64,000 nucleotides of DNA. It comes from Patescibacteria group bacterium (GTDB lineage: Bacteria; Patescibacteriota; Patescibacteriia; UM-FILTER-42-10). The stretch covers positions 16,415-80,414 of the forward strand of contig JBAYGW010000003.1 of assembly GCA_041666485.1 (NCBI GenBank), written 5' to 3'. The notes beneath the pieces were generated by a model, which saw only the letters and a list, made by a program, of their open reading frames with translations, was not told the DNA's origin and searched no databases. Both the position numbers and the translations under genes were made by a program. Positions within the stretch are counted from its first letter, which is position 1; the number at the start of each line of letters is the position of its first letter. Shown here piece by piece: positions 1 to 64,000 of the stretch.

Positions 1-134
1 ATTTCTATATTTAAATGATTCATTACTTATTTACCATTTTTCATTAATTCCTAGTATATTTGCATATTATACAAACATGCGCTAGTCTAATTATACTTAC
101 ATGCTTCAATTTAAGCAAAATATAATACTAAATT

Positions 135-614
135 ATGCCGACACTTCCTGTAGTTACAGAACCAAACCCAATATTAAGAAAAAAAGCGGAAACTATCAAT
201 AATCCGCTATCTTCAGCTGTTCAGGAACTGATCCCAAAACTGACTGAAACCATGATTCAGGAGGACGGGATTGGTATCGCCGCTCCGCAGGTCGGTGAAT
301 CAATTCAAATGATTATTATCAACCAAAAAGACAGCCCAATGGTGATGATTAATCCCAGGATAATCACAAAATCAATCCGCACTGAAATAGCTGAAGAAGG
401 ATGTCTGAGCGTGCCCGGAATATTCGGCATGGTCAAACGTTCTAAAAAAGTTAAAGTGAATGCGATAGATGGTTTGGGTAAACCTTTTACAATCAAGGCC
501 GAGGGTCTATTTGCCAGAGTAATACAGCATGAAATTGACCATTTAAATGGCATACTTTTTATAGACAAGATGGTGAAACAAACTCGGAACCCGGGGGACG
601 ATAATATTCTTTAG
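135..614 (+). CDS. def: peptide deformylase
   Basis: Motifs GIGIAAPQVG, EGCLSVPG, HEIDHLNG. Confidence 0.9.
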   Translation: MPTLPVVTEPNPILRKKAETINNPLSSAVQELIPKLTETMIQEDGIGIAAPQVGESIQMIIINQKDSPMVMINPRIITKSIRTEIAEEGCLSVPGIFGMVKRSKKVKVNAIDGLGKPFTIKAEGLFARVIQHEIDHLNGILFIDKMVKQTRNPGDDNIL

Positions 615-1117
615 CTGTTTTGTACAATTTTTTCTATAAACTCTTCTTTTAATTTCCGATACACTCTGCCGTCGCCTTTAGCCGTTTTCACGGCTTGTTT
701 TTTTATTTTTGAATATTCCATCACCGCTTCCGGATGATTTTTCAGGTAATCACGGAACAAAATAATCCGTCGCCATTCAACTCCCCCCATTTTCACAAGA
801 TGAATATGTACACGTCTGATTTTCTTCTTACTAACGTAATCTCTCCGAAAAAATATCCTACCCGGGACACTGGCAACAGCACGGTACTCATAGCCGATAT
901 TCTCCAGTTTCAATTTTACTTTATGCATGTCCTTTTGTTTAACACCAACAAGAATATCAACAATCCCCTTTCCTCCTAAACCACGGACGGACGTGCTTCC
1001 AATATGCTCCACAAGAGCTTTACTTCCTAATGCTTTTACAATTTTATTTTTTTCATAATTATAAAACCTATTGTAATCTGAGGTATATTTATTAAAAACG
1101 TATTTTTTCATTTCCAT
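611..1117 (-). CDS. GrpB/UPF0157 family protein (nucleotidyltransferase-fold)
   Basis: HIGSTSVRGLGGKGIVDIL resembles GrpB HIGSTSVPGL..PIIDI core. Confidence 0.55.
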   Translation of the reverse strand: MEMKKYVFNKYTSDYNRFYNYEKNKIVKALGSKALVEHIGSTSVRGLGGKGIVDILVGVKQKDMHKVKLKLENIGYEYRAVASVPGRIFFRRDYVSKKKIRRVHIHLVKMGGVEWRRIILFRDYLKNHPEAVMEYSKIKKQAVKTAKGDGRVYRKLKEEFIEKIVQNS

Positions 1118-1126
1118 TGATCTTGT

Positions 1127-1426
1127 TTATTTACTTTTATTGATAGTTTTATAAACTGTGATGATAAAATATGGCAGAACCAACATAAACATATATTCTT
1201 CAATCGGCAGATTGCCAATTTTTATTCCGGTTAAACCAGATGCGCTGTAATCAAAATACCAATGGTGACTATAAACGGCAAAGCTGTCCCATGCAACTCC
1301 TACGATTAGTAAAATTAATACTGTGGAAATTCTTTGTTTCCATGAATTATATAAACCAATTTTGTTTTTCCATTGTAGAAAAACACTAAATATCAATATG
1401 AACGTTAATATGATTAGATAGTCCAT
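1127..1426 (-). CDS. small membrane protein, lycopene-cyclase-domain-like
   Basis: ~100 aa, 3 TM helices, W/PxEE pattern as in CrtYcd-type domain proteins; weak. Confidence 0.35.
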   Translation of the reverse strand: MDYLIILTFILIFSVFLQWKNKIGLYNSWKQRISTVLILLIVGVAWDSFAVYSHHWYFDYSASGLTGIKIGNLPIEEYMFMLVLPYFIITVYKTINKSK

Positions 1427-1503
1427 AAATATGCTTTTATCAATGTAATCATATCACTTTTTTTGAAATGGATAAATATTTGTGGATAAAAAAAGAGCTC
1501 ATT

Positions 1504-1800
1504 TTAGACGCTCTTACTTGCGGTACTTATTTGGTGAGTACCGGTGTAAACACCATGCACGATCAATCCTACCCCGACCAAGATACCGACGACAACGCAG
1601 ATCCTCATGAGCAGTGGCATAGCGCGCCACTCGCCTCTCCAGTACGCAGCACATGCTGCTTCAAACGTCAGGACAGGCTGTTCTGACTCTGTCTTTGTGA
1701 GCGGTTCCGTCATGCGGTTCCCGTTCCCTTCTGTTGGACAGGCTAGTGTTTCGGGGCGAAGAAAATGAGCTTCAAAGAAGTATATCACCTCATTCCCCAT
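1504..1800 (-). CDS. hypothetical small tail-anchored protein in GC-rich island (alternative + strand ORF 1468-1686 not excluded)
   Basis: ORF in locally GC-rich segment; C-terminal hydrophobic helix; no RBS seen. Confidence 0.22.
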   Translation of the reverse strand: MGNEVIYFFEAHFLRPETLACPTEGNGNRMTEPLTKTESEQPVLTFEAACAAYWRGEWRAMPLLMRICVVVGILVGVGLIVHGVYTGTHQISTASKSV

Positions 1801-1818
1801 TTGTCAATACTAGGAATT

Positions 1819-2103
1819 TCAGCTGTAAATTATCACACCGATGACAACCATAATATTGATGATAAATGACACTATATTCGTAAAAATAATCGGCTTCTTT
1901 TTATGTAACTTCCCATAAATAACCCAAAGGATTGAGTTAAACGCGTAGGTAATCCAGGCAATTAGTGAAACACCGTCCGCGTTCTTATTCAGCCAAATCT
2001 TTATTACCTGCGACGAAGTCAATATTGGAATTGCGATGCCCATAATATACATAACCCGATCAAGTAACTGAACTCTGTCTCGCGCTTTTTTATCCATATC
2101 CAA
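1819..2103 (-). CDS. SemiSWEET / PQ-loop sugar transporter
   Basis: ~94 aa, 3 TM, aligns with bacterial SemiSWEET core (…SQVIKIW…WITYAFNSILWVIYG). Confidence 0.55.
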   Translation of the reverse strand: MDMDKKARDRVQLLDRVMYIMGIAIPILTSSQVIKIWLNKNADGVSLIAWITYAFNSILWVIYGKLHKKKPIIFTNIVSFIINIMVVIGVIIYS

Positions 2104-2197
2104 ATAGTCTCAATTCTAGCGGTTAATGTTATATTTCTTGAATATTCTTACTACATAAGTCATACTGTAAACACAGTATATCATTATATCTGCAATT

Positions 2198-3163
2198 ATG
2201 GTTAGTAAAAAAGACGAAGTAAATGACAGCAAATTCAGAGTGGCATTTTTCGGCACGCCGGATTTTGCCGTGCCGGCTTTACAGGCACTGCTCTCCATGC
2301 CGGAAATTTACGTGCTCGCCGCTGTTACCCAGCCCGATAAGCCGGCCGGAAGAAAACAGGAGCTGACGGCCCCGCCGATAAAAAAATTGGCGGAACAATA
2401 TAATCTGCCGGTCTGCCAGCCGGAACGGATAAAATCGGTAAAATTTGAACAGTGCTTACGAAATGTCAATCTAGATCTCGCGATCGTTGTGGCTTACGGC
2501 AAAATCATTCCGGAAAAAGTTCTGGACATACCAAAATACGGCTGGTTGAATATTCACGGATCTTTGTTGCCGAAATACCGCGGTGCTTCGCCGATTCAGG
2601 CAGCAATCTTAAATGATGAAAAAGAGACAGGAATTACGCTGATGAAAATTGATGCCGGTTTGGACACGGGAGCCATAATTAATCAAAAAACCATTCCGAT
2701 CATGAGTGGTGACAATTTTGAGTCACTGCATGACAAGCTTGCTCTGCTCGGAGCAGATATTTTAAAAAGTTCACTACTTGACTACTTAAACGGAAAACTG
2801 AAGCCGGTACCGCAGGACGATTTGAAAGCGACTAAAACGCTGATTATAAAAAAAGAAGACGGAAAAATTGATTGGTCAAAAGATGCGTCCGTAATTGCCA
2901 GACACATTAGGGCATATAATCCGTGGCCGGGTTCTTTTTGCAAGTATTACAATAAGACCCTGAAAATACACTCTGCGGAAATAGCTGACGCAAAAGTTCA
3001 ACTGAGTCCTGGTAAAATTTCATATATTGATAATTCCCTTGTAATCGGCTGCGGAAAGGGTAATTTGAAAGTAACTGAACTTCAATTGGAAGGTAAAAGA
3101 TTGCAAACAGCCAATGAATTTATTAATGGTATTCCAGATTTTAGAAATGCTCAGCTTGCTTAA
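2198..3163 (+). CDS. fmt: methionyl-tRNA formyltransferase
   Basis: VAFFGTPDFAVPAL, NIHGSLLPKYRGASPIQ motifs; C-terminal domain. Confidence 0.92.
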   Translation: MVSKKDEVNDSKFRVAFFGTPDFAVPALQALLSMPEIYVLAAVTQPDKPAGRKQELTAPPIKKLAEQYNLPVCQPERIKSVKFEQCLRNVNLDLAIVVAYGKIIPEKVLDIPKYGWLNIHGSLLPKYRGASPIQAAILNDEKETGITLMKIDAGLDTGAIINQKTIPIMSGDNFESLHDKLALLGADILKSSLLDYLNGKLKPVPQDDLKATKTLIIKKEDGKIDWSKDASVIARHIRAYNPWPGSFCKYYNKTLKIHSAEIADAKVQLSPGKISYIDNSLVIGCGKGNLKVTELQLEGKRLQTANEFINGIPDFRNAQLA

Positions 3164-3328
3164 CCAAGCACAAGCTAAATAAAAAAATTGGCTCCTGCCA
3201 AGAACCCCACGCCTCATCCATTATAAATGTGTAGAGCAATCTCTACAGCTACATTCATTAGAAATGCCGTCCTTGAATTAATTTCTTTTTTTTATTTCCC
3301 CTAATTCCTGACCCCTAACTCCTATACC

Positions 3329-4819
3329 CTATTTCCTAATTTTCTCCGTCACATTAAATCCCATGTATTTACCCAGCATCAGCCGGGTCTGAGCATCAAT
3401 CGCTGGAATTGATCCGAAAAAGATCATTGTTACCGGAAAGAGTACCCATTGTAACAGCATTTCAACAAATTTAATCTTATGTTTTTGCTCGGGCCTTTTA
3501 GGCAGCAATGTCGTACTGAAAACTGCCATCAAAATCAGGCCGATCATTGCCGCGCTCATCAGCCACTCCAATACATAAGGCGCGGTTTGTGCGGCGATTG
3601 ATGAAGACTCCTGGTATCTGGCAACCGCAAGCGGTAGTCTACCTAAGATAAATATCAAAATCGGAGCTGTGGCCCAGGAATAATGTCCCTCCGCCATGTT
3701 CCACACGTAGTGAAATTTTTGTCGCCATTTAATTTTCTTATTTTTTTTGAAAAACCAAAGCATATACGGAAAATGCTCAATACCGTATGCCCAGCGCCTT
3801 TGCTGTTTATATTGATTTTTTAAACTTTGCCACAGGGTGCTGCCCATAACCGTATCCATGGAAACCGGTATGTACATAGGCGTCACAGTATAATCTCCGT
3901 CATATTCCAGAAAACACTGCAGAAATATTCTGGAATCCTCAGTGACAATATCGTTCTGCCAGAAATCAATATCCACCAGTGCGCGGAAACTCATACTGTG
4001 TGATGAAAATGTAAATAATCTTTCCGGCCGTAACTGTTCGGTCATCAACCAGAATGTCGTGCCATTTGCCACCACCCGCATCAGTGCCGGCGAATCCCAG
4101 ATATTATTATTGAACAGAGGCACGGGCTGGAAACTGGTTTTGGTCGGATTCGGATGGTTAAGATACATGTTCGTCAAATACGCAAAATATTCGCTGTGCA
4201 CGCATGTATCAACATCAAACGAGGATACGATAACGTTTTCGTACGGAATATTTTGGCTGTCAATATATTCCTTTGTTTTTCTACCAGCCCAGGCGATATT
4301 TGAACCTTTCCCGGGCATTTCTCCCGGAATATTCGCCGGGTGTTCCACCACCAGCAGTTTATGAAACTTATCACCGAATTCTCTTTGCATAATTTCCGCA
4401 ATACCGCTCGCTCTTTCCCTATCCCGCTCCTCAATCGCAAACGTAACAATAAATTTGTCCTTCGGATAATTGGAATTTACTAAGCTCTGGAATGTTGATC
4501 TTATTACTTCAATCGGCTCTTTATATGTCGGCAACATAATAAAATGATACATGTCCTGCCAACGGGAATTTTTCCTGCATTCTTCCAACCAATTTACCTT
4601 GATCGCTCTTTTGAAACGGCGATACGAGATGATCATATACAACTGTAAATACAGTATGCGCATCAGCCACAGTAGATCAAAGACAATAATAAAATATATC
4701 ACCCAGATCGGCTGGAAAAATGACAGTGAAATTGCGGCAATAAAAGTAGTCCAGGTCAGCGCACCCGGGATTATTTCCAGAATTCTATATTTACGATAAT
4801 CAGACAGTTTATTAAACAT
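3329..4819 (-). CDS. family-2 processive glycosyltransferase, membrane-integrated (cellulose/chitin-synthase-like)
   Basis: Multiple TM helices, D/DxD positions, Q(Q)RRW motif (KQQRRWAYG). Confidence 0.65.
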   Translation of the reverse strand: MFNKLSDYRKYRILEIIPGALTWTTFIAAISLSFFQPIWVIYFIIVFDLLWLMRILYLQLYMIISYRRFKRAIKVNWLEECRKNSRWQDMYHFIMLPTYKEPIEVIRSTFQSLVNSNYPKDKFIVTFAIEERDRERASGIAEIMQREFGDKFHKLLVVEHPANIPGEMPGKGSNIAWAGRKTKEYIDSQNIPYENVIVSSFDVDTCVHSEYFAYLTNMYLNHPNPTKTSFQPVPLFNNNIWDSPALMRVVANGTTFWLMTEQLRPERLFTFSSHSMSFRALVDIDFWQNDIVTEDSRIFLQCFLEYDGDYTVTPMYIPVSMDTVMGSTLWQSLKNQYKQQRRWAYGIEHFPYMLWFFKKNKKIKWRQKFHYVWNMAEGHYSWATAPILIFILGRLPLAVARYQESSSIAAQTAPYVLEWLMSAAMIGLILMAVFSTTLLPKRPEQKHKIKFVEMLLQWVLFPVTMIFFGSIPAIDAQTRLMLGKYMGFNVTEKIRK

Positions 4820-5678
4820 ATAGTTTTTGGCATTTAGGACAAAAGGTTGTACCGCGGTTACTCACTTTGGTCCTGGACAGTTTAGTGTCACAGCGGAAAC
4901 AATTTTGTCCGCTACGCTTATATACTTTTCTCACGTTCTGGTAATTACCTTTTCTACCGAGCGCATCACGGTAATCTGATATGGATGTACCACGATACTT
5001 TACCGCCTTTTTCAGTATTTTAACAATAGCTGAATGGATGGCTTTGCTTTGTCTTACATTCAGACTGTCCGTTTTCTGTTTAGGATTGATCTTCGCTTCC
5101 CATAAAATCTCATCTGCATATATATTCCCGATTCCTGATACAAAATGCTGATCCAGTAAAATAGATTTAATAAAACCTTTTTTATTTTGGAGCCTTGATT
5201 TAAATACACTGTATGTAAACTCACGACTCAGCGGTTCCGGACCGAGTTTTTTCAGCCGCGGCATATCATTCTCTTCACTTGTTTTAAAAAGCTTAATCTC
5301 GCCAAATCTCCTCACATCCGAAAAAGCCAGCTCTTTATTATCATCCAAATAAAAGCGGGTGCGTATAAACTGATTAAAGGAATCGTAAAATGGACTGTCT
5401 TTTCCCTCTTTATTCTTCCAGTCATGATCACGATAAAGCAAATGACCGGTCATTTTTAAATGAATAAGTAATGTTTGATTACCTGTCAGATCAATCAGAA
5501 TATTTTTTGCCCGCCTTCTAACACCGGTCACTTTCCTGCCGACAATACCTTTCCTGACTTTCAAAACAGAAGGATGAAAGCTCTTCGGCCAATCAGTCCA
5601 AATCTTTTGAACAGTATGTCCTTTCAATTTTACATTTAAATCAGAAACAATTGTTTGTACTTCGGGCAGCTCCGGCAT
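4812..5678 (-). CDS. mutM: formamidopyrimidine-DNA glycosylase
   Basis: N-terminal MPELPEV, C-terminal zinc finger CFRC…CPKC. Confidence 0.85.
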   Translation of the reverse strand: MPELPEVQTIVSDLNVKLKGHTVQKIWTDWPKSFHPSVLKVRKGIVGRKVTGVRRRAKNILIDLTGNQTLLIHLKMTGHLLYRDHDWKNKEGKDSPFYDSFNQFIRTRFYLDDNKELAFSDVRRFGEIKLFKTSEENDMPRLKKLGPEPLSREFTYSVFKSRLQNKKGFIKSILLDQHFVSGIGNIYADEILWEAKINPKQKTDSLNVRQSKAIHSAIVKILKKAVKYRGTSISDYRDALGRKGNYQNVRKVYKRSGQNCFRCDTKLSRTKVSNRGTTFCPKCQKLYV

Positions 5679-5679
5679 A

Positions 5680-6078
5680 TTATATTATAATAGTTGATTG
5701 ATAATACTTCTCCTGAAAATTTATCTGCTTCCTTATTTCATCAACGCTGTATTTATTATTGTCAGCAACCACTAGTTTAAATTCATCATCATCTTTTCTT
5801 TCCACAAACGCGATAACAACACCTACATATTCATTAACGGGATTGTTGACACCCACCACATAAGCATCAACCGGCTCTCCGTCTCCCGCCATTGTTCCGG
5901 GGATATATCCGTAATTTATTTTGTATTTGGATTCCGGAAAATCAGGATGGCACGAACCAATTGGCCGGTCAATAATTACTTTCACTTTTTTACCTAACCA
6001 TTTTTTTGAGTCTTGATTCATTGGATTACAGCAATTATACCCTACCCAAGCCATAAAATAAAGAACCGAATTAACCAA
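5680..6078 (-). CDS. short inorganic-pyrophosphatase-like protein (family I PPase core)
   Basis: NYGYIPGTMAGDGEPVDAYVV matches PPase NYGFIPQT..DGDPLDVLVL; only ~130 aa. Confidence 0.55.
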   Translation of the reverse strand: MVNSVLYFMAWVGYNCCNPMNQDSKKWLGKKVKVIIDRPIGSCHPDFPESKYKINYGYIPGTMAGDGEPVDAYVVGVNNPVNEYVGVVIAFVERKDDDEFKLVVADNNKYSVDEIRKQINFQEKYYQSTIII

Positions 6079-6130
6079 AAAGACCCCGCGATTGCGGGAT
6101 CCTTTTTCCTCCTTAGCAATTTCAAATTTA

Positions 6131-6412
6131 TTAGAGAATTGCGTCTTTTGCTGCTTTGGCGACTCTGAACTTCAGCACTGTTTTGGCTTTGATCTGAATC
6201 TGTTCGCCCGTGGCTGGGTTTCGGCCCATGCGAGCTTCACGGTGCTTTTTGATCATCTTTCCCAAACCCGGGAGAGTGATTTCACCGCTTGATTTACATT
6301 CTTTGTAAACCAATTCGTTTAGGTTTTCCATGAAGGAAACAACCTCTTTTTTTTGAAGACCGGTTTTTTCAACCAGCGCTCCAATGAATTGAGACTTGGT
6401 CATTGATGCCAT
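6131..6412 (-). CDS. hup: DNA-binding protein HU
   Basis: 93 aa; [19 protein letters not shown] arm motif. Confidence 0.88.
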
Positions 6413-6670
6413 AGTATTCTCTTTTCTTACTTAATTAGTTATTCACATGTTAATGATTACATGCGTAGTATATACTATTTTGCAATATTTGCATAGATTC
6501 CCCTTTGTTTATAAGTATTTTTTACATACGAAGATATTCGGATCGCAATATTAATTTATAAAAAATGCATAATTATTGGCTAATATAAGCCATTTTCTAT
6601 TACTAAATAAAATGTCGCAAAAGCAACAAACTAATCAGATAAAAACTATTATATCGCCTGATAAAATGGT

Positions 6671-8161
6671 ATGATTGTTATTATGAAAAGACAATCCGGA
6701 ATATTATTACACATCACATCACTGCCCAGTCCGTATGGCATTGGTGATTTGGGAGAAGAAGCATTTAGATTTATTGATTTCTTAAGCAAGTCCGGACAGA
6801 GTATTTGGCAAATTCTTCCATTAACCATACCGGACTCTATCGGTTCACCATACGCGTCTTCATCTGCGTTTGCCGGAAACTGGCTACTAATTAGTCCTGA
6901 TGAATTATTAAAAGCCGGATTGCTGCACAAAAAGTCACTTCCCAAAACAAAGCGAGTCACAGCGATCAAATATTCAAAAGTATTCCAAGAGCGACGAAAA
7001 CTCGTTGAAAAATCATATGAGTATTTCCGCAAACATGCTTCACGTGAACAGAGTAACAGCTTTAATCATTTTATCCAATATCATTCAAAATGGCTCAACG
7101 ATTTCGGGCTGTTTATGGCGCTTAAAGATCACTTCAAGGGTGCGCGATGGTTTAATTGGCCTGAGGATATTGCCAACAGAGAAGAACAAGCCATCAAATA
7201 CTGGCAAAAAAAACTTGATCGCCAAATAAAAGTATATCAATACGGACAATGGATATTTTTTTCTCAGTATGCGAAAATTAAAAAATACGCGAATAAAAAA
7301 GGTATCCGCATTTTTGGCGATATTCCATTCTTTATTATTCACGACAGTGTAAATGTTTGGGTTGATCGGGATTTGTTTTTGCTGGACGATAAATACCAAC
7401 CCCTGGCCAAATCGGGTGTGCCACCGGATTATTTCAGCAAACGTGGACAGTTGTGGGGTGACCCGCAGTACAACTGGGAAAAAATGAAGAAAAATAATTT
7501 CCGTTGGTTTATCAGAAGAATAAAAAAAGCGGAAAACTTTTATGATGATGTTCGTTTAGACCATTTTAGAGGCTATTCAGCAGTATGGCATGTTGATCCA
7601 AAATCCAAAACATCTAAAAATGGCAAATGGGTCCCTGTACCCGGAATTGAAATCTTCAGAGAAGTAAAAAGCAAATTCAAAAATCTTTCTATCATTGCGG
7701 AAGATCTTGGATATATAACTCACGATGTAGTTGAATTGAAAAGGCATTATAAATTTCCGGGTATGCGCGTAATGCAGTTTGGTTTTAGTGGAAAACAGAA
7801 TAATTTTCATCTACCCACGAATTTTTCAACCGATTGCGTCGCTTATACCGGCACTCATGATAACGACACAACCTATGGCTGGATTACGAAATCCGGTAAA
7901 ACGTCGCAAAAGAAATTTGCGCTAAAATATGCGAAAACTGACAAAAAGCATTTTGCCTGGAAGCTTATTGAAATAGGTATGCGCTCAAGAGCCTGTTGGT
8001 TCGTCTTCCCTATTCAGGACGCTCTAAATCTCGGATCAGAGGCCCGCATGAACAAACCGTCAACCAAAAAGAAAAACTGGCAATGGCGTATGAAAAAAAA
8101 CGCATTATCGGACGAATTGGCAATTAAGATAAACAATCTTACCAGATCTGCCAGAAGATAA
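6671..8161 (+). CDS. malQ: 4-alpha-glucanotransferase (amylomaltase, GH77)
   Basis: SGILLHITSLPSPYGIGDLG signature; length ~496 aa. Confidence 0.9.
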   Translation: MIVIMKRQSGILLHITSLPSPYGIGDLGEEAFRFIDFLSKSGQSIWQILPLTIPDSIGSPYASSSAFAGNWLLISPDELLKAGLLHKKSLPKTKRVTAIKYSKVFQERRKLVEKSYEYFRKHASREQSNSFNHFIQYHSKWLNDFGLFMALKDHFKGARWFNWPEDIANREEQAIKYWQKKLDRQIKVYQYGQWIFFSQYAKIKKYANKKGIRIFGDIPFFIIHDSVNVWVDRDLFLLDDKYQPLAKSGVPPDYFSKRGQLWGDPQYNWEKMKKNNFRWFIRRIKKAENFYDDVRLDHFRGYSAVWHVDPKSKTSKNGKWVPVPGIEIFREVKSKFKNLSIIAEDLGYITHDVVELKRHYKFPGMRVMQFGFSGKQNNFHLPTNFSTDCVAYTGTHDNDTTYGWITKSGKTSQKKFALKYAKTDKKHFAWKLIEIGMRSRACWFVFPIQDALNLGSEARMNKPSTKKKNWQWRMKKNALSDELAIKINNLTRSARR

Positions 8162-8321
8162 TAATTCTAAAAACGTTCCGGCTTGAAATAAGCGCCGGGG
8201 CGTTTTTGATTATTCCAGAATCAGATTTCCGACCATGCCCATTTGCCGGTGATTTTGTATACCGCAATAATATTCAAAAATTCCGGTTTTATCCGCTATA
8301 AACTCCACTTAATATTAATAA

Positions 8322-8516
8322 TTAGCCGACCTTTTCCCATGTGGCATCATCGGCAACTTCATCAATGTCTACTTTTTTCTGGGGAATCAGGCACGAAACA
8401 CATTCGGGAAATTTTTCGCCTTTTTCCAATTTTGACTTATAGCCGCACGGCATACATAAATATTCTCCCGTCTCCGGAGCTTTATCACCGGCGTAATAGT
8501 ACTTTTTAATAGGCAT
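8322..8516 (-). CDS. small zinc-ribbon protein
   Basis: CxxC…CxxC in 64 aa; no spurious-frame alternative with better features. Confidence 0.35.
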   Translation of the reverse strand: MPIKKYYYAGDKAPETGEYLCMPCGYKSKLEKGEKFPECVSCLIPQKKVDIDEVADDATWEKVG

Positions 8517-8531
8517 ACCTCCTCCTAATTG

Positions 8532-9098
8532 TTAAGAAGTAATATTTTCTCTGCCCCATTTAAGGGTTTTTGTCATCCAGATTAATTCTGTTAAAAAAGT
8601 ATCAATTCTTACATCGTATGATTCATCTAAAACGTTACCATCATCGTCAAAAAGTGTATCAACCTTTGAGAAGTTCAAGTCAGTCTTAATCATTGATAAT
8701 TGCAGGGCCTTCATAACAGATGCCAAACTTTCAACTGCCCTTGCCCCGCCAAAACCACCGTCTGAAACACTGCATAAGCCCACCGATTTATGCCGGTATT
8801 CCGGTAACAGCATATCCAGGGCCATTTTTAAACTACCCGGGAAACTGTGATTATACTCGGGTGATACAATAATCAAACCGTCCGCTTTTTCTACTAATTC
8901 TTTAAAATCAGAATTTTTTTTACCCAGACCGCGCCCTTCATTACCCGCAAAATTTAATTTTTTTACATCAATGATTTGCGTTACAATCCCCGGTTTCTCC
9001 CTGACTCTTTTTTCCAAATATTTCGCGACTTTTTCACTTTCGCGTCCTTCTCTGGTTGTACCAAGAATAATCGGCAAATATAGAGCATCTTCTGACAT
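8532..9098 (-). CDS. NAD(P)H-dependent FMN reductase family protein
   Basis: LIIVSPEYNHSFPGSLKMALD flavodoxin-like reductase motif. Confidence 0.7.
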   Translation of the reverse strand: MSEDALYLPIILGTTREGRESEKVAKYLEKRVREKPGIVTQIIDVKKLNFAGNEGRGLGKKNSDFKELVEKADGLIIVSPEYNHSFPGSLKMALDMLLPEYRHKSVGLCSVSDGGFGGARAVESLASVMKALQLSMIKTDLNFSKVDTLFDDDGNVLDESYDVRIDTFLTELIWMTKTLKWGRENITS

Positions 9099-9115
9099 AT
9101 AATTATAATTAATTA

Positions 9116-9814
9116 TTAAATATATTGTTGTGGATCAATCCAATTATTCAGTTCTGCTTCTGTCTGGACATATCCTTTGATATTAATTTCAGTTCCTTTA
9201 TGTATCCCGAAATGCAGATGCTTTCTTTCCCCGTCTGTTTCCGCGCTTTTGTCCGCACCCAGTAACCCTATTATATCCCCTTTTTTGATATTTGATCCAA
9301 CTTCAAATTTTACACTAGCTATCATTAAATGACCGTAAATTACAGTAACTCTCTGACCATTCAAATCACATTCCTGGACAATCACTCCCCCATAACCGCT
9401 TGCGGTAGTTTTCATTCTAAGCGATCCGGTACAAAAAGACTTAACCTCCACATCACTGTTTAGTTCGTCAGCAAATACCTCAAAGTCAGCTCCGGTATGA
9501 TATCCGGAAAATCTCTCCGGCTGTACCGGCGAATTAGTCTTCGTTATTTTAATACCGAATGGTTTTTTTATAATTCTTTCTTTTGGTTGATCCAAAGGAC
9601 TCTGATAACCCTCATTACTTACCTGATTATTTAAATTTTGGTTTAAATCGGCATTTGCAATGTTTGTAATTTCGGAATTTACCAATACACTATTATTTAA
9701 AATTGTACTGTTACCAATGTTCTGGTTTTTCTTAATCTGTAAAAAAACAAACACACCAAAAAATATAAACATTATCAGCAAACCATAGAGAACCCTTTTG
9801 AATCCTTTACCCAT
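9116..9814 (-). CDS. M23 family metallopeptidase (LytM-like), membrane-anchored
   Basis: N-terminal TM; HTGADF…HLHFGIH zinc ligand motifs. Confidence 0.7.
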   Translation of the reverse strand: MGKGFKRVLYGLLIMFIFFGVFVFLQIKKNQNIGNSTILNNSVLVNSEITNIANADLNQNLNNQVSNEGYQSPLDQPKERIIKKPFGIKITKTNSPVQPERFSGYHTGADFEVFADELNSDVEVKSFCTGSLRMKTTASGYGGVIVQECDLNGQRVTVIYGHLMIASVKFEVGSNIKKGDIIGLLGADKSAETDGERKHLHFGIHKGTEINIKGYVQTEAELNNWIDPQQYI

Positions 9815-9841
9815 TATCTTCTTATTAATATATTATTAAGT

Positions 9842-9873
9842 AAAACTCCCACCAAATAAATGGAGGGAGTTTT
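9842..9873 (-). terminator. rho-independent terminator after arsR-like gene
   Basis: AAAACTCCC…GGGAGTTTT 9-bp stem followed by T-run on minus strand. Confidence 0.5.
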
Positions 9874-9956
9874 ATCAATTCGGTTAGCAACCGCAATCAG
9901 GACCTGATGTCATTTTATTTACCTTTCATGTTTGCCTGCTTAAAATACAGGCTTAA

Positions 9957-10307
9957 TTAATGAATATGTTGATCTAAATGATTATCCAGCATTTCAACCT
10001 GTTCTTTGTCACTGATCTCAAGCATATAGCAAACGCACTTGCCCATTTTATACTTAGTTACAATCCGGGAGCGCTCTAGCATACTTAGCTGGTGCGACAC
10101 TGCGCTGATACTGATACCGAGCACAGCAGCGATATCTGAAACACAGATCTCTTCATAATGTTTTAATAACAGCAATATTTTTATCCTGGTCGGATCAGAC
10201 AAAACATTGCATAGATCACTTTGGATTTTTATGTGTTTACCGTTTCTTTTCAGCCAATTCTGATTTTTTAATATTTGCTTTTGCGTTAACATACTACGTT
10301 TTATCAT
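9957..10307 (-). CDS. ArsR/SmtB family transcriptional regulator
   Basis: wHTH segment ISISAVSHQLSMLERSRIV. Confidence 0.7.
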   Translation of the reverse strand: MIKRSMLTQKQILKNQNWLKRNGKHIKIQSDLCNVLSDPTRIKILLLLKHYEEICVSDIAAVLGISISAVSHQLSMLERSRIVTKYKMGKCVCYMLEISDKEQVEMLDNHLDQHIH

Positions 10308-10439
10308 TTGCTCAAGTGTCTTAATGATATAGCAATTTGTTACCGCCTGTCAAGTCGGGTCACAACTCCTCATAAAGCCAATCTTGACAATAACGTACTT
10401 TTGTATTACTTTCTTTGTATGTTGATCTTTGAAACAACG

Positions 10440-10660
10440 ATGTAGGTGGGAGGACCGCCGTACCAAAAAGCAAGCAGTAATGCTACCCGCTGGGTGACAT
10501 TGACTGACGGGATTCGTCTCGTCCGTGGGCAGATGTTGCCCTCTGGGATGCTAAAGTGCGCGTCCTCCCACCCCACTTTCTTCTACAAATTGCTTTGTGC
10601 GGACGCTTAAGTCCGTTTGTGATAGTCACCCCACAACCCGATCCTACAGGGAGGTACGCC
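10440..10660 (+). other. GC-rich highly structured non-coding segment (candidate leader/riboswitch-like RNA) upstream of GC-rich ORF
   Basis: 11-13 bp outer stem GGTGGGAGGAC…GTCCTCCCACC enclosing several short hairpins incl. AGCA-GUAA-UGCU (GNRA loop). Confidence 0.3.
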
Positions 10661-10760
10661 AAATGTACTCGTGGAGTTACGCACGCCACGGGTTCGGTTG
10701 ACCTGCGATCTTCTCCGTCTGAGTAGTCAATGCCCACGACTCAAAATGAGGAGATCTCGC

Positions 10761-11126
10761 ATGTGCGACAAGACCCAATGGAACGCGGGGCACGTCCTCG
10801 TCGTCCAGACCGTGTTCCCGACCGACAGCGAATCCCCCGGCGGTTTCTCGCGCAGCGTCATGTTGTGCACCTGTGGGAGCTGCCTGAGCTCCAACAACCC
10901 GATGACGCCCGCAGGGCCCCTGCACAGCTACCTGAAACGGTGCTTTGAGCAGGACGCTGCTGATGCGGTGGCGGGGGGCCTTGAGCCGCCCGTCAACCTC
11001 CTGAGCATGCCGAAGCTTGACCCGCGCACCGGCGCCGAGAAGCCGACCAAGAAGCAGGCAGCCATGCTGATCAAGCAGATCGGTCCGGACGCCTTCGCTT
11101 CCGACATCGTCGCGGCCTACGCCTAG
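10761..11126 (+). CDS. hypothetical Cys-containing protein in GC-rich island
   Basis: AGGAG RBS 7 nt upstream of ATG; strong GC3 bias; followed by clean terminator. Confidence 0.45.
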   Translation: MCDKTQWNAGHVLVVQTVFPTDSESPGGFSRSVMLCTCGSCLSSNNPMTPAGPLHSYLKRCFEQDAADAVAGGLEPPVNLLSMPKLDPRTGAEKPTKKQAAMLIKQIGPDAFASDIVAAYA

Positions 11127-11158
11127 CGTAGGAGAAGAAGTACATCGTTGAAGGACAT

Positions 11159-11192
11159 CGGGCGAATCCACTGGATTCGCCCATTTTTTTAT
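11159..11192 (+). terminator. rho-independent terminator
   Basis: GGGCGAATCCA-C-TGGATTCGCCC followed by TTTTTTT. Confidence 0.75.
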
Positions 11193-11276
11193 TATGAATA
11201 TTGACAGAAGAAGTGGAATACAATACCATTGTTAACGCCCGCTGATTGTAAGACATCCTTCATGGAGGAGGTGGAC

Positions 11277-11573
11277 ATGTCCCAAAGTCGGCTGGTGATG
11301 TTCTTAATGCTCTTTCTCGGACTGACTCTCTCTCCCCTGTTTCTTGTCGTTGCGGCGGTTATGTTCCTTGCTCCCTCGGAGCCGAAGCTCATCCCCCGGG
11401 ATGATGAAGGGAGACGTTGCTGTCCCGTCTGCCACTCCAGACACTATCTCATCTTCCCGACTCGGCAGAAGAGCTACTTCGGCCATTCCTGGATTTCAGC
11501 ATTTTGCAGAAACCAAATGGAATACCGCTACCAGGACTGCACAATGAGCTGGAAAGAATCCGGGGACGGCTAA
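11277..11573 (+). CDS. hypothetical membrane-anchored Cys-rich small protein
   Basis: GGAGGAGG RBS; N-terminal TM helix then CCPVCH…C…C. Confidence 0.4.
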   Translation: MSQSRLVMFLMLFLGLTLSPLFLVVAAVMFLAPSEPKLIPRDDEGRRCCPVCHSRHYLIFPTRQKSYFGHSWISAFCRNQMEYRYQDCTMSWKESGDG

Positions 11574-11623
11574 ACCGCGTTGATGTTCTATCAGCGCTTT
11601 TTTTATATATTTATTTGACGTTA

Positions 11624-11959
11624 CTATCTGAAGATTTTAGACAGAAACCAGTTTACAATAGCCAGTACAATACCAAACAGCAATGCCCACCAAAAGCTTG
11701 CTATGGAAAATCCCGGAACAATTAACGCCATCAGCATAACCAATAATGCGTTAATCACCAGCGTAAACAAGCCAAGCGTCAGAATATTGATCGGCAGAGT
11801 AAAAATTACTAAAACAGGTTTGATAAATATATTAATCAGACCCAATACCAACGCCCCGACAAAAGCGACAAAAAAACCATCAACCGCTACGCCCGGTAGC
11901 AGATAGGCTGTGATCAGGATTGCGACCGTTGAAATTAGCCATTTAATAAGGATTTTCAT
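11624..11959 (-). CDS. DUF360 / holin-family-4-like small membrane protein
   Basis: 111 aa, 3-4 TM, LPGVAVDGFFVAFVGALVLGLIN pattern. Confidence 0.5.
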   Translation of the reverse strand: MKILIKWLISTVAILITAYLLPGVAVDGFFVAFVGALVLGLINIFIKPVLVIFTLPINILTLGLFTLVINALLVMLMALIVPGFSIASFWWALLFGIVLAIVNWFLSKIFR

Positions 11960-12156
11960 ATTGTTTTATTTAATGATTATGAAATCTTAGCTCTCTCTCC
12001 ATCAACCCAAAATAGTTGTTCATTATTAACAAAAGTAGGTATAATTAATGTACAAATATATTTTAGCACAATTCGCATAAAATACTCTATATTGCTGAAA
12101 TACGACATATATTCGTGTTGAAACGGGTTAAGTGAAATTCTAAATCTATTTTACAT

Positions 12157-13206
12157 ATGACAAACCATTACGAACAACAATTACAATTTGCTGCCCGTCG
12201 TGAGCAAGAGTCACTATTTACTGACGAGAATTGGATGGTACGCGTCAACAACGAGCTCCATAGTACGTACTTACCACTAGATAAGGATAAAGAAACACTA
12301 AGACCAGAATATCATGCTAAATTACTGGAAGATGCAGAGGCGTATTACCTGAACATTGGTGACGATTTCAATACATTTCGTCTACGATTGAAAAGAGGAA
12401 ATTTACGGGAAGCTGAACAACTAGCGCAAGTATTTTTATCTAAAACAGAAGAACCTAATTTTTTCGCCCATTACACTTCACACCCAGAGGCAATGGACGA
12501 TGCAAACATTCTTGAATTAAAAAAAACATACGTTTTGAGTGATTTAGCGAGATATAAGAAAGATGAAGAGTTACAAAAACAAGCTGCTGCAAGATTCATT
12601 ACTTACGCGGAAAATCAATCGCAACGTGATGAACTATCTGGCTACGAGGCATCAGCTCTCGGATTCTGGCAGGCACGAAGTCTTGTTACAGAAAACAAGC
12701 GAGCTGATATTTCAAATAATTGCATTGCCCAGTTTCGGAAAGCTGCTGAAGATAGAGCTAAAGTCGGGGATCGCTGGTGGGAAAGCATTGCACTGCGCCA
12801 AATAGGCAAAATCTCACCAGATCCAGCGGATAAGCAGGCAGCCTTACAAAGGTCAGAGGAACTGATTACGGAATATACGCAAATGGGCGATTACAAAAAA
12901 GCAGCCCTCTGGGCTCGCGATGTAAATGATCTCAATCCTTCAACAGAAAATGCTCAAAGAATGGAAGATTTGTGGAATGAAAACATAAGGAGAATGCAGG
13001 AAAGTGGTAATACGCGAGACATAGCTAAATCGCTCTGGTCTTTGTTCAAAAGGGTAAGAAAATACGATAGTGAAAAAGCTGAAGATTGCAGATTAAAGAC
13101 AATAGAGTGGTATGAGAAACTCTTATCCGAGGAAAAGGCTAAAAAGCAACCGAGAGAAGACAGAATACGCGAGTGCTATTGGGTATTCAGTGAGCTCATT
13201 CAATAA
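12157..13206 (+). CDS. hypothetical protein, predicted all-alpha
   Basis: long ORF, coding-like composition, no recognised motif. Confidence 0.5.
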   Translation: MTNHYEQQLQFAARREQESLFTDENWMVRVNNELHSTYLPLDKDKETLRPEYHAKLLEDAEAYYLNIGDDFNTFRLRLKRGNLREAEQLAQVFLSKTEEPNFFAHYTSHPEAMDDANILELKKTYVLSDLARYKKDEELQKQAAARFITYAENQSQRDELSGYEASALGFWQARSLVTENKRADISNNCIAQFRKAAEDRAKVGDRWWESIALRQIGKISPDPADKQAALQRSEELITEYTQMGDYKKAALWARDVNDLNPSTENAQRMEDLWNENIRRMQESGNTRDIAKSLWSLFKRVRKYDSEKAEDCRLKTIEWYEKLLSEEKAKKQPREDRIRECYWVFSELIQ

Positions 13207-13290
13207 ATTCAGAACTTCACACAACACCGCGTATGCGGAGAGTTTAAATCATATAGAAACAATCGGAAAATAATAAATATAGTATAATTT

Positions 13291-13779
13291 ATGACTAAAA
13301 AAATAGTTGGAATAATGGGTCCCGGTAGTAAAGCCACCATGAAGGACCTAAAAAACGCCTACAATATCGGAAAATTTTGTGCTGAAAATAACTGGGTTAC
13401 TTTAACAGGTGGCAGAAACAAAGGAGTAATGAATGAAGCATTAAAAGGCGCGAAAAAGGGTAACGGCTTAACTATCGGAATATTGCCAACTGATGAAAAA
13501 AATAAATTTTCTAAATTCCTAGATATTGCAATCTGCACAAATATGAGATCTGGAAGAAATTATATAAATGTTTTGTCTAGTGATATAGTAGTAGCCTGTG
13601 GTATAGACCCTGGCACATCTTCAGAGATCAGTTTGGCAATAAAACCAAAAAAGAATGTAATTTTAGTAGGACTTAATAAAGAGGCAAAAGACTTTTATAA
13701 AAAACTAGCCCCTAAACAAGTTTATTGTGTAAAAAATTATATAGAAGCAAATAAAATATTAGCTGAAAAACTTGGGTGA
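13291..13779 (+). CDS. LOG/TIGR00725-family Rossmann-fold nucleotide-binding protein (putative nucleotide N-glycosidase)
   Basis: TGGRNKGVMNEALKGA and DPGTSSEISLA approximate LOG GGGxxGxM / PGGxGTxxE motifs. Confidence 0.6.
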   Translation: MTKKIVGIMGPGSKATMKDLKNAYNIGKFCAENNWVTLTGGRNKGVMNEALKGAKKGNGLTIGILPTDEKNKFSKFLDIAICTNMRSGRNYINVLSSDIVVACGIDPGTSSEISLAIKPKKNVILVGLNKEAKDFYKKLAPKQVYCVKNYIEANKILAEKLG

Positions 13780-13785
13780 TTTTTT

Positions 13786-13992
13786 GTGTCATACATCACC
13801 CCCGACCTTGACGAAGCTGGCAAAAAACAACTTGCGGATGTTGTATTAGCTATGAGAAAAGATTTGTTAGGCAGAAAAACTAAATTAAAACATGATGATA
13901 TAAAATATTTCATGTTACTTACGACAAATAGTAATATATTTTACTTCGTACAACACGCATTAGGAGAAATGCATAAACCAATTGAAAATTAA
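13786..13992 (+). CDS. hypothetical small protein
   Basis: 68-aa ORF tightly packed between two related genes. Confidence 0.3.
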   Translation: MSYITPDLDEAGKKQLADVVLAMRKDLLGRKTKLKHDDIKYFMLLTTNSNIFYFVQHALGEMHKPIEN

Positions 13993-14001
13993 ATAAATAG
14001 A

Positions 14002-14418
14002 ATGAAAATTGTAATTTGCGGAAGTATGTCGTCAGCAGTTAAGATGTTAAACGCTGAGAAAGAATTACTTCAAAAAGGCCATAAAGTTGTATTACCAAAA
14101 CATACAAAAGAATATGCAGAAATAGAATCGGAGGCGGACACATCACATGAATCAATCAAGGACAAAATTGAACAAGATCTAATACGAGACTATTTTGAAG
14201 AGATAAAAAACGCTGATGCAGTTTTGATTATTAATGTTGATAAATACGGTATTCAAAATTATATCGGTGGAAATGCTTTTCTGGAAATGGGTTTTGCATA
14301 TGTTCTCAGTAAACCAATTTATATACTCAATCAAATTCCGGAAATATTTTATAAAGATGAGATTTTGGCAATGCAGCCGATTACACTTAACGGAAATTTA
14401 TCTAAAATACATTTATAG
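14002..14418 (+). CDS. nucleoside 2-deoxyribosyltransferase / DNPH1(Rcl)-like protein
   Basis: MKIVICGSM N-terminus and NAFLEMGFAYVLSKPIYIL (catalytic Glu context) typical of NDT/Rcl fold. Confidence 0.5.
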   Translation: MKIVICGSMSSAVKMLNAEKELLQKGHKVVLPKHTKEYAEIESEADTSHESIKDKIEQDLIRDYFEEIKNADAVLIINVDKYGIQNYIGGNAFLEMGFAYVLSKPIYILNQIPEIFYKDEILAMQPITLNGNLSKIHL

Positions 14419-14696
14419 TTAGCAAATTTTTACCATTTTCTTCTATTGTTATATAATAAGAAAACAATAAAAATCAAGCATCGCACCAGCCTTGGCGAGG
14501 CGGGCAACACCGGATATCACCACTACGGTCTAGAACCCTTGGGGGCCTTTTTCAAGGAATTTCAGAGAGTTTTTCAAGAGGTCACCCCGTCATACGACGG
14601 GGCAGGAAATGAGACAAAAGAGACAGTGCAGAGGGGTGTCTTATTCTTGACTCATTTAAATAACAGTAGCGTAATATTTACACGTTTAATTATCTC

Positions 14697-14723
14697 AAAA
14701 GGCACGAATTGATATTCGTGCCC
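14697..14723 (-). terminator. putative terminator hairpin
   Basis: GGCACGAAT-TGAT-ATTCGTGCC 9-bp stem, T-run on minus strand. Confidence 0.4.
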
Positions 14724-14855
14724 ATATGCTATCTATAAGAATTAGACAATTATAACAACTTAATTTGTAAAACAGATACAAGAGACACAATGTCTATTAT
14801 AATTTTTCAACTAAATCATTAACTTCTTCGACATTAATTATGATTAGCTAAAAGA

Positions 14856-15392
14856 TTATTGCGCAGCAGGATAATTGACACGACCCAGATCGCGCGTTAA
14901 TGCCCACCATAAAGACGTCTTTGTAACCGATGGTAGCGATCCGGAAGTATCTTCAGGTATTGATAATACATCGTCCATTAATTGTCCTTGAATATACTGA
15001 CCCGGCACAAAAAGAGAGACTGCGGTCGCTGCGCTGGGATTCGGGTGATTCAACACTGTTAACTGTCCGTTAGTACGCATAACGTCTCTAATCATTAAAA
15101 CTCTTCCAATATATCCATCTGACTCGGTAAATGGATTACTATTTGGCGCGACTGCTGTATATGCATAAAAGCGAAATGAATTTGCAAAAGTCGGGCTAAG
15201 ATAAAAATAAATGCCCAAGAGTACAAATGTAAAACCAACCAAAGTAAAAAAGGAACCGACAATTAAGGAAATCCTTTTCCAAAGACTCCCTTTTGATTTG
15301 ATAATAAATATAATCAAAACAACCACTGCAATTAATATCAGCGGCATAATGACCGCCAAGCTTATGTAGTTTAAACCAAGGTTTGCTTGCAT
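14856..15392 (-). CDS. hypothetical membrane protein (2 TM + extracytoplasmic domain)
   Basis: ORF with N-terminal hydrophobic helices. Confidence 0.5.
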   Translation of the reverse strand: MQANLGLNYISLAVIMPLILIAVVVLIIFIIKSKGSLWKRISLIVGSFFTLVGFTFVLLGIYFYLSPTFANSFRFYAYTAVAPNSNPFTESDGYIGRVLMIRDVMRTNGQLTVLNHPNPSAATAVSLFVPGQYIQGQLMDDVLSIPEDTSGSLPSVTKTSLWWALTRDLGRVNYPAAQ

Positions 15393-15451
15393 ATGTTTTA
15401 TAATAAAGATTTATATGTATATATTATATCATTTTATATAAAAGTATAATA

Positions 15452-15491
15452 GTATAAAAATGGCTCTGACAACGAATTCGTCGCCAGAGCC
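15452..15491 (-). terminator. rho-independent terminator
   Basis: GGCTCTG…CAGAGCC stem followed by T-run on minus strand. Confidence 0.6.
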
Positions 15492-15514
15492 TTGAATGAA
15501 ACAGGAGCGCTATA

Positions 15515-15895
15515 CTACGGACAGCTGCCGATCCACGGGGTCGGACTGCCCGTGTAGTCGAATGCCAGGCAACCGAGATGCGTCGTACCACCACCGAGGG
15601 TCTTCGACGGCCAGGTGTTGGACTGAATGTTGATGTCATTCACCCATGCCTTGCCGATGTAACCGGAACCAGACGGAAGTCCCGAGACAGAGATCAGTCG
15701 TTGCCCGAGCGGGAGCGTGACCATCGTGTTCTGCCAACGGACTGTGCTCCCCTGGATGATCTGCACCGTGTACGTGAATGATGATGGACCTCTCACCGTC
15801 ACCTGAGCAGTGCCGGCATGGGCGACGCTAACAGATCCGATGGACACCATCACGACGAGGACAAACAGCAGGATGACACTCTTGAAGATCTTCAT
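15515..15895 (-). CDS. small secreted protein (signal peptide, two Cys), GC-rich
   Basis: AGGTGG RBS; MKIF…VAHAG signal peptide; GC-rich codon usage. Confidence 0.5.
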   Translation of the reverse strand: MKIFKSVILLFVLVVMVSIGSVSVAHAGTAQVTVRGPSSFTYTVQIIQGSTVRWQNTMVTLPLGQRLISVSGLPSGSGYIGKAWVNDINIQSNTWPSKTLGGGTTHLGCLAFDYTGSPTPWIGSCP

Positions 15896-16459
15896 GATCT
15901 TCCACCTTTCATGCGAGTTTGCCTATGCTGTAATGACCAATGAAGCTACGATGAACTCTTACCTCCTTTCTCAAATAGGAAACGAACGATGAATCATTCC
16001 TGGTGTAACCAAGAACGTTATTAAAAGTATGTATGAGTATCAAAATTATTGCAAGAATAAACTTGCGTTATGAAATCTCGGAATCCAAACTACTTTCTCT
16101 TTTTAGAGTGATGATTGAGTGTCCACCAACATCGAAATCAAGATTTTGATGTATTAATGCGTACAGTTTTTTTATAATATGACCATCTTAGACAAACCCA
16201 GACAATATGATTACCGATAATATCAGACAAAATAAATGCCCTTGGAATGAAGCAGAAATGTAAACACTCACAAATGTGCTGTAAAAAATATTTCAATTTG
16301 TGATTATTTCTGTGGGATTGAATATCTAGATAATGTTTTGTGTTGTTATCCCGATAAAAATACTTTGCTAGATAATAAACAAAACAAATAATTTTATTCC
16401 TTAACGCTCGCTCTGGACGCCGGAATATCCTATTCTGTTAGCTGATTGCCGGATAAATT

Positions 16460-17461
16460 TCAGGCTATCGGGTTATTCTCCATCTTTTCACTTTCATCTT
16501 CAATCTCCCCCACCAACTCTTCCAATAGATCTTCCAGCGTGGCAATACCGACGGCTTTTTGTTGCTTGTCCACAACTACTGCAATGTGAACATGAGTTTT
16601 CTGAAAAATTTTGAACAGGTAATTTATTTTAAAATCCTCATCTACAATAATCGGTTTTTTTGCAACCTGTTCAATACGAGCGTTGCCTTTATTTTTTACA
16701 AGTTCTCTAGCAATATCTTTCACTAGTGCAATCCCCACGATGTCATGCTTGTCAGATTTATATACCGGAACACGCGAATAGCCACTGGTAATAATTTCAC
16801 TCATCGCTTCTGAAATTGTTTTTTCACCTTGGAGCATAAAAACGTTTTTAAAAGGGACCATAATCTCTTTTGCTAAAGTATCGCTGAATATCAAAGCCTG
16901 GTTCATAATATATTGCTCGTGCGGTTGAATTACATTTCTTTCCACGCCAAACTGGATCATTTCCTTGATTTCTGTTTCCGTAATTAATTCTTGATCAGGG
17001 ATTTTTACAATTCTGTGCATTAAATTTGTAATCCATTCCAAAAACCAGACAAACGGATAAATAATTAAACCGAAATAGTAAACCGGCCTGGAAATAAATA
17101 AAGCTATGGCACCGGCATTACGGTTGGCAAATGTCTTTGGCATAATTTCACCAAAGATTAAGATCAACAAAGTCAGAATGCCCGTTGCTAATCCGATCAC
17201 ACCTGATCCAAAATGTTCTGAGACAATAATTGCCGTCATGGAGGCCGCGGAGATGTTTGCGATGTTATTGCCGATTAAAACTATAATAATCATCCGGCGA
17301 GGTCTTTCCTTTAGTTTGCGTAAAATACGCGAGCCGCGCTTATTTTCTTTAAGATACGTACGCACCTTTAAATCTGTTACCGAAAGCAAAGCAACCTCGG
17401 CAGCGGAAAAATATCCGGAGATCAGCAACAGAACAAATAAGATTAAAATGTTGGTCCACAT
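16460..17461 (-). CDS. CNNM/DUF21 + CBS-pair membrane protein (TlyC/CorC-like)
   Basis: N-terminal DUF21 TM region, two CBS motifs. Confidence 0.72.
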   Translation of the reverse strand: MWTNILILFVLLLISGYFSAAEVALLSVTDLKVRTYLKENKRGSRILRKLKERPRRMIIIVLIGNNIANISAASMTAIIVSEHFGSGVIGLATGILTLLILIFGEIMPKTFANRNAGAIALFISRPVYYFGLIIYPFVWFLEWITNLMHRIVKIPDQELITETEIKEMIQFGVERNVIQPHEQYIMNQALIFSDTLAKEIMVPFKNVFMLQGEKTISEAMSEIITSGYSRVPVYKSDKHDIVGIALVKDIARELVKNKGNARIEQVAKKPIIVDEDFKINYLFKIFQKTHVHIAVVVDKQQKAVGIATLEDLLEELVGEIEDESEKMENNPIA

Positions 17462-17462
17462 A

Positions 17463-18041
17463 CTACTTTACTATATTTATGTTGAATTTTTTTAGTGCCC
17501 TGACTAAAGCATAGATGGGCAAACCGACAATGCTAAAGAAATCACCTTCCAACTTGCGGATCAGCACTGCACCATACCCCTGAACGGCAAATGCTCCCGC
17601 TTTATCTAAAGGTTCACGTGTTCCAATATACCAGTTTATTTCCTCTGATGATAGCTTTTTGATGGAGACTTTTGCGGTGCTATAATCAGAATATTTCCTT
17701 TTTGTTCTTGCGTCAACTATAGCAAATCCGGTGATTACATTCACACTCTTCCCGCTGATCATTTTTAACATTCTTCGGGTATCTTCCTTGTCTTTCGGCT
17801 TGCCTAATAGCTTATTACCCAAAACAACAAAAGTATCAGCGCCAATTACTATCCCCTCTGCATGTTTCTTTGCCACAGACTGGGCTTTGTTAAGCGCCAA
17901 AAACTTCGCCAGCCTCACAGGCGACAGATTTATTTTCATATCCTCCGGATATTCGCTGGCTTCCACAGAAAATTTTACTTTCAACATTTTCAGCAATTCT
18001 ATTCTCCTGGGGGAGGTTGATGCCAAAATTATTTTTTGCAT
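17463..18041 (-). CDS. maf: Maf-like nucleoside triphosphate pyrophosphatase
   Basis: ILASTSPRRIELL, ADTFVVLGNKLLGKP motifs. Confidence 0.85.
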   Translation of the reverse strand: MQKIILASTSPRRIELLKMLKVKFSVEASEYPEDMKINLSPVRLAKFLALNKAQSVAKKHAEGIVIGADTFVVLGNKLLGKPKDKEDTRRMLKMISGKSVNVITGFAIVDARTKRKYSDYSTAKVSIKKLSSEEINWYIGTREPLDKAGAFAVQGYGAVLIRKLEGDFFSIVGLPIYALVRALKKFNINIVK

Positions 18042-18054
18042 TTCAGAATTATAA

Positions 18055-18753
18055 TCATCTTATCATCAATTTTTTTACTAAATATAACGGCAATGTCGCG
18101 ATCAGCGCAAGCATTTCCATTAATGCTCCCAGTGACACAACGGGCCCCATATATTTGTTCTGTAGCATATTCAGTGTATTTTTGCCTACATCATAGTATA
18201 TCATCAAACCACCTAAAATTATTAAAAACAAAATTCCCCAAATTGCATTTTTGATATCAACACTGCTCGGTGCAATAGAGGCGGAAATCCCCGTCGCAAG
18301 ATATAAAAACAGCCAGAACTTCCAGTCAGAAGCAAACTCGCGAAAAAAATCAAGAGCGCTTTGAAAAAGACCATTAATATTTTGTAGAAATGTGACGGAA
18401 AAATCAACACTCGGCAAAGTATTGTGATAACCGAAAAGCACAAAAAGTCCCCAGAGCGACAGTGAGCACCCGATGAGCGGAGCCAATCCGATCAGTGGTT
18501 TGCCGATTATCGGTATTCTTGGCTGACCGTGTTCCACCTCTCCCCCCTCCGGCGCAAAAAAACGGATCCTCATTATCTTTGCCCGCATCAGTACACACGC
18601 TATTGCGTGGCTAAGCTCATGGATAATGATTCCCGGCGTGATAAACCACCGATAACCATGGCGGGGGAAAATTCTGCTCCACAAAAAATCTAACAAAAAA
18701 CTGAAAATAATCAGCAGGACAAACCACGTCAGAAATGCCAGATAGTTTGCCAT
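18055..18753 (-). CDS. membrane protein with intramembrane HExxH (site-2-protease/M50-like)
   Basis: IIHELSHAIA in TM helix. Confidence 0.4.
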   Translation of the reverse strand: MANYLAFLTWFVLLIIFSFLLDFLWSRIFPRHGYRWFITPGIIIHELSHAIACVLMRAKIMRIRFFAPEGGEVEHGQPRIPIIGKPLIGLAPLIGCSLSLWGLFVLFGYHNTLPSVDFSVTFLQNINGLFQSALDFFREFASDWKFWLFLYLATGISASIAPSSVDIKNAIWGILFLIILGGLMIYYDVGKNTLNMLQNKYMGPVVSLGALMEMLALIATLPLYLVKKLMIR

Positions 18754-18771
18754 ATGATATTCAGCTAATAA

Positions 18772-19236
18772 TTATTGTCCGATGTATGAACTTTGGACTC
18801 TAAAAGTGCTCGTGCTGGTTGCTCCGGCCGATTCAAAATATTCACCCGACTTATTCACAAGTTTAATTCTTAGAATATAGTTACCCTCATCAACAGTCCT
18901 GACCATCTGGCTGCCGCCTTTACTCAGAACGTTGTACGAACCGGGCACGATTATTATCGTTTCACCATTTTTTATCAATTCCAGGTCAATTCTCTGCACC
19001 GCCTGTGTTTCTCCGGACAGCACATATTGAGCAACCAACGGACCGGGATTCATTACGGCATTATTTGCCGGGGATAATATTTGTACTGATGGCTCCTCGT
19101 CAATTGTAATTTCTGCCTCAACATTTGAGTTACTATTATTTTCTTCCCTAAAATAATTATTTTGCGCAAGCCATGTCCAAATCAAAATTACTGCAGATAA
19201 TAAGGCAATTACAATTACTAATTTTTTGTTGTTCAT
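18772..19236 (-). CDS. hypothetical secreted/anchored protein
   Basis: N-terminal TM/signal, Asn-rich linker. Confidence 0.4.
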   Translation of the reverse strand: MNNKKLVIVIALLSAVILIWTWLAQNNYFREENNSNSNVEAEITIDEEPSVQILSPANNAVMNPGPLVAQYVLSGETQAVQRIDLELIKNGETIIIVPGSYNVLSKGGSQMVRTVDEGNYILRIKLVNKSGEYFESAGATSTSTFRVQSSYIGQ

Positions 19237-19586
19237 TATGACAGTCCTAATTCATCTTTAGCACTTTCCTTTACCATATCCGGTGTCCAGGGCGGATCCC
19301 AGACTAGGTACACCTTTGCACTTTTTATGCCCGGGAGCTTTTCTAGAACTTCCTGCGCCTGTCTGGTAATCGGACCTGCAAGCGGGCACCCCGGGAAAGT
19401 CAGTGTCATTTTTAGGGTCACAGCATTATTGCGTACCGATAAGCTATATATCAGACCGAGATCAACAATATTGATTCCTAATTCCGGATCCATTACTTCC
19501 CTTAATGCATTCTCAGCTGATTTCTTTGTAATTTTGTCCTGAAGCTTTATTTGTGGCTTTTTTTTATTCATAACGCAGAGCGTCAA
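19236..19586 (-). CDS. DUF59/MIP18 family Fe-S assembly protein (SufT-like)
   Basis: DPELGINIVDLGLIYSL motif. Confidence 0.7.
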   Translation of the reverse strand: MTLCVMNKKKPQIKLQDKITKKSAENALREVMDPELGINIVDLGLIYSLSVRNNAVTLKMTLTFPGCPLAGPITRQAQEVLEKLPGIKSAKVYLVWDPPWTPDMVKESAKDELGLS

Positions 19587-20802
19587 TCGGATTTTTTCTT
19601 GCGGCTTTTGATGCCGGCATTATTCCAAATACTATTCCAACAATGACAGATACGCCAAATGCTAATGCTAGTGAAAAAACAGTTATTAGCGCCGGAATGC
19701 CGTAGTATTTGGTAATCAATTGAGTCACTACGTACGCCAGACCAACTCCTATGAATCCGCCCAGTAAACTCAAGACGCTTGATTCAATTAAGAATTGGAA
19801 TAAAATATTTGAGCCGGACGCTCCCAACGCTTTTCTGATTCCAATTTCTCTTGTTCTCTCTGTTACAGACACCAGCATGATGTTCATAATTCCAATTCCA
19901 CCAACAATTAATGATATTGCGGCTATTCCGACGATTGCATTTGTTAATATTCCAAAAAAATCATCAAAGAGATCCAGCATATCGTCAGTTGTTAATACAG
20001 AAAAATCTTTAATTCCCTTATGCCGCTCCAACATTAAACTGTTGACTGTTTCAACACCAGGAGCGACCGCTTCGGTTGAATTGAAATTAATCATTATTCT
20101 AAAAATATTCAGTGCCTCAAGGGTGTCCTCAGCTGTACTGATTGGAATTGTGTATGCTTCATGCAGGTTCGGCATTTGACTCGTCATCATGTTACTATCG
20201 TCACCTCCGCCGCTTAGGAATCCTACATCAGTTTCCACAACTCCGATTACCTCAAATTCCTCTTCTAACACTTTTACTTTCTGCCCGACTGCTGAACCTT
20301 CAAAGTCACGTTTCGCAGCATCACGGCCAACCAGAATTACTTTCGCCTTGTTTTCAATATCTTCGGCAGAAATATACCTTCCTTCAATGGCTTTGATATC
20401 TACTATTTTGTTCATCTGATCATTTGTTGCTAAAACCATCGGAAGATACGGATTGCCTACTGGAGGGGTCACAGCACTTGGCACAATCATGAGCGGCGCA
20501 ACTGCTTTCACATTTTCCACCTCGCTGATTGCATCCACATCCCCCATTGTTAATGCCGACATACTCATAAATGAAGCTGGATTCATTTCGCCATTAGTGA
20601 TATCTCCCGCAATCACAGCCGCTAAATTTCCGCCTAACGAATCAACTGCACCGGTAAATTCTTGTTTTACCCCGTCTCCAATACTGACTAATGTTATTAC
20701 GGAAAACACTCCAATAATTATGCCAAGCATAGTCAATACGGACCGCATACGATTTGCCCAGATTGCCGATAATGCAAAGCGGATACTTTCTAAAATGTTC
20801 AT
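19564..20802 (-). CDS. ABC transporter permease, MacB/FtsX type
   Basis: N-terminal TM, large periplasmic domain, C-terminal FtsX 3-TM bundle. Confidence 0.8.
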   Translation of the reverse strand: MNILESIRFALSAIWANRMRSVLTMLGIIIGVFSVITLVSIGDGVKQEFTGAVDSLGGNLAAVIAGDITNGEMNPASFMSMSALTMGDVDAISEVENVKAVAPLMIVPSAVTPPVGNPYLPMVLATNDQMNKIVDIKAIEGRYISAEDIENKAKVILVGRDAAKRDFEGSAVGQKVKVLEEEFEVIGVVETDVGFLSGGGDDSNMMTSQMPNLHEAYTIPISTAEDTLEALNIFRIMINFNSTEAVAPGVETVNSLMLERHKGIKDFSVLTTDDMLDLFDDFFGILTNAIVGIAAISLIVGGIGIMNIMLVSVTERTREIGIRKALGASGSNILFQFLIESSVLSLLGGFIGVGLAYVVTQLITKYYGIPALITVFSLALAFGVSVIVGIVFGIMPASKAARKNPIDALRYE

Positions 20803-21485
20803 ACATTTGCTCCTTCCAATTCGCCGTCCACGATTCTTATTGTTTTATTCGCCCACTTCGCTATCTCAGGATCGTGAGTCACTATTAATAATGTCGTCCC
20901 CCTCTGATTGGCCGCTTTCAGCAGTTCCATAATTTCCCTTCCTGTTTTAGTGTCTAAATTACCAGTCGGCTCGTCTGCTAAAATTATTTCCGGTTGATTG
21001 ACTAATGCTCTGGCAATTGCCGCCCTTTGCGCTTCTCCGCCGGAAAGCTCATTCGGTTTATGGTGCATCCGCTCGGTAATTCCAACTGATTTTATGGCAT
21101 CCAATACTTTTTGCTTCCTTTCGGCTCTTGGCTCCTTAGCATAAATCAGTGGAAGCTCAACATTCTTATAAACGGAATACCTCGGCAATAGGTTATAGCT
21201 CTGGAAAATGAATCCGATTTTTTTGCCGCGCATTTTTGGAAATTCTCGTTTGGCAATTTCTAAAATATTTTGTCCGTCCAGTTCATACAAACCGTCCGTC
21301 GGCCAGTCCAACAGGCCGATAATGTTCATCAGAGACGATTTACCAGATCCCGATGGACCCATAAATGCAACAAAATCCCCCTTTTCTATTTCAAGGGAAA
21401 CATGTTTAATTACCGGAAGAAGCCTCTTTTTGCCTATCTGATACGACTTGTCAATTTTATCTAATTTAATTACTGATTTTGGCAT
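20799..21485 (-). CDS. ABC transporter ATP-binding protein (MacB/LolD-like)
   Basis: Walker A GPSGSGKSS, LSGGEAQR signature, Walker B ILADEPTGNLD. Confidence 0.9.
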   Translation of the reverse strand: MPKSVIKLDKIDKSYQIGKKRLLPVIKHVSLEIEKGDFVAFMGPSGSGKSSLMNIIGLLDWPTDGLYELDGQNILEIAKREFPKMRGKKIGFIFQSYNLLPRYSVYKNVELPLIYAKEPRAERKQKVLDAIKSVGITERMHHKPNELSGGEAQRAAIARALVNQPEIILADEPTGNLDTKTGREIMELLKAANQRGTTLLIVTHDPEIAKWANKTIRIVDGELEGANV

Positions 21486-21761
21486 TTATTTATTTCTTTT
21501 AGCTATCAAAAAAATAAAACTAATAAACAAAGTTACGAGTGTAATCAATTCGGCGAACATTATTGACACAGAACTGGTCTGCACAAAGAATATTCTTGAA
21601 ATGTAGTATATTGCGCCAAAAACAATCAGATTCAGAATAACCAAAAATGCAAACTTCATAACTAGTGACATATGCCCTGCCGGAAGCATTCTTTCCGGAT
21701 TACTCTCCTGTTTGTTCAATAACGGGGTTGGCTTATTTTTTTCGTTATTTTTTTCAGCCAT
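21486..21761 (-). CDS. small membrane protein
   Basis: 91 aa, 2 TM, contiguous with ABC genes. Confidence 0.35.
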   Translation of the reverse strand: MAEKNNEKNKPTPLLNKQESNPERMLPAGHMSLVMKFAFLVILNLIVFGAIYYISRIFFVQTSSVSIMFAELITLVTLFISFIFLIAKRNK

Positions 21762-21797
21762 TGAATTATTATTAATGTTTAGCCTTAATATTATAGC

Positions 21798-22718
21798 CTA
21801 TTTGTTCAGCAATTTCAATAATCTCTCACCCACGGAATATGGAACAGTTCTATTTTTTGAAATATACCCCAGAGGCAGTCCCGGTATGCTCTTATTATGG
21901 AAATCGCTGCCGCCTGTAATCTGCAGATTATTGCGTTCCGCAAATTTCAGCAGATTTTTAATATCTTTTACATAATGATCGGAAGCATATGCTTCTATAC
22001 CGTCTAATCCCATTTTTTTTAATGCTAGAAGATTTTTTGACCAAGTTCCTTTTACCGGCCACAGAGATAAATCCGGGGAATATCTTCTGCCTAACGGATG
22101 GGAAATAAACGCATATCCTCCCGCGTCATGAATAAGTTTGATCGCCTGTCCGGCGGAGAGATTCTTTTTTTCCGCATACGCGGCCGCGCTTTTAACCAAA
22201 TATTTTGCAATAAATTGTGAACGGTCAGGTATAAATCCGAAATTTTTGATTAATATTTTATTATTCCTTTTATCAAATATTACTTGATCGGCAAGATGCG
22301 GACGACCGATAATTTTTTCCGCTCTGTTTCTCACTCCGATGTAGCTGACCGCGTAGCCCAGACGGTTCAGGTTTATAATCATCTTTTTAATGCGGGTCAC
22401 TCGGCTATTAATATAAAACTGGCTTGCTCTCTTCATTGCGATGTGGTGATAATCAAATCCGTATCCCAACAAATGTAATTCTTCCCCTTTGAATGTGACT
22501 GTTATTTCAATTCCGGAAATAAATGGAAATCCGTATTGCTTAGCCTTTTTTTCAACATCATGCATGCCGATTGCAGAATCATGATCACAGACCACTAAAA
22601 TTTTTACTCCAGATTTTTTTGCCATACGGAAAAGCTCTGATGGCGTCAATGATCCGTCAGAGTGGATAGAATGCACCTGTAGATCCACTAGTTTCTGTTT
22701 CCTTTTCATTATAATCAT
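21798..22718 (-). CDS. PHP-domain phosphoesterase
   Basis: VDLQVHSIHSDGS PHP motif I. Confidence 0.7.
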   Translation of the reverse strand: MIIMKRKQKLVDLQVHSIHSDGSLTPSELFRMAKKSGVKILVVCDHDSAIGMHDVEKKAKQYGFPFISGIEITVTFKGEELHLLGYGFDYHHIAMKRASQFYINSRVTRIKKMIINLNRLGYAVSYIGVRNRAEKIIGRPHLADQVIFDKRNNKILIKNFGFIPDRSQFIAKYLVKSAAAYAEKKNLSAGQAIKLIHDAGGYAFISHPLGRRYSPDLSLWPVKGTWSKNLLALKKMGLDGIEAYASDHYVKDIKNLLKFAERNNLQITGGSDFHNKSIPGLPLGYISKNRTVPYSVGERLLKLLNK

Positions 22719-22839
22719 TATATCCCATTTTACAGAATAAATCCCGTTAAAAGCTTATGTGTGGTATTAAACTCCGCGTTCTCTATACCTTTGTGTATTC
22801 AGCCCGCAGCGAGATGCGAAGTATCCTGCTTCTAATGGA

Positions 22840-22880
22840 ATAAAAAACCTGCCCAACACGTGAGTTGTGTTTAGACAGGG
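22840..22880 (-). terminator. putative terminator after purH
   Basis: imperfect GC stem CCUGUCUAAACAC/GUGUUGGGCAGG followed by U-run on minus strand. Confidence 0.4.
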
Positions 22881-22907
22881 TCCTTTTGAAAAATGTGCAA
22901 ACGCCCT

Positions 22908-24497
22908 CTAGTGCCAGAACATCCGGCGATCGGTAAAGAGCATCGCGATGCCCAGTTTGTCCGCGGACCTGATTGAATCCTGGTCGCGAATTGAACCGCC
23001 CTGCTGGACGATCGTCTTGACGCCGAACGTGTCCGCCAGGCGCACGCAGTCGTCAAACGGGAAGAAGCTGTCGGACACCAGCACAGCATGGTGCAGATCC
23101 ATATTCTGCGCCTCCATGTTGTTCATGGCCTGCTCCAGAGCAAGCCGTGCCGACTTGATCCGGCTGGTCTGGCCGTTGCCGATGCCGATCGTCTGCCCGT
23201 TCCAGACCACGATGACCGAGTTGGACTTGACGTGCTTTGACACATTGCAGCCGAAACTGATATCCGACCAGTAGCGGTCCTTGACACCGAGCTTGGTGAC
23301 GCACCGGAACGACCTGCAGTCAAACAGCTCGGTGTCCATCAGCTGGACCACCATGCCGCCGGTCACCGGCTTGAAGTTCAGCGTGCCGAACGGCATGCTG
23401 CAGGAAAGCTCCCCACCCAGTTTGAACAGCGGGGTCTCTGCCCTGGCGCGCTTCTTGGTGATGTGTTCCATCGCCTCCGGCGAAAAATCCAGCGCGACGA
23501 TCGCGTCCACCTTCTGCACGCAGATGGTTTCAGCGACTTCCTCCGTCACCTGGAAGTTGAGTACCACCACCCCGCCGAAAGCCGATTCCGGATCGCACGC
23601 CAGTGCGTTCTGGAAAGCCTTCAGCGGACTGAAGCTGTCCATCGCCACTCCGCACGGCGTACCATGCTTGATGATCGCGACTGCGAATTCCGGGGACAGG
23701 TCGCGGACCGTCTCAATGCCGGCATTGATATCCAGCACAGTGGTGGCCGAGAGCGGCTTGCCCCAGATCTGCTTGGCGTTTGCCGCGGTGTAGCAGTTCA
23801 GACCCGGCAGTTCGTAGAACGCACCCGGCTGATGCGGATTCTCACCGTAGCGCAGATCACACTTCTTCTGCAGACGCTGAACCATCCGATCCGGGAAGCT
23901 GGGGAACTCAAGGCGTTCAGCCAGCCAGTCGGAGATCGTGGCGTCATACCACGCAGTGTGAAGAAACGCCTTGTAAGCCAGTTGCAGACGTTCCAGCGCG
24001 TTGAACCCGACATCTTCCGAAAGACACCGAATCACAAAGCCGTACTGCTCTGGTGAAGTGACCACCAGCACATGGCTGTGATTCTTCGCGGCCGCGCGGA
24101 TCAGTGCCACGCCGCCGATATCAATCTGCTCAATCGCGTCCCGAAATGCCACGGTCCGATCAGCCACCGTCTCTTCAAACGGATACAGGTTGACCACGAC
24201 CATGTCAAACGGGTAGATGCTGTGATCAAACAGCTCCTGCATGTGCGCGTCGCTGTCCTGATCCGCCAGGATCCCGCCGTGGATCTTCGGATGCAGAGTC
24301 TTCACCCTGCCACCCAGAATTTCCGGGAAACCGGTCACCTCCTCTACCGTTCGCACGGGAATTCCGGCTTCCACCAGGTGTCTGGACGTTCCGCCGGAAG
24401 ATACAATCTCCCAGCCATGTTCAAACAGCACGGTGGCAAGCTCAACAATGCCGCGCTTGTCGGACACGCTGATCAGAGCGCGCTGATTTGCTCGCAT
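22908..24497 (-). CDS. purH: bifunctional AICAR transformylase / IMP cyclohydrolase
   Basis: ALISVSDKRGIVELA (MGS domain), GGTSRHLVEAGIPV, KTLHPKIHGGIL; AAAGGAG RBS at chosen start; gene conspicuously GC-rich. Confidence 0.9.
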   Translation of the reverse strand: MRANQRALISVSDKRGIVELATVLFEHGWEIVSSGGTSRHLVEAGIPVRTVEEVTGFPEILGGRVKTLHPKIHGGILADQDSDAHMQELFDHSIYPFDMVVVNLYPFEETVADRTVAFRDAIEQIDIGGVALIRAAAKNHSHVLVVTSPEQYGFVIRCLSEDVGFNALERLQLAYKAFLHTAWYDATISDWLAERLEFPSFPDRMVQRLQKKCDLRYGENPHQPGAFYELPGLNCYTAANAKQIWGKPLSATTVLDINAGIETVRDLSPEFAVAIIKHGTPCGVAMDSFSPLKAFQNALACDPESAFGGVVVLNFQVTEEVAETICVQKVDAIVALDFSPEAMEHITKKRARAETPLFKLGGELSCSMPFGTLNFKPVTGGMVVQLMDTELFDCRSFRCVTKLGVKDRYWSDISFGCNVSKHVKSNSVIVVWNGQTIGIGNGQTSRIKSARLALEQAMNNMEAQNMDLHHAVLVSDSFFPFDDCVRLADTFGVKTIVQQGGSIRDQDSIRSADKLGIAMLFTDRRMFWH

Positions 24498-24589
24498 TTC
24501 TGCTCCTTTCGTGGCAAACCGTGAAGCTTTCACCGCAAACAACCGTTTGGGAAACGGTTTTTTAACTTATCACTCCGACTGACGCAAGT

Positions 24590-24618
24590 CAAATCAAAAA
24601 CGGGTGACTTTCACCCGC
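24590..24618 (-). terminator. rho-independent terminator after doxX-like gene
   Basis: GCGGGTGA…TCACCCG stem followed by TTTTTGATTT on minus strand. Confidence 0.55.
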
Positions 24619-24641
24619 ATTTAATTATGAATGAATATGTC

Positions 24642-25145
24642 CTATTTTGACCGAATCCATTTATCTAGACTGAACCGATTTTTATGGCTTAAAGTGACCA
24701 GGCCAGCCATAACCATAAACAGCAAATCTCTGACATATGTGCTCCAATCCAGAGCGCTTTCGGAATTGAAACACCCGCAGGCAATCAATCCGCCACGGTA
24801 CAGGGTAATTAGGATGGCGATCATAAAACTAAAAAGCATCAGATTAATAATCGTCACGCTGAATCTCGTAAACAATCCTATAACAACCGCAAACCCGAAT
24901 ATCAGTTCAACCCAGGGCAACGCGTAGCCATACCATGTTTCCAGCGGATCGGGCAGAACATTATACTGCCGGACGGTTGCCATGAATTCATCCGGCGCCG
25001 GAATTTTTGACATAGCCGCCATTATAAATACCACGCCCAGTAATATCCGTAGGATCATAGTTGCATAATCATTCACAAATATTTTATTCATTCCAGCTAC
25101 CACTTTTTGATACATTGACTTTTTTTGTAAGTTTGTTTCTTCCAT
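24642..25145 (-). CDS. DoxX/MauE-family membrane protein
   Basis: 4 TM; CGCF motif. Confidence 0.55.
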   Translation of the reverse strand: MEETNLQKKSMYQKVVAGMNKIFVNDYATMILRILLGVVFIMAAMSKIPAPDEFMATVRQYNVLPDPLETWYGYALPWVELIFGFAVVIGLFTRFSVTIINLMLFSFMIAILITLYRGGLIACGCFNSESALDWSTYVRDLLFMVMAGLVTLSHKNRFSLDKWIRSK

Positions 25146-25171
25146 TAATCCTGCTTTCTAGTGATGAATAC

Positions 25172-25936
25172 TTAATTAATTTTATTGAGCCATTTGATTA
25201 TGCCATTCGCCATTTGTTTTGAATCTCTATCCTGATGAAGCGTGTGCCCGGCATTTTTAATCACTATCCTATTCTTTATTTTAGTATTTAAATCATAATA
25301 AAATTTTCTATTCAATTTCAAAATCCGCGGATCCTCAGCTGAACCGTATATTTGTAATACTGGGCAGTTTATTTTCCTAACATGCATTGGCATATTATAT
25401 TTTTTTGATTCATTATAAACTGCAACCCCTATTTTAACCTGCTTTTTTTGAATTCTGGAGTATTCAAAAGCCCAACCTTGTTTTAATAGCAAAGCAAAAT
25501 TATCTCTCATTTCAAAAACAGCCAGCAAATCGTATGTTGGACTTTGCAGGATCAACCTACTAATGCGCCGATCACGACTTGCAATAATTACTGCGGCTGT
25601 ACCGCCGATTGAATAACCGATAAGAATATATTGCTTTCTTTTTAAATGCTTTAAAACATATGAAACTACCAGCTTAATATCCTGAACGTATCCTCCAACA
25701 GTAAAATCAACCAGCTTTCCTTCGCTTTTTCCTGTACTGTTCGTCGCATCCAAACGAACTGTAGAATACCCTTCTTCTCTTAACTTGCGCGCTACTTTAA
25801 CAACCTGCGGAGTTCCGCCGAATGACCGAAAACCGTGGCAAAGGATTACTAATGGTCCGGGAGACTTACCTCTCCATTCCAAAACGGCATAAATTGTTTT
25901 GCCTTTTTCATTCTTAATTCTGATTTCTTCTTTCAC
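25172..25936 (-). CDS. alpha/beta-fold hydrolase
   Basis: HG oxyanion region, GYSIGG nucleophile elbow. Confidence 0.7.
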   Translation of the reverse strand: MKEEIRIKNEKGKTIYAVLEWRGKSPGPLVILCHGFRSFGGTPQVVKVARKLREEGYSTVRLDATNSTGKSEGKLVDFTVGGYVQDIKLVVSYVLKHLKRKQYILIGYSIGGTAAVIIASRDRRISRLILQSPTYDLLAVFEMRDNFALLLKQGWAFEYSRIQKKQVKIGVAVYNESKKYNMPMHVRKINCPVLQIYGSAEDPRILKLNRKFYYDLNTKIKNRIVIKNAGHTLHQDRDSKQMANGIIKWLNKIN

Positions 25937-25937
25937 A

Positions 25938-26408
25938 CTATGTCCTGTCCAAAATAATTTTTATATCCTCTGATGCCTTCGGTAAAAAACGCGATTGGAG
26001 ATAATGGCAAGTGATTTCCTCATCCAGATCCTGGTTGATGGCACGATTACCCAGACGATGTACGCCGTCCACCACCAAATATATTTCTTTCTCCGGATAA
26101 TATAGAACCAATATATCCCCCGCCGGCACGTCATCGTAATCATAAAAACTTTTGAAGTGGTCTTCATTAACCTTGGTCTGTGCCAGTGCATAAACATCCT
26201 TCAGCCTGACCGGTAAGTACTCATCATCTTTGCCCGCCTCTTCAAAAGCGTTAGTAATAATTCCGCACTTCTGGTATCGTGGCAAATAGTACTCCATAAT
26301 GTCGGATACTTTCTTTTTTTCTGAAAATTCCCGCTTGCCGAAAAACAACCAGGTCTTTTTTATCCGTACACGGATGTCTTTGCTGTATTTTTCCAGAAAG
26401 TCTGACAT
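25938..26408 (-). CDS. ParB/Srx-superfamily (DGxHR motif) protein
   Basis: LVVDGVHRLGN resembles DGQHR/ParB-N motif. Confidence 0.35.
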   Translation of the reverse strand: MSDFLEKYSKDIRVRIKKTWLFFGKREFSEKKKVSDIMEYYLPRYQKCGIITNAFEEAGKDDEYLPVRLKDVYALAQTKVNEDHFKSFYDYDDVPAGDILVLYYPEKEIYLVVDGVHRLGNRAINQDLDEEITCHYLQSRFLPKASEDIKIILDRT

Positions 26409-26537
26409 GCAATAAGTATAGCAATTCCCCGGGTAAAAACAATTCTGGCTTAGATTTTAAAGACCATCTTTGTGTGTTATGCTAGAGGGGTGTAAGGGTG
26501 TAATAGCATTAATTTAAGTAAATCAGAGCAAAAAACC

Positions 26538-27527
26538 ATGAATCTGGATAAGATCTATACAATACTGGCAGACCAGCCGAAATACCGGATAGAACAGGCT
26601 AACGAAGCCATTTTTAAACTACTCATAAACAATTGGGATGGGGCGACAAACTTCCCGAAGGAAATCAGAGAAAAACTGAACCGAGAGTGCCCGCTGGAAA
26701 TAAAAGGTGAACTTTTTGCCTCCAAAGACAATAAAACCAGCAAAGCGCTGATTACACTGGAAGACGGCCAGCAGATTGAAACTGTTCTACTGATTCACAA
26801 AGACGGTCGGCATACAGTATGTGTTTCCACTCAAGCCGGTTGTCCGATGGGGTGCACTTTCTGTGCCACCGGAAAGCTAGGACTCAAAAGAAATCTGAAG
26901 GCGGAAGAAATATTGGCACAGGTACTTTTTTTCTCCAGGATTTTGAAACCGAAGAATGAACGCGTGTCCAACGTAGTTTTCATGGGTATGGGCGAACCGT
27001 TCCTGAATTATGACAATACACTTTCGGCAATCAACTATTTGAATAAAGACTTAGGTATCGGTGCCCGCCGTATCTCCATATCCACCTGCGGAGTAATCCC
27101 GGGGATAGAAAAATTAGCAAAAGAAAAATTACAGCTAAACCTTGCCGTATCGTTGCACGCGCCCAATCAGGAACTGCGTAATAAACTGATGCCGGTCAGC
27201 AAGCATGTTGCTTTAGAAAAACTGCTTTCAGCCGTGGACGACTATATTGCCAAAACCGGCAGACGGGTTATGTTTGAATATTTGATGATCAAGGGTGTAA
27301 ATGATAAAATTGAGTACGCAAAGCAACTGGCCGTGCTGATGGATAAACCTCTTCACATGGTAAACCTGATCGCCTACAACCCTACGGACGTTTTCAAACC
27401 TTCGGACCGGAAAACAATAGAAGCATTCAAAGAAGTTTTGGAAAAAGCGGGTGTTACCGTTACCCAGCGCTACAGTTTCGGTCAGGATATCAACGCTGCC
27501 TGTGGACAGTTGGCTAATAAAAAGTAA
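26538..27527 (+). CDS. rlmN: 23S rRNA/tRNA A2503-C2 methyltransferase (radical SAM)
   Basis: CPMGCTFCATG radical-SAM cluster motif, RlmN-like flanks. Confidence 0.88.
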   Translation: MNLDKIYTILADQPKYRIEQANEAIFKLLINNWDGATNFPKEIREKLNRECPLEIKGELFASKDNKTSKALITLEDGQQIETVLLIHKDGRHTVCVSTQAGCPMGCTFCATGKLGLKRNLKAEEILAQVLFFSRILKPKNERVSNVVFMGMGEPFLNYDNTLSAINYLNKDLGIGARRISISTCGVIPGIEKLAKEKLQLNLAVSLHAPNQELRNKLMPVSKHVALEKLLSAVDDYIAKTGRRVMFEYLMIKGVNDKIEYAKQLAVLMDKPLHMVNLIAYNPTDVFKPSDRKTIEAFKEVLEKAGVTVTQRYSFGQDINAACGQLANKK

Positions 27528-27645
27528 CTCAAGAGAATGATTAATATCTTGAATAAATATTTATTCACATGACTAATTCCATATTTTGTCTAAATTGGGT
27601 AAAATGTAACTATTGGAAAATATATATAATTAATTATCTAATAAA

Positions 27646-28602
27646 ATGATTAAAGAACCAACTCCAGGATTGGAGCAATCAAGAGAATTAATAGAAGAAC
27701 AAGGCCACAACACCAGTGTTCATTTTACATTTGTCCGTCATTCGCAGAAATCATCAGGTCAAGTTTTTGCAGAAGGTGGCAAGGGAATATCGCGATCAAG
27801 TATTTCCGAAGGAGGAAGACAGCGGGCAGAAGTTTATGGACGAGATCAAATGTCCAGTCGAAGAATAAATAAAGCTTATGCTACTAAAGTAGATAGAACA
27901 AAAGAAACATTAAATTATGCTTTTCAGGCAGCAGAAATAAATCCAGATATTCTACAAAAATCAGATAGCTCACAATCTTTCTTCTCACTGCCCGCTTTAT
28001 CGGGCAGTACAGAATTTAATAGACGTTATGATGCTATTATGCTTCCCGAAAGACAAAAATTTATTGACGGGCATTATCCGGGGAGGCAATTTAGTGAACT
28101 GACGCCAGATGAGCAAGAGGTAGCCGCAGAATACGCCGAGGAACCGGCCCTAGAATGGTATCTTTCATATAATAATGAACGACCCGATGAAGAAACACCA
28201 AGCCCGCGTGAACAGGCCGCCTCTGTTGCCTTCAAACTAAATCGACTCGTTAATTTAACGGATTTCATGCCAAATGGCAAAGAATTGGACCTTGTCAGTT
28301 CAGGACATAAAACATCTACTGAAGCATTGCTAAAATATATTATAGAACGACAAGAAAATGGCGAAGTAGTAGTGGGATTTGAAAGCTTGGAACAAATAGG
28401 TGGAAGTTTAAAGATTCTAGATAGCTGGGATTTATATGTTCAAAATGATGAAGGTGGAGAAAAGCATATCATGATGGTGTTGAGACGGGAAAATGGTGAA
28501 ACGCAGGAATATGGACTAAACAGTTCTATTCTAAATGAATTGGCAAAAGAATACATTGAGGCCAGCAGTTTGAAGCCTAAGAAAATAGACTCATTACAAT
28601 AA
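27646..28602 (+). CDS. hypothetical protein, possible histidine-phosphatase (PGAM-like) fold
   Basis: FTFVRHSQ…ISEGGRQRAEVYG and SSGHKTSTEALL resemble RHG…/second His region; weak. Confidence 0.4.
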   Translation: MIKEPTPGLEQSRELIEEQGHNTSVHFTFVRHSQKSSGQVFAEGGKGISRSSISEGGRQRAEVYGRDQMSSRRINKAYATKVDRTKETLNYAFQAAEINPDILQKSDSSQSFFSLPALSGSTEFNRRYDAIMLPERQKFIDGHYPGRQFSELTPDEQEVAAEYAEEPALEWYLSYNNERPDEETPSPREQAASVAFKLNRLVNLTDFMPNGKELDLVSSGHKTSTEALLKYIIERQENGEVVVGFESLEQIGGSLKILDSWDLYVQNDEGGEKHIMMVLRRENGETQEYGLNSSILNELAKEYIEASSLKPKKIDSLQ

Positions 28603-28606
28603 AGCT

Positions 28607-28936
28607 ATGGCAAAAATATTACTTACCGGCATAGGCGCCAGCCCAGGATATGTAGAAGGCACTGCACGACTATTTCATTCTGGCGATGAACTATTATCAT
28701 TTCATGATGGTGATATTTTAGTAACTATAATAACCGATCCAACCATGGTGACCGCGATGGTAAAAGCATCGGCAATAATTACAGATATCGGTGGTATTAC
28801 ATCCCACCCCGCAATCCTGAGTCGTGAAATGGGTATACCTTGTATTGTTAATACGAAGGAGGCAACAAAGATAATAAGAGATGGCATGCATATTAGTGTT
28901 GATGGTCAAAAAGGAGAAATTTATGTCCTGGATTAA
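28607..28936 (+). CDS. standalone PEP-utilising-enzyme mobile (phosphohistidine swivel) domain protein
   Basis: DIGGITSHPAILSREMGIPCIV matches GGxTSHAAIxARExGIPxVVG. Confidence 0.72.
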   Translation: MAKILLTGIGASPGYVEGTARLFHSGDELLSFHDGDILVTIITDPTMVTAMVKASAIITDIGGITSHPAILSREMGIPCIVNTKEATKIIRDGMHISVDGQKGEIYVLD

Positions 28937-29990
28937 TGAGTTTACAAAATCAGCATCAAGTTTGTTTAAAGGTCAGATACTAGCAGGTTTCCAACCGCTT
29001 GATTTTAGTCACTTTCTTCCACTTTGGTATGCTCTATGGATTACTAATATTGCGCATACAATTAAAATACTGGACTTAGAATCAAAACATTTTGATGAAA
29101 TCAATGAAATACTTCCACCACCTTCCAACATGAGGGCAATTCTGGTAAAACTTATTCCCGCTTATTATGCTAATCCCACAAAAAATAAGAAGGATTACAA
29201 CATAGTAGCAAATTTTTTTGCGCGAATGCTTAAAGAATGCTGCCCAAATGATCCATTTGCTCTTAAATCAAATACCATTCATACAAGCACGGAAATTATT
29301 TCCCTTGTATCCAATATAAACTGGAATAATGCCGATATTCAAAGTGCGCGAAAAGTTGGCCAACTTATCACTGCAACCGGGTCACTTGTTCATGGTTTAT
29401 ATAACGACCTTGTAACGGATCTCGGCTGGGAAGTATATGGTCCATATATTTCAACAATAAAGCAAACATTACTAATACGTCTTTTCCCCAATCTCCAACC
29501 AAAAGAGCTATGGCCAGAAAAGTATTTAGCCAGCATGAAAGAAATTACTATCTATGCCACTTATGAAGATGTTGAATGGAATATTTCTTTTGTTGGCTGT
29601 CATACAATTTCTAATGGAAAAAGCCCAGTTGAAGGCATGACAAAATACGCAATTTACGGGGATGGAAAAAAATTAAATCTAATCAATACAGAAAATCTTA
29701 TTGATGAATTATCAAAGAAAGCAACAGATATTTATAGCAACATAAATAGTATGTCCTCTGAGAACCTTAAATTATTGGTTATGAGGCAAGAATGCTATCA
29801 ACTTAAATTATTGTTTGATGAAGCGGGAATCGATTGGCAGCCGACCGCTGAAATGATAGAAGTAGTTAAAAGCAAGCAAATTTTGCATGGAGTATTTCCG
29901 CGTGATAAATTTATTGAATCAACAGAGGAATTTAAGAAAATATTTGGCATTGATGTTTTTGAAAAAGAAATTCTGAATATTTTAAATTAA
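28921..29990 (+). CDS. hypothetical protein (356 aa), translationally coupled to swivel-domain gene
   Basis: AGGAG RBS; 16-nt overlap with upstream stop. Confidence 0.45.
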
Positions 29991-30001
29991 TTTATAAACA
30001 T

Positions 30002-30427
30002 ATGACCAAAGCACAAATCAAGGGACATCAAGTTGTTTGTTCCGCGTTTATAGAAAGAAATAAAAGGTTTTTGATTGTCATGGATCCCAAATTCAAAGTT
30101 TGGCGGGTTCCCGGAGGCAGACCGGAGCACGGTGAAAAGCTTGAAGATACTTTGATACGAGAAATGCAGGAAGAAACAGGTATAACATTTTCCGACCCCA
30201 AATTCATCGGCTTTGGCCAGGATCAGCAGTTTAAAGTGGATGATAAACTGGAAACATCGCGTTTGATTATGTATTTTCATGTGCATACCGACCAGGAACC
30301 GGTGCTTGACCCGAACGAAGCAGAACAGCACAAATGGGTTACGCTTGACGAACTCAAGGAAATAGATTTAGATAACAAGGAAGGGGCGCTTACCGATTTT
30401 TTTAATCGTAATCCGAATTTTAAATAA
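30002..30427 (+). CDS. NUDIX hydrolase
   Basis: Nudix box GGRPEHGEKLEDTLIREMQEETGI. Confidence 0.8.
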   Translation: MTKAQIKGHQVVCSAFIERNKRFLIVMDPKFKVWRVPGGRPEHGEKLEDTLIREMQEETGITFSDPKFIGFGQDQQFKVDDKLETSRLIMYFHVHTDQEPVLDPNEAEQHKWVTLDELKEIDLDNKEGALTDFFNRNPNFK

Positions 30428-30434
30428 AACATTT

Positions 30435-30812
30435 ATGAATGAAAATGTCATAGTCAAAGAGTCAAGTATCAATAATAAAGGCGTTTTTGCCACACGCGAT
30501 TTTAAAAAGGGTGAAGTAGTGCTCCCCTGGCAGACAAATACTATCCTAACCATGGAAGAAGTTAAAAAATTGCCGGCATCAGAAAGAAACTATATCGCCA
30601 ACTATGCGGGGGGTAAATATCTGCATCAACAAGAGCCGGAAAGATATGTTAACCACTCCTGCGATCCGAATACAGAAACTGGTGATGATTGTGACGTAGC
30701 GATCAGAGATATTAAATCTGGTGAAGAAATTACTTCCGATTATTCCAAGGCAAAGTTTAATATGCACTTTGTATGCAACTGCGGGAGTAAAAATTGCCGC
30801 AAGTATATTTAA
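30435..30812 (+). CDS. SET-domain protein-lysine methyltransferase
   Basis: GVFATRDFKKGEVV, RYVNHSCDPNTE, GEEITSDY, post-SET CNCGSKNCR. Confidence 0.75.
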   Translation: MNENVIVKESSINNKGVFATRDFKKGEVVLPWQTNTILTMEEVKKLPASERNYIANYAGGKYLHQQEPERYVNHSCDPNTETGDDCDVAIRDIKSGEEITSDYSKAKFNMHFVCNCGSKNCRKYI

Positions 30813-30838
30813 GTATATATACTTTAAATGATTGAATC

Positions 30839-31297
30839 ATGTCGGATCAACGAAAAGTAATCCCGGGAGTACATCTCATTTTCCAAAAATATAATAATGA
30901 CATCGGCGAGAACGAGTATCTGCTCCACAAGCGCATGAATACCAACTTTTTTGACAAACACTTTTCCGTTCCCGGCGGGCATATTGATGATTATGAAACC
31001 CCTACCGACTGCGTGGTACGCGAAGGAAAAGAAGAACTTGGTGTGGATATTGATCCAAAATACATAAAATTTGCTAATGTACTTTACAGGATTAAAAAAT
31101 CCGATCATGAAGTGCGCATTGACTTTTGCTACATCATTACCAAATGGAAAGGCATATTGAAGGCCAATGAACAGCATAAACACTCTGAGCCGGCCTGGTA
31201 TCCACTCAGCAAATTCCCTACACCCGTAGTTCCTTATGTATTGCAGGCAATACAAGATATTGAAAGTGGAATTGCATACACAAAGACAGATATTTAG
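30839..31297 (+). CDS. NUDIX hydrolase
   Basis: PGGHIDDYETPTDCVVREGKEELGV. Confidence 0.75.
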   Translation: MSDQRKVIPGVHLIFQKYNNDIGENEYLLHKRMNTNFFDKHFSVPGGHIDDYETPTDCVVREGKEELGVDIDPKYIKFANVLYRIKKSDHEVRIDFCYIITKWKGILKANEQHKHSEPAWYPLSKFPTPVVPYVLQAIQDIESGIAYTKTDI

Positions 31298-31351
31298 TGG
31301 GGAATAAGAATCATAATAATAACCTGGGTGCAAGAATTTAATTCAATATAA

Positions 31352-31789
31352 ATGTTTACAATCGGAACATTCGGCATAATCAAAGATGAAAATGAACGGG
31401 TATTACTCTGTCACCGCCGGGATTATGATTTTTGGAATCTGCCTGGAGGCGGAGTAAAAGAAAATGAAACTCCCTGGGACGCTGTAATTCGGGAAATAAG
31501 GGAAGAAACGGGACTGGAAGCTCGGATCACTCACCTCTCGGGCGTGTACAGCAAGCCGGATAAAAATGAAATTGTGTTTTCTTTTGTTTGCGAAATAGCG
31601 GGCGGGGAAACTACTTTAACTGACGAGGCGGACAAAATAGCATATTTTGAAGTTGACCAGATTCCTAAAAATACTTCCCCGAAACAAGTGGAACGGATCA
31701 AAGATTATTTTGCTGATCCATCCAAAACCCACTACAAGGCGCAAACCGGCGCGTCATCAATTGATCTGATCAAAGCGGGAAGACTTTAA
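31352..31789 (+). CDS. NUDIX hydrolase
   Basis: LPGGGVKENETPWDAVIREIREETGLE. Confidence 0.8.
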   Translation: MFTIGTFGIIKDENERVLLCHRRDYDFWNLPGGGVKENETPWDAVIREIREETGLEARITHLSGVYSKPDKNEIVFSFVCEIAGGETTLTDEADKIAYFEVDQIPKNTSPKQVERIKDYFADPSKTHYKAQTGASSIDLIKAGRL

Positions 31790-31854
31790 AATTCAGAATA
31801 AATTTAAAACAGTTTATGCAATAAACTGTTCTTTGTTAACAAAAAAACTTAACA

Positions 31855-33075
31855 TTAAAACTTGCTCTTCCTTAAAATATATACCATCAAAACCAATTGA
31901 CAGATACCGACTGCCAATGGAGCCATTAACAGTCCCGTTTTTTGTGAAGTAATTTGAATTATGAATAATAGTATCAGGACGCTAGATATCCTACCGATGT
32001 TCAAAAACAATTCTTTGTCAAAAATATACATGTATTGATTATTCAGCTTCTCATTAGACTCATCGTCCATGATATCTAATACTAGTGGCTCAATCGTTAA
32101 CCACTGAAAAATAGTGGTAATTCCTGAAAATAAAACAAAAATTAAAATATTCAGTGGATGCTCCAGTAATAACAATAAAACAGAAAATATTATATATGAC
32201 GACAATGATACAAAATAAACCGGCTTTCTATGATTATGTTTTGCTAAACGTCCGTACAGATAAGTAATAACCACCACGAATAATGTTACAATCGTGCTGA
32301 TCGTCCCCAGTACCCCTTCTTCGCCAAGGTAAAACAAAATCAGTAAAGTCGGCAGAAAAAAACCGATTCCTTCCAGGATGCCCATGGCAAAACTGATTAA
32401 TCTTACTTTATTCCATTTTGGAGAGATGTGAAATTGGATTATTTTATTTACTTTAGGCGATACATAATCAGTTTTCAAAACCACCATTCCTGAATATATT
32501 AACACTATCATGGCCAGTAGACTTAAAACCCAATATGCTGTTGTCGGCGTATATAACCCGTTACCTTCACCCAAAACAATCAGCCACCCTACTAAAAATG
32601 TAACAATGAGGGATATTAAAGAATTCAATAAGGAAGCGATACTGTAAAAATAATTCCTATGCTGGGATTTCGCTTCCTGAAATGATAAAAAATTCCGGTT
32701 AGCCCAATAAATTCCGGCGCCGAAACCATAAAACCCCCCGTAAGCAAAAAAATTCCAAACACTACTGCCTGAAAAAAATACTGTGACTACTATTGAAACG
32801 GCGGAAACAATCAAACCGACCAAATACAACCGGGCAATCTTTATTCTTTTTAACATCAGACCGTTGACATAAAAACCAAGCGGCAATAAAACAAAAAATC
32901 CGACATTATAAATTACCACATCCGGCAGCGATGAAGTACTCCGCCAGATAAATGAATTGATGAATAATGATAATAGTGGAGATGCAATACTACGCAGTGT
33001 AAATGAAATCATCAGCAGCCGAGACTTCAGAGGAAGAGTTTGATAATGATTCCATTCACGTAAAATAATATTCAT
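31855..33075 (-). CDS. polytopic membrane transporter (MFS-like, ~12 TM)
   Basis: hydropathy pattern only. Confidence 0.45.
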   Translation of the reverse strand: MNIILREWNHYQTLPLKSRLLMISFTLRSIASPLLSLFINSFIWRSTSSLPDVVIYNVGFFVLLPLGFYVNGLMLKRIKIARLYLVGLIVSAVSIVVTVFFSGSSVWNFFAYGGFYGFGAGIYWANRNFLSFQEAKSQHRNYFYSIASLLNSLISLIVTFLVGWLIVLGEGNGLYTPTTAYWVLSLLAMIVLIYSGMVVLKTDYVSPKVNKIIQFHISPKWNKVRLISFAMGILEGIGFFLPTLLILFYLGEEGVLGTISTIVTLFVVVITYLYGRLAKHNHRKPVYFVSLSSYIIFSVLLLLLEHPLNILIFVLFSGITTIFQWLTIEPLVLDIMDDESNEKLNNQYMYIFDKELFLNIGRISSVLILLFIIQITSQKTGLLMAPLAVGICQLVLMVYILRKSKF

Positions 33076-33191
33076 AAGGCAATGAATGTTTGATAACTTG
33101 AATATAACTGCATTGTAGTGTTTTTCAAAGCTACGGTCAATCTAAAAACTGTCCCTCAATTAATCCGAGGGACAGTTTTATATTAGTTAAT

Positions 33192-34784
33192 TTATTGGAT
33201 GATTCCTCCACCCACCTGAACGCCGTTTCGGTATTCAATTGCATAAGGGAAAAATCCGGCATTGATGATCGGCTGGCCGTAGCGGTTGAAAATTCTGACA
33301 TGCGGTCCTCCGCCCGGCCCGGCACCGGTAATGATTTCATCCCTACCATCCTGATCCAAATCAGCGATTCCGACATTTACTCCCCCTCGGAATGCGGTAT
33401 CATAGGCGAAAAATCCCGGAGTGAACTTAATATTGCCATAGGGGTCAAAAATTCTGACGTGCGCTCCCATTCGTACATTGGTTCCGGTAATTATCTCGTC
33501 CCGTCCGTCTTTATCCAGGTCGCCGGCGGCAACTTTAATGCCGTGCCGGAGATCTTCACGATACGCAAAAAATCCCGGAGAAAATTTCAGATTGCCGTCT
33601 CCGCCAAAAACACGTACATGCGGACCGCCGCCGGATTCTGTACCGGTAATTATTTCTGATTTACCGTCTCCGTCCAGATCGCCGGCTGCAACTTTTACAC
33701 CCAGTAAATAGTTATAATTATAGGCGGAAAATTCCTTTAACAAATAATATTTTCCGTCACGATATTCAAATACTCTTACTAAGTGCCCGCCGACTCCGGC
33801 GCCAGTGATTATTTCTTTTGTTCCGTTACCGTTTACATCCCCAATCGCAACATTGACACCGCCGCCGAAATTTTCGTCATAAGCCATGAAAGAATTTATC
33901 TGTATTCCTTCAATATTAAACAATCTGACTTCCGGTTTTCTGCCGTCCTGCGGACCGACAACGACTTCCGCTATCCCGTCCAGTGTGATATCACCAACAG
34001 CCAGATTTACTCCGCCGAGAAATTCTTTTTCATATACCAAAAATTCTCTGACAAAATTGCCGTCTTTTCCGAAAACTTTAACGTATGGCTCCTCCCATTT
34101 GCTGGTAGCAACAACAATGCCGGTTGATTTTGAGTCACCGATAACCTGAGGAGTTGGAATATTTGTCTGATCATCATCCTTGATCGGGACAGACGGTGTT
34201 GTCCGTGCAGTAATTTTCAGTTTATCCTGATTGCTGAAACTAAACATCATTGATGCTTCATAAGCATTTCTATCAGCATAATAGATATCTACCGTATGTT
34301 TGGATTCTGTTATCGTCTCTATTGCTGTTTTAGTACGTGCGGCATGAACACCGGAATTATCAATCACCAATCTTCCGTCAAAATATACCCATGAATCATC
34401 ATCACTGGTTATGGACAGGACATAGTCGCCAGGAAAATCGGTTGTAACATAAGACTGCCAGTGAACACCGAAATTTCGGTCGTGTCCCAGATTATCCTCT
34501 TCCTTTGCAGAATCAAACGGGAAAAAATTATTACCAAAATTCAAATTATCATCAATTCTGGCAAAACGAAAATACTTATTGTCATACCAGTCAGTATCCC
34601 AAGTGCCTAGCGGATTGCCGTGATTATTATCAGGCCACTTCGCACTGGGAACTGCCATATCAGGATGTAACTCAGAATAGTTATAATACCTGCCATACCA
34701 GCCGGTATCACCTTCCGCACTACGTACCCCGAACGGGATAAATAATCCGACTACTGCCAAAATTAATATTGATTTTTTAATCAT
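33192..34784 (-). CDS. secreted PA14-domain + FG-GAP-repeat (beta-propeller) protein
   Basis: Signal peptide; PA14-like GDYVLSITSDDDSWVYFDGRLVIDN; >=5 repeats of G(D/N)xDxDGxxEIITG. Confidence 0.7.
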   Translation of the reverse strand: MIKKSILILAVVGLFIPFGVRSAEGDTGWYGRYYNYSELHPDMAVPSAKWPDNNHGNPLGTWDTDWYDNKYFRFARIDDNLNFGNNFFPFDSAKEEDNLGHDRNFGVHWQSYVTTDFPGDYVLSITSDDDSWVYFDGRLVIDNSGVHAARTKTAIETITESKHTVDIYYADRNAYEASMMFSFSNQDKLKITARTTPSVPIKDDDQTNIPTPQVIGDSKSTGIVVATSKWEEPYVKVFGKDGNFVREFLVYEKEFLGGVNLAVGDITLDGIAEVVVGPQDGRKPEVRLFNIEGIQINSFMAYDENFGGGVNVAIGDVNGNGTKEIITGAGVGGHLVRVFEYRDGKYYLLKEFSAYNYNYLLGVKVAAGDLDGDGKSEIITGTESGGGPHVRVFGGDGNLKFSPGFFAYREDLRHGIKVAAGDLDKDGRDEIITGTNVRMGAHVRIFDPYGNIKFTPGFFAYDTAFRGGVNVGIADLDQDGRDEIITGAGPGGGPHVRIFNRYGQPIINAGFFPYAIEYRNGVQVGGGIIQ

Positions 34785-34912
34785 TTTCTTTCAAATTATA
34801 TATTTATCAGCAACGTTGGATACTATCACATTTGTATCCCCCTGTCAATACCTGAAGAAAAAACGCTAAATTTAGCGTTAATTAAAGTCTATAATAATTC
34901 ATTATTCAAACC

Positions 34913-36415
34913 TTAGGTAATTGTAAAAATATTGATTTTTTCAATCGCTTTCTTTGCCAGTTCAATTCTTTCCCTGCGATTCGCGTAAAAAGTGAACAGT
35001 TTACTACCCTTTTTAACTTCCTGTCCAACCCTTTTGTGGAGGTAAATGCCGGCCAATTTTTCTGAAGGCGCACCTAGTGTTCTCGCAATTTCGTCAATTG
35101 CTTTATTATCTACTGCGGTTATTTTACCTGACTTTGCGGAAAGTACACGGTAATACTCACCGCCTAAGACCACTGCGTCGGAATCAATTGTAGAATTACC
35201 ACCCTGTTCCTTGATCACCACCTGCATTTTTTTCCACGCCTTACCTGATACCAGAATTTCTTCCGCAACTGATTTTCCCTTACCGCGCGCCACCTGCCCC
35301 GATATTTCCAGAAGTTTTCCCGCCAAAACCAGTGCTTTATCTTCTAAATCTTTCGGCCTGTTACTTTTTTGCTGCAATACCCGGAGAACATCGCGTGATT
35401 CCAAGGCCGGTCCAACCCCTCTGCCGACCGGTTCATTGGCAAAAATTTTTTCAACATGTATTTTAATCCCAAAACGCTTGCCAAGATACATAAACTTTTT
35501 TTCAATCTCATTCGCGGTCTTCATATCCGGAATTTTTGAGGTGATTCCGACCGGCATATCAATCACCAGATACTTGATACCCATGGCAACTTTTTTCGCC
35601 ATAATACTTACCACCATTTTATCAAACGGTTCCAAGGAGAGTGGTTTTGTCACCTGAATAATCAAATCATCCGCCGGAGCAATATTTAAACCACCGCCCC
35701 AGATCATACATACTTTGTTTTTCATCACCATTTGTTTGATTCTGGTCATGGAAAATCCGACCGGAGCCAATACTTCCATAGTATCCGCCGTACCCGACGG
35801 TGAAGTGATCGCCCGGGAGGAGGTTTTTGGAATATATAAACCAAAGGCTGCAACAATCGGAACAACAATCATAGTTGTCCTATTGCCGGCCAAACCGCCG
35901 ACGGAATGTTTATCAACTACAATTTTATTTCCGGAAAATCTCAACTGCTCGCCGGTTTCCGCAATTGATTTTGTAAGATAATACAGCTCCAGTGGAGTAT
36001 AAGGCCTTGCAAAACTAGACGCGACAAAATATGATGTTTCCACCGGTCCGAGTCTGCGGCTGACAATATCTGCTATGATTGAATGAATTTCCTCATAACT
36101 TAAAACACCGCCCTTAATTTTCTTATTAATTGCTTTTACTGATTCCGGACGTTCAACGATTGAAACCTCAATGATTTGATCTTTCTTCATCGGGTACTTC
36201 GCCCAGATCTCTTCAAAAAAACCGATCTCCCCCGGCTTTATTTCATTTTCCGCCAGGTTTACAGTAGCAAATATTCTTTTACGGTTATGCCAGGACAAAC
36301 CGATATGGTCATTAGCATGAATACCAAAATTGAGGGCTTCTTTTTCATTTAAAAGCACCTTCGGCATCTCGCCGGTTTCAATATCAATTTTTTTTGCCCT
36401 TAAATAAAATGCCAT
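34913..36415 (-). CDS. AMP phosphorylase (thymidine-phosphorylase family, archaeal DeoA-type)
   Basis: Near full-length similarity to Thermococcus AMPpase incl. HSVGGLAGNRTTMIVVPIVAA, PKTSSRAITSPSGTADTMEV. Confidence 0.85.
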   Translation of the reverse strand: MAFYLRAKKIDIETGEMPKVLLNEKEALNFGIHANDHIGLSWHNRKRIFATVNLAENEIKPGEIGFFEEIWAKYPMKKDQIIEVSIVERPESVKAINKKIKGGVLSYEEIHSIIADIVSRRLGPVETSYFVASSFARPYTPLELYYLTKSIAETGEQLRFSGNKIVVDKHSVGGLAGNRTTMIVVPIVAAFGLYIPKTSSRAITSPSGTADTMEVLAPVGFSMTRIKQMVMKNKVCMIWGGGLNIAPADDLIIQVTKPLSLEPFDKMVVSIMAKKVAMGIKYLVIDMPVGITSKIPDMKTANEIEKKFMYLGKRFGIKIHVEKIFANEPVGRGVGPALESRDVLRVLQQKSNRPKDLEDKALVLAGKLLEISGQVARGKGKSVAEEILVSGKAWKKMQVVIKEQGGNSTIDSDAVVLGGEYYRVLSAKSGKITAVDNKAIDEIARTLGAPSEKLAGIYLHKRVGQEVKKGSKLFTFYANRRERIELAKKAIEKINIFTIT

Positions 36416-36480
36416 GATTAGTAATTCGTAATTAGCAATTGGTAATTAGTAATTAGCAACGTGTAATTCGCTGTATAATG
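36416..36480 (-). promoter_or_regulatory. tandem AATTAC-repeat array in leader of AMP phosphorylase gene
   Basis: cgAATTACacgttgctAATTACtAATTACcaattgctAATTACgAATTACtaatcATG (read toward gene); near-identical array before guaB. Confidence 0.35.
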
Positions 36481-36516
36481 CCGTATGTACAGGTCTGATA
36501 TTAAGATGTAAAAAAA

Positions 36517-37800
36517 TTACTTATCCCCATCCTTCCAATGTCTGAGCGCAACGGCTAACTCTCCGTGGTCTTTGGCATACTCATCCAGATCAATCCCCGC
36601 AAGCGTCGCGTCTAATGCCTGTTTAACGGCTGTCGCTCCGGCAAATGTTCCTTCCGGATGACCATGGATACCCCCGCCAAAATTCAGAATTACATCTTTG
36701 CCGAATATTTTATAAAGCGAAGGTATTAAATTGGGATACAACCCGCCTGATGCGATCGGGAATGTTGATTTAATATTAAACCACTTACTGCGCAGAAAAT
36801 CATCTATTTCAACTACATCACTTTTTCCACCCTCCATTTTCCCCACAACCGTGCCGGTGTGCAGCTGATCAATACCTGCCAGACGCGCCAATTTTGACAG
36901 CACTAGCATACTCATTCCATGTTTTTGGTTCTTAGTGAACATAGAATGCCCAGCTCTGTGACCGTGAATTATAAGACCTAAATCCCGTTTGCGTAACATT
37001 TGCACATTATCAAGTCCTACGGAAACCATGTCAATCATTACCACTTCACCGCCGAGGCTTTTGACCAGCTGCGCTCTTTTGATCATTTCATCCGGTTGTG
37101 CTGTTACATTAAACACGCACAATTTTTTGCAGCCTGTTTCTTTTTCCGCTTTATCCCTCATTTTAAGAGTAAGCCGGACTCGCTGATCAAATCGGCTGAA
37201 AGAAAGGTCGGTTAAATTTTCATCATCTTTGACCAGATCAATTCCACCGATAAAGACCTGGTAAGACAGTGTGGCATGCTGCAGAGCGGACAAGCCCAGC
37301 TTTGGTTTCAGAATTGATCCCAGTATGGGCCGGTCATAAATTCCCATAATGCGCCTGATCCCTTTTATGCCGAAACGCGGGCCCTGAAAACTTTCAACAT
37401 ATTCTTTCGGAAAGTCTACATCCACTAATCTGAGATTCCTTATGATCTTCATACTAAAAACATTACCCGCCACACCGGATAAAAATTGCGGGATGCTCCC
37501 CTTTTCAAAAAGCGCCAAGGGATAGGCAACTTTGAATGTATGGGCTTTTTTATCAATATCATATGCTTTCGCGCTCAGCTTCGTGAATGTTGCTTTGGAT
37601 AATGTGGCAAGATCCGTCCAGGTTCCAATAGAAGATTCCGCCGCCACTCCGCCCGCCGCATCGTTAAAATCAACATTGGTATCCATATAGAATGAAGCGA
37701 CAAGTTCTGTTTTCTTCGGCTGATAGCTTTTTTTTACAAATTTTTGGTAAAATTTATTCATATTATAGATTCTTGAAAATCCATGGATAATGCTTTTCAA
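36517..37800 (-). CDS. rbcL: ribulose-1,5-bisphosphate carboxylase large subunit, form II/III
   Basis: KPKLG carbamylation site, GGIDLVKDDEN, IHGHRAGHSMF, GGGIHGHP; alternative start at 37761. Confidence 0.88.
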   Translation of the reverse strand: MKSIIHGFSRIYNMNKFYQKFVKKSYQPKKTELVASFYMDTNVDFNDAAGGVAAESSIGTWTDLATLSKATFTKLSAKAYDIDKKAHTFKVAYPLALFEKGSIPQFLSGVAGNVFSMKIIRNLRLVDVDFPKEYVESFQGPRFGIKGIRRIMGIYDRPILGSILKPKLGLSALQHATLSYQVFIGGIDLVKDDENLTDLSFSRFDQRVRLTLKMRDKAEKETGCKKLCVFNVTAQPDEMIKRAQLVKSLGGEVVMIDMVSVGLDNVQMLRKRDLGLIIHGHRAGHSMFTKNQKHGMSMLVLSKLARLAGIDQLHTGTVVGKMEGGKSDVVEIDDFLRSKWFNIKSTFPIASGGLYPNLIPSLYKIFGKDVILNFGGGIHGHPEGTFAGATAVKQALDATLAGIDLDEYAKDHGELAVALRHWKDGDK

Positions 37801-38719
37801 CTAAATAAGCAACATCACGTGGCTTAATAATACCAAATTCACAAATTATTCCTTTGATGAATTTAGATGGAATGCGGTCAAAAGCGAAATTGATTATTTT
37901 TAATCCTTTCGGACCGTTCGGCCAGATTTCTTTGCGATCCCGCAATTCAATGCCAACATATTTGCTGATAAATGTTTCCGGATCGGTTTTTAAAAGTGAA
38001 GCGGCGACATAAACCGGAATTTTTTCGTGGTTAGCAACCTGGGCGATTCCGTAGCTACCGACTTTGTTGATCACTGAGCCGCCGGATGTAACCGAGTCTG
38101 CACCCAAAAAAGCAATATCCACCATCACTTCCCGGCCACTGGTTCTGCTGATCAGAAAAGCGGCAGCTGAATCAGCCACCATTGTGACGTCAATCTTTCG
38201 CTTTAATAGATTCTTAGCTGTTATTCGCCCCTGGAAAAGCGGGCGGGTTTCTGTACAAAAAACATGCGGCATCTTTGAATGTTTATTAGCCTCAGTAATA
38301 ATATGCTCCACAGTTGAAGAATGGCAGTGCGTGAATACTTTCATATCTTGCTTAATCAGTTTTGCGCCGGCTACGGCAATTTTTTGATCATGATATTTCA
38401 GCAAAACTAAAAAAAGATGGCAAGCTTTTTTTAGCAACTTCGCCAACTCAGGCACGGATAAACCTTCTTTATTATTCTCTAAATAATGTAAAACGAATTG
38501 GACTGAATTACGGGACAGCGGTTCGGTCGGCCTTGCTTCCGCCAAGGCTTTGCCACTTTTACGAATAGCAGAAAGAAACTGGCTTTTATTTTTTTTTAGC
38601 AATTGATTACTTTCCAACTGCAACGCGTCCAAAATTACTTTGGTTATCTGCGTTGCACCCTGTATTTCTAAAGATGCTATTTTTGTTACTGTTTTTTGTA
38701 CTGCGCTATTCATAAACAC
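37763..38719 (-). CDS. ribose-1,5-bisphosphate isomerase (eIF-2B alpha/beta/delta family)
   Basis: e2b2-family core …VTMVADSAAAFL…FLGADSVTSGGSVINKVGSYG. Confidence 0.72.
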   Translation of the reverse strand: MFMNSAVQKTVTKIASLEIQGATQITKVILDALQLESNQLLKKNKSQFLSAIRKSGKALAEARPTEPLSRNSVQFVLHYLENNKEGLSVPELAKLLKKACHLFLVLLKYHDQKIAVAGAKLIKQDMKVFTHCHSSTVEHIITEANKHSKMPHVFCTETRPLFQGRITAKNLLKRKIDVTMVADSAAAFLISRTSGREVMVDIAFLGADSVTSGGSVINKVGSYGIAQVANHEKIPVYVAASLLKTDPETFISKYVGIELRDRKEIWPNGPKGLKIINFAFDRIPSKFIKGIICEFGIIKPRDVAYLVEKHYPWIFKNL

Positions 38720-38734
38720 AGTATACCATTTATA

Positions 38735-40558
38735 TCATTCCCATTCAATCGTCCCTGGCGGCTTGTTGGTGAAATCAAAAACAATCAAATCTATTTGTTT
38801 TATTCTTTTTAAGCGTCCGACAACCTGGTCAATAAAAGATCGGGACAACGGGAAATACTTGACCGTCATTGCTTCCTCCGATTGCACGGGGCGCAAAATT
38901 ACTGTGTAGCCGCCCGCAATGGAATATGGGGCCAGGATTACGGGAAATTGCCAGATTTTAGAATCCAGTCGGGCTTTTTTCATTTCAGACTGTACTATGT
39001 CGTCAATATTCTGCAGTAGAGCCACGTTTTTTTTCGTCAGCAGAAGTTTAATATTTTTTCCTCCGCTAATATCTTTTTTCCTGCTAAAAATCACCCAGCA
39101 CACCCGATTTACATTTTGAATCTGATTTGCCACGAGCGGACCGAGCTTTTGCATTTGAATAGTATTCATTTCTCCGGAGAAAACCGCGGGATGGGCGTAA
39201 GTCCGTTCATCGCCCTGAACGCCCACACTTCTGACCGGTAGTACCCAGCCTTTAATATCTGATTTGTTCTCATAATTGAACTGCGAGATTATTATATCCA
39301 AATCGGCATTTTCTTTCTTTACATTTACATGCACCTTATTTCCCCGGGAACAAATTATACGGATTGCCAACCCCGGACCGGGAAATGGATGACGATTGAT
39401 AATTTCTCCAGGCAAGCCGATCTGCTTGCCGAGCTGCCGTACTTCGTCTTTGTACAAGTCTTTCAAAGGCTCAATGACCAACCCGCGTTTTATTAATTCC
39501 AAAACTTCTTTTACCCGATTATGGTGTGTTTTTATTTTATCGGCGTGCTTCGTCCCGCCCGATTCAATTGTATCCGGATAAATAGTCCCCTGCGCCAGAA
39601 TCCATTCCTTTGGATTCAGTTTGAATTTCTTCATCGCAATTCTTTGAACATCCAGATACGTCCTGCCGATAATCTCGCGTTTGCGTTCCGGACTGATAAT
39701 ACCTTTTAACCTCTTATAGAATAGTACGGAAGCATCCATTACTTCCAGATTGGTAAACCCTAGTTTATTGAAACGTTTTTTTATTTCCTCTGATTCATTT
39801 TTTCTCATGAACCCCAGATCAATATGCAGACCAAACACCTTTTCTTTGCCCAAGATCCGATTCAGTAACCCGAAACATACGGCAGAATCAACTCCGCCGG
39901 AAACCAGCAAAAATACCTTGCGACTTCCTACTTTCCTAACTATCTCTTTTTCAATATCAGTTAAGTAATGTTTAATATCCCATTCCTTTTTAGCGCCGCA
40001 GATACTGAAAACAAAGTTATTAATTAATTCCATTCCACGTTCTGTATGTGATACTTCGGGGTGAAACTGGACTCCGTATATTTTCATTATGCTGTTTCCC
40101 ATCGCTGCTACCGGGCAATCAGCAGTCTTTGCCATGACTTTAAATCCCTTCGGCACATTTAATACAAGATCACCATGACTCATCCAAACCTGTTCGTTTG
40201 CACCAAATTTCCTGAACAGCTTGCCGGGTTCAATTACTGACAGGTTGGCAAAACCATATTCTCTCACATCACCCCTGACTACTTTTCCGCCCATTAGATA
40301 GGTGATCAGTTGGTGACCATAGCAAACACCTAGGATTGGTACGCCGCTTTTCAGTATTCTCCGGTCAAATTTTATTTTCCCGTCATAAACGCTGTTTGGT
40401 CCGCCGGACAGGATTATTCCCCAGGACGACCTTAATTCTTCAAGTGGCGTTTCGGGATTGTAAATATTAGCTAAAACACCAAGTTGCCGGATTCTGCGTG
40501 CAATCAGGTGGGTATATTGTGAACCAAAATCCAGAATTGTTATGTGTTTTTGTTTCAT
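38735..40558 (-). CDS. guaA: GMP synthase (glutamine-hydrolysing)
   Basis: GATase ILDFGSQYTHLIARRIR, PP-loop SGGVDSAV, C-terminal …IEWE; 607 aa (longer than usual). Confidence 0.9.
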   Translation of the reverse strand: MKQKHITILDFGSQYTHLIARRIRQLGVLANIYNPETPLEELRSSWGIILSGGPNSVYDGKIKFDRRILKSGVPILGVCYGHQLITYLMGGKVVRGDVREYGFANLSVIEPGKLFRKFGANEQVWMSHGDLVLNVPKGFKVMAKTADCPVAAMGNSIMKIYGVQFHPEVSHTERGMELINNFVFSICGAKKEWDIKHYLTDIEKEIVRKVGSRKVFLLVSGGVDSAVCFGLLNRILGKEKVFGLHIDLGFMRKNESEEIKKRFNKLGFTNLEVMDASVLFYKRLKGIISPERKREIIGRTYLDVQRIAMKKFKLNPKEWILAQGTIYPDTIESGGTKHADKIKTHHNRVKEVLELIKRGLVIEPLKDLYKDEVRQLGKQIGLPGEIINRHPFPGPGLAIRIICSRGNKVHVNVKKENADLDIIISQFNYENKSDIKGWVLPVRSVGVQGDERTYAHPAVFSGEMNTIQMQKLGPLVANQIQNVNRVCWVIFSRKKDISGGKNIKLLLTKKNVALLQNIDDIVQSEMKKARLDSKIWQFPVILAPYSIAGGYTVILRPVQSEEAMTVKYFPLSRSFIDQVVGRLKRIKQIDLIVFDFTNKPPGTIEWE

Positions 40559-40644
40559 ACTTGTCTTTATTGTAAAATATACTTACAATTAAAACAACAT
40601 TTTAACCCTAATCCCTTGTCCCTACTACCTAACTTCGCATATTA

Positions 40645-40705
40645 CCAGGTAGAGATTACGAATTACCAAATTGCCAATTACTAATTACTAGTTCCTAAAC
40701 CCTAA
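40645..40705 (+). promoter_or_regulatory. tandem AATTAC-repeat array in guaA/guaB divergent region, immediately before guaB
   Basis: gagATTACgAATTACcaaattgccAATTACtAATTACtag…ATG. Confidence 0.35.
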
Positions 40706-40711
40706 AAAAAT

Positions 40712-42187
40712 ATGTTTACCCAGTTTGAAGAAACATTAACATTTGATGATGTATTGTTAGTTCCGCAAAAGTCATCAATTCTTCCGAATGAAACCGAGAT
40801 TAAAACCAGGCTGACACGCAGGATAAATTTAAATATTCCATTAATCTCATCCCCGATGGACACTGTAACCGAACACCGGCTGGCGATCGCCCTGGCACTG
40901 CACGGCGGAATCGGGATAATTCATAAAAATATGCCTGCCGACAAACAGGCGCAGGAAGTAAGTTTTGTAAAAAGATTTGAAAACGGCTTTATTGAAAATC
41001 CTGCCACACTGCAGCCGGAAGATCCGATTGATGACGCGGCGGAAATTAGAGACAAAAAAGGATACAAAAAAATTCCGATTGTTGATAAAAACAACAAGCT
41101 GGTGGGAATGATTACCGAGCAGGATTATTTCGTGCCCGACGATTTGAAACTGCCGATAAAATTTAAAATGAAACGTTTGAATGAAATTGTGGTCGCTAAG
41201 CACGGCATCACCCTCCAACAAGCAAATAAAATTATTAGGGAGAAAAAGCTCACCGCATTGCCGATCGTTAATAAGCAGGGAAAACTGGTTAGTATGGTTA
41301 CCAGAAAAGATTTGGAAAAAAACGAGCAGCACCCCAATGCCTGCAAGGATGATAAAAAACAACTGCGGGTCGGTGCCGCTATTTCCGTCGGCCCGGAAGC
41401 TCTGGAACGCGCCAAATATTTGGTTGCCGCCGGAGTAGATGTATTGGTCGTTGATACCGCTCACGGCCATACTAAGGGCGTATTGGATACGGTAAGAGCG
41501 CTGAAAAAAAATAAATTGTTTTCTAATATTGATATCATCGCCGGGAATGTCGCAACAGAAGAAGGAACCAGAGATCTGATCAGGGCTGGTGCGGACGCTG
41601 TAAAGGTAGGGGTCGGGCCGGGATCAATCTGTACCACCAGAGTAATTGCGGGGATCGGTGTACCACAAATCAGCGCGATTCTGGCGGCGGTAAAAGGCCG
41701 GGGTAAATCCAATATTCCCATTATTGCTGACGGCGGTATCCGATACTCAGGCGATATAGTAAAAGCACTTGGTGCTAAAGCGGATTCCGTAATGATCGGC
41801 AGTCTTTTTGCCGGTTGTGAAGAAACACCAGGTGAAATAGAGTATGAAGGTGGCAAAATGTATAAATCCTACCGCGGGATGGGTTCAAAAGAAGCCATGA
41901 TCCACGGATCCAAAGACCGTTACGGACAGGGAGAGCAAAAAGACAGTGAAAAACTGGTGCCGGAAGGTGTATCAGCCAGGGTTATTTATAAAGGGCTGGT
42001 TTCAAGACACATATATCAGTTGATCGGCGGGATTAGATCCGGTATGGGTTATATCGGCTCTAAAACAATTTCGGAGTTGCACAGGAAAGCAAGATTTATT
42101 AAAATCAGCTCTGCGGGACTGCGAGAAAGTCATCCACATGATGTAACAATTACAAAACAGCCGCCAAATTATCATTCGGAAAAATAA
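40712..42187 (+). CDS. guaB: IMP dehydrogenase
   Basis: [13 protein letters not shown] pair, [11 protein letters not shown] catalytic loop. Confidence 0.92.
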
Positions 42188-42231
42188 TAAACAAAAGACG
42201 GATTTCACATCCGTCTTTTTAATTCGCTCTA

Positions 42232-43737
42232 TTAAATTCTTTTTCTCAACTTCATGTGCGCCTGTTGCAACTGCGTCAAAAGACTCGTTTCGTTGATAAA
42301 ATTATGCTTACGATTAGAAATAACAAAATTCCCGTTAATCATCAGATCCCTGATATTTCTACCCCCATACGTAATCATATTACTGACCAATGTCTTCGGG
42401 TCATTTGAATTGTACGGTAAGAATCCGCGATCCTGCAGTTTCCAGAACGCGATATCCGCCCGATATCCCGGCAGTATTTTGCCGACTTTTGGCAATCCCA
42501 ACAGTTTCGCACCTTGTGCAGTAATCATATTGAATAAATCACTATAGGGAACGATTTTTTTGTTTTGATGCATCGTTTTAGTCTGTAGCGCTTCCGTAAG
42601 CAAATCCAGCCTGTTTTTACTGACCACGCTGTCCGTTCCCAAGGCAATCTGTTTGGTTGCTTTAATCTTATGAAATAACGGATAATCAAACTGACCGCTA
42701 CGGTGCAGAAGATTGGATGTCGGCAGATGCACAACCCCGACCCTTCTTTTCTGAATTAATTCTACATCTTCCCTGCCCACATGCACGACATGCGACATCA
42801 TGGTCCTGGGATTTAATAGTCCAAACCGATCCAATACTTTCACCGGATGTTCTCCAAATTTTTTCATTGACTTCTCCAATGACTCCTTAGTTTCCGCGAC
42901 ATGGATCGTAAACAATGCATTATACTTTTTCTGAAGCAATCTAACTTTTTTAAAAATTGCCGGCGATGCCTTGTGCGGTTCATGGATCGCAATTGCGGGC
43001 TCCGTATGATATTTTGCTTTATTCTTCAGATATCTTTCAACCATTGCCGGAGTATTTTCCGGATGCGAGTTGCTCACCGCACTGACAGCATTAATCACTT
43101 CATGACCGGTTAGTTTTCCCGCATCGTCAATCGGTTCAAACACTCCATAGTGGCTAAGCGTTGTTGATATGCCGAACTTTTGTTGTTCAGTAAAATCCCC
43201 TACTGCCCCCAGAAAAAAATCGTCCTCAGTCATTTTCCCTTCTAACCTTGCCATACCTTTCAGTGTCTTTTCTAAATTCGCTTCGGAAAATGTTAATGTG
43301 GATCTGAGTAGATACATCGGGGGATGTGCGTGTGCATTAACTAACCCGGGGGTAACAACTATTCCACCGCCGAGCTCGGCATCATAAATTAGGTCAATCT
43401 CGGTTAAATCAACAAAAGATAATTCAGTTGCTTTTAATACTTTTACTATCACTCCATCCTCAATCAGAATTGATCGTCCGGATACAACCTCTAATTTTTC
43501 ATTCTCATTGATGGTAATTAAAAAGGGAATTCCGTGAATTAGAATTTTTCTCGGATTCCCTTCGCGCAACAAAGTATACCTGTTTTTCCCTTTCTGGCCA
43601 GCAGCAAAATTAATATCTTTCTGCCGATATTCAATCTCGCTTTTAAGTTCGGAAAACTCGTTTCTCATTTGCTTGATATTATAACAGGATTTGCTTTTTT
43701 GCCCAAATTGCGTGAGCTGCGACCATTTCATCCTCAT
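42232..43737 (-). CDS. amidohydrolase (MtaD/SsnA/guanine-deaminase-like nucleobase/nucleoside deaminase)
   Basis: PGLVNAHAHPPMYLLR metal-binding HxH region. Confidence 0.62.
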   Translation of the reverse strand: MRMKWSQLTQFGQKSKSCYNIKQMRNEFSELKSEIEYRQKDINFAAGQKGKNRYTLLREGNPRKILIHGIPFLITINENEKLEVVSGRSILIEDGVIVKVLKATELSFVDLTEIDLIYDAELGGGIVVTPGLVNAHAHPPMYLLRSTLTFSEANLEKTLKGMARLEGKMTEDDFFLGAVGDFTEQQKFGISTTLSHYGVFEPIDDAGKLTGHEVINAVSAVSNSHPENTPAMVERYLKNKAKYHTEPAIAIHEPHKASPAIFKKVRLLQKKYNALFTIHVAETKESLEKSMKKFGEHPVKVLDRFGLLNPRTMMSHVVHVGREDVELIQKRRVGVVHLPTSNLLHRSGQFDYPLFHKIKATKQIALGTDSVVSKNRLDLLTEALQTKTMHQNKKIVPYSDLFNMITAQGAKLLGLPKVGKILPGYRADIAFWKLQDRGFLPYNSNDPKTLVSNMITYGGRNIRDLMINGNFVISNRKHNFINETSLLTQLQQAHMKLRKRI

Positions 43738-44713
43738 TTTTAATTAATAGCTCAATGGAAGGTAGCGCTTCCACACTCCCCCAATTCCCCAGGGCAACCG
43801 CTACATTTCTCATGAATCCGCGATATTTTGTTCTCTTTATCGGGCTGTTTTTGAATCTAGCCATAAAATCCTCTGCAGATAATTTTGCCAAATCTACTAG
43901 AGACGGGGCGATTAAATCTTCATGGGCAGTAAATTCTTGAAATGACGTTGGTAATGATTTGCTGTTCCAAGGGCAAACCTCCTGACAAATATCACAGCCG
44001 TAAATTCTATTTTTCATAAGCTTGCGAAATTCTACTGGTATTTCATTTTTTAATTCTATCGTAAGATATGAAATACAACGCCTAGCATCAAGCACCTTGT
44101 TTGCCACCAACGCTCCGGTAGGACAGCTCTTTCTGCATCGCTGGCAGGTTCCGCATGATCCAATCAGTTTATTTACATAACTGTCTAATTCTATATCTAT
44201 TAATATCTCACCCAGAAATATATATGAACCGGTTCTGTAATTTATCAAATTAGTGTTGTTGCCAGTAAATCCTAATCCTGCGCGCTCAGCAAACTCCCTT
44301 TCCAAAAAAGGCCCCGTATCAACATACATCTTTGCGCTGACATTTTTTTTCATCACAACTGAAATGGCTTCAACATATTTTTCCAGTCTCGTTTTAACTA
44401 TCTTGTGATAGTCGTCAAACCACGCATAGCGGGCAATGATTCCTCTTGAAGGATCATTTAGTAATTCAGCCGGGATATCCTGCGTAAAATAACTTACCCC
44501 AACCATAATAATTGATTTTGCTTGGGGAAATATTTTTCTCGGATCTTCGCGTTTTTCCTGGCCGCGCCGGATCCAATCCATATCCCCCGCCATTCCTAAG
44601 CTTATCCACTGGTCAAGTTGACGTTTTTGTTTGCTGGGCTGTACCGGTATTATTCCAAGCAAATCAAAACCTAGTTTTTTTCCGGCATTATGAATACTGC
44701 GAGTAATTTCCAT
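43679..44713 (-). CDS. queG: epoxyqueuosine reductase
   Basis: Two ferredoxin-type Cys clusters CGTCQRCRKSCP / CDICQEVCPWN. Confidence 0.75.
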   Translation of the reverse strand: MEITRSIHNAGKKLGFDLLGIIPVQPSKQKRQLDQWISLGMAGDMDWIRRGQEKREDPRKIFPQAKSIIMVGVSYFTQDIPAELLNDPSRGIIARYAWFDDYHKIVKTRLEKYVEAISVVMKKNVSAKMYVDTGPFLEREFAERAGLGFTGNNTNLINYRTGSYIFLGEILIDIELDSYVNKLIGSCGTCQRCRKSCPTGALVANKVLDARRCISYLTIELKNEIPVEFRKLMKNRIYGCDICQEVCPWNSKSLPTSFQEFTAHEDLIAPSLVDLAKLSAEDFMARFKNSPIKRTKYRGFMRNVAVALGNWGSVEALPSIELLIKNEDEMVAAHAIWAKKQILL

Positions 44714-44835
44714 ATGAATATTTTAGCAATTAATGGGATATTAGCACAATTGAATTGACACCCGTCAAATTTGAGCCTAAACTCTATATGGCCTGAAAAG
44801 CCATTTGTTCATTGTCACCGGCTCAACACCAGAAA

Positions 44836-45267
44836 GGAGCAGACATGGACTTGAAAAAAGTCCGGCAAATAGTCAGCCTGCTCCAAGAGCATCCAACTAT
44901 TGCCGAGCTGGAAGTAAGGAACACGATGGGATTTGAAAAAATCCTGATCCGGAGGTCTCCTCCGATCATCCCCGAGAGTCAGACACAAGCAACAGTTGTA
45001 CTGGCACGACCGACCTTTTTCATCACCGCTCCGGATGTCGGATGGTACCTGGCCGCTGCCGATCTGGAGAAAAATCCGCCGCTTACCAAGGGCAGTTTTG
45101 TTTCCCAGGGCGAAATCGTGGGTTACATTGAAAACCACGGAATTCGGAATGAAGTCGTTGCGGAATTCGCCGGGACAGTCATGCATGTACATGCTGAAAC
45201 CGGTAAACCGGTGGAGTACGACCAGAAGCTGTACACAATCTTACTTTCCGAACCTTCCAGATGCTAA
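44836..45267 (+). CDS. BCCP-like (AccB homolog) protein lacking the biotinylation lysine
   Basis: N-terminus MDLKKVRQIV…AELEV parallels AccB; C-terminal hybrid-barrel aligns but EAMKM is ENHGI. Confidence 0.6.
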   Translation, partial: GADMDLKKVRQIVSLLQEHPTIAELEVRNTMGFEKILIRRSPPIIPESQTQATVVLARPTFFITAPDVGWYLAAADLEKNPPLTKGSFVSQGEIVGYIENHGIRNEVVAEFAGTVMHVHAETGKPVEYDQKLYTILLSEPSRC

Positions 45268-45364
45268 TTACCTGCTCATTTCGTCAAGCGCAATGCTTGA
45301 TGTTTTTTTTAATTCCAATATGCGATATAATAGCTTAAACAAGATATTACACGTATAATATAAA

Positions 45365-46486
45365 ATGATTAAAGCCATCATATTTGATTTCGGGAACGTT
45401 ATAGCCAGTTTTGACAATGGTTTATTTTTGAAAAAAATTTCCAAATATACCAGTAAATCTATTGACAAGTTGTATGAACTAATCTATAAAAAATCAAAAC
45501 TGCCAAGCCAATACGAACAGGGAAAAATTAACTCCGATGAATTTTACAACCAAGTTGTAAAACTATGTGATCTGAAAATCAGTCAGATACAATTTAGAGA
45601 CGCCTATACTCAGATATTCACACCGATTCCGGAAACAATTGAGCTGATTAATGCACTTAAGCCAAATTATAAGCTGGGGCTTTTATCCAGCACCAGCGAG
45701 TGGGATTTTGAATTTGGATTCAAACCGCTAATTGATGTGTCTATTTTTGATTCAATTACATTAACCTATCAGCTAGGAATTAAAAAACCGGATCCGAAAT
45801 TATTTCACGATGCTTTAAATAAACTGAGTGTTGCCCCAAACGAAACTGCCTATATTGATGATCTCCCGGAAACAATTGAAGTAGCCAATAATCTGGGTAT
45901 TCATGGAATATTATTTACCGGTAATGACACCCTGCAAGCATCACTGCATAAACTGGGGGTTGAAGTTAATAATACCTACCGCCCGAATTATGTGCAAAAA
46001 GTTACGATAGCTGACGAGAATGACAAAAAAATTGGATACAAATACCGGGATCAAATCACAGAGACAGATATTTTTCGGGCGACCGGCTTGTGGATTACCA
46101 ATTCAAAAGGCGAAATACTTTTAGCCCGAAGAGCACTGTCAAAAAAAATGCATCCGGGATTATGGAGTACCGCCGTTGCCGGAACAGTTGAAGAAGATGA
46201 AACATACGAACAAAATGTAATCAAAGAAGCTGAAGAGGAACTTGGTATCGTTGGCGAAACTTTTATTCCGTATGAAAAAACCAGAATCCGAGGAAAACAC
46301 AATTTCTTCATCCAATGGTACACTTTAGTCATAAATAAAAAAGCTGAGGAATTCATGTTGCAACCAGAGGAAGTGGTTGAAGTAAAATGGTTCAAAAAAT
46401 CCGAGCTAAAATTGTTGCTGAAAGAAAAACCGGAAATATTTACGTCTTCGCTGCCTCAGTGGGTATCTTTATTCCTGGCGAAATAG
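45365..46486 (+). CDS. HAD-superfamily hydrolase fused to C-terminal NUDIX domain
   Basis: HAD motif I IIFDFGNVI, motif IV YIDD; Nudix box GTVEEDETYEQNVIKEAEEELGI. Confidence 0.7.
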   Translation: MIKAIIFDFGNVIASFDNGLFLKKISKYTSKSIDKLYELIYKKSKLPSQYEQGKINSDEFYNQVVKLCDLKISQIQFRDAYTQIFTPIPETIELINALKPNYKLGLLSSTSEWDFEFGFKPLIDVSIFDSITLTYQLGIKKPDPKLFHDALNKLSVAPNETAYIDDLPETIEVANNLGIHGILFTGNDTLQASLHKLGVEVNNTYRPNYVQKVTIADENDKKIGYKYRDQITETDIFRATGLWITNSKGEILLARRALSKKMHPGLWSTAVAGTVEEDETYEQNVIKEAEEELGIVGETFIPYEKTRIRGKHNFFIQWYTLVINKKAEEFMLQPEEVVEVKWFKKSELKLLLKEKPEIFTSSLPQWVSLFLAK

Positions 46487-46499
46487 ATTTGTACTATTG

Positions 46500-47420
46500 T
46501 TATATTTTTTTTGGAAACAGAATAGACAGGATAATTGAAGCAAAAAGCGCGAGCATAATGATGCCAAATGAGATTAATGACGATATATGGACACCAAATA
46601 TCCCAGAAAGCATTTTCAATCCGATAAACAACAGAATAAATGCCAAACCTTTCTGCAGATGATGAAAACGATGGAGTACGCTTTCAATCAGGAAGAATAA
46701 TGCTCTCAACCCCAGAATTGCAAAAATGTTTGAAGTGAATACAATAAAGAAATTTTGGGAAATAGCAAAGACCGCTGGAATTGAATCCACCGCAAAAAGG
46801 ATATCCGTCGCCTCAATCAATATCATTATTAAAAATAGCGAGGTAAACACAAACTTTCCATTTTCACGGTAAAAAAACTTTCCACTATGGTGGTTTACGG
46901 TAAATGGCAAATACTTTCGGGCAATTTTGATTATTCTATTATTATTAAAATCAACGTGCTCCTCTTTTTTCTCACGCAAAAGTTTAAAGCCGGTAAATAA
47001 TAATACCGCGCCAAAAATATACAACACCCAGTAAAATTGGTGAATAATATACGCTCCCACCCCGATAAAAATTCCGCGGAAAACAATTGCCCCCATTATG
47101 CCCCAGAACAAAACCCGGTGATGGTATTTTTCTTCTAATTTGAAATAACTGAAAATCAGCATCATCACAAACAGATTGTCAACGGACAACATTTTTTCCG
47201 TTACGTATGCGCTCATAAACTGGGCCGCCAGTTCATTACCCATATACAGAAGAATCAAAAAGCCGAACATTACGGAAATCAATATCCAAAATATTGATTG
47301 ATACAATGCCGGTTTGAATTCAATTCTATGGCTTCTCCGGTTAAAGAATCCAAGATCAACTATCATAAACAAAGTTACAATTATCCCGAAGAGAATAAAC
47401 AGTTTAGCTTGTATATCCAT
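46500..47420 (-). CDS. TerC family membrane protein
   Basis: SVDNLFV and EATDILFAVDSIPAV duplicated TerC motifs. Confidence 0.75.
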   Translation of the reverse strand: MDIQAKLFILFGIIVTLFMIVDLGFFNRRSHRIEFKPALYQSIFWILISVMFGFLILLYMGNELAAQFMSAYVTEKMLSVDNLFVMMLIFSYFKLEEKYHHRVLFWGIMGAIVFRGIFIGVGAYIIHQFYWVLYIFGAVLLFTGFKLLREKKEEHVDFNNNRIIKIARKYLPFTVNHHSGKFFYRENGKFVFTSLFLIMILIEATDILFAVDSIPAVFAISQNFFIVFTSNIFAILGLRALFFLIESVLHRFHHLQKGLAFILLFIGLKMLSGIFGVHISSLISFGIIMLALFASIILSILFPKKI

Positions 47421-47614
47421 AACAGCTGGTGCTTTATTATTTAAATCGTCTCATAAAAAAACCGGCATTCGGCCGGTTATAATTAATGCTAGTTCACTGT
47501 TCCAAAGCGCCCTCTTGTGGAAGGACCTTTTGCTTTTTCACTCCCTAGCATTCAAGGCATATTAATAATATCAAACAAATCACTAGAATGCAAACCTACT
47601 CAAAATACTTTTTG

Positions 47615-48250
47615 CTATTTTTTCTTTTTTGCCTTCGGTTTAGCTTTTACCGCCTTTATTACCTTCTTCTTAACTTCTGCTTTTACAGAAACCTTCTTCT
47701 TTATTTCGGGCTTAGAAACAGGTTTTACTTTTTCTTGTAATACTTCTGGCTCTGCTGCCGATAACTGCCGCAATATTTTATCTAATTTTTCATTAATTGT
47801 TTTTAACTGGCCGTCAAATCGCCCGCTATTGGCATCGCTTGGTTTTCGGTCAGCACTTCTCGGATCCTTCCCAAAACAGCTGGAACACAATACGGGCTTT
47901 TCTCCGGTAGGACGAAAAGGAACTTCACAGCTCTGCCCGCACTTGGAACAGGTAGCACTGAACATTTTTTTCTCATAAAAATTCGGCTTGCCGAAATCCC
48001 TGCCAAAAGAACGACCGGAACTTGATTTATCCTTTGCTTTGAAGCAGTTACTGCAATAAACCGGCTTGTTTCCCGTCGGTTTAAACGGAACTTCACAGCT
48101 TTGCCCGCATTCCGAACAGACAGCTTTATGCATTACATGATGGTCCGAGTCACCTCCCCGGTTATAACCGCCGCTCATAGATTCTCTGCGGTCAAAACTA
48201 GGACCGTTTTTTCGGTCAAATGATTTTCCGTTTCTGTTAAAGTTTTTCAT
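47615..48250 (-). CDS. tandem zinc-ribbon protein with RGG-like N-terminus and lysine-rich (H1-like) C-terminal tail
   Basis: Two copies of CxxCGQSCEVPF(K/R)PTGxKPVxCSxCF; tail KKKVSVKAEVKKKVIKAVKAKPKAKKKK. Confidence 0.6.
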   Translation of the reverse strand: MKNFNRNGKSFDRKNGPSFDRRESMSGGYNRGGDSDHHVMHKAVCSECGQSCEVPFKPTGNKPVYCSNCFKAKDKSSSGRSFGRDFGKPNFYEKKMFSATCSKCGQSCEVPFRPTGEKPVLCSSCFGKDPRSADRKPSDANSGRFDGQLKTINEKLDKILRQLSAAEPEVLQEKVKPVSKPEIKKKVSVKAEVKKKVIKAVKAKPKAKKKK

Positions 48251-48366
48251 AAAAATTTTATAATAATTAATGCGGGTTAAGTCTAGCTGTTTAAGTCATA
48301 AATAGCAAGCTTTTCATTAACATTTTTACGCTTTTGTGCTATAATTACAATAATTACGGAATTATT

Positions 48367-49038
48367 ATGGATCAGAAAGTGATTATCTCGATTAGAAATA
48401 TCGAGAAAACATATAACCTTGGCGAAATAAAGGTTAAAGCACTGAGAAAAATCTCCTTAGATATTCAAGAAGGAGAATTTTTGATTATTACCGGCAGAAA
48501 CGGATCCGGCAAGTCCACCCTGCTCCGACAAATCGGCCTTTTAGACTGGCCGAACCGCGGTCAAATATTTCTGGACGGAGATGAAGTCACCCATTTGAAG
48601 GAAAAACACCGCAGAAAAATCCGCCACAAAAAAATCGGTTATATTTTTCAGGAATACGCTTTGATTCCGGAATTAAACGCAATTGAAAATGTAATGCTCC
48701 CCGCCATGCTGATTGAACCGACAAAATCCTGCAAACCGAGAGCAATTGATTTACTGAAAAAGGTCGGGCTGGAAAATCGGCTCAGGCATCAGCCGAAACA
48801 GATGTCCGGCGGTGAACAGCAGAAGGTAGCCATTGCCCGCGCGCTGATTAATAACCCAAAAATACTTTTCGCTGACGAACCGACCGCAAATCTTGATTCA
48901 ATAGCGGCGGGTGGAATTCTGGAAATATTTGAACGACTACATGCTGAGGGCCATACAATTGTAATGATTTCTCACGAGCAGGATGAAAAAAGCTACGCAA
49001 GCAGGATTATTGAATTAAGAGACGGGGTATTATTATGA
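48367..49038 (+). CDS. ABC transporter ATP-binding protein (LolD/MacB-like)
   Basis: Walker A GRNGSGKST, signature MSGGEQQKVAIARAL, Walker B LFADEPTANLD. Confidence 0.88.
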   Translation: MDQKVIISIRNIEKTYNLGEIKVKALRKISLDIQEGEFLIITGRNGSGKSTLLRQIGLLDWPNRGQIFLDGDEVTHLKEKHRRKIRHKKIGYIFQEYALIPELNAIENVMLPAMLIEPTKSCKPRAIDLLKKVGLENRLRHQPKQMSGGEQQKVAIARALINNPKILFADEPTANLDSIAAGGILEIFERLHAEGHTIVMISHEQDEKSYASRIIELRDGVLL

Positions 49039-50234
49039 AATATGAATTTAAAATTCCGTTTTTTCTGGCATTTCGCCAGATTACCCGTGGTAGTAAGTGG
49101 ACTTTCTTTTTGATAATTTTTTTAATGGCGGCATCATTTATTAATCTAGTTTTTGTTTCTTCTCTTTTCAAGGGCATTATTAAAGGATCAAATGAGCAGG
49201 TGATAAATATGCATTCCGGACATATCATGATTAAACCGAACAGCGGAAAGGACGTGTTTGAAAACCGGGATGATCTAATTGAAGAGATTGAGAAAATCCC
49301 AAATATTGAATCAGCAACTACGCAATTTGAGATTGGCGGAAATCTTGCACTGAATGAAAAAAGCGGTAATTGGATAATCAATGCCATAAACCCGGATGAG
49401 GAGGTAAAAGTTACAAAACTTTTTGACAGTATGATTTCCGGGGAATATTTAAAATCAGGAGACCGGGAAGGAATTATCCTTGGTAAACAGATCGCGGGTG
49501 GTGATGTGGCGGAACTGGATGCTTTTTCCCTACATGCCAATGTCGGAGATACTATCATTGCAAATTTTAACGGCGTGGAAAAAGAATTTGTTGTAAGAGG
49601 AATATTCAATTCCAAATACATGACCGTAGACAATACTGCATTTATCACTTACGCGGGTTTGGAATCTATTTTTCCGGCTTTGGTTAATCAGGCCAATACC
49701 GCGCTTGTCCGCTTGATTGAACCCGGTGAAGAACAGACGGCCATCAATCAGCTGAAGAATGCGGGTATTCATGGAACATTTTATACCTGGGAAGACGCGG
49801 CCGGCATAATGAACTCCGTAACAAGCAGTTTTCTGACAATTGATTTTATACTCAGCTTTGTTGCCACATTAATCGCAGCGGTAACAATTTTTATAGTTGT
49901 CTACATTGATATTTCAAACAAGCGACAACAAATCGGAATATTGCGGGCGATAGGAGTGAAACCATATATTATCCGTTCCGCATACGTTATTATTTCTTCA
50001 ATATATTCCGTAATTGGCGTTGCTGTCGGTGCCGGACTGTTTTTCGGAATTATCATGCCGTATTTTGTTGCACATCCCTTTGTACTGCCGATTGTGGATG
50101 CAACCTTGGCAATTGAGCCTGGAGATTTTATTTTCCGCATGGAATCAATTATTATTGTTTCAATTCTGGTCAGCCTTATCCCCTCCTTCATGATAACCAG
50201 AATTAAGTTATTAAACGCTATCTGGGGTAAATAA
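49035..50234 (+). CDS. ABC transporter permease (FtsX/LolE-like)
   Basis: 4-nt overlap with ATPase gene; periplasmic domain + C-terminal FtsX bundle. Confidence 0.8.
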   Translation: MKYEFKIPFFLAFRQITRGSKWTFFLIIFLMAASFINLVFVSSLFKGIIKGSNEQVINMHSGHIMIKPNSGKDVFENRDDLIEEIEKIPNIESATTQFEIGGNLALNEKSGNWIINAINPDEEVKVTKLFDSMISGEYLKSGDREGIILGKQIAGGDVAELDAFSLHANVGDTIIANFNGVEKEFVVRGIFNSKYMTVDNTAFITYAGLESIFPALVNQANTALVRLIEPGEEQTAINQLKNAGIHGTFYTWEDAAGIMNSVTSSFLTIDFILSFVATLIAAVTIFIVVYIDISNKRQQIGILRAIGVKPYIIRSAYVIISSIYSVIGVAVGAGLFFGIIMPYFVAHPFVLPIVDATLAIEPGDFIFRMESIIIVSILVSLIPSFMITRIKLLNAIWGK

Positions 50235-50265
50235 TTAATACAACTAGAAGGGATATCTAAACAAC

Positions 50266-50655
50266 ATGGAAGAACCTAAGGTAAGTCCAAAACCATTAAG
50301 GCTTTTTTACTTTTGGTCCGGTATCATCGCTACATTCGCCTACCGTGCAATTATTGTAATCAATGACGCGGTCGTCGTGAAGATATTTTGGTATGTCGGC
50401 ACAATCGGTTTTATAATCTATTTTATACACCGGTTTGATATTTCGCAAAAACGCTCTAAATTGATTGTAGATCACAAACTGCGGGAGAAAATGGACACTC
50501 TTGACCATCTGACCGACGATGATAAAAAAGCACTGAGTTATATACTCGGTACCCTAGTATCTTCAAAAGAGAAATGGAACAATTACGCAATCTTTATTCT
50601 CTCCGGAATTGCCCTAATATTGGGAATATTATTTGATTTTATCCTTAAAATTTAA
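50266..50655 (+). CDS. small membrane protein
   Basis: 129 aa, 3 hydrophobic helices. Confidence 0.4.
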   Translation: MEEPKVSPKPLRLFYFWSGIIATFAYRAIIVINDAVVVKIFWYVGTIGFIIYFIHRFDISQKRSKLIVDHKLREKMDTLDHLTDDDKKALSYILGTLVSSKEKWNNYAIFILSGIALILGILFDFILKI

Positions 50656-50658
50656 ATT

Positions 50659-51093
50659 TTGATGGAAATAAAACAATTCACCGCCACCAAAGCGTTTATC
50701 AAATATAACGGTAAAATTCTGATTCTCCGTGAATCAGGAAAATATGAAGACGGAACTAATATGGGATATTATGATATTCCCGGTGGCAGAGTGAAGCCCG
50801 GGCAAAGGTTTGACGAAAGCTTGAGGAGGGAAATTAAAGAAGAAACCGGATTGAATATTGCGATCGGTGAACCGTTTTTTGTGAGTGAATGGCGACCGGA
50901 AAAAAACGGCGAGCAGTGGCAGATTGTCGGGATCTTTTTTGAATGTCAGGCGGACATTGACCGAGTGATTTTAAGCAATGATCACGACAAATACGAGTGG
51001 ATTGATCCAAAAGAATATATCAAATTTAAACTTATTGATAACTTAAAGCCGGCATTTAAGAGTTATAATCAGCGTCAAACAGTTAATCAATAA
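50659..51093 (+). CDS. NUDIX hydrolase
   Basis: IPGGRVKPGQRFDESLRREIKEETGL. Confidence 0.8.
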   Translation: MMEIKQFTATKAFIKYNGKILILRESGKYEDGTNMGYYDIPGGRVKPGQRFDESLRREIKEETGLNIAIGEPFFVSEWRPEKNGEQWQIVGIFFECQADIDRVILSNDHDKYEWIDPKEYIKFKLIDNLKPAFKSYNQRQTVNQ

Positions 51094-52066
51094 GTTTTAA
51101 ATACCGAGAGCGGTTAACCCGCTCTTTTTCTTTTTCAAACGCCAATTTAAATTCGGGATAAATTTCGGAAACTCTAACTAACCTATCTTCAACTATTACT
51201 AGTGGATCAATCACACGCATTTTAGATTTTTTGTGGATGTAATCATAAATATCCGCATCTTCAATAACTTTATTACGATCAAGATTTTTTAATCTCCTAG
51301 TCGCTTCAATGATATCATTGTTACTGCAATTTTCTAATTTCTCAATAACTACGTCATCATCGGTTGCTAAATCTTCTTTCATTAATACCCCTGCTTCTAT
51401 AGCCATAACTATAATATTTTTTAACATATTGTAAGAATAGACACCCCAATTGGAATGCCAGAAATTTCCGCACATCCACAATGACAATTCAGCGAATTCT
51501 TTGGCAATATCTTTATCATGAAAAACAATCATATCATTTTTAACAACCAGATCGTTGATGATTATCTTTGCTTTCTTTTGATCTATCCTATTCGCAGTAA
51601 CACCATCACCTAGGGTATACTGCAAGCGATCCGCACAGATATTCGGCAGTTCATTTTCTGCTAGCGGCCATCTTTTTATATCTTCAACAGCGTCCGTATC
51701 AATTTTATATTTCTTCAAAACTGCACTGATGTCAGTCTGAAAATATTTTTTGTTCACGCTTTCTTGATAATCCTCTTTTTCATAACGGTTATATAAGTGA
51801 TCTATTACATGGGAAAATGTTCCGTGCGATATGTCATGCAGCAAACCGGCAAGCTGTTCTTCAAGTCCCGCACCGAATTGTTTTAATAACCAGTACACTC
51901 CCAATGAATGTTCAAATCGGGTTGTATCAGCTTCCGGATAAAAATAATGGTAAATTCCATATTGATGTATTTTTTTTAACCTCTGCAATTGCGGAGTATC
52001 AATCAATTCCAAAACTACCGGCTCTGTGATTTCAATGTTTCCATAGATTTTATCTGTGAATCGCAT
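51083..52066 (-). CDS. HD-domain phosphohydrolase
   Basis: HSLGV…LLHDISH HD motif. Confidence 0.7.
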   Translation of the reverse strand: MRFTDKIYGNIEITEPVVLELIDTPQLQRLKKIHQYGIYHYFYPEADTTRFEHSLGVYWLLKQFGAGLEEQLAGLLHDISHGTFSHVIDHLYNRYEKEDYQESVNKKYFQTDISAVLKKYKIDTDAVEDIKRWPLAENELPNICADRLQYTLGDGVTANRIDQKKAKIIINDLVVKNDMIVFHDKDIAKEFAELSLWMCGNFWHSNWGVYSYNMLKNIIVMAIEAGVLMKEDLATDDDVVIEKLENCSNNDIIEATRRLKNLDRNKVIEDADIYDYIHKKSKMRVIDPLVIVEDRLVRVSEIYPEFKLAFEKEKERVNRSRYLKLID

Positions 52067-52119
52067 GGATCTATTGTATTAAAAAAAGCGGATGTCGTCC
52101 ACCTTATTGTAATTTCTTT

Positions 52120-52401
52120 TTACTTTTTTATTGCTATCGGCCGTAGTGCAAAATACACAAAGGCAAATACAATGATTGTACCGATCATTCCGGCAAACGC
52201 CACAGCCAAGTAGTCATTGCCGAATATGTTCAATTCATAATCCGGCATTAGCACCTTTGAAGGATAATTTAGCGCTTTTACAATAAAACCCTTATCTTCC
52301 GCGACTTTTTCCAGGCCATCAGGGCTAGAAGAAGCAAACAAAGAAACAACACTTGCTGACAAAATAGATACTAATAATAGTATTTTATATCTTCTGTTCA
52401 T
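52120..52401 (-). CDS. PDGLE-domain protein (CbiN-like partner of CbiM)
   Basis: signal/TM, SSPDGLE motif, C-terminal TM; overlaps cbiM by 17 nt. Confidence 0.5.
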   Translation of the reverse strand: MNRRYKILLLVSILSASVVSLFASSSPDGLEKVAEDKGFIVKALNYPSKVLMPDYELNIFGNDYLAVAFAGMIGTIIVFAFVYFALRPIAIKK

Positions 52402-53089
52402 TGCCTTTTTCTTTTTGCATATACCAAACTATCGCAAACGTAATTATGCCCTCGCCAATGCCGATCAAAGCATGCGTCTTAACCATTGCGGGAATAACTA
52501 AATTCAGTGCAATTGTGTTTGAAATTGCCAGTTCAAGAGATGTCGCAATTGATGCTAAGACAACACTTAACCAACCAGCAATAAAAACAGACAATAGTTT
52601 AAACTTAACAATCTTCCTGATTCCCTTGTAGCAATAAAAACCCGCTATTGTACCAATTATGCCCATATTAAAAATATTTGCACCCAAAGCAACCAACCCC
52701 CCGTCCGCAAAAAAAATAGACTGTATAACTAGAACGGCCGATATCACAATCAAAGCTTCCAGCGGACCGAGCAGTACAGCCGCCAACACTCCGCCCAATA
52801 AATGGCCGGACGTTCCATTCGCCACCGGAAAATTAAGCATTTGTGTCGCAAACACAAATGATGCGATAGTAGCCATGCGTAACAATTTATCCTTTCCATA
52901 TCCAGACAGTACGGATGTTTTTTTTACCGTTGAAAATTGCGCACCTTCGGGCGTAGCTAGCGCAAGAATTTCCTTCTTTACAAAAAACTTTCTTTTTACC
53001 CTGCTAACAGCAAAGCTGACCGCAGCAACTGCTGCAGTAATTAATGAAGCGGACGTATTTGGTCCTAAAAATCCGTCTGGAATATGCAT
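52385..53089 (-). CDS. cbiM: ECF/cobalt-nickel transporter substrate component CbiM
   Basis: N-terminal MHIPDG; 6-7 TM. Confidence 0.8.
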   Translation of the reverse strand: MHIPDGFLGPNTSASLITAAVAAVSFAVSRVKRKFFVKKEILALATPEGAQFSTVKKTSVLSGYGKDKLLRMATIASFVFATQMLNFPVANGTSGHLLGGVLAAVLLGPLEALIVISAVLVIQSIFFADGGLVALGANIFNMGIIGTIAGFYCYKGIRKIVKFKLLSVFIAGWLSVVLASIATSLELAISNTIALNLVIPAMVKTHALIGIGEGIITFAIVWYMQKEKGNEQKI

Positions 53090-53092
53090 AGT

Positions 53093-53842
53093 TTATTCAA
53101 TGAGTAACATTAACGCCATTATTCCAATTCCGAGCATTAAGGACAGTAATTGAAACCACGATTTTCTAAAGTCGGTTTCTTTTTTCATTTCCGGAATTAA
53201 ATCAGCAGCAGCAATATAGACAAAACCGCCGACCGTAAACGCAACAAGAAATTCTTGCGTATTTTCCAAAACTGATCCAACTAATAAGGCCAGGACAGCG
53301 CCCGCTATTGCCGTTAATGCAGACAGAAAATTGAAAAGTAGCGCTTTTTTCTTGCTAAATCCGGCATGCAATAGAATTCCAAAGTCCCCTATTTCTTGAG
53401 GAATTTCATGCAATATTACTGCGACAGTTGTCGCGATACCTAACGGGATATTAACTAAGTAACTTCCGGCTATTATCATGCCGTCAATTAGATTATGAAA
53501 GCCATCTCCTACTATATTATTCACTGCAACAGGATGCGGATGATTTTCAGACGTTGGCACATGGCAATGTCGCCAACATAATATTTTTTCCAAAATGAAG
53601 AATAGTAAGAAACCCAATATAATCATAAAAGGGATCATTGCAATATTATTTGAATCTTTATAGACCTCCGGAATCAAATGAATGAATGCGTCACCTAATA
53701 ATGAGCCCGCGGCAAAACTAACTAAGAACAAAAGGCTCTTTTTTAGTTTCTCCATATCAATTGAAATTGCAACGATTCCAATCAATGAAACCAAACTTAC
53801 TATGAAGACGCTCCCAATTGTATATAGCCAAACTTGTGTCAT
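53093..53842 (-). CDS. ZIP family metal transporter (ZupT-like)
   Basis: HEIPQEIGDFGIL motif; 8 TM. Confidence 0.75.
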   Translation of the reverse strand: MTQVWLYTIGSVFIVSLVSLIGIVAISIDMEKLKKSLLFLVSFAAGSLLGDAFIHLIPEVYKDSNNIAMIPFMIILGFLLFFILEKILCWRHCHVPTSENHPHPVAVNNIVGDGFHNLIDGMIIAGSYLVNIPLGIATTVAVILHEIPQEIGDFGILLHAGFSKKKALLFNFLSALTAIAGAVLALLVGSVLENTQEFLVAFTVGGFVYIAAADLIPEMKKETDFRKSWFQLLSLMLGIGIMALMLLIE

Positions 53843-53863
53843 ATTATTTTCATTATATCATTA

Positions 53864-54838
53864 TTATTCAACGCTCGCATCAAGCTTCTTTAAACGTAAT
53901 ATTGACCAGATAGCGCCAAACACAATTACGGCGCCCAGCCATTGTCCTAAAGATAGCGTTTGATTATGTATAAAGTATTCTAATATTATGGCACTGACCG
54001 GAAAAACCATTTCGTACATTATGGAACGCGTTGCCAAAACTTTTTTTAACCCCCAGTAGTATATAAATATTGCCGTACCGCCGGTGGTCAGCGCAATCAC
54101 CACGAAAGCACCGATCAGGTTCCAATTCACAGCACTAAATCCGGCGAAGCCCTCATAATTAGTATCAATCCCGGAATAATTTAACAGCGAAATCACAGAA
54201 ATTATTACTAGCATTATTGCTGTTGTAATAAAAAACCTCAGGGCAGTTCCCAAACCGTTACTGATTTTAGTAACCGCTCTTTTTGAAAACACAGTTGAGG
54301 ATCCGAACGAAAAGGCGGCCAGAATAGCCAGCATTGCCGGCACAAACATTCCGGTGACTTTGAAATTCGGGCTGTTCAAACCGAATGTCAAAAGATAACT
54401 GCCAATCAGAGCAACTAGCGCCCAGACGTAAAATACTTTTCTTGGCCTTTCTTTCAGCCACAAATATGCAAGCAGTATGGCGAAGATCGGCTGCAGCTTC
54501 TGAAGTAAAAGTACCACGGAAATATTCAGGCCTTCACTATAAACCTGCACGATTGCCGCGATGATCGCCATAGTCCCGATCGCACCACCGAACAAGCCGG
54601 TCAATCCAAATGCCAACCAGTCTTTTTTATCCAGATTTTTCAATTCGGCGGATTTGGTAAACAAGAAATAACTTAAGAATACTGATGAAACAGCATGTAA
54701 CATGAAAACAAATGTCGGTACGTCGGAAAGACCCAGGTCTACCACCCAGGGTGTCAGTACCACTCCGTCAAATGCCCATAAAAAAGCGGCAAACATGATT
54801 GCCAGCGCTCCCATAAAACCAATATTCTTTAATCTCAT
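53864..54838 (-). CDS. EamA/DMT family transporter
   Basis: 10 TM, duplicated EamA-type halves. Confidence 0.68.
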   Translation of the reverse strand: MRLKNIGFMGALAIMFAAFLWAFDGVVLTPWVVDLGLSDVPTFVFMLHAVSSVFLSYFLFTKSAELKNLDKKDWLAFGLTGLFGGAIGTMAIIAAIVQVYSEGLNISVVLLLQKLQPIFAILLAYLWLKERPRKVFYVWALVALIGSYLLTFGLNSPNFKVTGMFVPAMLAILAAFSFGSSTVFSKRAVTKISNGLGTALRFFITTAIMLVIISVISLLNYSGIDTNYEGFAGFSAVNWNLIGAFVVIALTTGGTAIFIYYWGLKKVLATRSIMYEMVFPVSAIILEYFIHNQTLSLGQWLGAVIVFGAIWSILRLKKLDASVE

Positions 54839-54882
54839 ATTAATTTAAAATTTTGTAAAGATATTATATCAGAAAATAATGA

Positions 54883-55653
54883 TTAGCATAATTTTACAGT
54901 TTCATCATGAAGTCTGGTGCCGTTAGTGGCAATAAATATGCTGTTCATGTCATTTTTTTCAATTCTGCCGGAAAAATCCGTAATGCGTGCCCCTGCCTCT
55001 CGGGCAATTAATTTGCCCGCGATATGGTCATATATTTCGCTGTAGTTATTAATTAATATTTCTACTTTCCCTGAAGCAAGCATGCAGAAATCCAGTGAAG
55101 GAGACCAATTGCGTAAAATTCTTTTTACTTTTTTATTTTCAACTCTATCAATGATTAACTTATGCGGCTTGCGGTTCACTGTGTAATGAGTTATGTAGAC
55201 AACGGTTGATTTCTCCAATTCGGATATTTTATTTACTTCAATCTTTTTTTTATTACAGAAAGCGCCATTACCTTTTTCCGCATAATATGTTTTTTCTTGG
55301 ATCGGGTCGTACACTACTGACGCAATTATTTCATCATTTCTTAATAATGCGATGGAAGCAGAAAAATTAGGTATTCCTAAAACAAAATTATTTGAGCCGT
55401 CTAACGGATCAATGATCAAGGTATATTCAGAATTTTTCTTTATCTCTCCCGTTTCTTCGGAGAAGATATTAAAACCGGGTAATTCTTTGGTGACAATATT
55501 TAAAATAGCCGCCTCTGATTCAATATCAGCTTTCGTATAAACATCAGCCGGAAATGTCTTCTGAACAACTTGCAGATCGTGGCCGAAATATTTCCTTAAT
55601 ACTTCCCCGCCGGCCTCTGCCGCTTTGATAATTACCTTTGTTTCTCTTTTCAT
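54883..55653 (-). CDS. inositol-monophosphatase family protein (IMPase/CysQ/FBPase-like)
   Basis: IIDPLDGSNNF metal-binding motif. Confidence 0.8.
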   Translation of the reverse strand: MKRETKVIIKAAEAGGEVLRKYFGHDLQVVQKTFPADVYTKADIESEAAILNIVTKELPGFNIFSEETGEIKKNSEYTLIIDPLDGSNNFVLGIPNFSASIALLRNDEIIASVVYDPIQEKTYYAEKGNGAFCNKKKIEVNKISELEKSTVVYITHYTVNRKPHKLIIDRVENKKVKRILRNWSPSLDFCMLASGKVEILINNYSEIYDHIAGKLIAREAGARITDFSGRIEKNDMNSIFIATNGTRLHDETVKLC

Positions 55654-55810
55654 ACCGTCTTATTGTACCAAATATCAATGTTTCTGGCGACTTGTCATTA
55701 CAGTCACGTAGCAACCCTGACTTGCCAGAGTAAATGAAATATGGTAAAAACAAAACTGTGCCCATCTTCAGGGCGCAAATGACCAAAACCCGTTTTTGGG
55801 AGGTATTGGT

Positions 55811-56923
55811 ATGGACCAACGATTTGTCGATCTGGCGAGAGTCATGGTCGGCCATTCCACAAGGGTCTCAAAGGACGATATCGTCATCGTCAAGAGCACG
55901 GAGGTAGTGCCGCCCGACATGATCTTCGCGGTGATCCAGACCGTGCGCGAAGCGGGGGGCTCCGTGATCCCCTGGCGCTACGATCCGCGCATTGACTTCG
56001 AGGCATTCAGGGGTGGCACCGCTCACCAGCTGCGTGCCTGGGGCGCCGGCCAGTTTACCCAACTGGCTGCCGCCAACTGCTTCATTGAGTTCCGGCCGTT
56101 CAGTAACCAGCTCGACGGCAACGACGTGCCGGCAGCGGACATGCAGCGCCACGGCGAGGTGTTCGTTCCGCTGACGGTTGAACAGCGCGTGGAACGCACC
56201 CGCTGGGTGCTGACCCGCTGGCCGACGCCGGCCAACGCCCAGTTGGCCGGGATGTCCACGACGCAGTTCGAAGAGTTCTTCTTCAAGGCATGCCTCGCCG
56301 ACTACGGCGCCATGGCCAAGGCCGTGAAGCCGCTCGTCGCCCTGATGGAGCGGACCGACCAGGTCCAGATCCAAGGGCCGGGCGACACCGATCTCACTTT
56401 CAGCATCAAGGGAATTCCGATCATCGCCTGTACCGGATCGCACAACATCCCCGACGGCGAAGTGTTCACGGCGCCGGTTCGCGATTCCATGAACGGCGTG
56501 ATCGCCTACAACACCCCCACGGTCAACTCCCGCGGCCAGCGGTTCACCAATCTCCGCTTCGTGGTCAAGGCGGGCAAGATCGTGGAGGCGACCTGCGAGA
56601 CGGGTGACCAGACGGCGCTGGACGCCTTCCTGGACACCGACGAGGGTGCCCGCTACTTCGGCGAATTCGCCCTCGGCATCAACAACTTCGTCACGGGTGT
56701 GATCGGCGAAACGCTGTTCGACGAGAAGGTCGGTGGAAGCCTCCACTTGACGCCCGGCCGGTGCTATGAGCAAGCGCCGAACGGGAACCAGTCGGCCAAC
56801 CACTGGGACATCGTCTGCGATCAGCGCGGGGCTTCCGGTGGTGGGGAGATCTACTTCGACGGCAAGCTGGTCCGCAGCAAAGGGCTTTTCATCCCGAAGA
56901 GCCTCCACGCGCTCAATCCCTGA
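55811..56923 (+). CDS. M29-family aminopeptidase (aminopeptidase T/AmpS-like), GC-rich
   Basis: NIPDGEVFTAP, LDTDEGARYFGEFALG match Thermus aminopeptidase T; GGGAGG RBS; antisense 364-aa ORF has no motifs. Confidence 0.8.
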   Translation: MDQRFVDLARVMVGHSTRVSKDDIVIVKSTEVVPPDMIFAVIQTVREAGGSVIPWRYDPRIDFEAFRGGTAHQLRAWGAGQFTQLAAANCFIEFRPFSNQLDGNDVPAADMQRHGEVFVPLTVEQRVERTRWVLTRWPTPANAQLAGMSTTQFEEFFFKACLADYGAMAKAVKPLVALMERTDQVQIQGPGDTDLTFSIKGIPIIACTGSHNIPDGEVFTAPVRDSMNGVIAYNTPTVNSRGQRFTNLRFVVKAGKIVEATCETGDQTALDAFLDTDEGARYFGEFALGINNFVTGVIGETLFDEKVGGSLHLTPGRCYEQAPNGNQSANHWDIVCDQRGASGGGEIYFDGKLVRSKGLFIPKSLHALNP

Positions 56924-57035
56924 CCGCACAACCGGCGCATTGTCAACTAAGCCGTCTAGCACGGCTATTCGCTCTTGAAACGGACCCGCGAACTGTGACC
57001 TTAACAGTTCAAAGGTCCATTTTTTTTATAATCTA

Positions 57036-57069
57036 AAACCGCTCAAATAATGCATATTGAGCGGTTTTA
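57036..57069. terminator. bidirectional rho-independent terminator
   Basis: AAAACCGCTCAA…TTGAGCGGTTTTA flanked by A/T runs on both sides. Confidence 0.6.
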
Positions 57070-57080
57070 TGAATTAATAT

Positions 57081-58127
57081 TTATTTCACTAGGTTTTTCA
57101 TTTTCATTTTCTGGCTGTAAGAAGTAATATTTTCAATCGTCGTATCCAATATCCTTTCCAACGCCTCTTTGCTGTTGAAAGCGTTATGCGGGGTTACTAC
57201 AACTTTGTCAGACATTAATAGCATATGACCTTCCACGATTGTTTCCAGATTCTCCTTGATATTCTGCTGATTTTTGCTGACAAAATGCGGGGACAAAAGT
57301 TCCGTTTCTTCTTTGAGTATATATTTTTCCTCTTCTAACACATCTAATCCAATACCTGCAAGTTTGCCACTACGTAACCCGTCAATCAAAGCTGTCGTAT
57401 CAATCAGGCCTCCGCGGGCGGTATTGATGATCATTGCCCCTTCTTTAACCAGTTTGATATTTTTCCTGTTGATCATGTGATGGGTTTTCTTGGTATACGG
57501 CGCGTGCAGTGTAATAATATCCGACACACTGATCAGCCGGTTGAGTGTTACATATTGGAACCCCATTTTCTTTGCTAACTTCTGATTCCGATGAACATCA
57601 TACACAATCACTTTCATATTGAAGCCTTGGGCAATTCTTATGACATGTTGTCCGATATTTCCACTGCCAACCACGCCGATCGTTTTGTCTCTGAGATCAA
57701 AACCACGCAATCCCTCCAAACTGAAATTTCCACGTGATGTCCGTTCATAAGCCTGGTGGATTTTCCTGCTAAGCGAGAGAATTAAGGCGAAGGTATGTTC
57801 CGCAACCGTATTTGCTCCGTACGTCGGCACATTTGCTACCTTGATATTCATTTTTTGCGCCGACTTAAGATCAATGTGATCAAATCCGGTTGAACGGGTT
57901 GCTACTAATTTCAGATTTGGTAGTGCCGAAAGAATATCCTTATTTATTTTGGAATAGATAAAAGGCGACAAGATACCGACATTCTGAATACTTTTCAGAT
58001 TTTCCTTATCTATAGTTTTACTGAAAAAACTAAGTTCAAACCCTTTTAATCTTTTTTCTAGATATTCCTTTTCCCACTGCTCAACCTCAAAAAAAGCAAC
58101 GCTTACTTTTCGGTTTTTTTTGGTCAT
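57081..58127 (-). CDS. D-isomer-specific 2-hydroxyacid dehydrogenase family
   Basis: GVVGSGNIGQHV NAD-binding motif; catalytic R…E…H. Confidence 0.8.
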   Translation of the reverse strand: MTKKNRKVSVAFFEVEQWEKEYLEKRLKGFELSFFSKTIDKENLKSIQNVGILSPFIYSKINKDILSALPNLKLVATRSTGFDHIDLKSAQKMNIKVANVPTYGANTVAEHTFALILSLSRKIHQAYERTSRGNFSLEGLRGFDLRDKTIGVVGSGNIGQHVIRIAQGFNMKVIVYDVHRNQKLAKKMGFQYVTLNRLISVSDIITLHAPYTKKTHHMINRKNIKLVKEGAMIINTARGGLIDTTALIDGLRSGKLAGIGLDVLEEEKYILKEETELLSPHFVSKNQQNIKENLETIVEGHMLLMSDKVVVTPHNAFNSKEALERILDTTIENITSYSQKMKMKNLVK

Positions 58128-58375
58128 TATTCTTCTCTCTTGGAACCCTTTCTAGCCTTTATCTTTTTTCTAGTTTTGTTAACTTTCTTTACCGTTGCAA
58201 TGCTGGTTAATATAGCAAAGGCACCGGCCAAACCCAACATTACTTTCTTTTTTGTTTCATCATCCATTGAGCTGTACTTACCTTTTATTTTATTGGTATG
58301 CTCAATCAGTTTGTCAAACTTTTTATGTTCAACGGTTGGTGATGAAGCAGGAACGCGTTTCTTGGTAATTTTCAT
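58127..58375 (-). CDS. small Lys-rich membrane-anchored protein
   Basis: 82 aa, one TM, stop/start overlap with downstream gene. Confidence 0.35.
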   Translation of the reverse strand: MKITKKRVPASSPTVEHKKFDKLIEHTNKIKGKYSSMDDETKKKVMLGLAGAFAILTSIATVKKVNKTRKKIKARKGSKREE

Positions 58376-58396
58376 GGGTTTAATCCTTTCTAGTTA

Positions 58397-58972
58397 TTAA
58401 TAATTTTCTTTAAATATTTCAAAGTGTGCCTGGGGGTGCAGGCAAGCCGGGCAGACATTCGGCGCCTTTGTTCCCTCGTGCAGATAACCGCAATTCCGAC
58501 ACTTCCAAATAATCTTTTCACCGCTGACAAATACTTTACCTTCTTCTAAATTTTGATACAGCTTTCTGTACCTTTTTTCGTGTGCTCCTTCAACTTTTGA
58601 AATATTCCGAAAAGCATTGGCAATTTCTTTGAATCCTTCTTCCTCTGCGACATCAGCAAAGCCAGGATATAGTTCTGACCACTCTTCATGTTCGCCTTCC
58701 GCGGCTGCCTTCAAATTTTCCAAGGTCGTGCCAATTTTTCCGGCAGGATAAGTGGCAGTTATTTCAACCTTATTGCCTTCCAAAAATTTGAAAAATATTT
58801 TGGCATGTTCCCGTTCATTCAAAGCGGTTTCTTCAAAAATACCAAACATTTGTTCCAAGCCTTCTTTTTTCGCCTGCTTGGAAAAATAATCATAACGCAT
58901 TCGGGCCTGTGACTCACCGGCAAATGCTTTGAGCAAATTTTTTTCTGTTTGTGAACCAGCTAAATTTCCCAT
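58397..58972 (-). CDS. rbr: rubrerythrin
   Basis: ferritin-like E…EGAHEK…, C-terminal rubredoxin-like CRNCG…CPAC. Confidence 0.88.
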   Translation of the reverse strand: MGNLAGSQTEKNLLKAFAGESQARMRYDYFSKQAKKEGLEQMFGIFEETALNEREHAKIFFKFLEGNKVEITATYPAGKIGTTLENLKAAAEGEHEEWSELYPGFADVAEEEGFKEIANAFRNISKVEGAHEKRYRKLYQNLEEGKVFVSGEKIIWKCRNCGYLHEGTKAPNVCPACLHPQAHFEIFKENY

Positions 58973-59093
58973 ATCAATTGATGTTAATGATTATTTGTAT
59001 TGGTCTACATTATAGCAGATTTACACGGATTATCAATTAGAGCCAAAATGAAAAAACCAAATTATTCCGGCTCAAAATTGAAGATAAACAATT

Positions 59094-59861
59094 TTACATC
59101 ACAGTCAAATCTACCCCTTTTGATTCATAATATTCTAAAACATAATCGGGTATCTGTATTTTATGATGCCTAAAGCATTGGACCATTTTTGTAATATATC
59201 CCTCTTTATCATCCTCCCATGTATCCCAATGCAACGATTCACGAGCGATCGCATTTAGTTCCTTATCCATAGCTCCGTACTTCAACTGTAAATCCGTTAG
59301 CTCCTTCCACAAAATAAGATGATACAAACGGATACCACTCTGATCAAACCATGATTGACTGTCAAAAACATCCTGATATTTTTCATGAAACCGGTCTATC
59401 TGATATTCCCCATATATAAACACAGCTACCCCGGTTACAATCGCTCCAACTTCTGCCAGTTTTTTTGTGCTTTCACGCTTGGATTTTGCAGCAGCCATTG
59501 AATCATCCACTAATAAAACGCGTGTTCCGGGTTTGATAAAATTCATGCCACCAACGATAACCGGTCGTCCTGCACGTTTTGATTCACCGCGCACAATAAC
59601 CATTGGTTTGCCAGTTGCCATTGAAATCGCCGTCGCAATGGTAACACCGGATAACTCAATACCGGCAATAATATCTACCTGACTAAAATCAATCAGTCGT
59701 TTGAACTCTTCCGCAAGCAATTTCAATATCGTCGGCTCACCAACTACGCCTCTGGTAAAATCCACAGGAATCAAGCCATAACTGGTCATTACTGGTACAA
59801 GTGTAAACAAATTCGGAAACGTTCCCAGTCGTTTGATTAATTCTTGGCTTTGTATGTTCAT
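59094..59861 (-). CDS. type-I phosphoribosyltransferase (OPRT-like) with ~100-aa C-terminal extension
   Basis: PRPP-binding loop GTRVLLVDDSMAAAKS. Confidence 0.55.
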   Translation of the reverse strand: MNIQSQELIKRLGTFPNLFTLVPVMTSYGLIPVDFTRGVVGEPTILKLLAEEFKRLIDFSQVDIIAGIELSGVTIATAISMATGKPMVIVRGESKRAGRPVIVGGMNFIKPGTRVLLVDDSMAAAKSKRESTKKLAEVGAIVTGVAVFIYGEYQIDRFHEKYQDVFDSQSWFDQSGIRLYHLILWKELTDLQLKYGAMDKELNAIARESLHWDTWEDDKEGYITKMVQCFRHHKIQIPDYVLEYYESKGVDLTVM

Positions 59862-60141
59862 AAAGTAATTGTAACGCGCATATATTCTAGGTCAAGGTGC
59901 CTGTATAACTACTGCCCGTTCGAATCCCAATAATTACAAATGTCTTAATTCATTATTTATCCTGAGCACAACAGGAGCGCACAAGGCATAGATTTGACAA
60001 GTCTAGCTAGTCCTCGCCGAGACAGAAAAAAGTGGGGCCCCCGACCCGCTTTTGGCGGGTTGGGGAAAGGGGCACAGACCCGCAACCTAAAACAACCAAG
60101 CTTGCTTGGTTGTGACAGGTGAAGGGTCTGATGACCCGTGG

Positions 60142-60212
60142 CTGGGGAGGAGGGATTCGAACCCCCGGTGACGGGACCAGAACCCGTTGCCTTACCGCTT
60201 GGCTACTCCCCA
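60142..60212 (-). tRNA. tRNA-Gln (anticodon CUG)
   Basis: Hand-folded cloverleaf: U1-A72 acceptor TGGGGAG/CTCCCCA, D-loop AGCGGTAA, anticodon stem ACGGG/CCCGT with loop TTCTGGT, T-loop TTCGAAT; close to E. coli tRNA-Gln. Confidence 0.85.
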
Positions 60213-60221
60213 ATGTTTAGA

Positions 60222-60488
60222 TTAATTTTTATTTTTGATTTCTTCTATGTCTTTCAGTTTTTCATCAAGTAATTTTCTACCTTGACCGGATTTTAAAAAC
60301 TTTTCTCTTTTCATTGCCTCAGATCTACTATTAAAATCTTCCTTATAAATCAATACCCACGGTGATCGTCCCTTAGTATATCTACACTTGCCGCTATTGT
60401 GTTCTTCTAATCTTTTCTCAACATTATCAGTGCTACCAACGTACCTATTCTGGTAATTTATACTTTTTATTACGTAAATTGAATACAT
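60222..60488 (-). CDS. GIY-YIG nuclease family protein (YhbQ-like, ~89 aa)
   Basis: YSIYVIKS…RYVGSTDNVEKRLEEHNSG GIY…YIG…R..E..N motifs; start at internal Met of longer ORF. Confidence 0.7.
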   Translation of the reverse strand: MYSIYVIKSINYQNRYVGSTDNVEKRLEEHNSGKCRYTKGRSPWVLIYKEDFNSRSEAMKREKFLKSGQGRKLLDEKLKDIEEIKNKN

Positions 60489-60564
60489 TGTATTTTTATG
60501 ATTCCTCGCCGGAGGCGAGTGCGCTCGCCTCGCTTTCGCGAGAGCGAAGCGGGCCTCAGGCGCA

Positions 60565-60650
60565 GAACCCCCGGTGACGGGACCAGAACCCGTTGCCTTA
60601 TCCGCCTCGGCTCGACGCCTCGTCGAGACGGGCCGCTTGGCTACTCCCCA
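60565..60650 (-). pseudogene. truncated tRNA-Gln copy (nt 1-56) with 32-nt palindromic insertion in D-loop; no T-arm/3' acceptor
   Basis: 54 nt identical to intact tRNA-Gln split by insert tccgcctcggCTCGACGcctCGTCGAGacggg; diverges after T-loop C56. Confidence 0.5.
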
Positions 60651-60706
60651 ATGTTTTATTTCAAAAAAATAATTCGCCATATATCGCATGGCGATAACAT
60701 TCTTAT

Positions 60707-62356
60707 CTAACCTTCTACCACTTTCCCGCCGAAGGTGTCAAGTGCATCCTTCAGCGCACTACTGTCTTCCTCTTTTTTATTGTGTTCCGGTATCTTTTTA
60801 TCTCGCAACGCATTATCAATAATACAGGTGAAGGTCAGGGGCGTTTCATATACTTCATCCAGTACATTTTCAATTATCTGTTTGTTCTTTGCTTCCCAGA
60901 CCCGGTCCATATAAAATTTAAACCCGAAAGCAATTGTAATAACCTTGCCGTTAATCTCCAATACTTCCCCGACACTTAAGGTAAGTGATAAAGAATGATT
61001 ATGTGCTTTTAGCTTTTTTAAAAAAGTTTTCCATTTTTTTTCAATCTCTGACAGCTTAACAACCGGCGTCTCTTTTACCAATTCATCTGTTTCATCAACC
61101 GCCTTCTTTTCAGCTAGAACTGGCCTAATTACCTCTTTTACTATCTTATGTACTTGAGCAATTGGTCTTACTTCGGGAATATTTCTTCTGTTTGGTGGTT
61201 GAAATTTAGGAGTAAAAGACGGTTGATTCTTTGTAACCGGCTGTGTTATTTCATTCCCGCCCTCAATAATTTCCAAAATTGCAATTTCCAGCGGGAGTTG
61301 GATTATATCCTTTTGCGCTTTGATCATCGGTTCAATTTTAAGAAAAATATTGATCCACCGGATCAGTTCCTGTGAATTGAATTGATTTGAAATTTTAATC
61401 ATTTCTTTCTGCAGTTCATCATCCATTTCATACACAACAAACTTCTCCAATGAACTTGATATATTAAGCAGCATGATTCTTCTTAACACTTCAATCACAT
61501 TTTTAACAAAATTCCTGACATTTCCACCCTCTTCTACCAACCTGTTGACCAGCTCAATAGATGCGGCGGTATTTTCCATCGCAATCAGGCTCAAAAACTG
61601 AATCACTAGTGTATCATCAGAATGCGGAACGATCAGATCAATGTGATCCATTGTAACTTTTTTCTCTCCGAGTGAAAGCACCTGACCCAACATGCTCTCG
61701 GCGTCCCGTACACTACCGTCAGAAGCCATAGCAATTGCCTTCAAGACCGGCTCATCAACCTGCACTTTTTCCTGACTAATAATAGTGTTCAACCGGAGCA
61801 CCAGATCTTTTACTCCCACTTTCTGAAAATCAAAACGCTGACAGCGGGATATAATAGTCTGCGGCACCTTATGTACCTCGGTTGTCGCAAGGATAAACAC
61901 AACATTTTCCGGCGGTTCTTCCAGTGTTTTCAGCAAAGCATTGAACGCGGATATTGAAAGCATGTGGACTTCATCTATTATGAATACTTTGTAGGTGCTG
62001 GATACCGTTGCCACACGCGAATTGTCAATTATATTTTGTCTTACATTATCCACTCCCGTATGAGAAGCAGCATCAATCTCAACCAAATCCAATAATCTTC
62101 CCTTCATAATATCTTTGCAGGAGCTGCATTCATTACAGGGTTCTGCAGAATCTTTTTTTCTTTTCTTACAGTTAAGAGATTTTGCAAAAAGACGGGCAAT
62201 GGTTGTCTTGCCGACACCCCGCGGACCGGTAAACAAATATGCATGGGCGATTCTACCGCTTTCCAATTCATTTATCAGCGTAATTCTGATATGATTTTGA
62301 TCAACCAAATCCTTAAAAGACTGCGGCCGATATTTACGATATAGTGTCTGTGACAT
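60707..62356 (-). CDS. dnaX: DNA polymerase III subunit gamma/tau
   Basis: YRPQSF…AYLFTGPRGVGKTT Walker A, zinc module CxxC, SRC motif. Confidence 0.9.
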   Translation of the reverse strand: MSQTLYRKYRPQSFKDLVDQNHIRITLINELESGRIAHAYLFTGPRGVGKTTIARLFAKSLNCKKRKKDSAEPCNECSSCKDIMKGRLLDLVEIDAASHTGVDNVRQNIIDNSRVATVSSTYKVFIIDEVHMLSISAFNALLKTLEEPPENVVFILATTEVHKVPQTIISRCQRFDFQKVGVKDLVLRLNTIISQEKVQVDEPVLKAIAMASDGSVRDAESMLGQVLSLGEKKVTMDHIDLIVPHSDDTLVIQFLSLIAMENTAASIELVNRLVEEGGNVRNFVKNVIEVLRRIMLLNISSSLEKFVVYEMDDELQKEMIKISNQFNSQELIRWINIFLKIEPMIKAQKDIIQLPLEIAILEIIEGGNEITQPVTKNQPSFTPKFQPPNRRNIPEVRPIAQVHKIVKEVIRPVLAEKKAVDETDELVKETPVVKLSEIEKKWKTFLKKLKAHNHSLSLTLSVGEVLEINGKVITIAFGFKFYMDRVWEAKNKQIIENVLDEVYETPLTFTCIIDNALRDKKIPEHNKKEEDSSALKDALDTFGGKVVEG

Positions 62357-62493
62357 AAATAAATCCCCTTAATCGGGTACCTACTATATTAGCGCGAATG
62401 ATAAAGATTTGCAATCTGCATAACTCATATAAAAAGACCCTTATTCTGTAGGTTTATAGGGTCTTAAAACAGTTATTAAAATTTACTTTGAAA

Positions 62494-63144
62494 TTATATC
62501 TCTAAATCATCAACTGCCTTTTCCTTCTCCATGCCGGGATTTTCTTGTTGGATATTCACAGTACTCGGCACAGCATTAATATTTGGTTGTGACTCGCCTC
62601 CTTTTACAATATTTTCCACAGCGGCCCAATCTGTTTGTTTATCAATTGGAACAAGTATTACCACCTCATCACCGACTTCACCTTTAAAATACGTAATACT
62701 GGCCAAAAGTACCTTATAACTCTTGCCGTTTGCCAGCACCTGGTATTCCCCGGTTGTATCATCCTGATTCAACATGCCGATCAGTCTTTTTCTTTCCACC
62801 GGCCCGATTTGTTTAAAAACAAAAGAACCATCATTGGAAATGGTCAGTTTTAAGATATCGCCTTCAACCAGTTTTGATTTAGAAGCATAGTTCGCCGGCA
62901 CATTGTACTGTTTTCCGTCCGGACCGATCATATTTAATCCATCAAATACTCCTTCCACAACACGCCCGTTGTGATCCACAGAACCGATGGAGCGAGCCTT
63001 TTGTAAATGACTAATCTCATTGGAAACAGCGTCAGCATCCGATTCTAGCGAGTCTCCTTCCAACATAGCTTTAGCAACACGTATCGCATCTTCCGCTGAA
63101 GCAATTAGCTGTTTGATTTGTGTCAGTTTATTTTCGTCAACCAT
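62494..63144 (-). CDS. hypothetical protein
   Basis: 216-aa ORF upstream of dnaX; no recognised motif. Confidence 0.5.
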   Translation of the reverse strand: MVDENKLTQIKQLIASAEDAIRVAKAMLEGDSLESDADAVSNEISHLQKARSIGSVDHNGRVVEGVFDGLNMIGPDGKQYNVPANYASKSKLVEGDILKLTISNDGSFVFKQIGPVERKRLIGMLNQDDTTGEYQVLANGKSYKVLLASITYFKGEVGDEVVILVPIDKQTDWAAVENIVKGGESQPNINAVPSTVNIQQENPGMEKEKAVDDLEI

Positions 63145-63322
63145 TTTATTTTTGCCTCCCCTTTTTATATTGTTTTATCTTTGATTTTAATTTTGATTTA
63201 AGTTTTTGTTTGGTTTTTACTAATCACATTGTATCATATTGAGTTTTCAAATGTAAAGCATAATTTGATTTCTGGCATAAAAATACGGGATAAATCCCGT
63301 ATATTTCGTTTTAGCTATAATA

Positions 63323-63877
63323 CTAGAATTGATATAAATATATGGCAATACTTGATTTGTCTGGCTTACTTACTGCACTTGGAGTAAATGTTTTAAGCGG
63401 AAACACATATGAGATTACTCTGGCGCCTTTTTTCAGTTCCTTGGAAAATTTTGCCTCCAGTTCCTTTATTGATTTTGGCATCAGAAAACATATTACCAAA
63501 TCGGCGTCATTCAAATTTTGCTGGAAAAGATCACGGTATTTGATCAAAACTTTACCTTTCATTTTATGAACAATAATTGTGTTCATCAACCAGGACTTTA
63601 TTTTTGAGAACACATAGGGCATTAGCGAGATTTCAACACCCGTTGCAGACACTTTAAATCGTTTGGCTATTTCAAAAAGTATACGCCCATCCCCGGAACC
63701 CAGCTCATAAACTGATTCACCGTCTTTTATTCCGGCCAGGTTAATCAGCCGGTCAAGATCCTTCTTTTTTGTCGGCACCCACGGAGCACCGCGGTATCCG
63801 GCATATGCCATTGATCCCAATACCACAAAAACAATAACTGCAATAATAAAATAAAAAAACATTCCTGGATCAAACAT
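63323..63877 (-). CDS. class I SAM-dependent methyltransferase with N-terminal membrane anchor
   Basis: VYELGSGDGRIL motif I; N-terminal hydrophobic helix. Confidence 0.55.
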   Translation of the reverse strand: MFDPGMFFYFIIAVIVFVVLGSMAYAGYRGAPWVPTKKKDLDRLINLAGIKDGESVYELGSGDGRILFEIAKRFKVSATGVEISLMPYVFSKIKSWLMNTIIVHKMKGKVLIKYRDLFQQNLNDADLVICFLMPKSIKELEAKFSKELKKGARVISYVFPLKTFTPSAVSKPDKSSIAIYLYQF

Positions 63878-64000
63878 ATTGATTTATATTTAACAAATGC
63901 GAAACTAAACGGTAAATTTTGGAGTTGATGATGTCGGCGGAACCGGCAATGTTGGATTTTTTGGGACTGATGTATTTGGAGTTGATACAGGAGCTGTTGG

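What the first reader, a model, noticed from the sequence alone, without database searches (positions are those of the whole stretch)
27646..31789. Seven-gene co-directional cluster: PGAM-like protein + standalone phospho-His swivel domain + unknown protein + Nudix-SET-Nudix-Nudix
All seven ORFs are on one strand with gaps of 4-54 nt, including a 16-nt overlap between the swivel-domain gene and the next ORF, which indicates translational coupling. The PEP-utilising mobile domain (GGITSHPAIL) normally occurs as an internal domain of PEP synthase, PPDK or rifampin phosphotransferase. Here it is a free 109-aa protein flanked by two proteins with no obvious ATP-grasp or PEP-binding domains. The upstream protein has an RHx…/GGKG region suggestive of a histidine phosphatase. 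Downstream, a SET-domain methyltransferase is sandwiched between three Nudix hydrolases. I do not recognise this combination as any described pathway. It could be a phosphotransfer-driven nucleotide, small-molecule or protein modification module.
Basis: partly seen in the sequence, partly recalled or inferred. Interest (0 to 1): 0.72.

Follow-up and report, generated by a model that had tools for sequence, protein, structure and literature searches.

The report
Split phosphotransfer enzyme with new-fold partner
Three of the seven genes (a histidine-phosphatase-fold protein, a free-standing phospho-histidine "swivel" carrier and a 355-aa protein with no match among solved structures) form a module conserved across Patescibacteria that looks like a disassembled ATP-dependent dikinase with an unknown substrate, while the Nudix and SET genes are just neighbours.

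The parts
27646..28602 (+). Gene A, 318 aa. Histidine-phosphatase-superfamily protein with a helical cap insertion (about residues 105-210) and an extra C-terminal beta subdomain. The predicted nucleophile is His32 (codon 27739-27741).
28607..28936 (+). Free-standing phospho-histidine swivel domain, 109 aa. Catalytic His67 (codon 28805-28807) lies in the motif GGITSHPAILSRE, and the PEPS-type Thr65 is retained.
   Evidence: PF00391 E=1.3e-25. The best NCBIfam match is the swivel region of PEP synthase, E=5.8e-35. The motif is conserved in 43 of 44 distinct swivels adjacent to C.
28912..28916 (+). AGGAG Shine-Dalgarno sequence for gene C, lying inside the 3' end of the swivel gene.
   Evidence: Read directly from the sequence. 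There are 6 nt between it and ATG 28923.
28923..29990 (+). Gene C, 355 aa. Member of a Patescibacteria-wide family with no match among solved structures. Proposed acceptor or substrate-binding catalytic domain of the system. It overlaps the swivel gene by 14 nt.
30002..30427 (+). Nudix hydrolase 1, 141 aa, with a canonical Nudix box. A co-directional neighbour that is not part of the conserved module.
   Evidence: PF00293 E=8.7e-19. Nudix genes lie within 3 kb of C in 2 of 22 loci.
30435..30812 (+). Minimal SET plus post-SET protein methyltransferase, 125 aa. A neighbour that is not part of the conserved module.
   Evidence: PF00856 E=3.1e-16. Full-length match to KMT2/MLL SET domains, E=7e-10. 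SET lies near C in only 2 of 22 loci, the window and L008.
30839..31297 (+). Nudix hydrolase 2, 152 aa. Neighbour.
   Evidence: PF00293 E=5.4e-15.
31352..31789 (+). Nudix hydrolase 3, 145 aa. Neighbour.
   Evidence: PF00293 E=4.1e-22. The best NCBIfam resemblance is the Nudix half of mycobacterial MutT1, well below its cut-off.

Best explanation
Genes A, swivel and C (27646-29990) are the conserved core of a multi-component phospho-histidine transfer enzyme of the dikinase type. Proposed mechanism: a stand-alone PPDK_N-type ATP-grasp protein, not encoded in this window, uses ATP to phosphorylate His67 of the 109-aa swivel protein. The charged swivel docks on C and delivers the phosphoryl group to a substrate bound there. 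C is made in a fixed ratio with the swivel through translational coupling, and in other genomes the two are fused. C therefore plays the part that the PEP/pyruvate barrel plays in PEP synthase, or the rifampin-binding domain in RPH, but with an unrelated fold. A is an active, cap-bearing histidine phosphatase. It most likely hydrolyses a small phosphomonoester made by or downstream of this reaction. Less likely, it resets the phospho-swivel. Shown: the domain identities, the structural novelty of C relative to the PDB, the conserved gene order, the fusions, and the conserved catalytic residues. Inferred: the ATP-grasp as donor in this organism, the direction of phosphoryl flow, the role of C as acceptor site, and the role of A. 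The substrate is unknown. A divergently transcribed TrmB-type regulator in 9 of 22 loci is a weak hint of a carbohydrate. The Nudix-SET-Nudix-Nudix genes are probably co-transcribed neighbours without a conserved link.
For: The swivel lies directly upstream of C in 41 of 42 distinct loci, mostly with the same 14-nt overlap. The one exception has the order swivel-A-C. Swivel-C fusions: P0087 at 466 aa, L017 at 470 aa and L033 at 481 aa, and about a dozen representatives of 450-490 aa with C starting near residue 110-150; two of that size class were checked and carry an N-terminal swivel (P0206, Pfam; P0163-like layout by position only). Links to the ATP-grasp: P0170 is C(53-378) fused to PPDK_N(396-695, E=2e-97), and its locus L066 reads A-like | swivel | C-PPDK_N. 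A PPDK_N gene starts 0-50 nt after C in L003, L011 and L060, is adjacent to C in L063 and L064, and lies about 2 kb away in L017. Stand-alone PPDK_N proteins of about 312 aa are very abundant in Patescibacteria (7,748 hits at E<=1e-40). They sit beside other swivel proteins and histidine-phosphatase-like genes. The swivel catalytic motif is conserved in 43 of 44 sequences. C has 17 invariant residues, mostly polar (D28, H31, S69, K77, D111, C227, H228, Q290, E291, Q294), as expected for a catalytic pocket. For A: the fold and catalytic set, and a phosphatase-like gene adjacent in 22 of 29 loci. Two-component dikinases with an ATP-grasp acting in trans are experimentally established for HpeHI, CreHI and PpsAB (PMC12167813).
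Against: No ATP-grasp gene is present in the 64-kb window, and I could not check the rest of this MAG. PPDK_N lies within 3 kb of C in only 3 of 22 loci, so most systems would need a partner encoded elsewhere. C has no structural or sequence similarity to any known acceptor domain, so its role is assigned only by position, fusion and analogy. A kinase and a phosphatase in one operon is paradoxical unless they act on different species. No structure prediction of a complex could be run. No experiment exists for any member.
Confidence: 0.55

Rival explanations
1. A regulatory phospho-carrier circuit rather than a metabolic enzyme. The swivel acts like HPr or NPr, carrying a phosphoryl signal. A is its phospho-histidine phosphatase, as SixA is for NPr and ArcB. 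C is the regulated target or sensor.
Against: A carries a large helical cap of about 100 residues, and its best structural matches are small-molecule acid phosphatases, glucose-1-phosphatase and phytases. SixA-type protein phosphatases are minimal, about 150 aa. C has many invariant polar residues typical of an active site. Fusions of C to the swivel and to an ATP-grasp mimic the architecture of enzymes.
Confidence: 0.15
2. A histidine-to-histidine relay. The phospho-swivel transfers its phosphoryl group to His32 of A, priming A as a phosphomutase or phosphotransferase of the dPGM type. C is the domain that charges or docks the swivel.
For: Enzymes of the histidine-phosphatase fold work through a phospho-His intermediate, and dPGM-type mutases need priming of that His (established knowledge). 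His-phosphatase-like genes recur next to swivel proteins and ATP-grasp genes even where C is absent: L068, L069 and L007.
Against: No such relay is known. A is missing from about a quarter of loci, and in others the B protein takes its place. B lacks the second catalytic His in most members and cannot be shown to share the fold (hhalign probability 0.5%). There are no A-swivel fusions among the homologues seen.
Confidence: 0.1
3. The enzyme runs in the ATP-forming direction, like PPDK in anaerobes. C binds a high-energy phospho-metabolite and charges the swivel. The swivel then passes the phosphoryl group to the ATP-grasp to make ATP from AMP.
For: Dikinase chemistry is reversible, and PPDK works this way in fermentative organisms (established knowledge). 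Patescibacteria are fermentative with a tight energy budget. The window also encodes the AMP-salvage set of AMP phosphorylase, ribose-1,5-bisphosphate isomerase and RuBisCO, 3-7 kb away.
Against: The proximity to AMP-salvage genes is not conserved in the other loci. Nothing identifies a high-energy donor. It does not explain the phosphatase.
Confidence: 0.1
4. One reading: all seven genes, including Nudix-SET-Nudix-Nudix, form one pathway for phosphotransfer-driven modification of a nucleotide, small molecule or protein.
Against: Nudix and SET each lie within 3 kb of C in only 2 of 22 loci, counting the window. The closest genome relative, L007, has none. Nudix genes are common here, with a fourth at about 50.7 kb. 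In L008 the SET gene is on the other side of the swivel-C pair.
Confidence: 0.05

Closest known systems
Two-component small-molecule dikinases of the RPH family (HpeHI, CreHI, phenylphosphate synthase PpsAB) and single-chain rifampin phosphotransferase
   Same: A phospho-His swivel domain shuttles phosphate from an ATP-grasp (PPDK_N) to a separate substrate-binding domain. The ATP-grasp can be a separate polypeptide acting in trans (PMC12167813). Here the ATP-grasp is adjacent to C or fused to it in several genomes.
PEP synthase / pyruvate phosphate dikinase
   Same: The swivel is most similar to that of PEP synthase (NCBIfam E=5.8e-35 over the swivel region). The order nucleotide-binding domain, swivel, acceptor domain is echoed by the fusions. 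The ATP-grasp partner belongs to the PPDK_N family.
   Different: There is no PEP-utilizers_C TIM barrel in A or C. Scores are far below every equivalog cut-off, for example 120 bits against 598. This is not a split PEP synthase.
SixA and other histidine-phosphatase-superfamily enzymes (dPGM, PhoE, acid phosphatases, phytases)
   Same: A shares the fold and the catalytic set of Arg-His, Arg, Glu and His.
   Different: A has its own cap insertion with an invariant acidic helix (LTPDEQEE.AE.AEEP) and a C-terminal beta subdomain. It forms a Patescibacteria-specific family that mostly falls below the Pfam threshold. Its genomic pairing with swivel proteins has, as far as I could find, not been described.
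Glucan water dikinase plus phosphoglucan phosphatase (plant starch turnover)
   Same: A swivel-His dikinase is functionally paired with a phosphatase that removes the phosphate it adds. This shows that a kinase-phosphatase pair need not be futile (own knowledge; GWD swivel mechanism listed).
   Different: There is no CBM or GWD architecture here, the phosphatase family differs, and there is no evidence that the substrate is a glucan.

Membership tests
PEP synthase / PPDK (PEP-utilising enzymes) | Phospho-His swivel domain with a catalytic His in the GGxTSH motif | tested here: met
   PF00391 E=1.3e-25. GGITSH with His67. The motif is conserved in 43 of 44 relatives.
PEP synthase / PPDK (PEP-utilising enzymes) | PEP/pyruvate-binding TIM barrel (PEP-utilizers_C) | tested here: not met
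PEP synthase / PPDK (PEP-utilising enzymes) | PPDK_N ATP-grasp nucleotide-binding domain in the same enzyme | tested here: not met
   Absent from the seven genes and from the whole window (tblastn). Present next to C or fused to it in other genomes only.
RPH-family small-molecule dikinases, including two-component HpeHI/PpsAB | RPH/HpeH-type substrate-binding domain joined to the swivel | tested here: not met
RPH-family small-molecule dikinases, including two-component HpeHI/PpsAB | ATP-grasp component that phosphorylates the swivel in trans or in cis | tested here: inconclusive
   Genomic linkage and one fusion in other genomes. Biochemistry is not testable here.
RPH-family small-molecule dikinases, including two-component HpeHI/PpsAB | Dikinase stoichiometry (ATP gives AMP, Pi and phospho-product) | not testable with these tools
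   Needs an enzyme assay.
Histidine phosphatase superfamily (gene A) | Alpha/beta fold of the superfamily | tested here: met
Histidine phosphatase superfamily (gene A) | Catalytic RH motif, second Arg, acidic proton donor and second His | tested here: met
   R31, H32, R84, E162/E166 and H221 are invariant in 37 sequences.
Histidine phosphatase superfamily (gene A) | Score above the Pfam His_Phos_1 gathering threshold | tested here: not met
   14.2 bits against a cut-off of 21.7 for the window protein. Several homologues do carry precomputed PF00300 hits.
SixA-type phospho-histidine protein phosphatase (gene A) | Minimal core of about 150-170 aa without a cap domain, and activity on phospho-His proteins | tested here: not met
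   A is 318 aa, with a helical cap of about 100 residues and a C-terminal subdomain. Activity is not testable here.
PTS Enzyme I / HPr phosphorelay | EI architecture (HPr-binding subdomain, swivel and PEP-binding barrel) and an HPr protein | tested here: not met
   Only swivel-limited, far sub-threshold matches to PtsI (45 bits against 342). No HPr or PEP barrel in the cluster.
Nudix hydrolases (three genes) | Nudix domain with the Nudix box GX5EX7REUXEEXGU | tested here: met
   PF00293 E from 5e-15 to 4e-22. The boxes were read in the translations: canonical in genes 4 and 7, one deviation (G at the U position) in gene 6.
SET-domain protein methyltransferases | SET domain plus a Cys-rich post-SET motif | tested here: met
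   PF00856 E=3e-16. Full-length alignment to KMT2 SET/post-SET, E=7e-10. C-terminal CNCGSKNC motif.
Known anti-phage defence systems | Match to a PADLOC system protein for the core genes | tested here: not met
   No hit for the swivel or C. A has only a chance-level UzuA hit (E=0.008). The Nudix genes match a generic Nudix candidate model.

The most novel reading that the evidence does not exclude
The histidine-phosphatase-fold proteins that recur beside swivel and ATP-grasp genes in Patescibacteria are not hydrolases. They are the terminal station of an ATP to swivel-His to enzyme-His phosphorelay. Under this reading the swivel primes His32 of A, which then phosphorylates or isomerises a metabolite, and C is a new kind of docking or charging domain. 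This would be a metabolic His-to-His relay built from dikinase and phosphatase parts, with no known precedent.
Probability: 0.1. Interest if true: 0.85.

Novelty: new variant of a known kind. Interest (0 to 1): 0.62.

Why it matters
Patescibacteria (CPR) have tiny genomes, and much of their conserved gene content has no assigned function. This module is conserved across several CPR classes. It contains a protein family of at least 403 sequence clusters with a confident predicted structure that matches nothing in the PDB. It extends the swivel-dikinase principle to a fully disassembled system of three or four polypeptides with a new acceptor domain. Identifying the substrate would add a new phosphorylation reaction to CPR metabolism. 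It would also explain why "pyruvate, water dikinase" annotations abound in genomes whose matching proteins lack a PEP-binding domain. The regular pairing with histidine-phosphatase-fold proteins suggests a kinase-phosphatase logic, or a relay, that has not been described. The finding also gives a practical correction: the Nudix and SET genes should not be annotated as part of the system.

Tried and rejected
2. A defence-system or phage origin. Rejected: PADLOC and PHROGs found nothing for A or C.
3. A riboswitch or other known RNA in the 118-nt leader upstream of A. None was found at E<=1. The whole-window Rfam scan found only one tRNA.
4. The B protein (about 235 aa, RH motif) as a proven histidine phosphatase. 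Not established: hhalign against family A gives probability 0.5%, there is no PDB or Pfam hit, and the second His is replaced by Asn in most members.
5. The X domain of P0237/P0244. No Pfam hit, no PDB sequence hit, and no BLAST similarity to the other pieces.
7. Looking up the window's own contig to search the MAG for an ATP-grasp failed because the protein is not on record.
8. Promoter and terminator scans did not delimit a transcription unit.
9. Four literature searches found no description of this system. One candidate paper was irrelevant.
Full report
**Observation.** The window comes from a Patescibacteria (CPR) metagenome-assembled genome. Gene 3 is 100% identical to NCBI protein WCT33_01245, and gene 1 to WCT33_01235, both from a "Patescibacteria group bacterium". 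The seven + strand ORFs are at the stated coordinates. Pfam confirms the free-standing swivel (PF00391, E=1.3e-25), three Nudix domains and a SET domain. The 318-aa protein (A) gets only a sub-threshold His_Phos_1 hit. Gene 3 (C) has no hit in Pfam, NCBIfam, PADLOC or PHROGs. Two corrections apply. C starts at ATG 28923, behind an AGGAG at 28912-28916. This gives 355 aa and a 14-nt overlap with the swivel gene, not 16 nt.

**What is conserved.** C belongs to a family of 104 clusters at 90% identity and 403 representatives at 50% identity. Every member that carries a name comes from Patescibacteria lineages: Uhr-, Magasanik-, Doudna-, Morani- and Falkowbacteria and Paceibacterota. A few auto-binned MAGs carry implausible labels.

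I fetched 65 loci containing C and mapped the window's proteins and other recurrent neighbours onto them with tblastn. After de-duplication there are 45 distinct loci:

| Neighbour of C | Loci with it | Loci testable |
|---|---|---|
| Swivel gene directly upstream | 41 | 42 |
| Phosphatase-like gene adjacent (A 14, B 8, classical His_Phos_1 1; one locus has both A and B) | 22 | 29 |
| Divergent TrmB-family regulator within 3 kb | 9 | 22 |
| PPDK_N ATP-grasp within 3 kb | 3 | 22 |
| Nudix within 3 kb (counting the window) | 2 | 22 |
| SET within 3 kb (counting the window) | 2 | 22 |

- The swivel usually overlaps C by the same 14 nt. The one exception (L032) has the order swivel-A-C.
- B is an RH-motif protein of about 235 aa. 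L024, which had too little flank to be counted, has a calcineurin-like metallophosphatase in that position.
- The closest genome relative, L007 (C 69% and A 70% identical), has A-swivel-C but neither Nudix nor SET.

The conserved unit is therefore A (or another phosphatase), the swivel and C. It is not the seven genes.

**Link to dikinases.** Domain fusions and gene order place C in swivel-dikinase chemistry.
- Swivel-C fusions are frequent: P0087, L017, L033, and about a dozen representatives of 450-490 aa.
- P0170 is a C-PPDK_N fusion (PPDK_N E=2e-97). Its locus reads A-like | swivel | C-PPDK_N, so all four parts are in one operon.
- A PPDK_N gene begins within 0-50 nt of C's stop in L003, L011 and L060, is adjacent in L063 and L064, and lies about 2 kb away in L017.
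- A paralogous subfamily, C', about 27% identical to C, occurs as second swivel'-C' pairs, as C-C' tandems, and behind an unidentified X domain of about 330 aa.

Stand-alone PPDK_N proteins of about 312 aa are extremely common and well conserved in Patescibacteria (7,748 hits at E<=1e-40). Three contexts were sampled:
- L068: a swivel protein, a His_Phos_1-like protein, PPDK_N, then another swivel protein.
- L069: an A-like protein (A profile E=4e-10), a swivel protein, then PPDK_N.
- L070: a HAD hydrolase, then PPDK_N.

The window's cluster is thus one variant of a wider Patescibacteria theme: an ATP-grasp, swivel-bearing acceptor proteins, and a phosphatase-fold protein, often with TrmB regulators.

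**Mechanism proposed.** This follows PEP synthase, RPH and the experimentally characterised two-component dikinases HpeHI, CreHI and PpsAB, in which a separate ATP-grasp charges the swivel His in trans (PMC12167813). An ATP-grasp protein encoded elsewhere charges His67 of the free swivel. The motif GG(I/M)TSHPAI is conserved in 43 of 44 swivels next to C. The swivel then delivers the phosphoryl group to a substrate held by C. A most likely hydrolyses a small phosphomonoester made by or downstream of this step. The cap domain argues for a small-molecule substrate rather than a protein.

The identities, the conservation, the fusions and the structural novelty are shown. The donor, the direction, the acceptor role of C and the role of A are inferred. 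The substrate is unknown, and the TrmB linkage is only a weak hint of a carbohydrate.

Weak points remain. There is no ATP-grasp in the window. PPDK_N lies near C in only a minority of loci.

**Rivals.** They are:
- a regulatory phospho-carrier circuit with A as a SixA-like phospho-swivel phosphatase;
- a His-to-His relay that primes A;
- operation in the ATP-forming direction;

The last is largely refuted by the lack of conservation. The others cannot be excluded without biochemistry or complex modelling.

**Nudix and SET genes.** All three Nudix proteins have essentially canonical Nudix boxes (translations). The SET protein aligns over its full length to KMT2-type SET plus post-SET domains (E=7e-10). 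With gaps of 7-54 nt and no + strand terminator within the cluster, they may be co-transcribed with A-swivel-C. Cross-genome evidence does not tie them to it. A SET gene 62% identical lies on the other side of swivel-C in L008. A weak Nudix match follows C in L010/L040. Either could be relic synteny.

**Novelty and verdict.** No paper in the library describes this system. It is a new variant of a known kind: swivel-His dikinase chemistry with a free-standing carrier, an acceptor domain that has no PDB counterpart, and a regular phosphatase-fold partner, restricted to Patescibacteria. Interest is moderate to high (0.62). This is a well-supported, testable lead to an unknown reaction in CPR metabolism and to a new protein family. 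The substrate and physiological role remain open, and the more exotic seven-gene interpretation does not hold.

Noticed in passing
window 34913-43737 (mostly - strand) and 22908-24542: A complete archaeal-type AMP-salvage set lies 3-7 kb downstream of the cluster: AMP phosphorylase (34913-36415), form II/III-like RuBisCO large subunit (36517-37800) and an IF-2B-family ribose-1,5-bisphosphate isomerase (37763-38719). It is followed by GMP synthase, IMPDH and an amidohydrolase. PurH is at 22908-24542. The region is a nucleotide-metabolism neighbourhood, which may explain why Nudix genes accumulate here.
   Followed up: partly
window 22001-24000, 10001-12000 and 56001-58000: There are patches of GC 0.48-0.52 against a background of about 0.39. 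One covers PurH and another a 2-hydroxyacid dehydrogenase (57081-58127). These may be horizontally acquired or strongly constrained genes.
   Followed up: no
window ~50680-51075 (+): A fourth Nudix-like ORF, 24% identical to Nudix 1 by tblastn. This shows that Nudix genes are frequent in this genome.
   Followed up: no
L068:4033-8176, L069:3654-6954, L007:2087-3953: Stand-alone PPDK_N ATP-grasp genes in Patescibacteria sit beside proteins made of an unknown helical domain plus a C-terminal swivel (349-507 aa), and beside histidine-phosphatase-motif proteins (RHG/RHP/RHA ... GHSG). No C-family member is present in these loci. This is a broader, undescribed multi-component dikinase repertoire.
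   Followed up: partly
P0237, P0244 (residues 1-340); P0201, P0219, P0233 (residues 1-330): A conserved domain of about 330 aa ('X', with the motif RP..KSN....IDGK.Y.CERP.Y) precedes swivel-C' or C'. It has no Pfam hit or PDB sequence match and no similarity to A, B, C or PPDK_N.
   Followed up: partly
L003:7077-11642: Directly after C in a complete Moraniibacteriota genome (CP064975) there is a single 1,521-codon open frame. It contains PPDK_N followed by two swivel domains separated by long helical regions, and it is followed by another protein with a swivel and a 330-aa domain. The gene caller had annotated only a 578-aa piece. This may be a giant multi-swivel dikinase, or several genes merged in the ORF scan.
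   Followed up: no
L008:5302-7017: In a relative with C 64% identical, the run is a 153-aa unknown protein, SET (62% identical to the window's SET), a 134-aa unknown protein, the swivel and C. There is no A gene. SET therefore stays near swivel-C in two genomes, but in different positions.
   Followed up: partly
window 33192-34784 (-): A 530-aa secreted-looking protein with repeated FG-GAP/VCBS-like 'GDLDGDG..EIITG' units, just beyond the MFS transporter that ends the cluster. It is typical CPR surface-protein content and unrelated to the finding.
   Followed up: no
L004/L023:4782-5674 versus L005:2672-3565: The A-type gene is split into two ORFs (131 and 163 aa) in one Doudnabacteria assembly but is intact (297 aa) in a near-identical contig from a sequencing run. 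This is probably an assembly frameshift rather than a real pseudogene.
   Followed up: no

Follow-up and report, generated by a model that had tools for sequence, protein, structure and literature searches.

A compact SET-domain protein with a post-SET motif in a Patescibacteria contig and its relatives in bacteria and archaea

The gene at 30435..30812 on the forward strand of the analysed stretch of DNA (64 kb in all, hereafter the window) encodes a protein of 125 aa that, judged by its sequence, qualifies as a genuine SET-domain protein, its catalytic core and post-SET zinc motif being intact. It probably works as a stand-alone cytoplasmic AdoMet-dependent SET methyltransferase, with a lysine on one or more abundant endogenous proteins as the likely acceptor. 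The gene is an ordinary, previously annotated member of a large known enzyme kind. An identical protein is present at NCBI as MFA6524879.1 and is already annotated there as a SET-domain protein, while no NCBIfam model matched it. The family of about 125 aa, consisting of SET plus post-SET, is very uniform. Its members are common among CPR bacteria and among DPANN-labelled archaeal MAGs, and the family appears to have passed between the domains several times. The interest that remains is modest and concerns the target of a SET family that CPR bacteria share with archaea, as well as the non-aromatic residue at its switch position. The identity of the substrate would show which role protein methylation plays in the smallest cellular genomes, and would also tell whether prokaryotic SET proteins generally target nucleoid proteins.

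Sequence motifs and predicted fold

The gene and the motifs recognized in its product are located as follows.

30435..30812, + strand: gene of the SET plus post-SET methyltransferase, 125 aa (ORF, Pfam, phmmer against PDB, AlphaFold2/Foldseek and exact database match)
30480..30491, + strand: remnant of the N-terminal SET motif I, G16-V-F-A19 (alignment to MLL1)
30642..30671, + strand: motif III, RYVNHSCDPN, residues 70-79 (aligned with RFINHSCEPN of MLL1)
30723..30743, + strand: motif IV, EEITSDY, residues 97-103 (aligned with EELTYDY of MLL1)
30774..30797, + strand: post-SET CxCx4C, CNCGSKNC, with C114, C116 and C121 (aligned with CNCGAKKC of MLL1)

The open reading frame starts with ATG and runs for 125 codons plus a stop. 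The profile-HMM significance on which the original prediction had staked its assignment was obtained with the Pfam SET profile PF00856 (E = 3.1e-16, 60.2 bits vs a gathering cutoff of 22.4), which matched residues 15-103 over profile positions 2-104 of 105 and was the sole Pfam match at E <= 0.01. Against PDB, the SET plus post-SET region of MLL1/KMT2A aligned with the protein end to end (phmmer, E = 7e-10), with matches at NHSCxPN, EE(I/L)TxDY and CNCGxKxCRK; here CNCGSKNCRKYI pairs with CNCGAKKCRKFL. All SET hallmarks that had been read from the sequence before (GxF…G, RYVNHSCDPN, EEITSDY and a Cys-rich post-SET) were found where they had been placed, and the catalytic Asn and Tyr, whose absence would have spoken against the assignment, both align with MLL1.

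Conservation was computed over 245 non-identical relatives of the SET protein. In motif I, the NKG of the protein aligns with the GRG of MLL1 (GRGLF), of which the second Gly (G16) alone is kept; G16, F18 and A19 are conserved in 98, 93, and 96% of relatives, respectively. N73, H74, S75, and C76 of motif III reach 100, 99, 99, and 100%. By alignment to the last Tyr of the MLL1 EELTYDY, Tyr103 is the catalytic tyrosine, and it is conserved in 98%. The post-SET cysteines C114, C116, and C121 are kept in 100, 100, and 99%, while other aromatic positions range from 63% (Y62) over 80% (Y53) and 88% (W32) to 99% (Y/F71). By analogy with known SET enzymes, Asn73 and His74 are predicted to take part in AdoMet binding and in formation of the pseudoknot, and Cys76 is the predicted first zinc ligand, which together with C114, C116, and C121 would form a Zn(Cys)4 site. 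The conservation of catalytic and zinc residues at 98-100% argues for a functional enzyme whose post-SET carries a Zn(Cys)4 site rather than for a decayed domain, and a pseudo-enzyme was rejected on the same grounds.

The acceptor side of the predicted active site departs from the Set1/MLL pattern. The Phe/Tyr switch that limits the methylation state is the first Tyr of YDY (Y3942 in MLL1, Y1052 in Set1), and F1056 of Set1, which follows the catalytic Tyr by two residues, forms part of the lining of its lysine channel (PMC3585878). Ser101 sits at the switch position of the protein studied here, and S, A, T, and G account for 54, 16, 11, and 7% of the family at this site, respectively. Lys105 occupies the site two residues past the catalytic Tyr, a site that varies over the 245 relatives. 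Because the small-residue substitutions Y1052A/V in yeast Set1 gave more trimethylation (PMC3585878) and position 101 holds a small residue, the acceptor pocket of the family may, by analogy, be roomier, and we infer that the family may reach higher methylation states or use an acceptor that differs somewhat. The replacement of two lysine-channel aromatics of Set1/MLL by Ser101 and Lys105 also counts against a lysine acceptor, as the pocket may differ.

The AlphaFold2 model (32-sequence alignment) had a mean pLDDT of 87.6 and a pTM of 0.78. A Foldseek search against PDB returned 349 matching chains at E <= 1e-3, and the 50 chains listed were all SET lysine methyltransferases. MLL3, MLL1, ASH1L, MLL4, NSD1/2, and SETD2 were the top matches, with E-values down to 5.6e-9; query-normalised TM-scores for top matches including MLL1, MLL3, and ASH1L were 0.70-0.76 at 20-31% identity. 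With TM-scores reaching 0.76 against SET domains, the model supports the SET fold, and as modelled the protein is a trimmed Trithorax/ASH-like SET plus post-SET.

The SET plus post-SET domains of MLL (KMT2) and of ASH1/NSD/SETD2 were the best matches by both sequence and structure. As in MLL, the order is SET-N, SET-I, SET-C, and post-SET, and NHSCxPN, EExTxDY, and CxCx4C align residue for residue. In contrast to the MLL1 catalytic domain, the protein is about 17 residues shorter, with the trimming spread over loops. Its identity to these eukaryotic domains is no more than 22-31%. It also differs from MLL in that it has no flanking domain or partner-binding region, has lost the first Gly of GxG, carries a Ser at the switch (S/A/T/G in the family) and lacks an aromatic two past the catalytic Tyr. 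Unlike MLL it is prokaryotic, so that its substrate is not a eukaryotic histone. The presence of CxCx4C and of the NHSC Cys, with the zinc site predicted from them, is shared with the post-SET zinc subclass (MLL/SUV39/NSD-like).

Viral minimal SETs such as the chlorovirus vSET are similar in size (about 116-130 aa) and have the same core fold, but viral SET structures, including those of chlorovirus size, matched the model less well than MLL and ASH1L did (TM 0.52-0.63, 17-28% identity). The vSET type has a core of about 119 aa and presumably lacks the post-SET zinc motif, whereas CxCx4C is present and invariant in the protein studied here. Membership in the viral vSET type was rejected because of this invariant motif and the weaker viral structural match. 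Among 2.9 million viral contigs, 9 distant relatives of the SET protein were found (29-36% identity), and as these were so few and the viral structural matches weaker, a viral origin of the gene is unlikely. A RuBisCO LSMT-type protein, in which a split SET is joined to a C-terminal Rubis-subs-bind domain, was dismissed on account of the length of 125 aa and SET being the sole Pfam match.

Among bacterial proteins, BurB of Burkholderia thailandensis (172 aa) is a SET-domain methionine S-methyltransferase (PMC12542666). It is likewise a small bacterial stand-alone SET protein, with similarity at E = 1.6e-5 over residues 70-125 only, and it sits in a biosynthetic gene cluster, whereas no such cluster surrounds the SET gene of the window. 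Several bacterial SET effectors are larger, secreted, and aimed at host histones. Unlike these, the 125-aa protein is a minimal SET without a secretion signal and occurs in environmental CPR and archaeal genomes. RomA/LegAS4 of Legionella, NUE of Chlamydia, BtSET of Burkholderia, and BaSET of Bacillus anthracis are bacterial SET lysine methyltransferases (PMC3980110). Inspection of the SET protein for an N-terminal hydrophobic stretch, a signal peptide, a secretion motif, or an extra domain found none of these. The GC content around the gene (0.39) is the same as that of the window, which makes a recent horizontal acquisition unlikely.

Distribution and relationships of the family

A word-indexed search returned 1284 clusters (90% identity level) at E <= 1e-3, and nearly all of the 120 clusters listed out of these were 123-135 aa long. 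When 1.84 billion representatives were searched exhaustively, 4477, 492, and 10 matched at E <= 1e-3, 1e-10, and 1e-30, respectively. A species scan covered one genome for each of 185,579 species; of 600 candidate stretches, 558 proved to be relatives, placing the SET family in at least 558 species-level genomes. The best 80 of these were divided by MAG label into 35 archaea, 24 CPR, and 21 other bacteria. CPR labels among the best 80 comprised Kerfeld-, Levy-, Magasanik-, Kaiser-, Nealson-, Nomura-, Moranii-, and Saccharibacteria as well as others. The archaea among the best 80 were mostly assigned to DPANN (Woese-, Pace-, Micr-, Aenigm-, Nano-, and Iainarchaeota), with the remainder labelled "archaeon" only, or Methanosarcinales. 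Pyrinomonadaceae/Acidobacteriota were conspicuous within the other bacteria of the best 80. The species scan also found SET relatives in Verrucomicrobia. A search seeded with the SET protein of the Methanosarcinales-labelled MAG returned no named Methanosarcina protein, and the MAG label is possibly unreliable.

The view that SET proteins are sporadic in bacteria does not hold, given relatives in at least 558 species-level genomes and a published survey in which 39% of 105 bacterial species had SET proteins (PMC9018016). The same survey reported archaeal SETs only in Euryarchaeota and in one Asgard species (PMC9018016), and the abundance of SET proteins in DPANN-labelled MAGs is therefore under-reported in papers, although present in database annotations. 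Literature searches combining SET domains with Patescibacteria, CPR, or DPANN gave no pertinent result.

Mean pairwise SET identity was 49% within CPR, 52% within archaea, and 49% between CPR and archaea, and some cross-domain pairs reached up to 69%. The archaea/bacteria label required 10 changes (Fitch) on a crude neighbour-joining tree vs 24 with shuffled labels, numbers that are to be read with the short alignment, the neighbour-joining method, and the accuracy of MAG labels in mind. From these counts, archaeal and bacterial SETs are apparently separated in part, with several inter-domain transfers suggested by the sequences.

Gene neighbourhood

The genes that adjoin the SET gene are the following.

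27646..29990, + strand: 318-aa unknown protein, 109-aa stand-alone PEP-utilizers mobile domain, and 369-aa unknown protein, co-directional and upstream of Nudix-SET-Nudix
30002..30427, + strand: Nudix hydrolase A, 141 aa (PF00293, E = 8.7e-19, Nudix box)
30839..31297, + strand: Nudix hydrolase B, 152 aa (PF00293, E = 5.4e-15)
31352..31789, + strand: Nudix hydrolase C, 145 aa (PF00293, E = 4.1e-22)

The original prediction described the SET gene as embedded among Nudix hydrolases. This stands insofar as three PF00293 genes flank it, and these hold all three Nudix boxes within the 64 kb; the arrangement is confined to this locus and to relatives of at least 80% identity. The three Nudix proteins are mutually 29-42% identical around the Nudix box. 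The stop of Nudix A lies 7 nt before the SET start, and Nudix B starts 26 nt past the SET gene. Eight co-directional genes extend over 26538-31789, with gaps of 118, 4, -56, 11, 7, 26, and 54 nt. A search of the + strand between 26400 and 31800 found no terminator-like site, with the promoter/terminator scan performing no better than on shuffled sequence. Co-transcription of Nudix-SET-Nudix is plausible and probably takes place, and the upstream genes at 27646..29990 may share the transcript.

The order Nudix-SET-Nudix is kept in contigs with the identical protein and in the 86 and 80% identical relatives (L004 and L009), both of which are missing Nudix B. Nudix A is retained in relatives with an 80-100% identical SET, and L009 carries a Nudix C orthologue with 83% identity. 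A relative with a 62% identical SET (L007) has no adjoining Nudix gene; there, the SET gene adjoins the pair that lies upstream in the window, formed by a stand-alone PEP-utilizers domain and an unknown protein of about 360 aa. Among 79 more distant species loci, 3 had a Nudix gene within 1 kb of SET, and the near/far density ratio of Nudix genes was 2.9, which is not significant (p = 0.14). Where other lineages have a Nudix protein next to SET, it is not orthologous to Nudix A, B, or C. De novo ORF clustering within 3 kb of SET at 80 species loci recovered antisense shadow ORFs of the SET gene itself and scattered Nudix genes as the only recurrent neighbours. Elsewhere the contexts of SET vary, with the gene following a pentapeptide-repeat protein, following CysRS, or lying between archease and RtcB. 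The Nudix embedding is thus real but lineage-specific and not a feature of the family; a SET-Nudix operon as a family trait was rejected because of the 3 of 79 loci, the p-value, and the non-orthologous Nudix genes.

Proposed activity and alternative explanations

The protein would represent the SET fold close to its smallest complete form, comprising SET-N, a short SET-I, SET-C, and post-SET. Going by homology with MLL-type SETs, AdoMet would dock against the G16 strand and Asn73/His74 of NHSC, which a pseudoknot would place beside the EEITSDY strand. On the opposite face, a narrow channel would admit the substrate amine, which would be methylated beside Tyr103. Cys76, Cys114, Cys116, and Cys121 would hold one zinc ion, allowing the post-SET lid to close over the cofactor. 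As acceptor, we propose a lysine of an abundant endogenous protein, or of a few such proteins, for example a nucleoid-associated, ribosomal, or translation protein, and the small residue at position 101 would leave room for di- or tri-methylation. The archaeal Go1-SET methylates the DNA-binding protein MC1-alpha (PMC3980110). Go1-SET (M. mazei AAM32541) is likewise a stand-alone prokaryotic SET protein and offers the best functional analogy, with a presumed endogenous DNA-binding target, and by this analogy an endogenous basic protein would be the most reasonable target class. A lysine acceptor is not guaranteed, as the SET enzyme BurB methylates free methionine (PMC12542666).

Further genes of the window that bear on the substrate are listed below.

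6131..6412, - strand: HU (PF00216, E = 3.4e-26)
34913-38719: module of AMP phosphorylase, RuBisCO, and R15P isomerase, 4-8 kb from SET
36517-37800: form III RuBisCO, within the AMP-salvage module
47615..48250, - strand: double treble-clef zinc-finger protein whose C-terminal tail is rich in Lys (PF23477 x2, E = 2.9e-32)

A chromatin-like role, in which the SET protein methylates the cell's own nucleoid proteins, either HU or the lysine-tailed double zinc-finger protein, is unlikely. Both candidates exist in the window: HU is encoded as had been claimed and was the only match of a phmmer scan of the window with HU probes, and precedents are given by Go1-SET on MC1-alpha and by pathogen SETs on histones, with BaSET acting on H1 (PMC3980110). 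They are not linked to the SET gene, as HU lies 24 kb and the zinc-finger protein 17 kb away. The latter had been called an H1-like lysine-tailed zinc-ribbon protein, of which the Lys-rich tail was confirmed; the zinc-binding part consists of tandem treble-clef fingers (PF23477 x2), and a linker-histone (H1 globular) domain was not found in the protein, so that only the composition of the tail resembles H1. This lack of an H1 globular domain speaks against the chromatin-like role. At other loci, an HU homologue occurred within 6 kb of SET in 1 of 80, and a homologue of the PF23477 zinc finger (zf_Tbcl_2) within 6 kb in 2 of 80, one of them 823 nt from SET (L085). Lys-rich neighbours were looked for up to 1.5 kb from SET and turned up at 1 of 79 loci (L033), where a protein with a Lys-rich tail is encoded 64 nt downstream. 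The two close pairs favour methylation of nucleoid proteins, but the counts are about at chance level by a rough estimate with assumed gene copy numbers. Within 6 kb of SET on the archaeal-labelled loci, no HU homologue was found. An HU-specific enzyme would be an odd fit, since CPR and archaeal SETs are as alike as CPR SETs are among themselves, the SET protein is equally conserved in CPR and archaeal-labelled contigs, and DPANN archaea, to our knowledge, mostly lack HU. HU would hence not be an obvious common target of the family.

It is improbable that the SET protein works with its neighbours in nucleotide metabolism, be it by methylating a Nudix-processed small molecule or nucleotide-derived amine, or by methylating an AMP-salvage enzyme, namely the form III RuBisCO. 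The plant RuBisCO LSMT is a SET enzyme, and this analogy stands behind the RuBisCO option. The co-directional array, in which the genes are 7, 26, and 54 nt apart and no terminator is predicted, the flanking of SET by every Nudix box of the window, and the AMP-salvage module 4-8 kb away favour such a role. At least one gene of the AMP module also occurs within 6 kb of SET in three loci of different lineages (L011, L071, and L075), although these counts are small and partly due to shared ancestry. The lack of an aromatic residue at the switch suggests that the pocket is altered, and BurB is a SET fold acting on a small molecule; its similarity, however, extends over the C-terminal half only and falls short of that of MLL. 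For RuBisCO as the substrate, the protein lacks the substrate-binding domain of LSMT. Adjacency to Nudix genes is not conserved (3 of 79 species loci within 1 kb, p = 0.14), the adjoining Nudix genes of other lineages are non-orthologous, and Nudix B is gone even in the 80-86% identical relatives.

Delivery of the protein by an episymbiotic CPR cell as an effector onto host-cell proteins, like the SETs of Legionella, Chlamydia, and Burkholderia, is highly improbable. CPR and DPANN organisms are largely episymbionts, which favours delivery, and the inter-domain transfers, counted as 10 Fitch steps, suggest that the gene is mobile and accessory. Against this, neither a signal peptide nor a secretion motif nor an extra domain was seen in the protein, the gene lies amid housekeeping genes at normal GC, and relatives occur in Verrucomicrobia and in Acidobacteriota (Pyrinomonadaceae), the latter of which are free-living. 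While the best-studied bacterial SETs are host-directed effectors (PMC3980110), the uniform length and the 45-69% cross-lineage identity of the family fit a conserved intracellular role better. A more speculative idea, to which we give little credence, is that the compact CPR/archaeal SET clade has an unconventional acceptor, either a universal ribosomal or translation protein or a non-lysine group or small molecule, and that it was perhaps recruited here to the Nudix/AMP-salvage neighbourhood in a manner reminiscent of plant RuBisCO methylation.

For the preferred explanation, a cytoplasmic methyltransferase acting on a lysine of abundant endogenous proteins, the flanking Nudix genes would be a local arrangement that is probably co-transcribed and is not needed to explain the function of SET. 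With gaps as tight as 7 and 26 nt, SET and the Nudix genes may nevertheless be functionally linked in the source lineage.

Gene modules near the SET gene

The following features occur upstream and downstream of the SET gene.
27646-29990 (+), genes for a 318-aa protein, a PEP-utilizers mobile domain protein, and a 369-aa protein
34913-38719 (-), adjacent genes for AMP phosphorylase, the RuBisCO large subunit, and ribose-1,5-bisphosphate isomerase

The three-gene cluster at 34913-38719 is the archaeal/CPR AMP-salvage module. Its AMP phosphorylase carries the domains Glycos_transf_3 and PYNP_C, and its ribose-1,5-bisphosphate isomerase belongs to the IF-2B family. Parts of this module were also found within 6 kb of SET at three loci from other genomes, namely L011 (Kerfeldbacteria), L071, and L075, the latter two being archaeal by label.

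Upstream of SET, the PEP-utilizers mobile (swivel His) domain forms a stand-alone protein of 109 aa, and its gene overlaps the start of the gene for the 369-aa protein, for which no match was obtained in Pfam or PDB searches. The 318-aa protein precedes the PEP-utilizers mobile gene, and the only signal it gave was a faint one for His-phosphatase (E = 0.036). A pair of PEP-mobile and ~360-aa proteins also adjoins SET in L007 (6882-8268), a locus whose SET is 62% identical to that of the window. This pair may represent a split phosphotransfer enzyme of unassigned function.

GC composition and RNA genes

Two stretches of raised GC and one RNA gene were recorded with the following features.
9957-10307, ArsR-type regulator
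11624-11959, Phage_holin_4_2 family gene (E = 1.2e-33)
55796-56923 (+), Peptidase_M29 gene (Pfam E = 7.6e-40)
60139-60212 (-), tRNA-Gln (CTG)

The Peptidase_M29 gene alone makes up a sharp GC island with 61-66% GC across ~1.2 kb, while the flanks on both sides range from 33 to 44% and the window lies at ~39%. This contrast suggests either that the gene was recently acquired by horizontal transfer from an organism of high GC or that the assembly is chimeric here. GC was also raised, to 0.48, at 10600-11960, where overlapping ORFs on both strands had no Pfam match; the holin family gene and the ArsR-type regulator adjoin this stretch. No other Rfam family reached the gathering threshold across the whole window (1-64000), and tRNA-Gln was the sole tRNA in the 64 kb.

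Labels and neighbours of SET in other genomes

Several MAGs bearing a SET of this CPR/DPANN type (L012, L030, L086, L055, and L085) are titled “uncultured Gammaproteobacteria” or “Methanosarcinales”. Their SET genes group with CPR/DPANN sequences. No Methanosarcina relatives turned up when the L085 SET protein was used as a query. Either the taxonomy assigned to these MAGs or their binning may be in error.

Three types of neighbour were each seen once beside SET, at loci all labelled archaeal.
L033 6442-6882, membrane-anchored protein whose N-terminal tail is extremely rich in Lys, encoded 64 nt downstream of SET
L071 3399-5607, SET wedged between archease and RtcB
L085 7204-7860, protein with a double treble-clef zinc finger, encoded 823 nt downstream of SET

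Follow-up and report, generated by a model that had tools for sequence, protein, structure and literature searches.

Introduction

The AMP pathway, or pentose bisphosphate pathway, of Thermococcus kodakarensis reportedly goes back to work by Sato in 2007 and by Aono in 2012 and 2015, and its three genes are dispersed in that organism. In Form III-c CPR genomes, the trio e2b2-rbcL-deoA has been published in this order, together with a call for activity measurements on Form III-c enzymes (Jaffe 2019, Mol Biol Evol 36:435; PMC6389311); by itself, the trio is known and not new. The form II/III RuBisCO of PER-1 (Peregrinibacteria) clusters with pyrimidine and purine metabolism genes (Wrighton 2016, ISME J; PMC5113843, Fig. 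4a), so the general idea of the present finding is already in print. A deaminase working with GuaB and GuaA is likewise known from Borrelia burgdorferi (AdeC) and Helicobacter pylori (adenosine deaminase) (PMC2764106, PMC3368855).

Here we analyse a 64 kb stretch of DNA (the window), for which an earlier note had described a nucleotide-salvage supercluster: the AMP shunt with a form II/III RuBisCO, next to guaA, guaB and an MtaD-like deaminase. The source organism is a tiny-genome groundwater bacterium (Patescibacteria/CPR). The observation of six genes at 34913-43737 is borne out, the label "form II/III" being the one part of the description that is wrong, and the interpretation of the region as a whole is partly supported. 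A RuBisCO shunt beside guanylate genes is a tidy arrangement but mostly an ordinary one; the new result is that the locus consists of two modules.

Genes of the AMP shunt

Six intact ORFs fill 34913-43737. Their families are those first named (Pfam, NCBIfam), which establishes the gene identities, and the catalytic motifs are unbroken in all six products. Three start codons were revised by comparison with orthologue lengths: rbcL begins at the ATG at 37761 and not at the TTG at 37800, e2b2 at the ATG at 38713, and the amidohydrolase gene at 43668 and not at 43737, which removes any overlap with queG.

The three-gene AMP shunt is, as claimed before, complete and contiguous here, and 1 nt separates the e2b2 stop codon from the start of rbcL. 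The RuBisCO large chain encoded by rbcL (36517-37761, minus strand, 414 aa) scored 512.5 against TIGR03326 (NCBIfam cut-off 497). Among PDB structures, the P. horikoshii form III enzyme 2cwx matches it best (431 bits), with 361 bits for the Thermococcus kodakarensis RuBisCO 1geh and 271 bits for the form II/III structure 5mac. A Patescibacteria MAG encodes an identical protein under the annotation type III, and Form III-c is the name given to homologs that share 55-58% identity with it. In a neighbour-joining tree, whose sequence set did not include the outgroups II/III, II, I and IV, RbcL fell into a 92%-supported CPR clade together with named Form III-c sequences, and into a 100%-supported subclade with Kerfeldbacteria. 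Judged by its sequence, the RuBisCO is assigned to Form III-c, and neither to form II/III, a label contradicted by the TIGR03326 score, the named relatives, the tree and the preference for 2cwx over 5mac, nor to the RuBisCO-like proteins. Every activation and catalytic residue is present, as in a bona fide RuBisCO, so the possibility raised against the earlier claim, a form IV RuBisCO-like protein without catalytic residues, fails.

The product of deoA (34913-36415, minus strand, 500 aa) contains the Pfam domains Glycos_trans_3N, Glycos_transf_3 and PYNP_C, scored 548 against NF003338 (cut-off 434) and, with 528.9, lies just under the cut-off of TIGR03327 AMP_phos (535). It aligns with the T. 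kodakarensis AMPpase 4ga5 from residue 10 onwards (374 bits) and is predicted to be an archaeal-type AMP (NMP) phosphorylase with the extra N-terminal domain. The IF-2B-family protein encoded by e2b2 (37763-38713, minus strand, 316 aa; 212 bits against Pfam IF-2B) has the R15P isomerases 3a11 and 5yfj as best PDB matches (144-146 bits), with 82-90 bits for MtnA. In the alignment, its catalytic Cys (THCHS, C130) and Asp (GADS, D206) correspond to Tk C133 and D202. These features identify it as a putative ribose-1,5-bisphosphate isomerase homolog, although its score on TIGR00511 (199.8) is well under the cut-off of 314.

Guanylate genes and the putative deaminase

Both guanylate genes are genuine, as had been proposed. 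The product of guaA (38735-40558, minus strand, 607 aa) passed the NF000848 cut-off (541 against 400), contains the motifs GVCYGHQ, HPE, SGGVDS and KPPGTIEWE, and is predicted to be a glutamine-hydrolysing GMP synthase; a ~95-aa insertion lies in its C-terminal dimerisation domain, placed between residues 455 and 551 by comparison with 5tw7. Divergent from it, guaB (40712-42187, plus strand, 491 aa) encodes an IMP dehydrogenase with a CBS pair and the 10-residue catalytic loop (582 against TIGR01302, cut-off 481.5).

The amidohydrolase (42232-43668, minus strand, 478 aa) matches Pfam Amidohydro_1 and stays far under the cut-off of every NCBIfam equivalog. The family keeps the metal ligands H113, H115, H256 (HxxE259 motif), H293/H296 and D346 without exception. 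Its AF2 model (pLDDT 89) superimposes on adenosine/MTA deaminases with TM-scores of 0.76-0.82 (query-normalised) and 0.82-0.89 (target-normalised), and the nearest structures are the adenosine/MTA/SAH deaminases 4f0r, 4dyk, 4dzh, 3lnp and 4gbd. We assign the protein, a CPR-specific amidohydrolase, by sequence and fold to the cog0402-type deaminase branch. Of the former name "MtaD-like deaminase", the placement among nucleoside/nucleobase deaminases holds with these nearest structures, while MtaD itself is a family resemblance at which no equivalog cut-off is reached. Because isocytosine, triazine and guanine deaminases come close behind in the fold search and identity to characterised enzymes is only 22-27%, an adenine-ring substrate is a best guess. 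Such a compound is most likely, probably as a nucleoside. In the alignment with 4f0r, the invariant E143 falls on the Glu within "PTEGK", which we take to be the ribose-binding residue in the MTA/SAH/adenosine deaminase family.

Two conserved modules and their junction

The gene order of the window recurs in loci L001, L003, L083, L084, L085, L090-L092 and L095, in which RbcL is 65-97% identical, and is not due to chance. The adjacency that had been called a supercluster is thus kept in relatives. It does not form one conserved unit: it is made of two modules, independently conserved in Patescibacteria (CPR) and joined in one Kerfeldbacteria-related clade.

Among 16 other CPR RbcL loci, the fetched stretch encodes e2b2 in all 16 and deoA in 13, in most cases with the gene order unchanged, and none has guaA, guaB or the amidohydrolase gene within 10 kb. 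Upstream of e2b2, a beta-CASP RNase is commoner than guaA in these loci (8/16), so the linkage with guaA is not general to the shunt. The second module, amidohydrolase-guaB-guaA, stands without RuBisCO in all three distant CPR contigs. In the metagenome loci that extend 3.6 kb or more downstream of an amidohydrolase homolog (45 loci), guaB was found in 40 and guaA in 33, and five further loci have guaB-guaA just upstream of the homolog. Clustering of the ORFs from 59 loci returned the amidohydrolase in 58, guaB in 45 and guaA in 37, with the next family in 20. The evolutionary partner of the deaminase is hence guaB/guaA, not the RuBisCO trio. RbcL occurs in 4 of the 31 amidohydrolase loci informative for the junction (those with at least 7.5 kb downstream), and all four belong to the Kerfeldbacteria-related clade of the window, with RbcL at least 65% identical.

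Probable transcript organisation and candidate regulatory elements

Since guaA lies 21 nt upstream of e2b2, a spacing kept in L001, L083, L084 and L085, guaA-e2b2-rbcL-deoA is probably a single transcript; here co-transcription and promoter function are read from spacing and consensus scans. Terminator-like hairpins occur at transcript ends only. The one 34 nt past the deoA stop, a hairpin with a T-run (34862-34879, minus strand; AACGCTAAATTTAGCGTT + TTTTCTTC), is the probable end of this transcript, and a hairpin with an 11-bp stem, lying where guaB and the amidohydrolase gene converge (42193-42219; AAAAGACGGATGTGAAATCCGTCTTTT), is a probable bidirectional terminator. A promoter-like site was also seen at 34848-34820, ahead of the next gene (PA14/FG-GAP).

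Directly upstream of the guaA ATG lies a conserved, imperfect palindrome of 37 nt (40561-40597). On the plus strand, the promoter scan read it as TTGTCT-17-TACAAT; on the minus strand, TTGTTT-17-TACAAT was recognised by eye and was not listed by the scan because its -35 matches at only 3/6 positions. As a -35/-10 pair can be read in both directions, the palindrome is a candidate promoter/operator common to guaA-e2b2-rbcL-deoA and, in the opposite direction, guaB. L001, L003, L083 and L084 carry it almost unchanged, and it can still be made out in L085 and L095. The window contains one perfect match, and within 2.2 Mb of fetched loci the element is found only upstream of guaA in the clade of the window. 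Arrays of the heptamer TAATTAC occur at two places in the 64 kb: ~5.7 repeats directly before the deoA start codon (36417-36456, minus strand), and a second array of this type in the guaB leader (40655-40698, plus strand), which is missing in relatives, where the intergenic region is shorter. An internal promoter could lie in the 101 nt between rbcL and deoA, which include the first array.

Proposed pathway and alternative readings

A Form III-c shunt and a guanylate-supply set that became joined in one clade is, in our assessment, the probable explanation of the locus. For the enzyme activities, the substrate of the deaminase and a possible passing of metabolites from one module to the other, we infer the following scheme. 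AMP phosphorylase would convert AMP (or another NMP) and phosphate to the free base and ribose-1,5-bisphosphate, the e2b2 isomerase would form ribulose-1,5-bisphosphate, and RuBisCO would combine this with CO2 and water to give two 3-phosphoglycerate, entering glycolysis. The zinc-type deaminase would turn an adenine-ring compound into the hypoxanthine-ring form feeding IMP, from which GuaB would yield XMP and GuaA GMP. The guaA-e2b2-rbcL-deoA transcript would start in the palindromic promoter region common with guaB and end at the hairpin past deoA. De novo purine synthesis is not wholly absent, since purH (AICAR to IMP) is encoded 11 kb from the cluster.

A more far-reaching reading takes the junction as adaptive, with adenine recycling integrated under common control: AMP phosphorylase would free adenine, the ribose would serve carbon and energy supply, the amidohydrolase would bring adenine, adenosine or AMP to the level of hypoxanthine by deamination, and the resulting IMP would pass through GuaB and GuaA to GMP. 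All steps are adjacent except a phosphoribosyltransferase or nucleoside phosphorylase, and a type I phosphoribosyltransferase, its specificity unassigned by sequence, is encoded at 59094-59861. The retention of the junction across substantial divergence (RbcL 65-97% identity), the operon-like guaA spacing, the conserved bidirectional promoter-like palindrome and the adenine-ring deaminases as nearest relatives all fit this reading, whose logic is well known from Borrelia and H. pylori. However, in most CPR genomes each module occurs away from the other and so does not depend on it, and compact CPR genomes commonly pack unrelated genes tightly. The nearest characterised deaminases use nucleosides and not free adenine, in line with the alignment of E143 with the 4f0r Glu, and the cluster yielded no hpt, apt or purine nucleoside phosphorylase. 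We regard an adaptive junction as possible but rather unlikely, and keep to the two sets joined in one clade.

The tight spacing of queG (epoxyqueuosine reductase; 43679-44713, minus strand; TIGR00276 372.6, cut-off 200), 10 nt upstream of the amidohydrolase gene on the same strand in the window and also close in L001 and L084, could tie the amidohydrolase to queuosine or 7-deazapurine metabolism. We find this very improbable, as queG is upstream in 5/63 informative loci, all from the clade of the window, the gap grows to 195 nt in L083, and other genes take the position in L087-L089; queG is a clade-specific neighbour outside both conserved modules. Methionine salvage, with deaminase, MtnA-family isomerase, RuBisCO-family enolase/isomerase and phosphorylase recycling 5'-methylthioadenosine and not AMP, is scarcely credible. 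All four families do have members in MTA salvage variants, JGI labels amidohydrolase homologs as MTA/SAH deaminase, and MtnA and MtnW models are among the weaker NCBIfam matches. Against it, RbcL retains all carboxylase residues and reaches 214-260 bits on MtnW models (cut-offs 409-514) versus 512 on the form III model, R15P isomerases match the isomerase better (144-146 bits) than MtnA structures do (82-90 bits), DeoA is of the AMPpase type with the N-terminal domain, and the deaminase gene is linked to guaB and guaA instead of the trio. Autotrophic CO2 fixation in a Calvin-type cycle, with the neighbouring genes irrelevant, has next to no likelihood: phosphoribulokinase is present in some CPR, namely Gottesmanbacteria and Peregrinibacteria (Jaffe 2019, PMC6389311), but neither it nor a RuBisCO small-subunit domain was found in any window ORF scanned, and rbcL is flanked, in the published shunt order, by both enzymes making RuBP from NMPs.

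Comparison with known systems

The characterised cog0402-type deaminases (4F0R, 4DYK, 4GBD, 4DZH, 3LNP, TM0936) have the fold of the amidohydrolase and its set of metal ligands (HxH, HxxE, H and D), whereas the amidohydrolase has an extra ~45-residue N-terminus and the invariant motifs HPPMYLLR and HLPTSNxxH, which differ from theirs. The salvage of B. burgdorferi and H. pylori follows the logic of the second module, in which a deaminase turns the adenine ring into hypoxanthine and IMPDH and GMPS lead on to GMP. The CPR deaminase belongs to a distinct amidohydrolase family, its case here being the tight guaB/guaA synteny, and those two bacteria are purine-auxotrophic, whereas the window organism encodes purH.

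The T. kodakarensis pathway uses the same three enzyme families as the trio. In the window the host is bacterial, the three genes are clustered and not dispersed, the RuBisCO is of Form III-c and not III-b, the isomerase scores under the curated cut-off, and there was no sign of a nucleoside phosphorylase or ribose-1-phosphate kinase branch. In PER-1 the RuBisCO is of form II/III in place of III-c, the AMPpase and isomerase genes lie on another scaffold, unlike the contiguous trio, and the guaA/guaB/deaminase arrangement is not described (PMC5113843).

The closest system is that of Jaffe 2019, with the same RuBisCO clade, three consecutive genes with RuBisCO between e2b2 and deoA, and hosts of the same group, Parcubacteria-type CPR such as Kuenenbacteria. 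Purine genes go unmentioned there (0 occurrences of "purine"; PMC6389311). The window, which has no rbcL-e2b2 fusion, differs in having guaA 21 nt upstream as the probable first gene, a divergent guaB and, following it, the conserved deaminase.

The locus and its closest relatives

Six intact genes lie at 34.9-43.7 kb of the window, as found by ORF calling and by Pfam and NCBIfam searches: deoA, coding for an AMP phosphorylase (34913-36415, minus strand), rbcL (36517-37761, minus strand), e2b2, coding for a homolog of ribose-1,5-bisphosphate (R15P) isomerase (37763-38713, minus strand), guaA (38735-40558, minus strand), guaB (40712-42187, plus strand), and an amidohydrolase gene (42232-43668, minus strand). 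The genes described in the earlier note are thus confirmed, but orthologue lengths indicate that the longest-ORF starts of rbcL and the amidohydrolase gene are too far upstream, and they place the start of e2b2 two codons downstream of its longest-ORF start. With its corrected start, the amidohydrolase gene does not overlap its neighbor queG (43679-44713).

The G+C content of the window is 40.5%. NCBI has a protein with exactly its RbcL sequence from a "Patescibacteria group bacterium" MAG; the closest species-level GTDB genome is that of isolate SO_2016_GW1_116 (RbcL 97% identical), followed among named relatives by a Candidatus Kerfeldbacteria MAG (RbcL 69%).

A clade-specific junction of two modules

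These genes had been described as one nucleotide-salvage supercluster, an interpretation that is upheld in part. Their adjacency is real in the clade of the window, a Kerfeldbacteria-related lineage, but it is not general in CPR (Patescibacteria), and the counts of loci separate it into two modules, namely the RuBisCO nucleotide shunt (e2b2-rbcL-deoA) and a guanylate module (amidohydrolase, guaB, and guaA), to which the putative deaminase is assigned because of the neighbors counted around the amidohydrolase gene. The order queG-amidohydrolase-guaB-guaA-e2b2-rbcL-deoA, with guaB on the opposite strand, was found in the relatives' loci L001, L003, L083, L084, and L090-L092, the RbcL of which is 81-97% identical to that of the window. 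The full queG-to-deoA arrangement is also present in L095 (RbcL 65%), and the core guaB/guaA-e2b2-rbcL-deoA in L085 (RbcL 68%). We surveyed 80 GTDB loci around RbcL homologs, 16 of which are from CPR outside this clade. In all 16, e2b2 lies beside rbcL, and in 13 deoA is there too, mostly in unchanged order; guaA, guaB, or the amidohydrolase gene was found within 10 kb in none of the 16. Since the arrangement persists at RbcL identities of 65-97% and is absent from these 16 loci, we consider the junction to be an old feature of a single clade, to which it is restricted. The joining of guaA to the predicted operon of the trio is a clade-specific variant.

The amidohydrolase family is 53-60% identical across Buchananbacteria, Kerfeldbacteria, Falkowbacteria, and others, with all members of about 478 aa. 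On three distant long contigs (L087-L089), the next gene is guaB, on the opposite strand, and after it comes a guaA of 600-609 aa, with no RuBisCO nearby. A metagenome scan added 80 loci with amidohydrolases of 44-92% identity, and the following counts cover these and the three contigs. Among the 45 loci with at least 3.6 kb downstream of the amidohydrolase gene, guaB was detected in 40, guaA in 33, and both in 31, while guaB-guaA lies immediately upstream in five more loci. RbcL was present in only 4 of the 31 loci with at least 7.5 kb downstream. Unsupervised clustering of the ORFs in 59 loci returned the amidohydrolase in 58, guaB in 45, and guaA in 37, the next family being a SpoU methylase (20), and no other purine gene was recurrent near the module in these 59 loci. 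As a new lead, the amidohydrolase-guaB-guaA module is real, if modest. An adenine-recycling pathway integrated across both modules would be an attractive explanation for their adjacency in the window's clade; against it, the modules live apart in most CPR, and the cluster contains neither a phosphoribosyltransferase nor a nucleoside phosphorylase.

The 21-nt gap between guaA and e2b2 is conserved in its spacing, and the e2b2-rbcL and rbcL-deoA gaps measure 1 nt and 101 nt, respectively. Terminator-like hairpins flank the genes at 34862-34879 (after deoA) and 42193-42219 (between the convergent guaB and amidohydrolase genes), two among those listed by the scan outside coding sequence near these genes. 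Besides, a 37-nt imperfect palindrome (40561-40597) is located directly upstream of the guaA ATG. It contains TTGTCT-17-TACAAT on the plus strand, reported by the scan, and TTGTTT-17-TACAAT on the minus strand, identified by eye and with a weak -35, and it is almost invariant in the window's clade, even where the whole guaA-guaB spacer is 57 nt. One perfect site occurs in the window, and none elsewhere in 2.2 Mb of fetched loci except upstream of guaA in this clade. Based on this sequence, we infer that the palindrome would serve as a shared bidirectional promoter/operator, with a nearly leaderless start on the guaA side.

The palindrome was also considered as a regulon-wide operator in this window, which was rejected, as there is one perfect site and the second match is at chance level. 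No riboswitch or other known RNA was detected in the guaA/guaB or rbcL/deoA spacers at the Rfam gathering threshold, at which the whole window yields one tRNA, and a permissive Rfam search of 34.5-45.4 kb gave only chance-level matches. Arrays of the heptamer TAATTAC occur at 36417-36456 (deoA leader) and 40655-40698 (guaB leader) and nowhere else in the window. The rbcL-deoA spacers of L003, L004, L009, L014, L015, L091, and L095 contain tandem repeats of period 7-8 as well, and these repeats seem to turn over quickly, since relatives hold different units within the same spacer. A conserved regulatory link between deoA and guaB through the TAATTAC arrays was rejected, given that the arrays are absent or different in close relatives and that other CPR have unrelated period-7/8 repeats in the rbcL-deoA spacer.

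The guanylate module and its candidate deaminase

In the amidohydrolase, the ligands H113, H115, H256, E259, H293, and D346 are invariant among 34 family members and form a set of the mononuclear type (HxH, HxxE, H, D). No curated NCBIfam cut-off is reached: the protein scores 88.9 against 779 for the MTA/SAH deaminase model NF012037, 129 against 522 for the 5'-deoxyadenosine deaminase model NF005557, and 167 against 617 for the best model of any kind. The nearest structures in the single-sequence search are MTA/SAH/adenosine deaminases (4f0r, 4dyk, 4gbd, 3lnp, and 4dzh), and the family profile gives the same ranking (4f0r 137 bits, 4dzh 119, 3lnp 102; guanine deaminases 47-67). An AlphaFold model (pLDDT 89.4, pTM 0.90) used as a Foldseek query retrieved adenosine/MTA deaminases as the top seven matches, with isocytosine, triazine, 8-oxoguanine, and guanine deaminases ranking after them. 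Alignment with 4f0r pairs the invariant E143 with the Glu in "PTEGK", a residue that we take to be a ribose-hydroxyl binder in this deaminase subgroup. Because the sequence, profile, and model searches all rank adenosine/MTA deaminases first, our best guess is that the amidohydrolase is an adenine-ring nucleoside deaminase, which would give the hypoxanthine ring for IMP, with the substrate being a candidate one. In this logic the module would resemble known systems, namely AdeC with GuaB and GuaA in Borrelia, and adenosine deaminase with GuaB and GuaA in Helicobacter pylori (PMC2764106, PMC3368855). A queuosine-related role, suggested by the adjacent queG, rests solely on this clade-specific neighbor, queG being upstream of the amidohydrolase gene in only 5 of 63 loci.

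GuaA scores above the NF000848 cut-off (541 vs 400) and has the motifs GVCYGHQ, HPE, SGGVDS, and KPPGTIEWE, corresponding to the GATase Cys-His-Glu triad, the ATP-PPase P-loop, and the C-terminal signature. It differs from typical bacterial enzymes in an insertion of about 95 aa (residues 455-551) inside the C-terminal dimerization domain. A GuaA of 600-609 aa is typical beside the amidohydrolase (median 603 aa in L087-L089 and 37 metagenome loci), and the second-best PDB match overall is human GMPS, likewise with an enlarged C-terminal region. GuaB scores above the TIGR01302 cut-off (582 vs 481.5) and contains the ten-residue catalytic Cys loop, and the GuaB1 GMP-reductase models remain below cut-off. 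In L089 and most of the metagenome loci L096-L162, the guaB beside the amidohydrolase gene is of a short type that lacks the CBS pair (median 364 aa; 359 aa in L089); the window's clade has a 491-aa form containing CBS domains.

The RuBisCO and its two partner enzymes

RbcL scores above the curated cut-off of the type III model TIGR03326 (512.5 bits vs 497.45). The activation and catalytic residues are all present, i.e., E60, T65, N123, K175, K177, K201, D203, E204, H294, R295, H327, K334, S379, G381, G403, and G404 in spinach numbering, which we take to follow from the motifs AAESSIGTW (40-48), GNVF (99-102), KPKLG (152-156), KDDE (178-181), HGHRAGH (266-272), LHTGT (300-304), GKMEG (307-311), SGG (338-340), and FGGG (361-364). 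These catalytic residues are invariant in an alignment of 36 relatives. In a neighbor-joining tree of 57 sequences (Kimura-corrected distance, 200 bootstraps; II/III, II, I, and IV references not included), RbcL falls inside a 92%-supported CPR clade together with four sequences named "Form III-c" in nr, and forms with the Kerfeldbacteria sequence a 100%-supported subclade; Methanosarcina (III-a), Ammonifex, and archaeal III-b sequences fall outside. The name "Form III-c" is borne by database homologs 55-58% identical to RbcL.

Forms II/III, II, I, and IV were excluded by HMM and PDB scores and not by the tree. RbcL matches form III structures with 431 (2cwx, Pyrococcus horikoshii), 403 (6hun), and 361 bits (1geh, Thermococcus kodakarensis), form I or I-like structures with about 280-308 bits, and the II/III enzyme of Methanococcoides burtonii (5mac) with 271 bits, split into two stretches. 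The form II model NF010002 remains below cut-off (275 bits vs 489). The form II/III label proposed earlier is therefore wrong, and RbcL is a type III enzyme that groups with III-c. The other concern raised was a form IV RuBisCO-like protein (MtnW and others) lacking catalytic residues; this was checked and rejected, as the carboxylase residues are kept and the RuBisCO-like models score below cut-off (NF007095 260 vs 409; TIGR03332 214 vs 514; OiaX 234 vs 700). Judged by its sequence, RbcL is a Form III-c RuBisCO with predicted carboxylase activity. This form was defined by Jaffe et al. 2019 (PMC6389311), who note no published carboxylase assay for it and report that it adjoins e2b2 and deoA, often consecutively, with the RuBisCO central and sometimes fused. 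The e2b2-rbcL-deoA trio is thus not new but a further member of this published kind.

DeoA consists of three nucleoside phosphorylase-II Pfam domains, the first beginning at residue 94, and has the extra N-terminal domain of about 85 residues. Its residues 10-487 align with 8-480 of the full-length T. kodakarensis AMP phosphorylase 4ga5 (374 bits). It scores 528.9 bits with TIGR03327, 6 bits short of the equivalog cut-off of 535, and above the subfamily cut-offs of NF003338 (548 vs 434) and TIGR02645 (526 vs 435). The e2b2 product is divergent: it is below the TIGR00511 equivalog cut-off (199.8 bits vs 314.1) and passes only the broad eIF-2B_rel subfamily model (200.1 vs 185.85). Nevertheless, R15P isomerase structures match it better, with 144-146 bits compared with 82-90 bits for MtnA structures, and its THCHS (C130) and GADS (D206) motifs align with C133 and D202 of T. 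kodakarensis (3a11, chain numbering minus 16), which we take, following Nakamura et al. 2012, to be the catalytic residues of R15P isomerase. The same conclusion was reached for CPR isomerases in general (Wrighton et al. 2016, PMC5113843).

A Calvin-type role for the intact RuBisCO is opposed by the window, in which no PRK was found. Methionine salvage, in which the genes would be read as MtaD, MtnA, a RuBisCO-like protein, and a phosphorylase, conflicts with the intact carboxylase residues, with the model scores, with DeoA being of the AMP phosphorylase type, and with the synteny of the deaminase.

A beta-CASP/metallo-beta-lactamase RNase (about 460-490 aa, RNase J/CPSF-like) was observed near e2b2 in 8 of the 16 other CPR III-c loci (L007, L009, L010, L014, L029, L050, L053, and L011), mostly directly upstream and on the same strand. 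This suggests a link from RNA to NMP to the RuBisCO shunt in these lineages.

Purine synthesis and other features of the window

A purH gene is present at 22908-24542 (minus strand; 592 bits vs a cut-off of 402), and L083 and L084 also have purH close to the cluster. The PurH enzyme carries out the two final reactions leading to IMP. In the fetched flanks, the one further pur gene seen was that of adenylosuccinate synthetase, purA, which L087 has about 2.6 kb downstream of its guaA. The local picture is that of an IMP hub and not of a total absence of purine synthesis. The purH of the window is a sharply bounded island of 58.8% G+C in a genome of about 40%; those of L083 and L084 are also G+C-rich (54-57%) and only 51% identical to it, with neighboring genes 68-88% identical. 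This looks like an old or repeated horizontal replacement.

Five NUDIX-domain proteins are encoded within about 21 kb on either side of the cluster (30002-30427, 30839-31297, 31352-31789, 45365-46486, and 50659-51093, all on the plus strand), one being a HAD phosphatase fusion; L001 and L003 have retained two of them along with the fusion. None of the five reaches an equivalog cut-off, and a supply of NMPs for the shunt by these proteins could be imagined as a speculation. A 125-aa SET-domain protein among the NUDIX genes (30435-30812, plus strand) is conserved in L001. Following deoA, and with its own promoter-like site, is a gene for a secreted-looking PA14 and FG-GAP repeat protein (33192-34784, minus strand), probably a surface or adhesion protein, the position of which is kept across the clade, including Kerfeldbacteria (L004, L086).

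Additional genes of the window that handle nucleotides encode a SLOG/LOG-like protein (13291-13779, plus strand), a weak nucleoside 2-deoxyribosyltransferase-like ORF (14002-14418, plus), a Maf nucleotide pyrophosphatase (17463-18041, minus), an HD-domain protein (51083-52066, minus), and a type I phosphoribosyltransferase (59094-59861, minus). A Peptidase_M29 aminopeptidase gene (55796-56923, plus strand) is a compositional outlier with about 64% G+C and was likely acquired horizontally. For the G+C-rich stretch at 10400-11600 (50-66%), the ORFs tried on both strands had no Pfam match, and Rfam gave none either; its plus strand folds better than shuffled sequences (z = -4.5; minus strand z = -1.9), and around 11165-11200 there is a strong hairpin followed by T7. 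The stretch may represent a structured RNA or a small foreign gene.

Implications for nucleotide salvage in CPR

Many ultra-small, host-dependent CPR presumably draw energy from scavenged nucleotides through the RuBisCO shunt. The locus is one more well-preserved example of it, with the enzyme form fixed as III-c, and overturns no current view. The more useful outcome is the dissection of an apparent supercluster into a lineage-specific junction of two modules, with an unnamed amidohydrolase family as a near-constant partner of guaB/guaA across CPR. This amidohydrolase is a testable candidate for the missing adenine-to-hypoxanthine step in organisms usually assumed to be salvage-dependent.

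A bolder proposal, which we regard as rather doubtful, is that the CPR-wide amidohydrolase would be an uncharacterized adenine-ring deaminase acting at the level of adenosine or even AMP, that it would form a committed entry from adenylate to guanylate, and that in the Kerfeldbacteria-related clade it would be wired to the RuBisCO shunt through one bidirectional promoter. If true, AMP would be divided, its ribose going to 3-PGA for energy and carbon and its base through IMP and XMP to GMP.

Follow-up and report, generated by a model that had tools for sequence, protein, structure and literature searches.

Heptamer repeat arrays before guaB and AMP phosphorylase in a Patescibacterium, a fast-evolving case of widespread bacterial intergenic repeats

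Heptamers are the most abundant tandem repeats, and the commonest periodic DNA, of prokaryotic intergenic regions; they have no clear function, and what they do is an acknowledged question (PMC6344855). One account attributes their over-representation to polymerase slippage, with slippage favouring 7-nt units as a purely mutational cause (PMC4692102). One described case is that of the TAACTGA repeats of Beggiatoaceae, Cyanobacteria and Bacteroidetes, which lie mostly in forward orientation a few nucleotides upstream of starts without a Shine-Dalgarno (SD) motif and are missing from close relatives with equal gene order, and for which S1, Csp (cold-shock) or CsrA-like proteins have been proposed as readers (MacGregor 2015, PMC4679880). 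In Nostoc, heptamer repeats near the start codons of recF and recO have been suggested to modulate expression (bioRxiv 10.1101/2022.06.06.494920). A similar sequence is known from a plant virus, since the omega leader of TMV ends in CAUUAC-AAUUAC-UAUUUAC-AAUUAC-A-AUG (PMC9502800); according to a source that cites Tzareva 1994 (PMC13577412), omega supports SD-independent translation by E. coli ribosomes via S1.

The array analysed here precedes guaB in a window of 64 kb, by which we mean the whole stretch of DNA under analysis (contig record ENA ERZ27249449 k141_142440). The best protein relatives of this contig are Patescibacteria, those with names being Candidatus Kerfeldbacteria, and these protein matches assign the contig to a Kerfeldbacteria-like Patescibacterium. 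A cyanobacterial origin or HIP1 context was rejected, given these same matches and the presence of GCGATCGC only twice in the window, without enrichment. The array shares with the STRR/heptamer class (cyanobacterial STRR; PMC4679880, PMC4692102, PMC6344855) a 7-nt unit in 5-8 tandem intergenic copies, a forward orientation a few nucleotides from an SD-less start, shorter and repeat-free spacers in the closest relatives, and the occurrence of AATTAC-unit arrays in Nostocales, Bacteroidota, Acidobacteriota and others. It departs from that class in its host, a Patescibacterium (CPR), and in its imperfect units, with a variable seventh base and one AATTGC unit; moreover, whereas Beggiatoaceae and Nostoc carry dozens to hundreds of dispersed sets, the window has two copies along its 64 kb, which fall in a single purine-salvage cluster. 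Taken together, the array displays every testable defining feature of the heptamer-repeat class and fails to behave as a riboswitch, a conserved operator, an attenuator or a MITE. It is a fast-evolving member of the widespread bacterial intergenic heptamer repeats, in this case from the CPR. Our literature search by repeat sequence returned only irrelevant matches, and no published report of heptamer repeats in CPR was found; the locus adds a CPR example from a very compact, SD-poor genome.

Anatomy of the two arrays

Both arrays lie within a purine-salvage island (34913-43731), in which AMP phosphorylase (AMPpase; 34913..36415, − strand), type III RuBisCO (36517-37761, −) and ribose-1,5-bisphosphate (R15P) isomerase (37763-38713, −), the archaeal AMP pathway, are co-directional behind guaA (GMP synthase; 38735..40558, −; NF000848, 541 bits), the first gene of the guaA/R15P isomerase/RuBisCO/AMPpase string. 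This string is divergent from guaB (IMP dehydrogenase; 40712..42187, +; TIGR01302, 582 bits), and the island is flanked by a guanine/adenosine-deaminase-like amidohydrolase, an order that is kept in Kerfeldbacteria-like relatives. The gene calls made by an earlier sequence-only reading, with the array before the IMP dehydrogenase gene and the GMP synthase gene divergent from it, were right. The guaA product has 607 aa, about 90 aa over the 512-position GMP synthase model, which it matches in two stretches; this suggests an insertion in its C-terminal half, and the relatives have an equally long product.

The sequence at 40654-40711 (+) reads GATTAC G AATTAC CA AATTGC C AATTAC T AATTAC T AGTTCC T AAACCC T AAAAAA AT, followed by the guaB ATG at 40712. 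Five clear (N)AATTAC units on the guaB sense strand make up its first part (40654-40688), and a degenerate continuation in the same 7-nt phase, TAGTTCC TAAACCC TAAAAAA AT (40689..40711, +), fills the remainder up to the start codon. This continuation is free of G and contains no SD motif, and its CCTAAACCC..AAT part is also present in the relatives L002 and L340. Tandem Repeats Finder reported a period of 7 with 6.1 copies at 40655-40698. Matches to AATTACNAATTAC with at most one mismatch numbered seven in the 64-kb window against 0.85 expected, a count reached in none of 100 shuffles, and all seven were confined to the guaB and AMPpase array sites. Self-similarity scans from lag 7 to lag 12 detected no further array in the 64 kb, leaving two in total. 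Hence, the guaB array is confirmed as a real feature, placed before the ATG as the earlier reading had proposed; the distance of about 8-60 nt that it gave does not hold at its near end, since 23 nt separate the last perfect unit from the ATG. Likewise, the tract cctaaaccctaaaaaaat, which had been called pyrimidine-rich, is in fact G-free and A/C-rich. A weak second heptamer phase, NCCCTNN repeated four times, occurs upstream of the array at 40606-40633, and CCTAAACCCTAAA at 40694-40709, before the guaB ATG, amounts to two plant-telomere-like CCCTAAA units, which are also found in L002.

The twin array (36416..36470, −) precedes AMPpase and reads, on the sense strand of that gene, GAATTAC ACGTTGC TAATTAC TAATTAC CAATTGC TAATTAC GAATTAC TAATC, with the ATG following directly. 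Here Tandem Repeats Finder gave a period of 7 (5.7 copies) together with a higher-order period of 21 at 36417-36470. The array is part of the spacer of 101 nt (36416..36516, −) that separates the RuBisCO stop codon from the AMPpase start; a single inverse GTAATT unit comes after that stop codon. A consensus scan of this spacer found neither a promoter-like nor a terminator-like site; a weak promoter candidate, TTAATA-18-CATTAT, was seen by eye only. Both arrays are composed of head-to-tail 7-nt units in at least three copies, in non-coding DNA between confirmed genes, and each stands on the sense strand of its own downstream gene, so that the two lie on opposite chromosome strands, 4.2 kb apart.

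Aligned with each other, the two arrays have in common a core of 36 nt in which 31 positions are identical and one gap occurs, the AATTGC variant unit occupying an equal position in both, which bears out the earlier claim that the element at 40645-40705 is a second copy of the repeat at 36416-36480. The likeness ends with the core, since the flanks gave a local score of 13 against 14.3 ± 2.4 for shuffles (p=0.75); the arrays are therefore copies of each other only within the repeat. A larger mobile element common to both copies was rejected on the strength of these unrelated flanks, and a MITE was likewise not supported, there being no terminal repeats, no target duplications and no similarity beyond the 36-nt core.

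Promoters and leader RNA

A sigma-70-like promoter for guaB, TTGTCT-17-TACAAT (40561..40589, +), was predicted by consensus scan and is conserved in L002, L004, L008, L339, L340 and L342. On the opposite strand, a putative guaA promoter, TTGTTT-17-TACAAT (40569..40597, −), falls below the scan threshold and was read from the sequence and from its conservation in relatives. The two promoters overlap, and the pair is the part of the intergenic region that is conserved in all relatives. With 10 nt between the end of its −10 box and its ATG, guaA would have a nearly leaderless transcript. The −10 box of guaB is followed after 65 nt by the guaB array, which would therefore lie within a guaB leader of about 115 nt (about +58 to +93) rather than between the promoters; we infer that it is transcribed as leader RNA from the conserved promoter. 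The earlier suggestion that the array may regulate both genes is not supported, because an element of the guaB leader RNA, some 57 nt upstream of the guaA −35 box, is unlikely to control guaA.

On their sense strands the two leaders contain 7-10% G, against 18.5% for the window, and no ATG or GTG; in the guaB and the AMPpase leader alike, every one of the three reading frames has a stop codon no more than 33 nt from the start. Neither leader showed a significant RNA fold (z +1.25 and +0.09 against shuffles), and a scan of both leaders found no terminator or attenuator. An attenuator was therefore rejected, with neither a terminator-like site nor a stable alternative structure to form one. Rfam models gave no match for the leaders at gathering or permissive thresholds, the best E-values being 0.8-7 and belonging to snoRNA models. 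With no covariance-model match and no significant fold, the leaders do not qualify as a riboswitch or any curated cis-regulatory RNA.

The leaders combine AAUUAC-type repeats, a G-poor unstructured sequence and an SD-less start, the features of an omega-like leader. As in TMV omega, AAUUAC-type repeats stand directly before the start in a G-poor, unstructured leader (PMC9502800); unlike the array, omega belongs to a plant-virus RNA and has as its main enhancer motif a poly(CAA) tract, which is missing here. The resemblance of the array to a leader driving SD-independent translation in bacteria may be taken as a lead at the level of sequence. As to the translational context, an SD-like motif precedes 8 of the 64 genes of the window, and in many genes the ATG is preceded at 5-12 nt by a TATAAT- or TACAAT-like box, a proximity that suggests many leaderless or very short-leader mRNAs. 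Neither an S1 gene nor a 16S 3′ end was found within the 64-kb window.

Turnover among relatives and occurrence across bacteria

Comparison with relatives of the locus offers a clean contrast of identical genes with and without the repeat. In the window, with arrays at both sites, the RuBisCO-AMPpase spacer has 101 nt and the guaA-guaB intergenic region 153 nt. The closest relatives (86-96% protein identity) lack both window arrays, with guaA-guaB regions of 57-73 nt and RuBisCO-AMPpase spacers of 4-53 nt. L004 and L008 (AMPpase 88-90%) have a spacer of only 4-5 nt, a guaA-guaB region of 57 nt and no arrays; L002 (AMPpase 93%) has 53 and 73 nt, respectively, and no array at guaB, its AMPpase leader containing three GTAAT units that face one AAATTAC in a small GTAATTTGT/ACAAATTAC stem; L339 (guaB 86%) has 59 nt between guaA and guaB and no array there. 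About 80 nt of the window (40618..40694, +), comprising the array and the weak NCCCTNN phase, are missing from L002, the boundaries being approximate because the alignment was made by eye. The absence from the closest relatives and their minimal spacers argue that the window arrays are recent additions of about 80-100 nt. In L008, the 90% relative, a side feature of the same neighbourhood is an rve-family integrase (IS element) at 9788-10723, directly 3′ of AMP phosphorylase, which breaks an otherwise conserved gene order.

More distant relatives carry arrays of another kind. In L342, L343 and L336 (73%), with a spacer of about 110 nt and 209 nt between guaA and guaB, the spacer contains an inverted heptamer pair (CAATTNN four times, AATTGNN five times), of which the guaA leader has a homologous copy of about 100 nt; in L342 the two elements lie at 3640-3752 and 7792-7900. 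Both the guaA and the guaB leader of L340 and L341 (guaB 74%; guaA-guaB 230-254 nt) contain inverted pairs of 8-nt arrays (TATTGTTK, ATTAGCTT, TAAAAAGC); those of L340 lie at 2687-2916, and its two hairpins are unlike each other. The inverted pairs of L342, L343, L336 and L340 fold into long AU-rich hairpins (−20 to −30 kcal/mol, z −3.3 to −6); in the AMPpase, guaA and guaB leaders these stop 6-16 nt short of the ATG. The most distant relatives, L344 and L345 (guaB 64-66%), have 56 and 155 nt between guaA and guaB and no arrays. Conservation of the array at orthologous loci was consequently rejected: the nearest relatives have none, those at 73-74% have different arrays and the most distant again have none. 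With absence in L004, L008 and L339 and a different array in L002, L342 and L340, the pattern is one of rapid turnover. Within species, no copy-number polymorphism was seen in the relatives' arrays, which are identical across independent assemblies from different samples; the species of the window is represented by a single contig.

In the clade loci, 6 of 15 gaps that lead into AMPpase, guaA or guaB have an array, compared with 3 of the 139 remaining gaps (Fisher p 2e-5, with no correction for phylogeny); when only gaps of at least 50 nt are counted, the figures are 6 of 12 purine-cluster leaders and 3 of 88 others, again uncorrected for shared ancestry. Arrays are not exclusive to the purine cluster, as L339 has three tandem arrays elsewhere (1704-1790, 4631-4673 and 11629-11668), one of them an inverted pair of heptamer arrays located between dnaG and a gene for desulfoferrodoxin, the other two 8-nt arrays. 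The idea of a purine-linked element, advanced before this analysis, keeps a statistical association with these leaders, but its extension to a purine-responsive operator acting on both guaA and guaB is not supported. Such an element is absent from L002, L004, L008 and L339; elsewhere its units differ in sequence and in length (7 or 8 nt), and its architecture differs as well; within the window, no array occurs upstream of purH (AICAR transformylase/IMP cyclohydrolase; 22908-24542, −); and neither an Rfam match nor a significant structure was obtained, and arrays stand before unrelated genes in many phyla. Purine riboswitches and PurR/PurBox operators likewise stand upstream of guaB/guaA-type genes; unlike them, the array has no Rfam match, no conserved fold, no dyad overlapping a promoter and no conservation across orthologous promoters. 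A purine-regulon operator is not supported, the motif not being conserved at orthologous genes and the site neither overlapping nor adjoining the promoter hexamers. For annotation purposes, the array is neither a purine riboswitch nor an operator, and gives no basis for inferring a regulon. The purH gene itself sits in a locally GC-rich stretch (~0.51 against 0.40).

AATTAC-type heptamer arrays occur at 200 or more loci overall, in many phyla and before unrelated genes. Four consecutive AATTRC heptamers were found at 120 loci or more in species-representative genomes, which among the matches listed belong mostly to Nostocales and other Cyanobacteria, Bacteroidota, Acidobacteriota, Planctomycetota and Chloroflexota, and the mixed pattern AATTACC-AATTGC-AATTAC-AATTAC at 86 metagenome loci, many on high-GC contigs. 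Composition-matched four-unit controls (TTAARC, ATATRC and TAATRC) had 86, 71 and 94 viral loci, respectively, against at least 120 for AATTRC; since they are almost equally common, AATTAC is one case of a generic phenomenon. A special, lineage-restricted status of the AATTAC unit was accordingly rejected, given its presence in many phyla and the near-equal frequency of permuted controls in viral contigs. Orientation was counted for arrays whose end lay no more than 20 nt before the start (ATG or GTG) of an ORF with 100 codons or more, among the 221 arrays in the matches listed. Forward (AATTAC-sense) arrays numbered 45 and reverse ones 13 (binomial p 3e-5); in these matches the split was 23 against 1 in the metagenome set and 22 against 12 (p 0.12) in the genome set, so the forward bias is significant only in the former. 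An inverted partner array lay within 120 nt in 41 of the 221 arrays among the matches listed. Many high-GC (55-66%) soil-type contigs (L249-L334, for instance L304, L317, L251, L277 and L298) carry a GTAATT array, a spacer of 20-45 nt and an AATTAC array directly before the start codon, an inverted-pair arrangement that makes a recurrent hairpin architecture.

Origin and possible effect of the arrays

Our preferred explanation, tentative and a little short of an even chance, is that slippage and copying between sites made the arrays, and that these, transcribed in a leader and a spacer, provide a G-poor, SD-free open region that supports or tunes SD-independent initiation, perhaps as the TMV omega leader does, and uncouples AMPpase from RuBisCO. 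An STRR-type heptamer repeat would have been born by replication slippage in non-coding leader DNA, probably together with local copying from one site to the other over a distance of 4.2 kb. The guaB array would then be transcribed in the guaB 5′ leader and its twin in the RuBisCO-to-AMPpase intercistronic spacer, each adding about 80-100 nt of G-poor, ATG/GTG-free, unstructured RNA directly before an SD-less start. In this SD-poor genome, such a leader would most plausibly act in cis, as an open stretch on which ribosomes could land or stand by before initiating without an SD sequence, probably via ribosomal protein S1, and the array before AMPpase could in addition uncouple AMPpase translation from that of RuBisCO, replacing translational coupling. 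Both the slippage origin and any effect of the array on translation are matters that we infer. The gradual passage of the phase through TAATTAC, TAGTTCC, TAAACCC and TAAAAAA into the ancestral leader is as expected for slippage in situ. Independent slippage leaves the equal unit order at both sites and the enrichment at these leaders unexplained, so that copying or selection must be added. Any effect of the array must also be dispensable, since relatives do without it, and rapid copy-number tuning is not observed, the arrays being identical across independent assemblies of the same species. Furthermore, the structured hairpins in the leaders of the 73-74% relatives are the opposite of an open leader, and no single cis mechanism fits the whole clade.

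The serious alternative, if a somewhat unlikely one, is neutrality, with the arrays as selectively irrelevant slippage products at those few sites between genes where a compact genome can accommodate additional DNA, and with no effect on expression. Absence from the closest relatives, a lack of conservation of array sequence, unit length and architecture within the clade and the commonness everywhere of heptamer arrays of many sequences all agree with it, as does the purely mutational cause proposed in PMC4692102, slippage favouring 7-nt units. The forward bias by start codons (45 against 13 among the matches listed) is not expected of neutral repeats at the DNA level, and neutrality also has to accommodate the forward orientation of both window copies despite their opposite chromosome strands, the concentration at purine-cluster leaders (6/15 against 3/139 gaps) and the identity of arrays across independent samples. 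That concentration would be explained, together with the clustering and the likeness of arrays within a genome, by a repeat-reading regulator, the strongest form of the idea in the earlier sequence-only reading. It would be a protein of the kind of TRAP or HutP, which are oligomeric RNA-binding proteins, and would bind the spaced AATTAC units in the mRNA leader or in DNA and co-regulate AMP salvage (AMPpase) and GMP synthesis (guaB) by nucleotide status. TRAP targets consist of spaced GAG/UAG triplets and HutP targets of UAG with 4-nt spacers, the latter in a 7-nt register. The array has this same 7-nt register, and it shares with such targets a short motif at regular spacing in the leader of a metabolic gene, which would fit a ring-shaped protein; in the same direction point the position of the sole two arrays of the 64 kb before two purine-metabolism genes of one cluster, in equal strand sense and unit order, and the homologous ~100-nt element shared by the AMPpase and guaA leaders of L342. 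Unlike TRAP/HutP targets, however, the array has no terminator or antiterminator partner and no sequestered ribosome-binding site, abuts the start codon and is not conserved in relatives, where those sharing the cluster show AATTACN, CAATTNN, ATTAGCTT, TAAAAAGC, TATTGTTK or none and where the two hairpins of L340 differ even from each other. As purH is without an array, no candidate regulator gene adjoins the cluster and arrays of identical type precede unrelated genes in many phyla, we regard such a regulator as unlikely.

A broader version of shared control is quite unlikely in our estimate. It supposes, in Kerfeldbacteria-like CPR, a small cis-regulon made up of the leaders of AMPpase (behind RuBisCO), guaA and guaB, with fast-evolving arrays that would be kept alike within a genome and diverge between genomes. 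Their reader would be either a repeat-binding factor co-evolving with them or, directly, the machinery of SD-independent initiation, and AMP breakdown and GMP synthesis would in this way be co-tuned in organisms that depend on scavenged nucleotides. The hairpins of L342, L343, L336 and L340, formed by inverted arrays in the corresponding leaders, suggest yet another origin, in which the window array is the decayed half of a leader hairpin: of an ancestral inverted pair making an AU-rich stem-loop before the start, only the proximal arm would have survived and expanded in the window genome. That element could have affected mRNA stability, served as a translational or thermosensor-type gate, or been a miniature mobile element. 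The small stem at the AMPpase leader of L002, the single inverse GTAATT unit after the window RuBisCO stop and the inverted partners within 120 nt of 41 of the 221 arrays elsewhere, among the matches listed, are in keeping with this origin. We consider it very unlikely nonetheless, for the window leaders have neither a partner arm nor significant structure, the flanks of the two copies are unrelated and bear no terminal repeats or target duplications, and the window arrays are homologous to the L342 elements only in the AATT-containing unit. Outside the purine-salvage island, the window has a cluster of three NUDIX hydrolase genes, interrupted by a SET-domain gene (30002-31789), and a further HAD-NUDIX fusion at 45365-46486.
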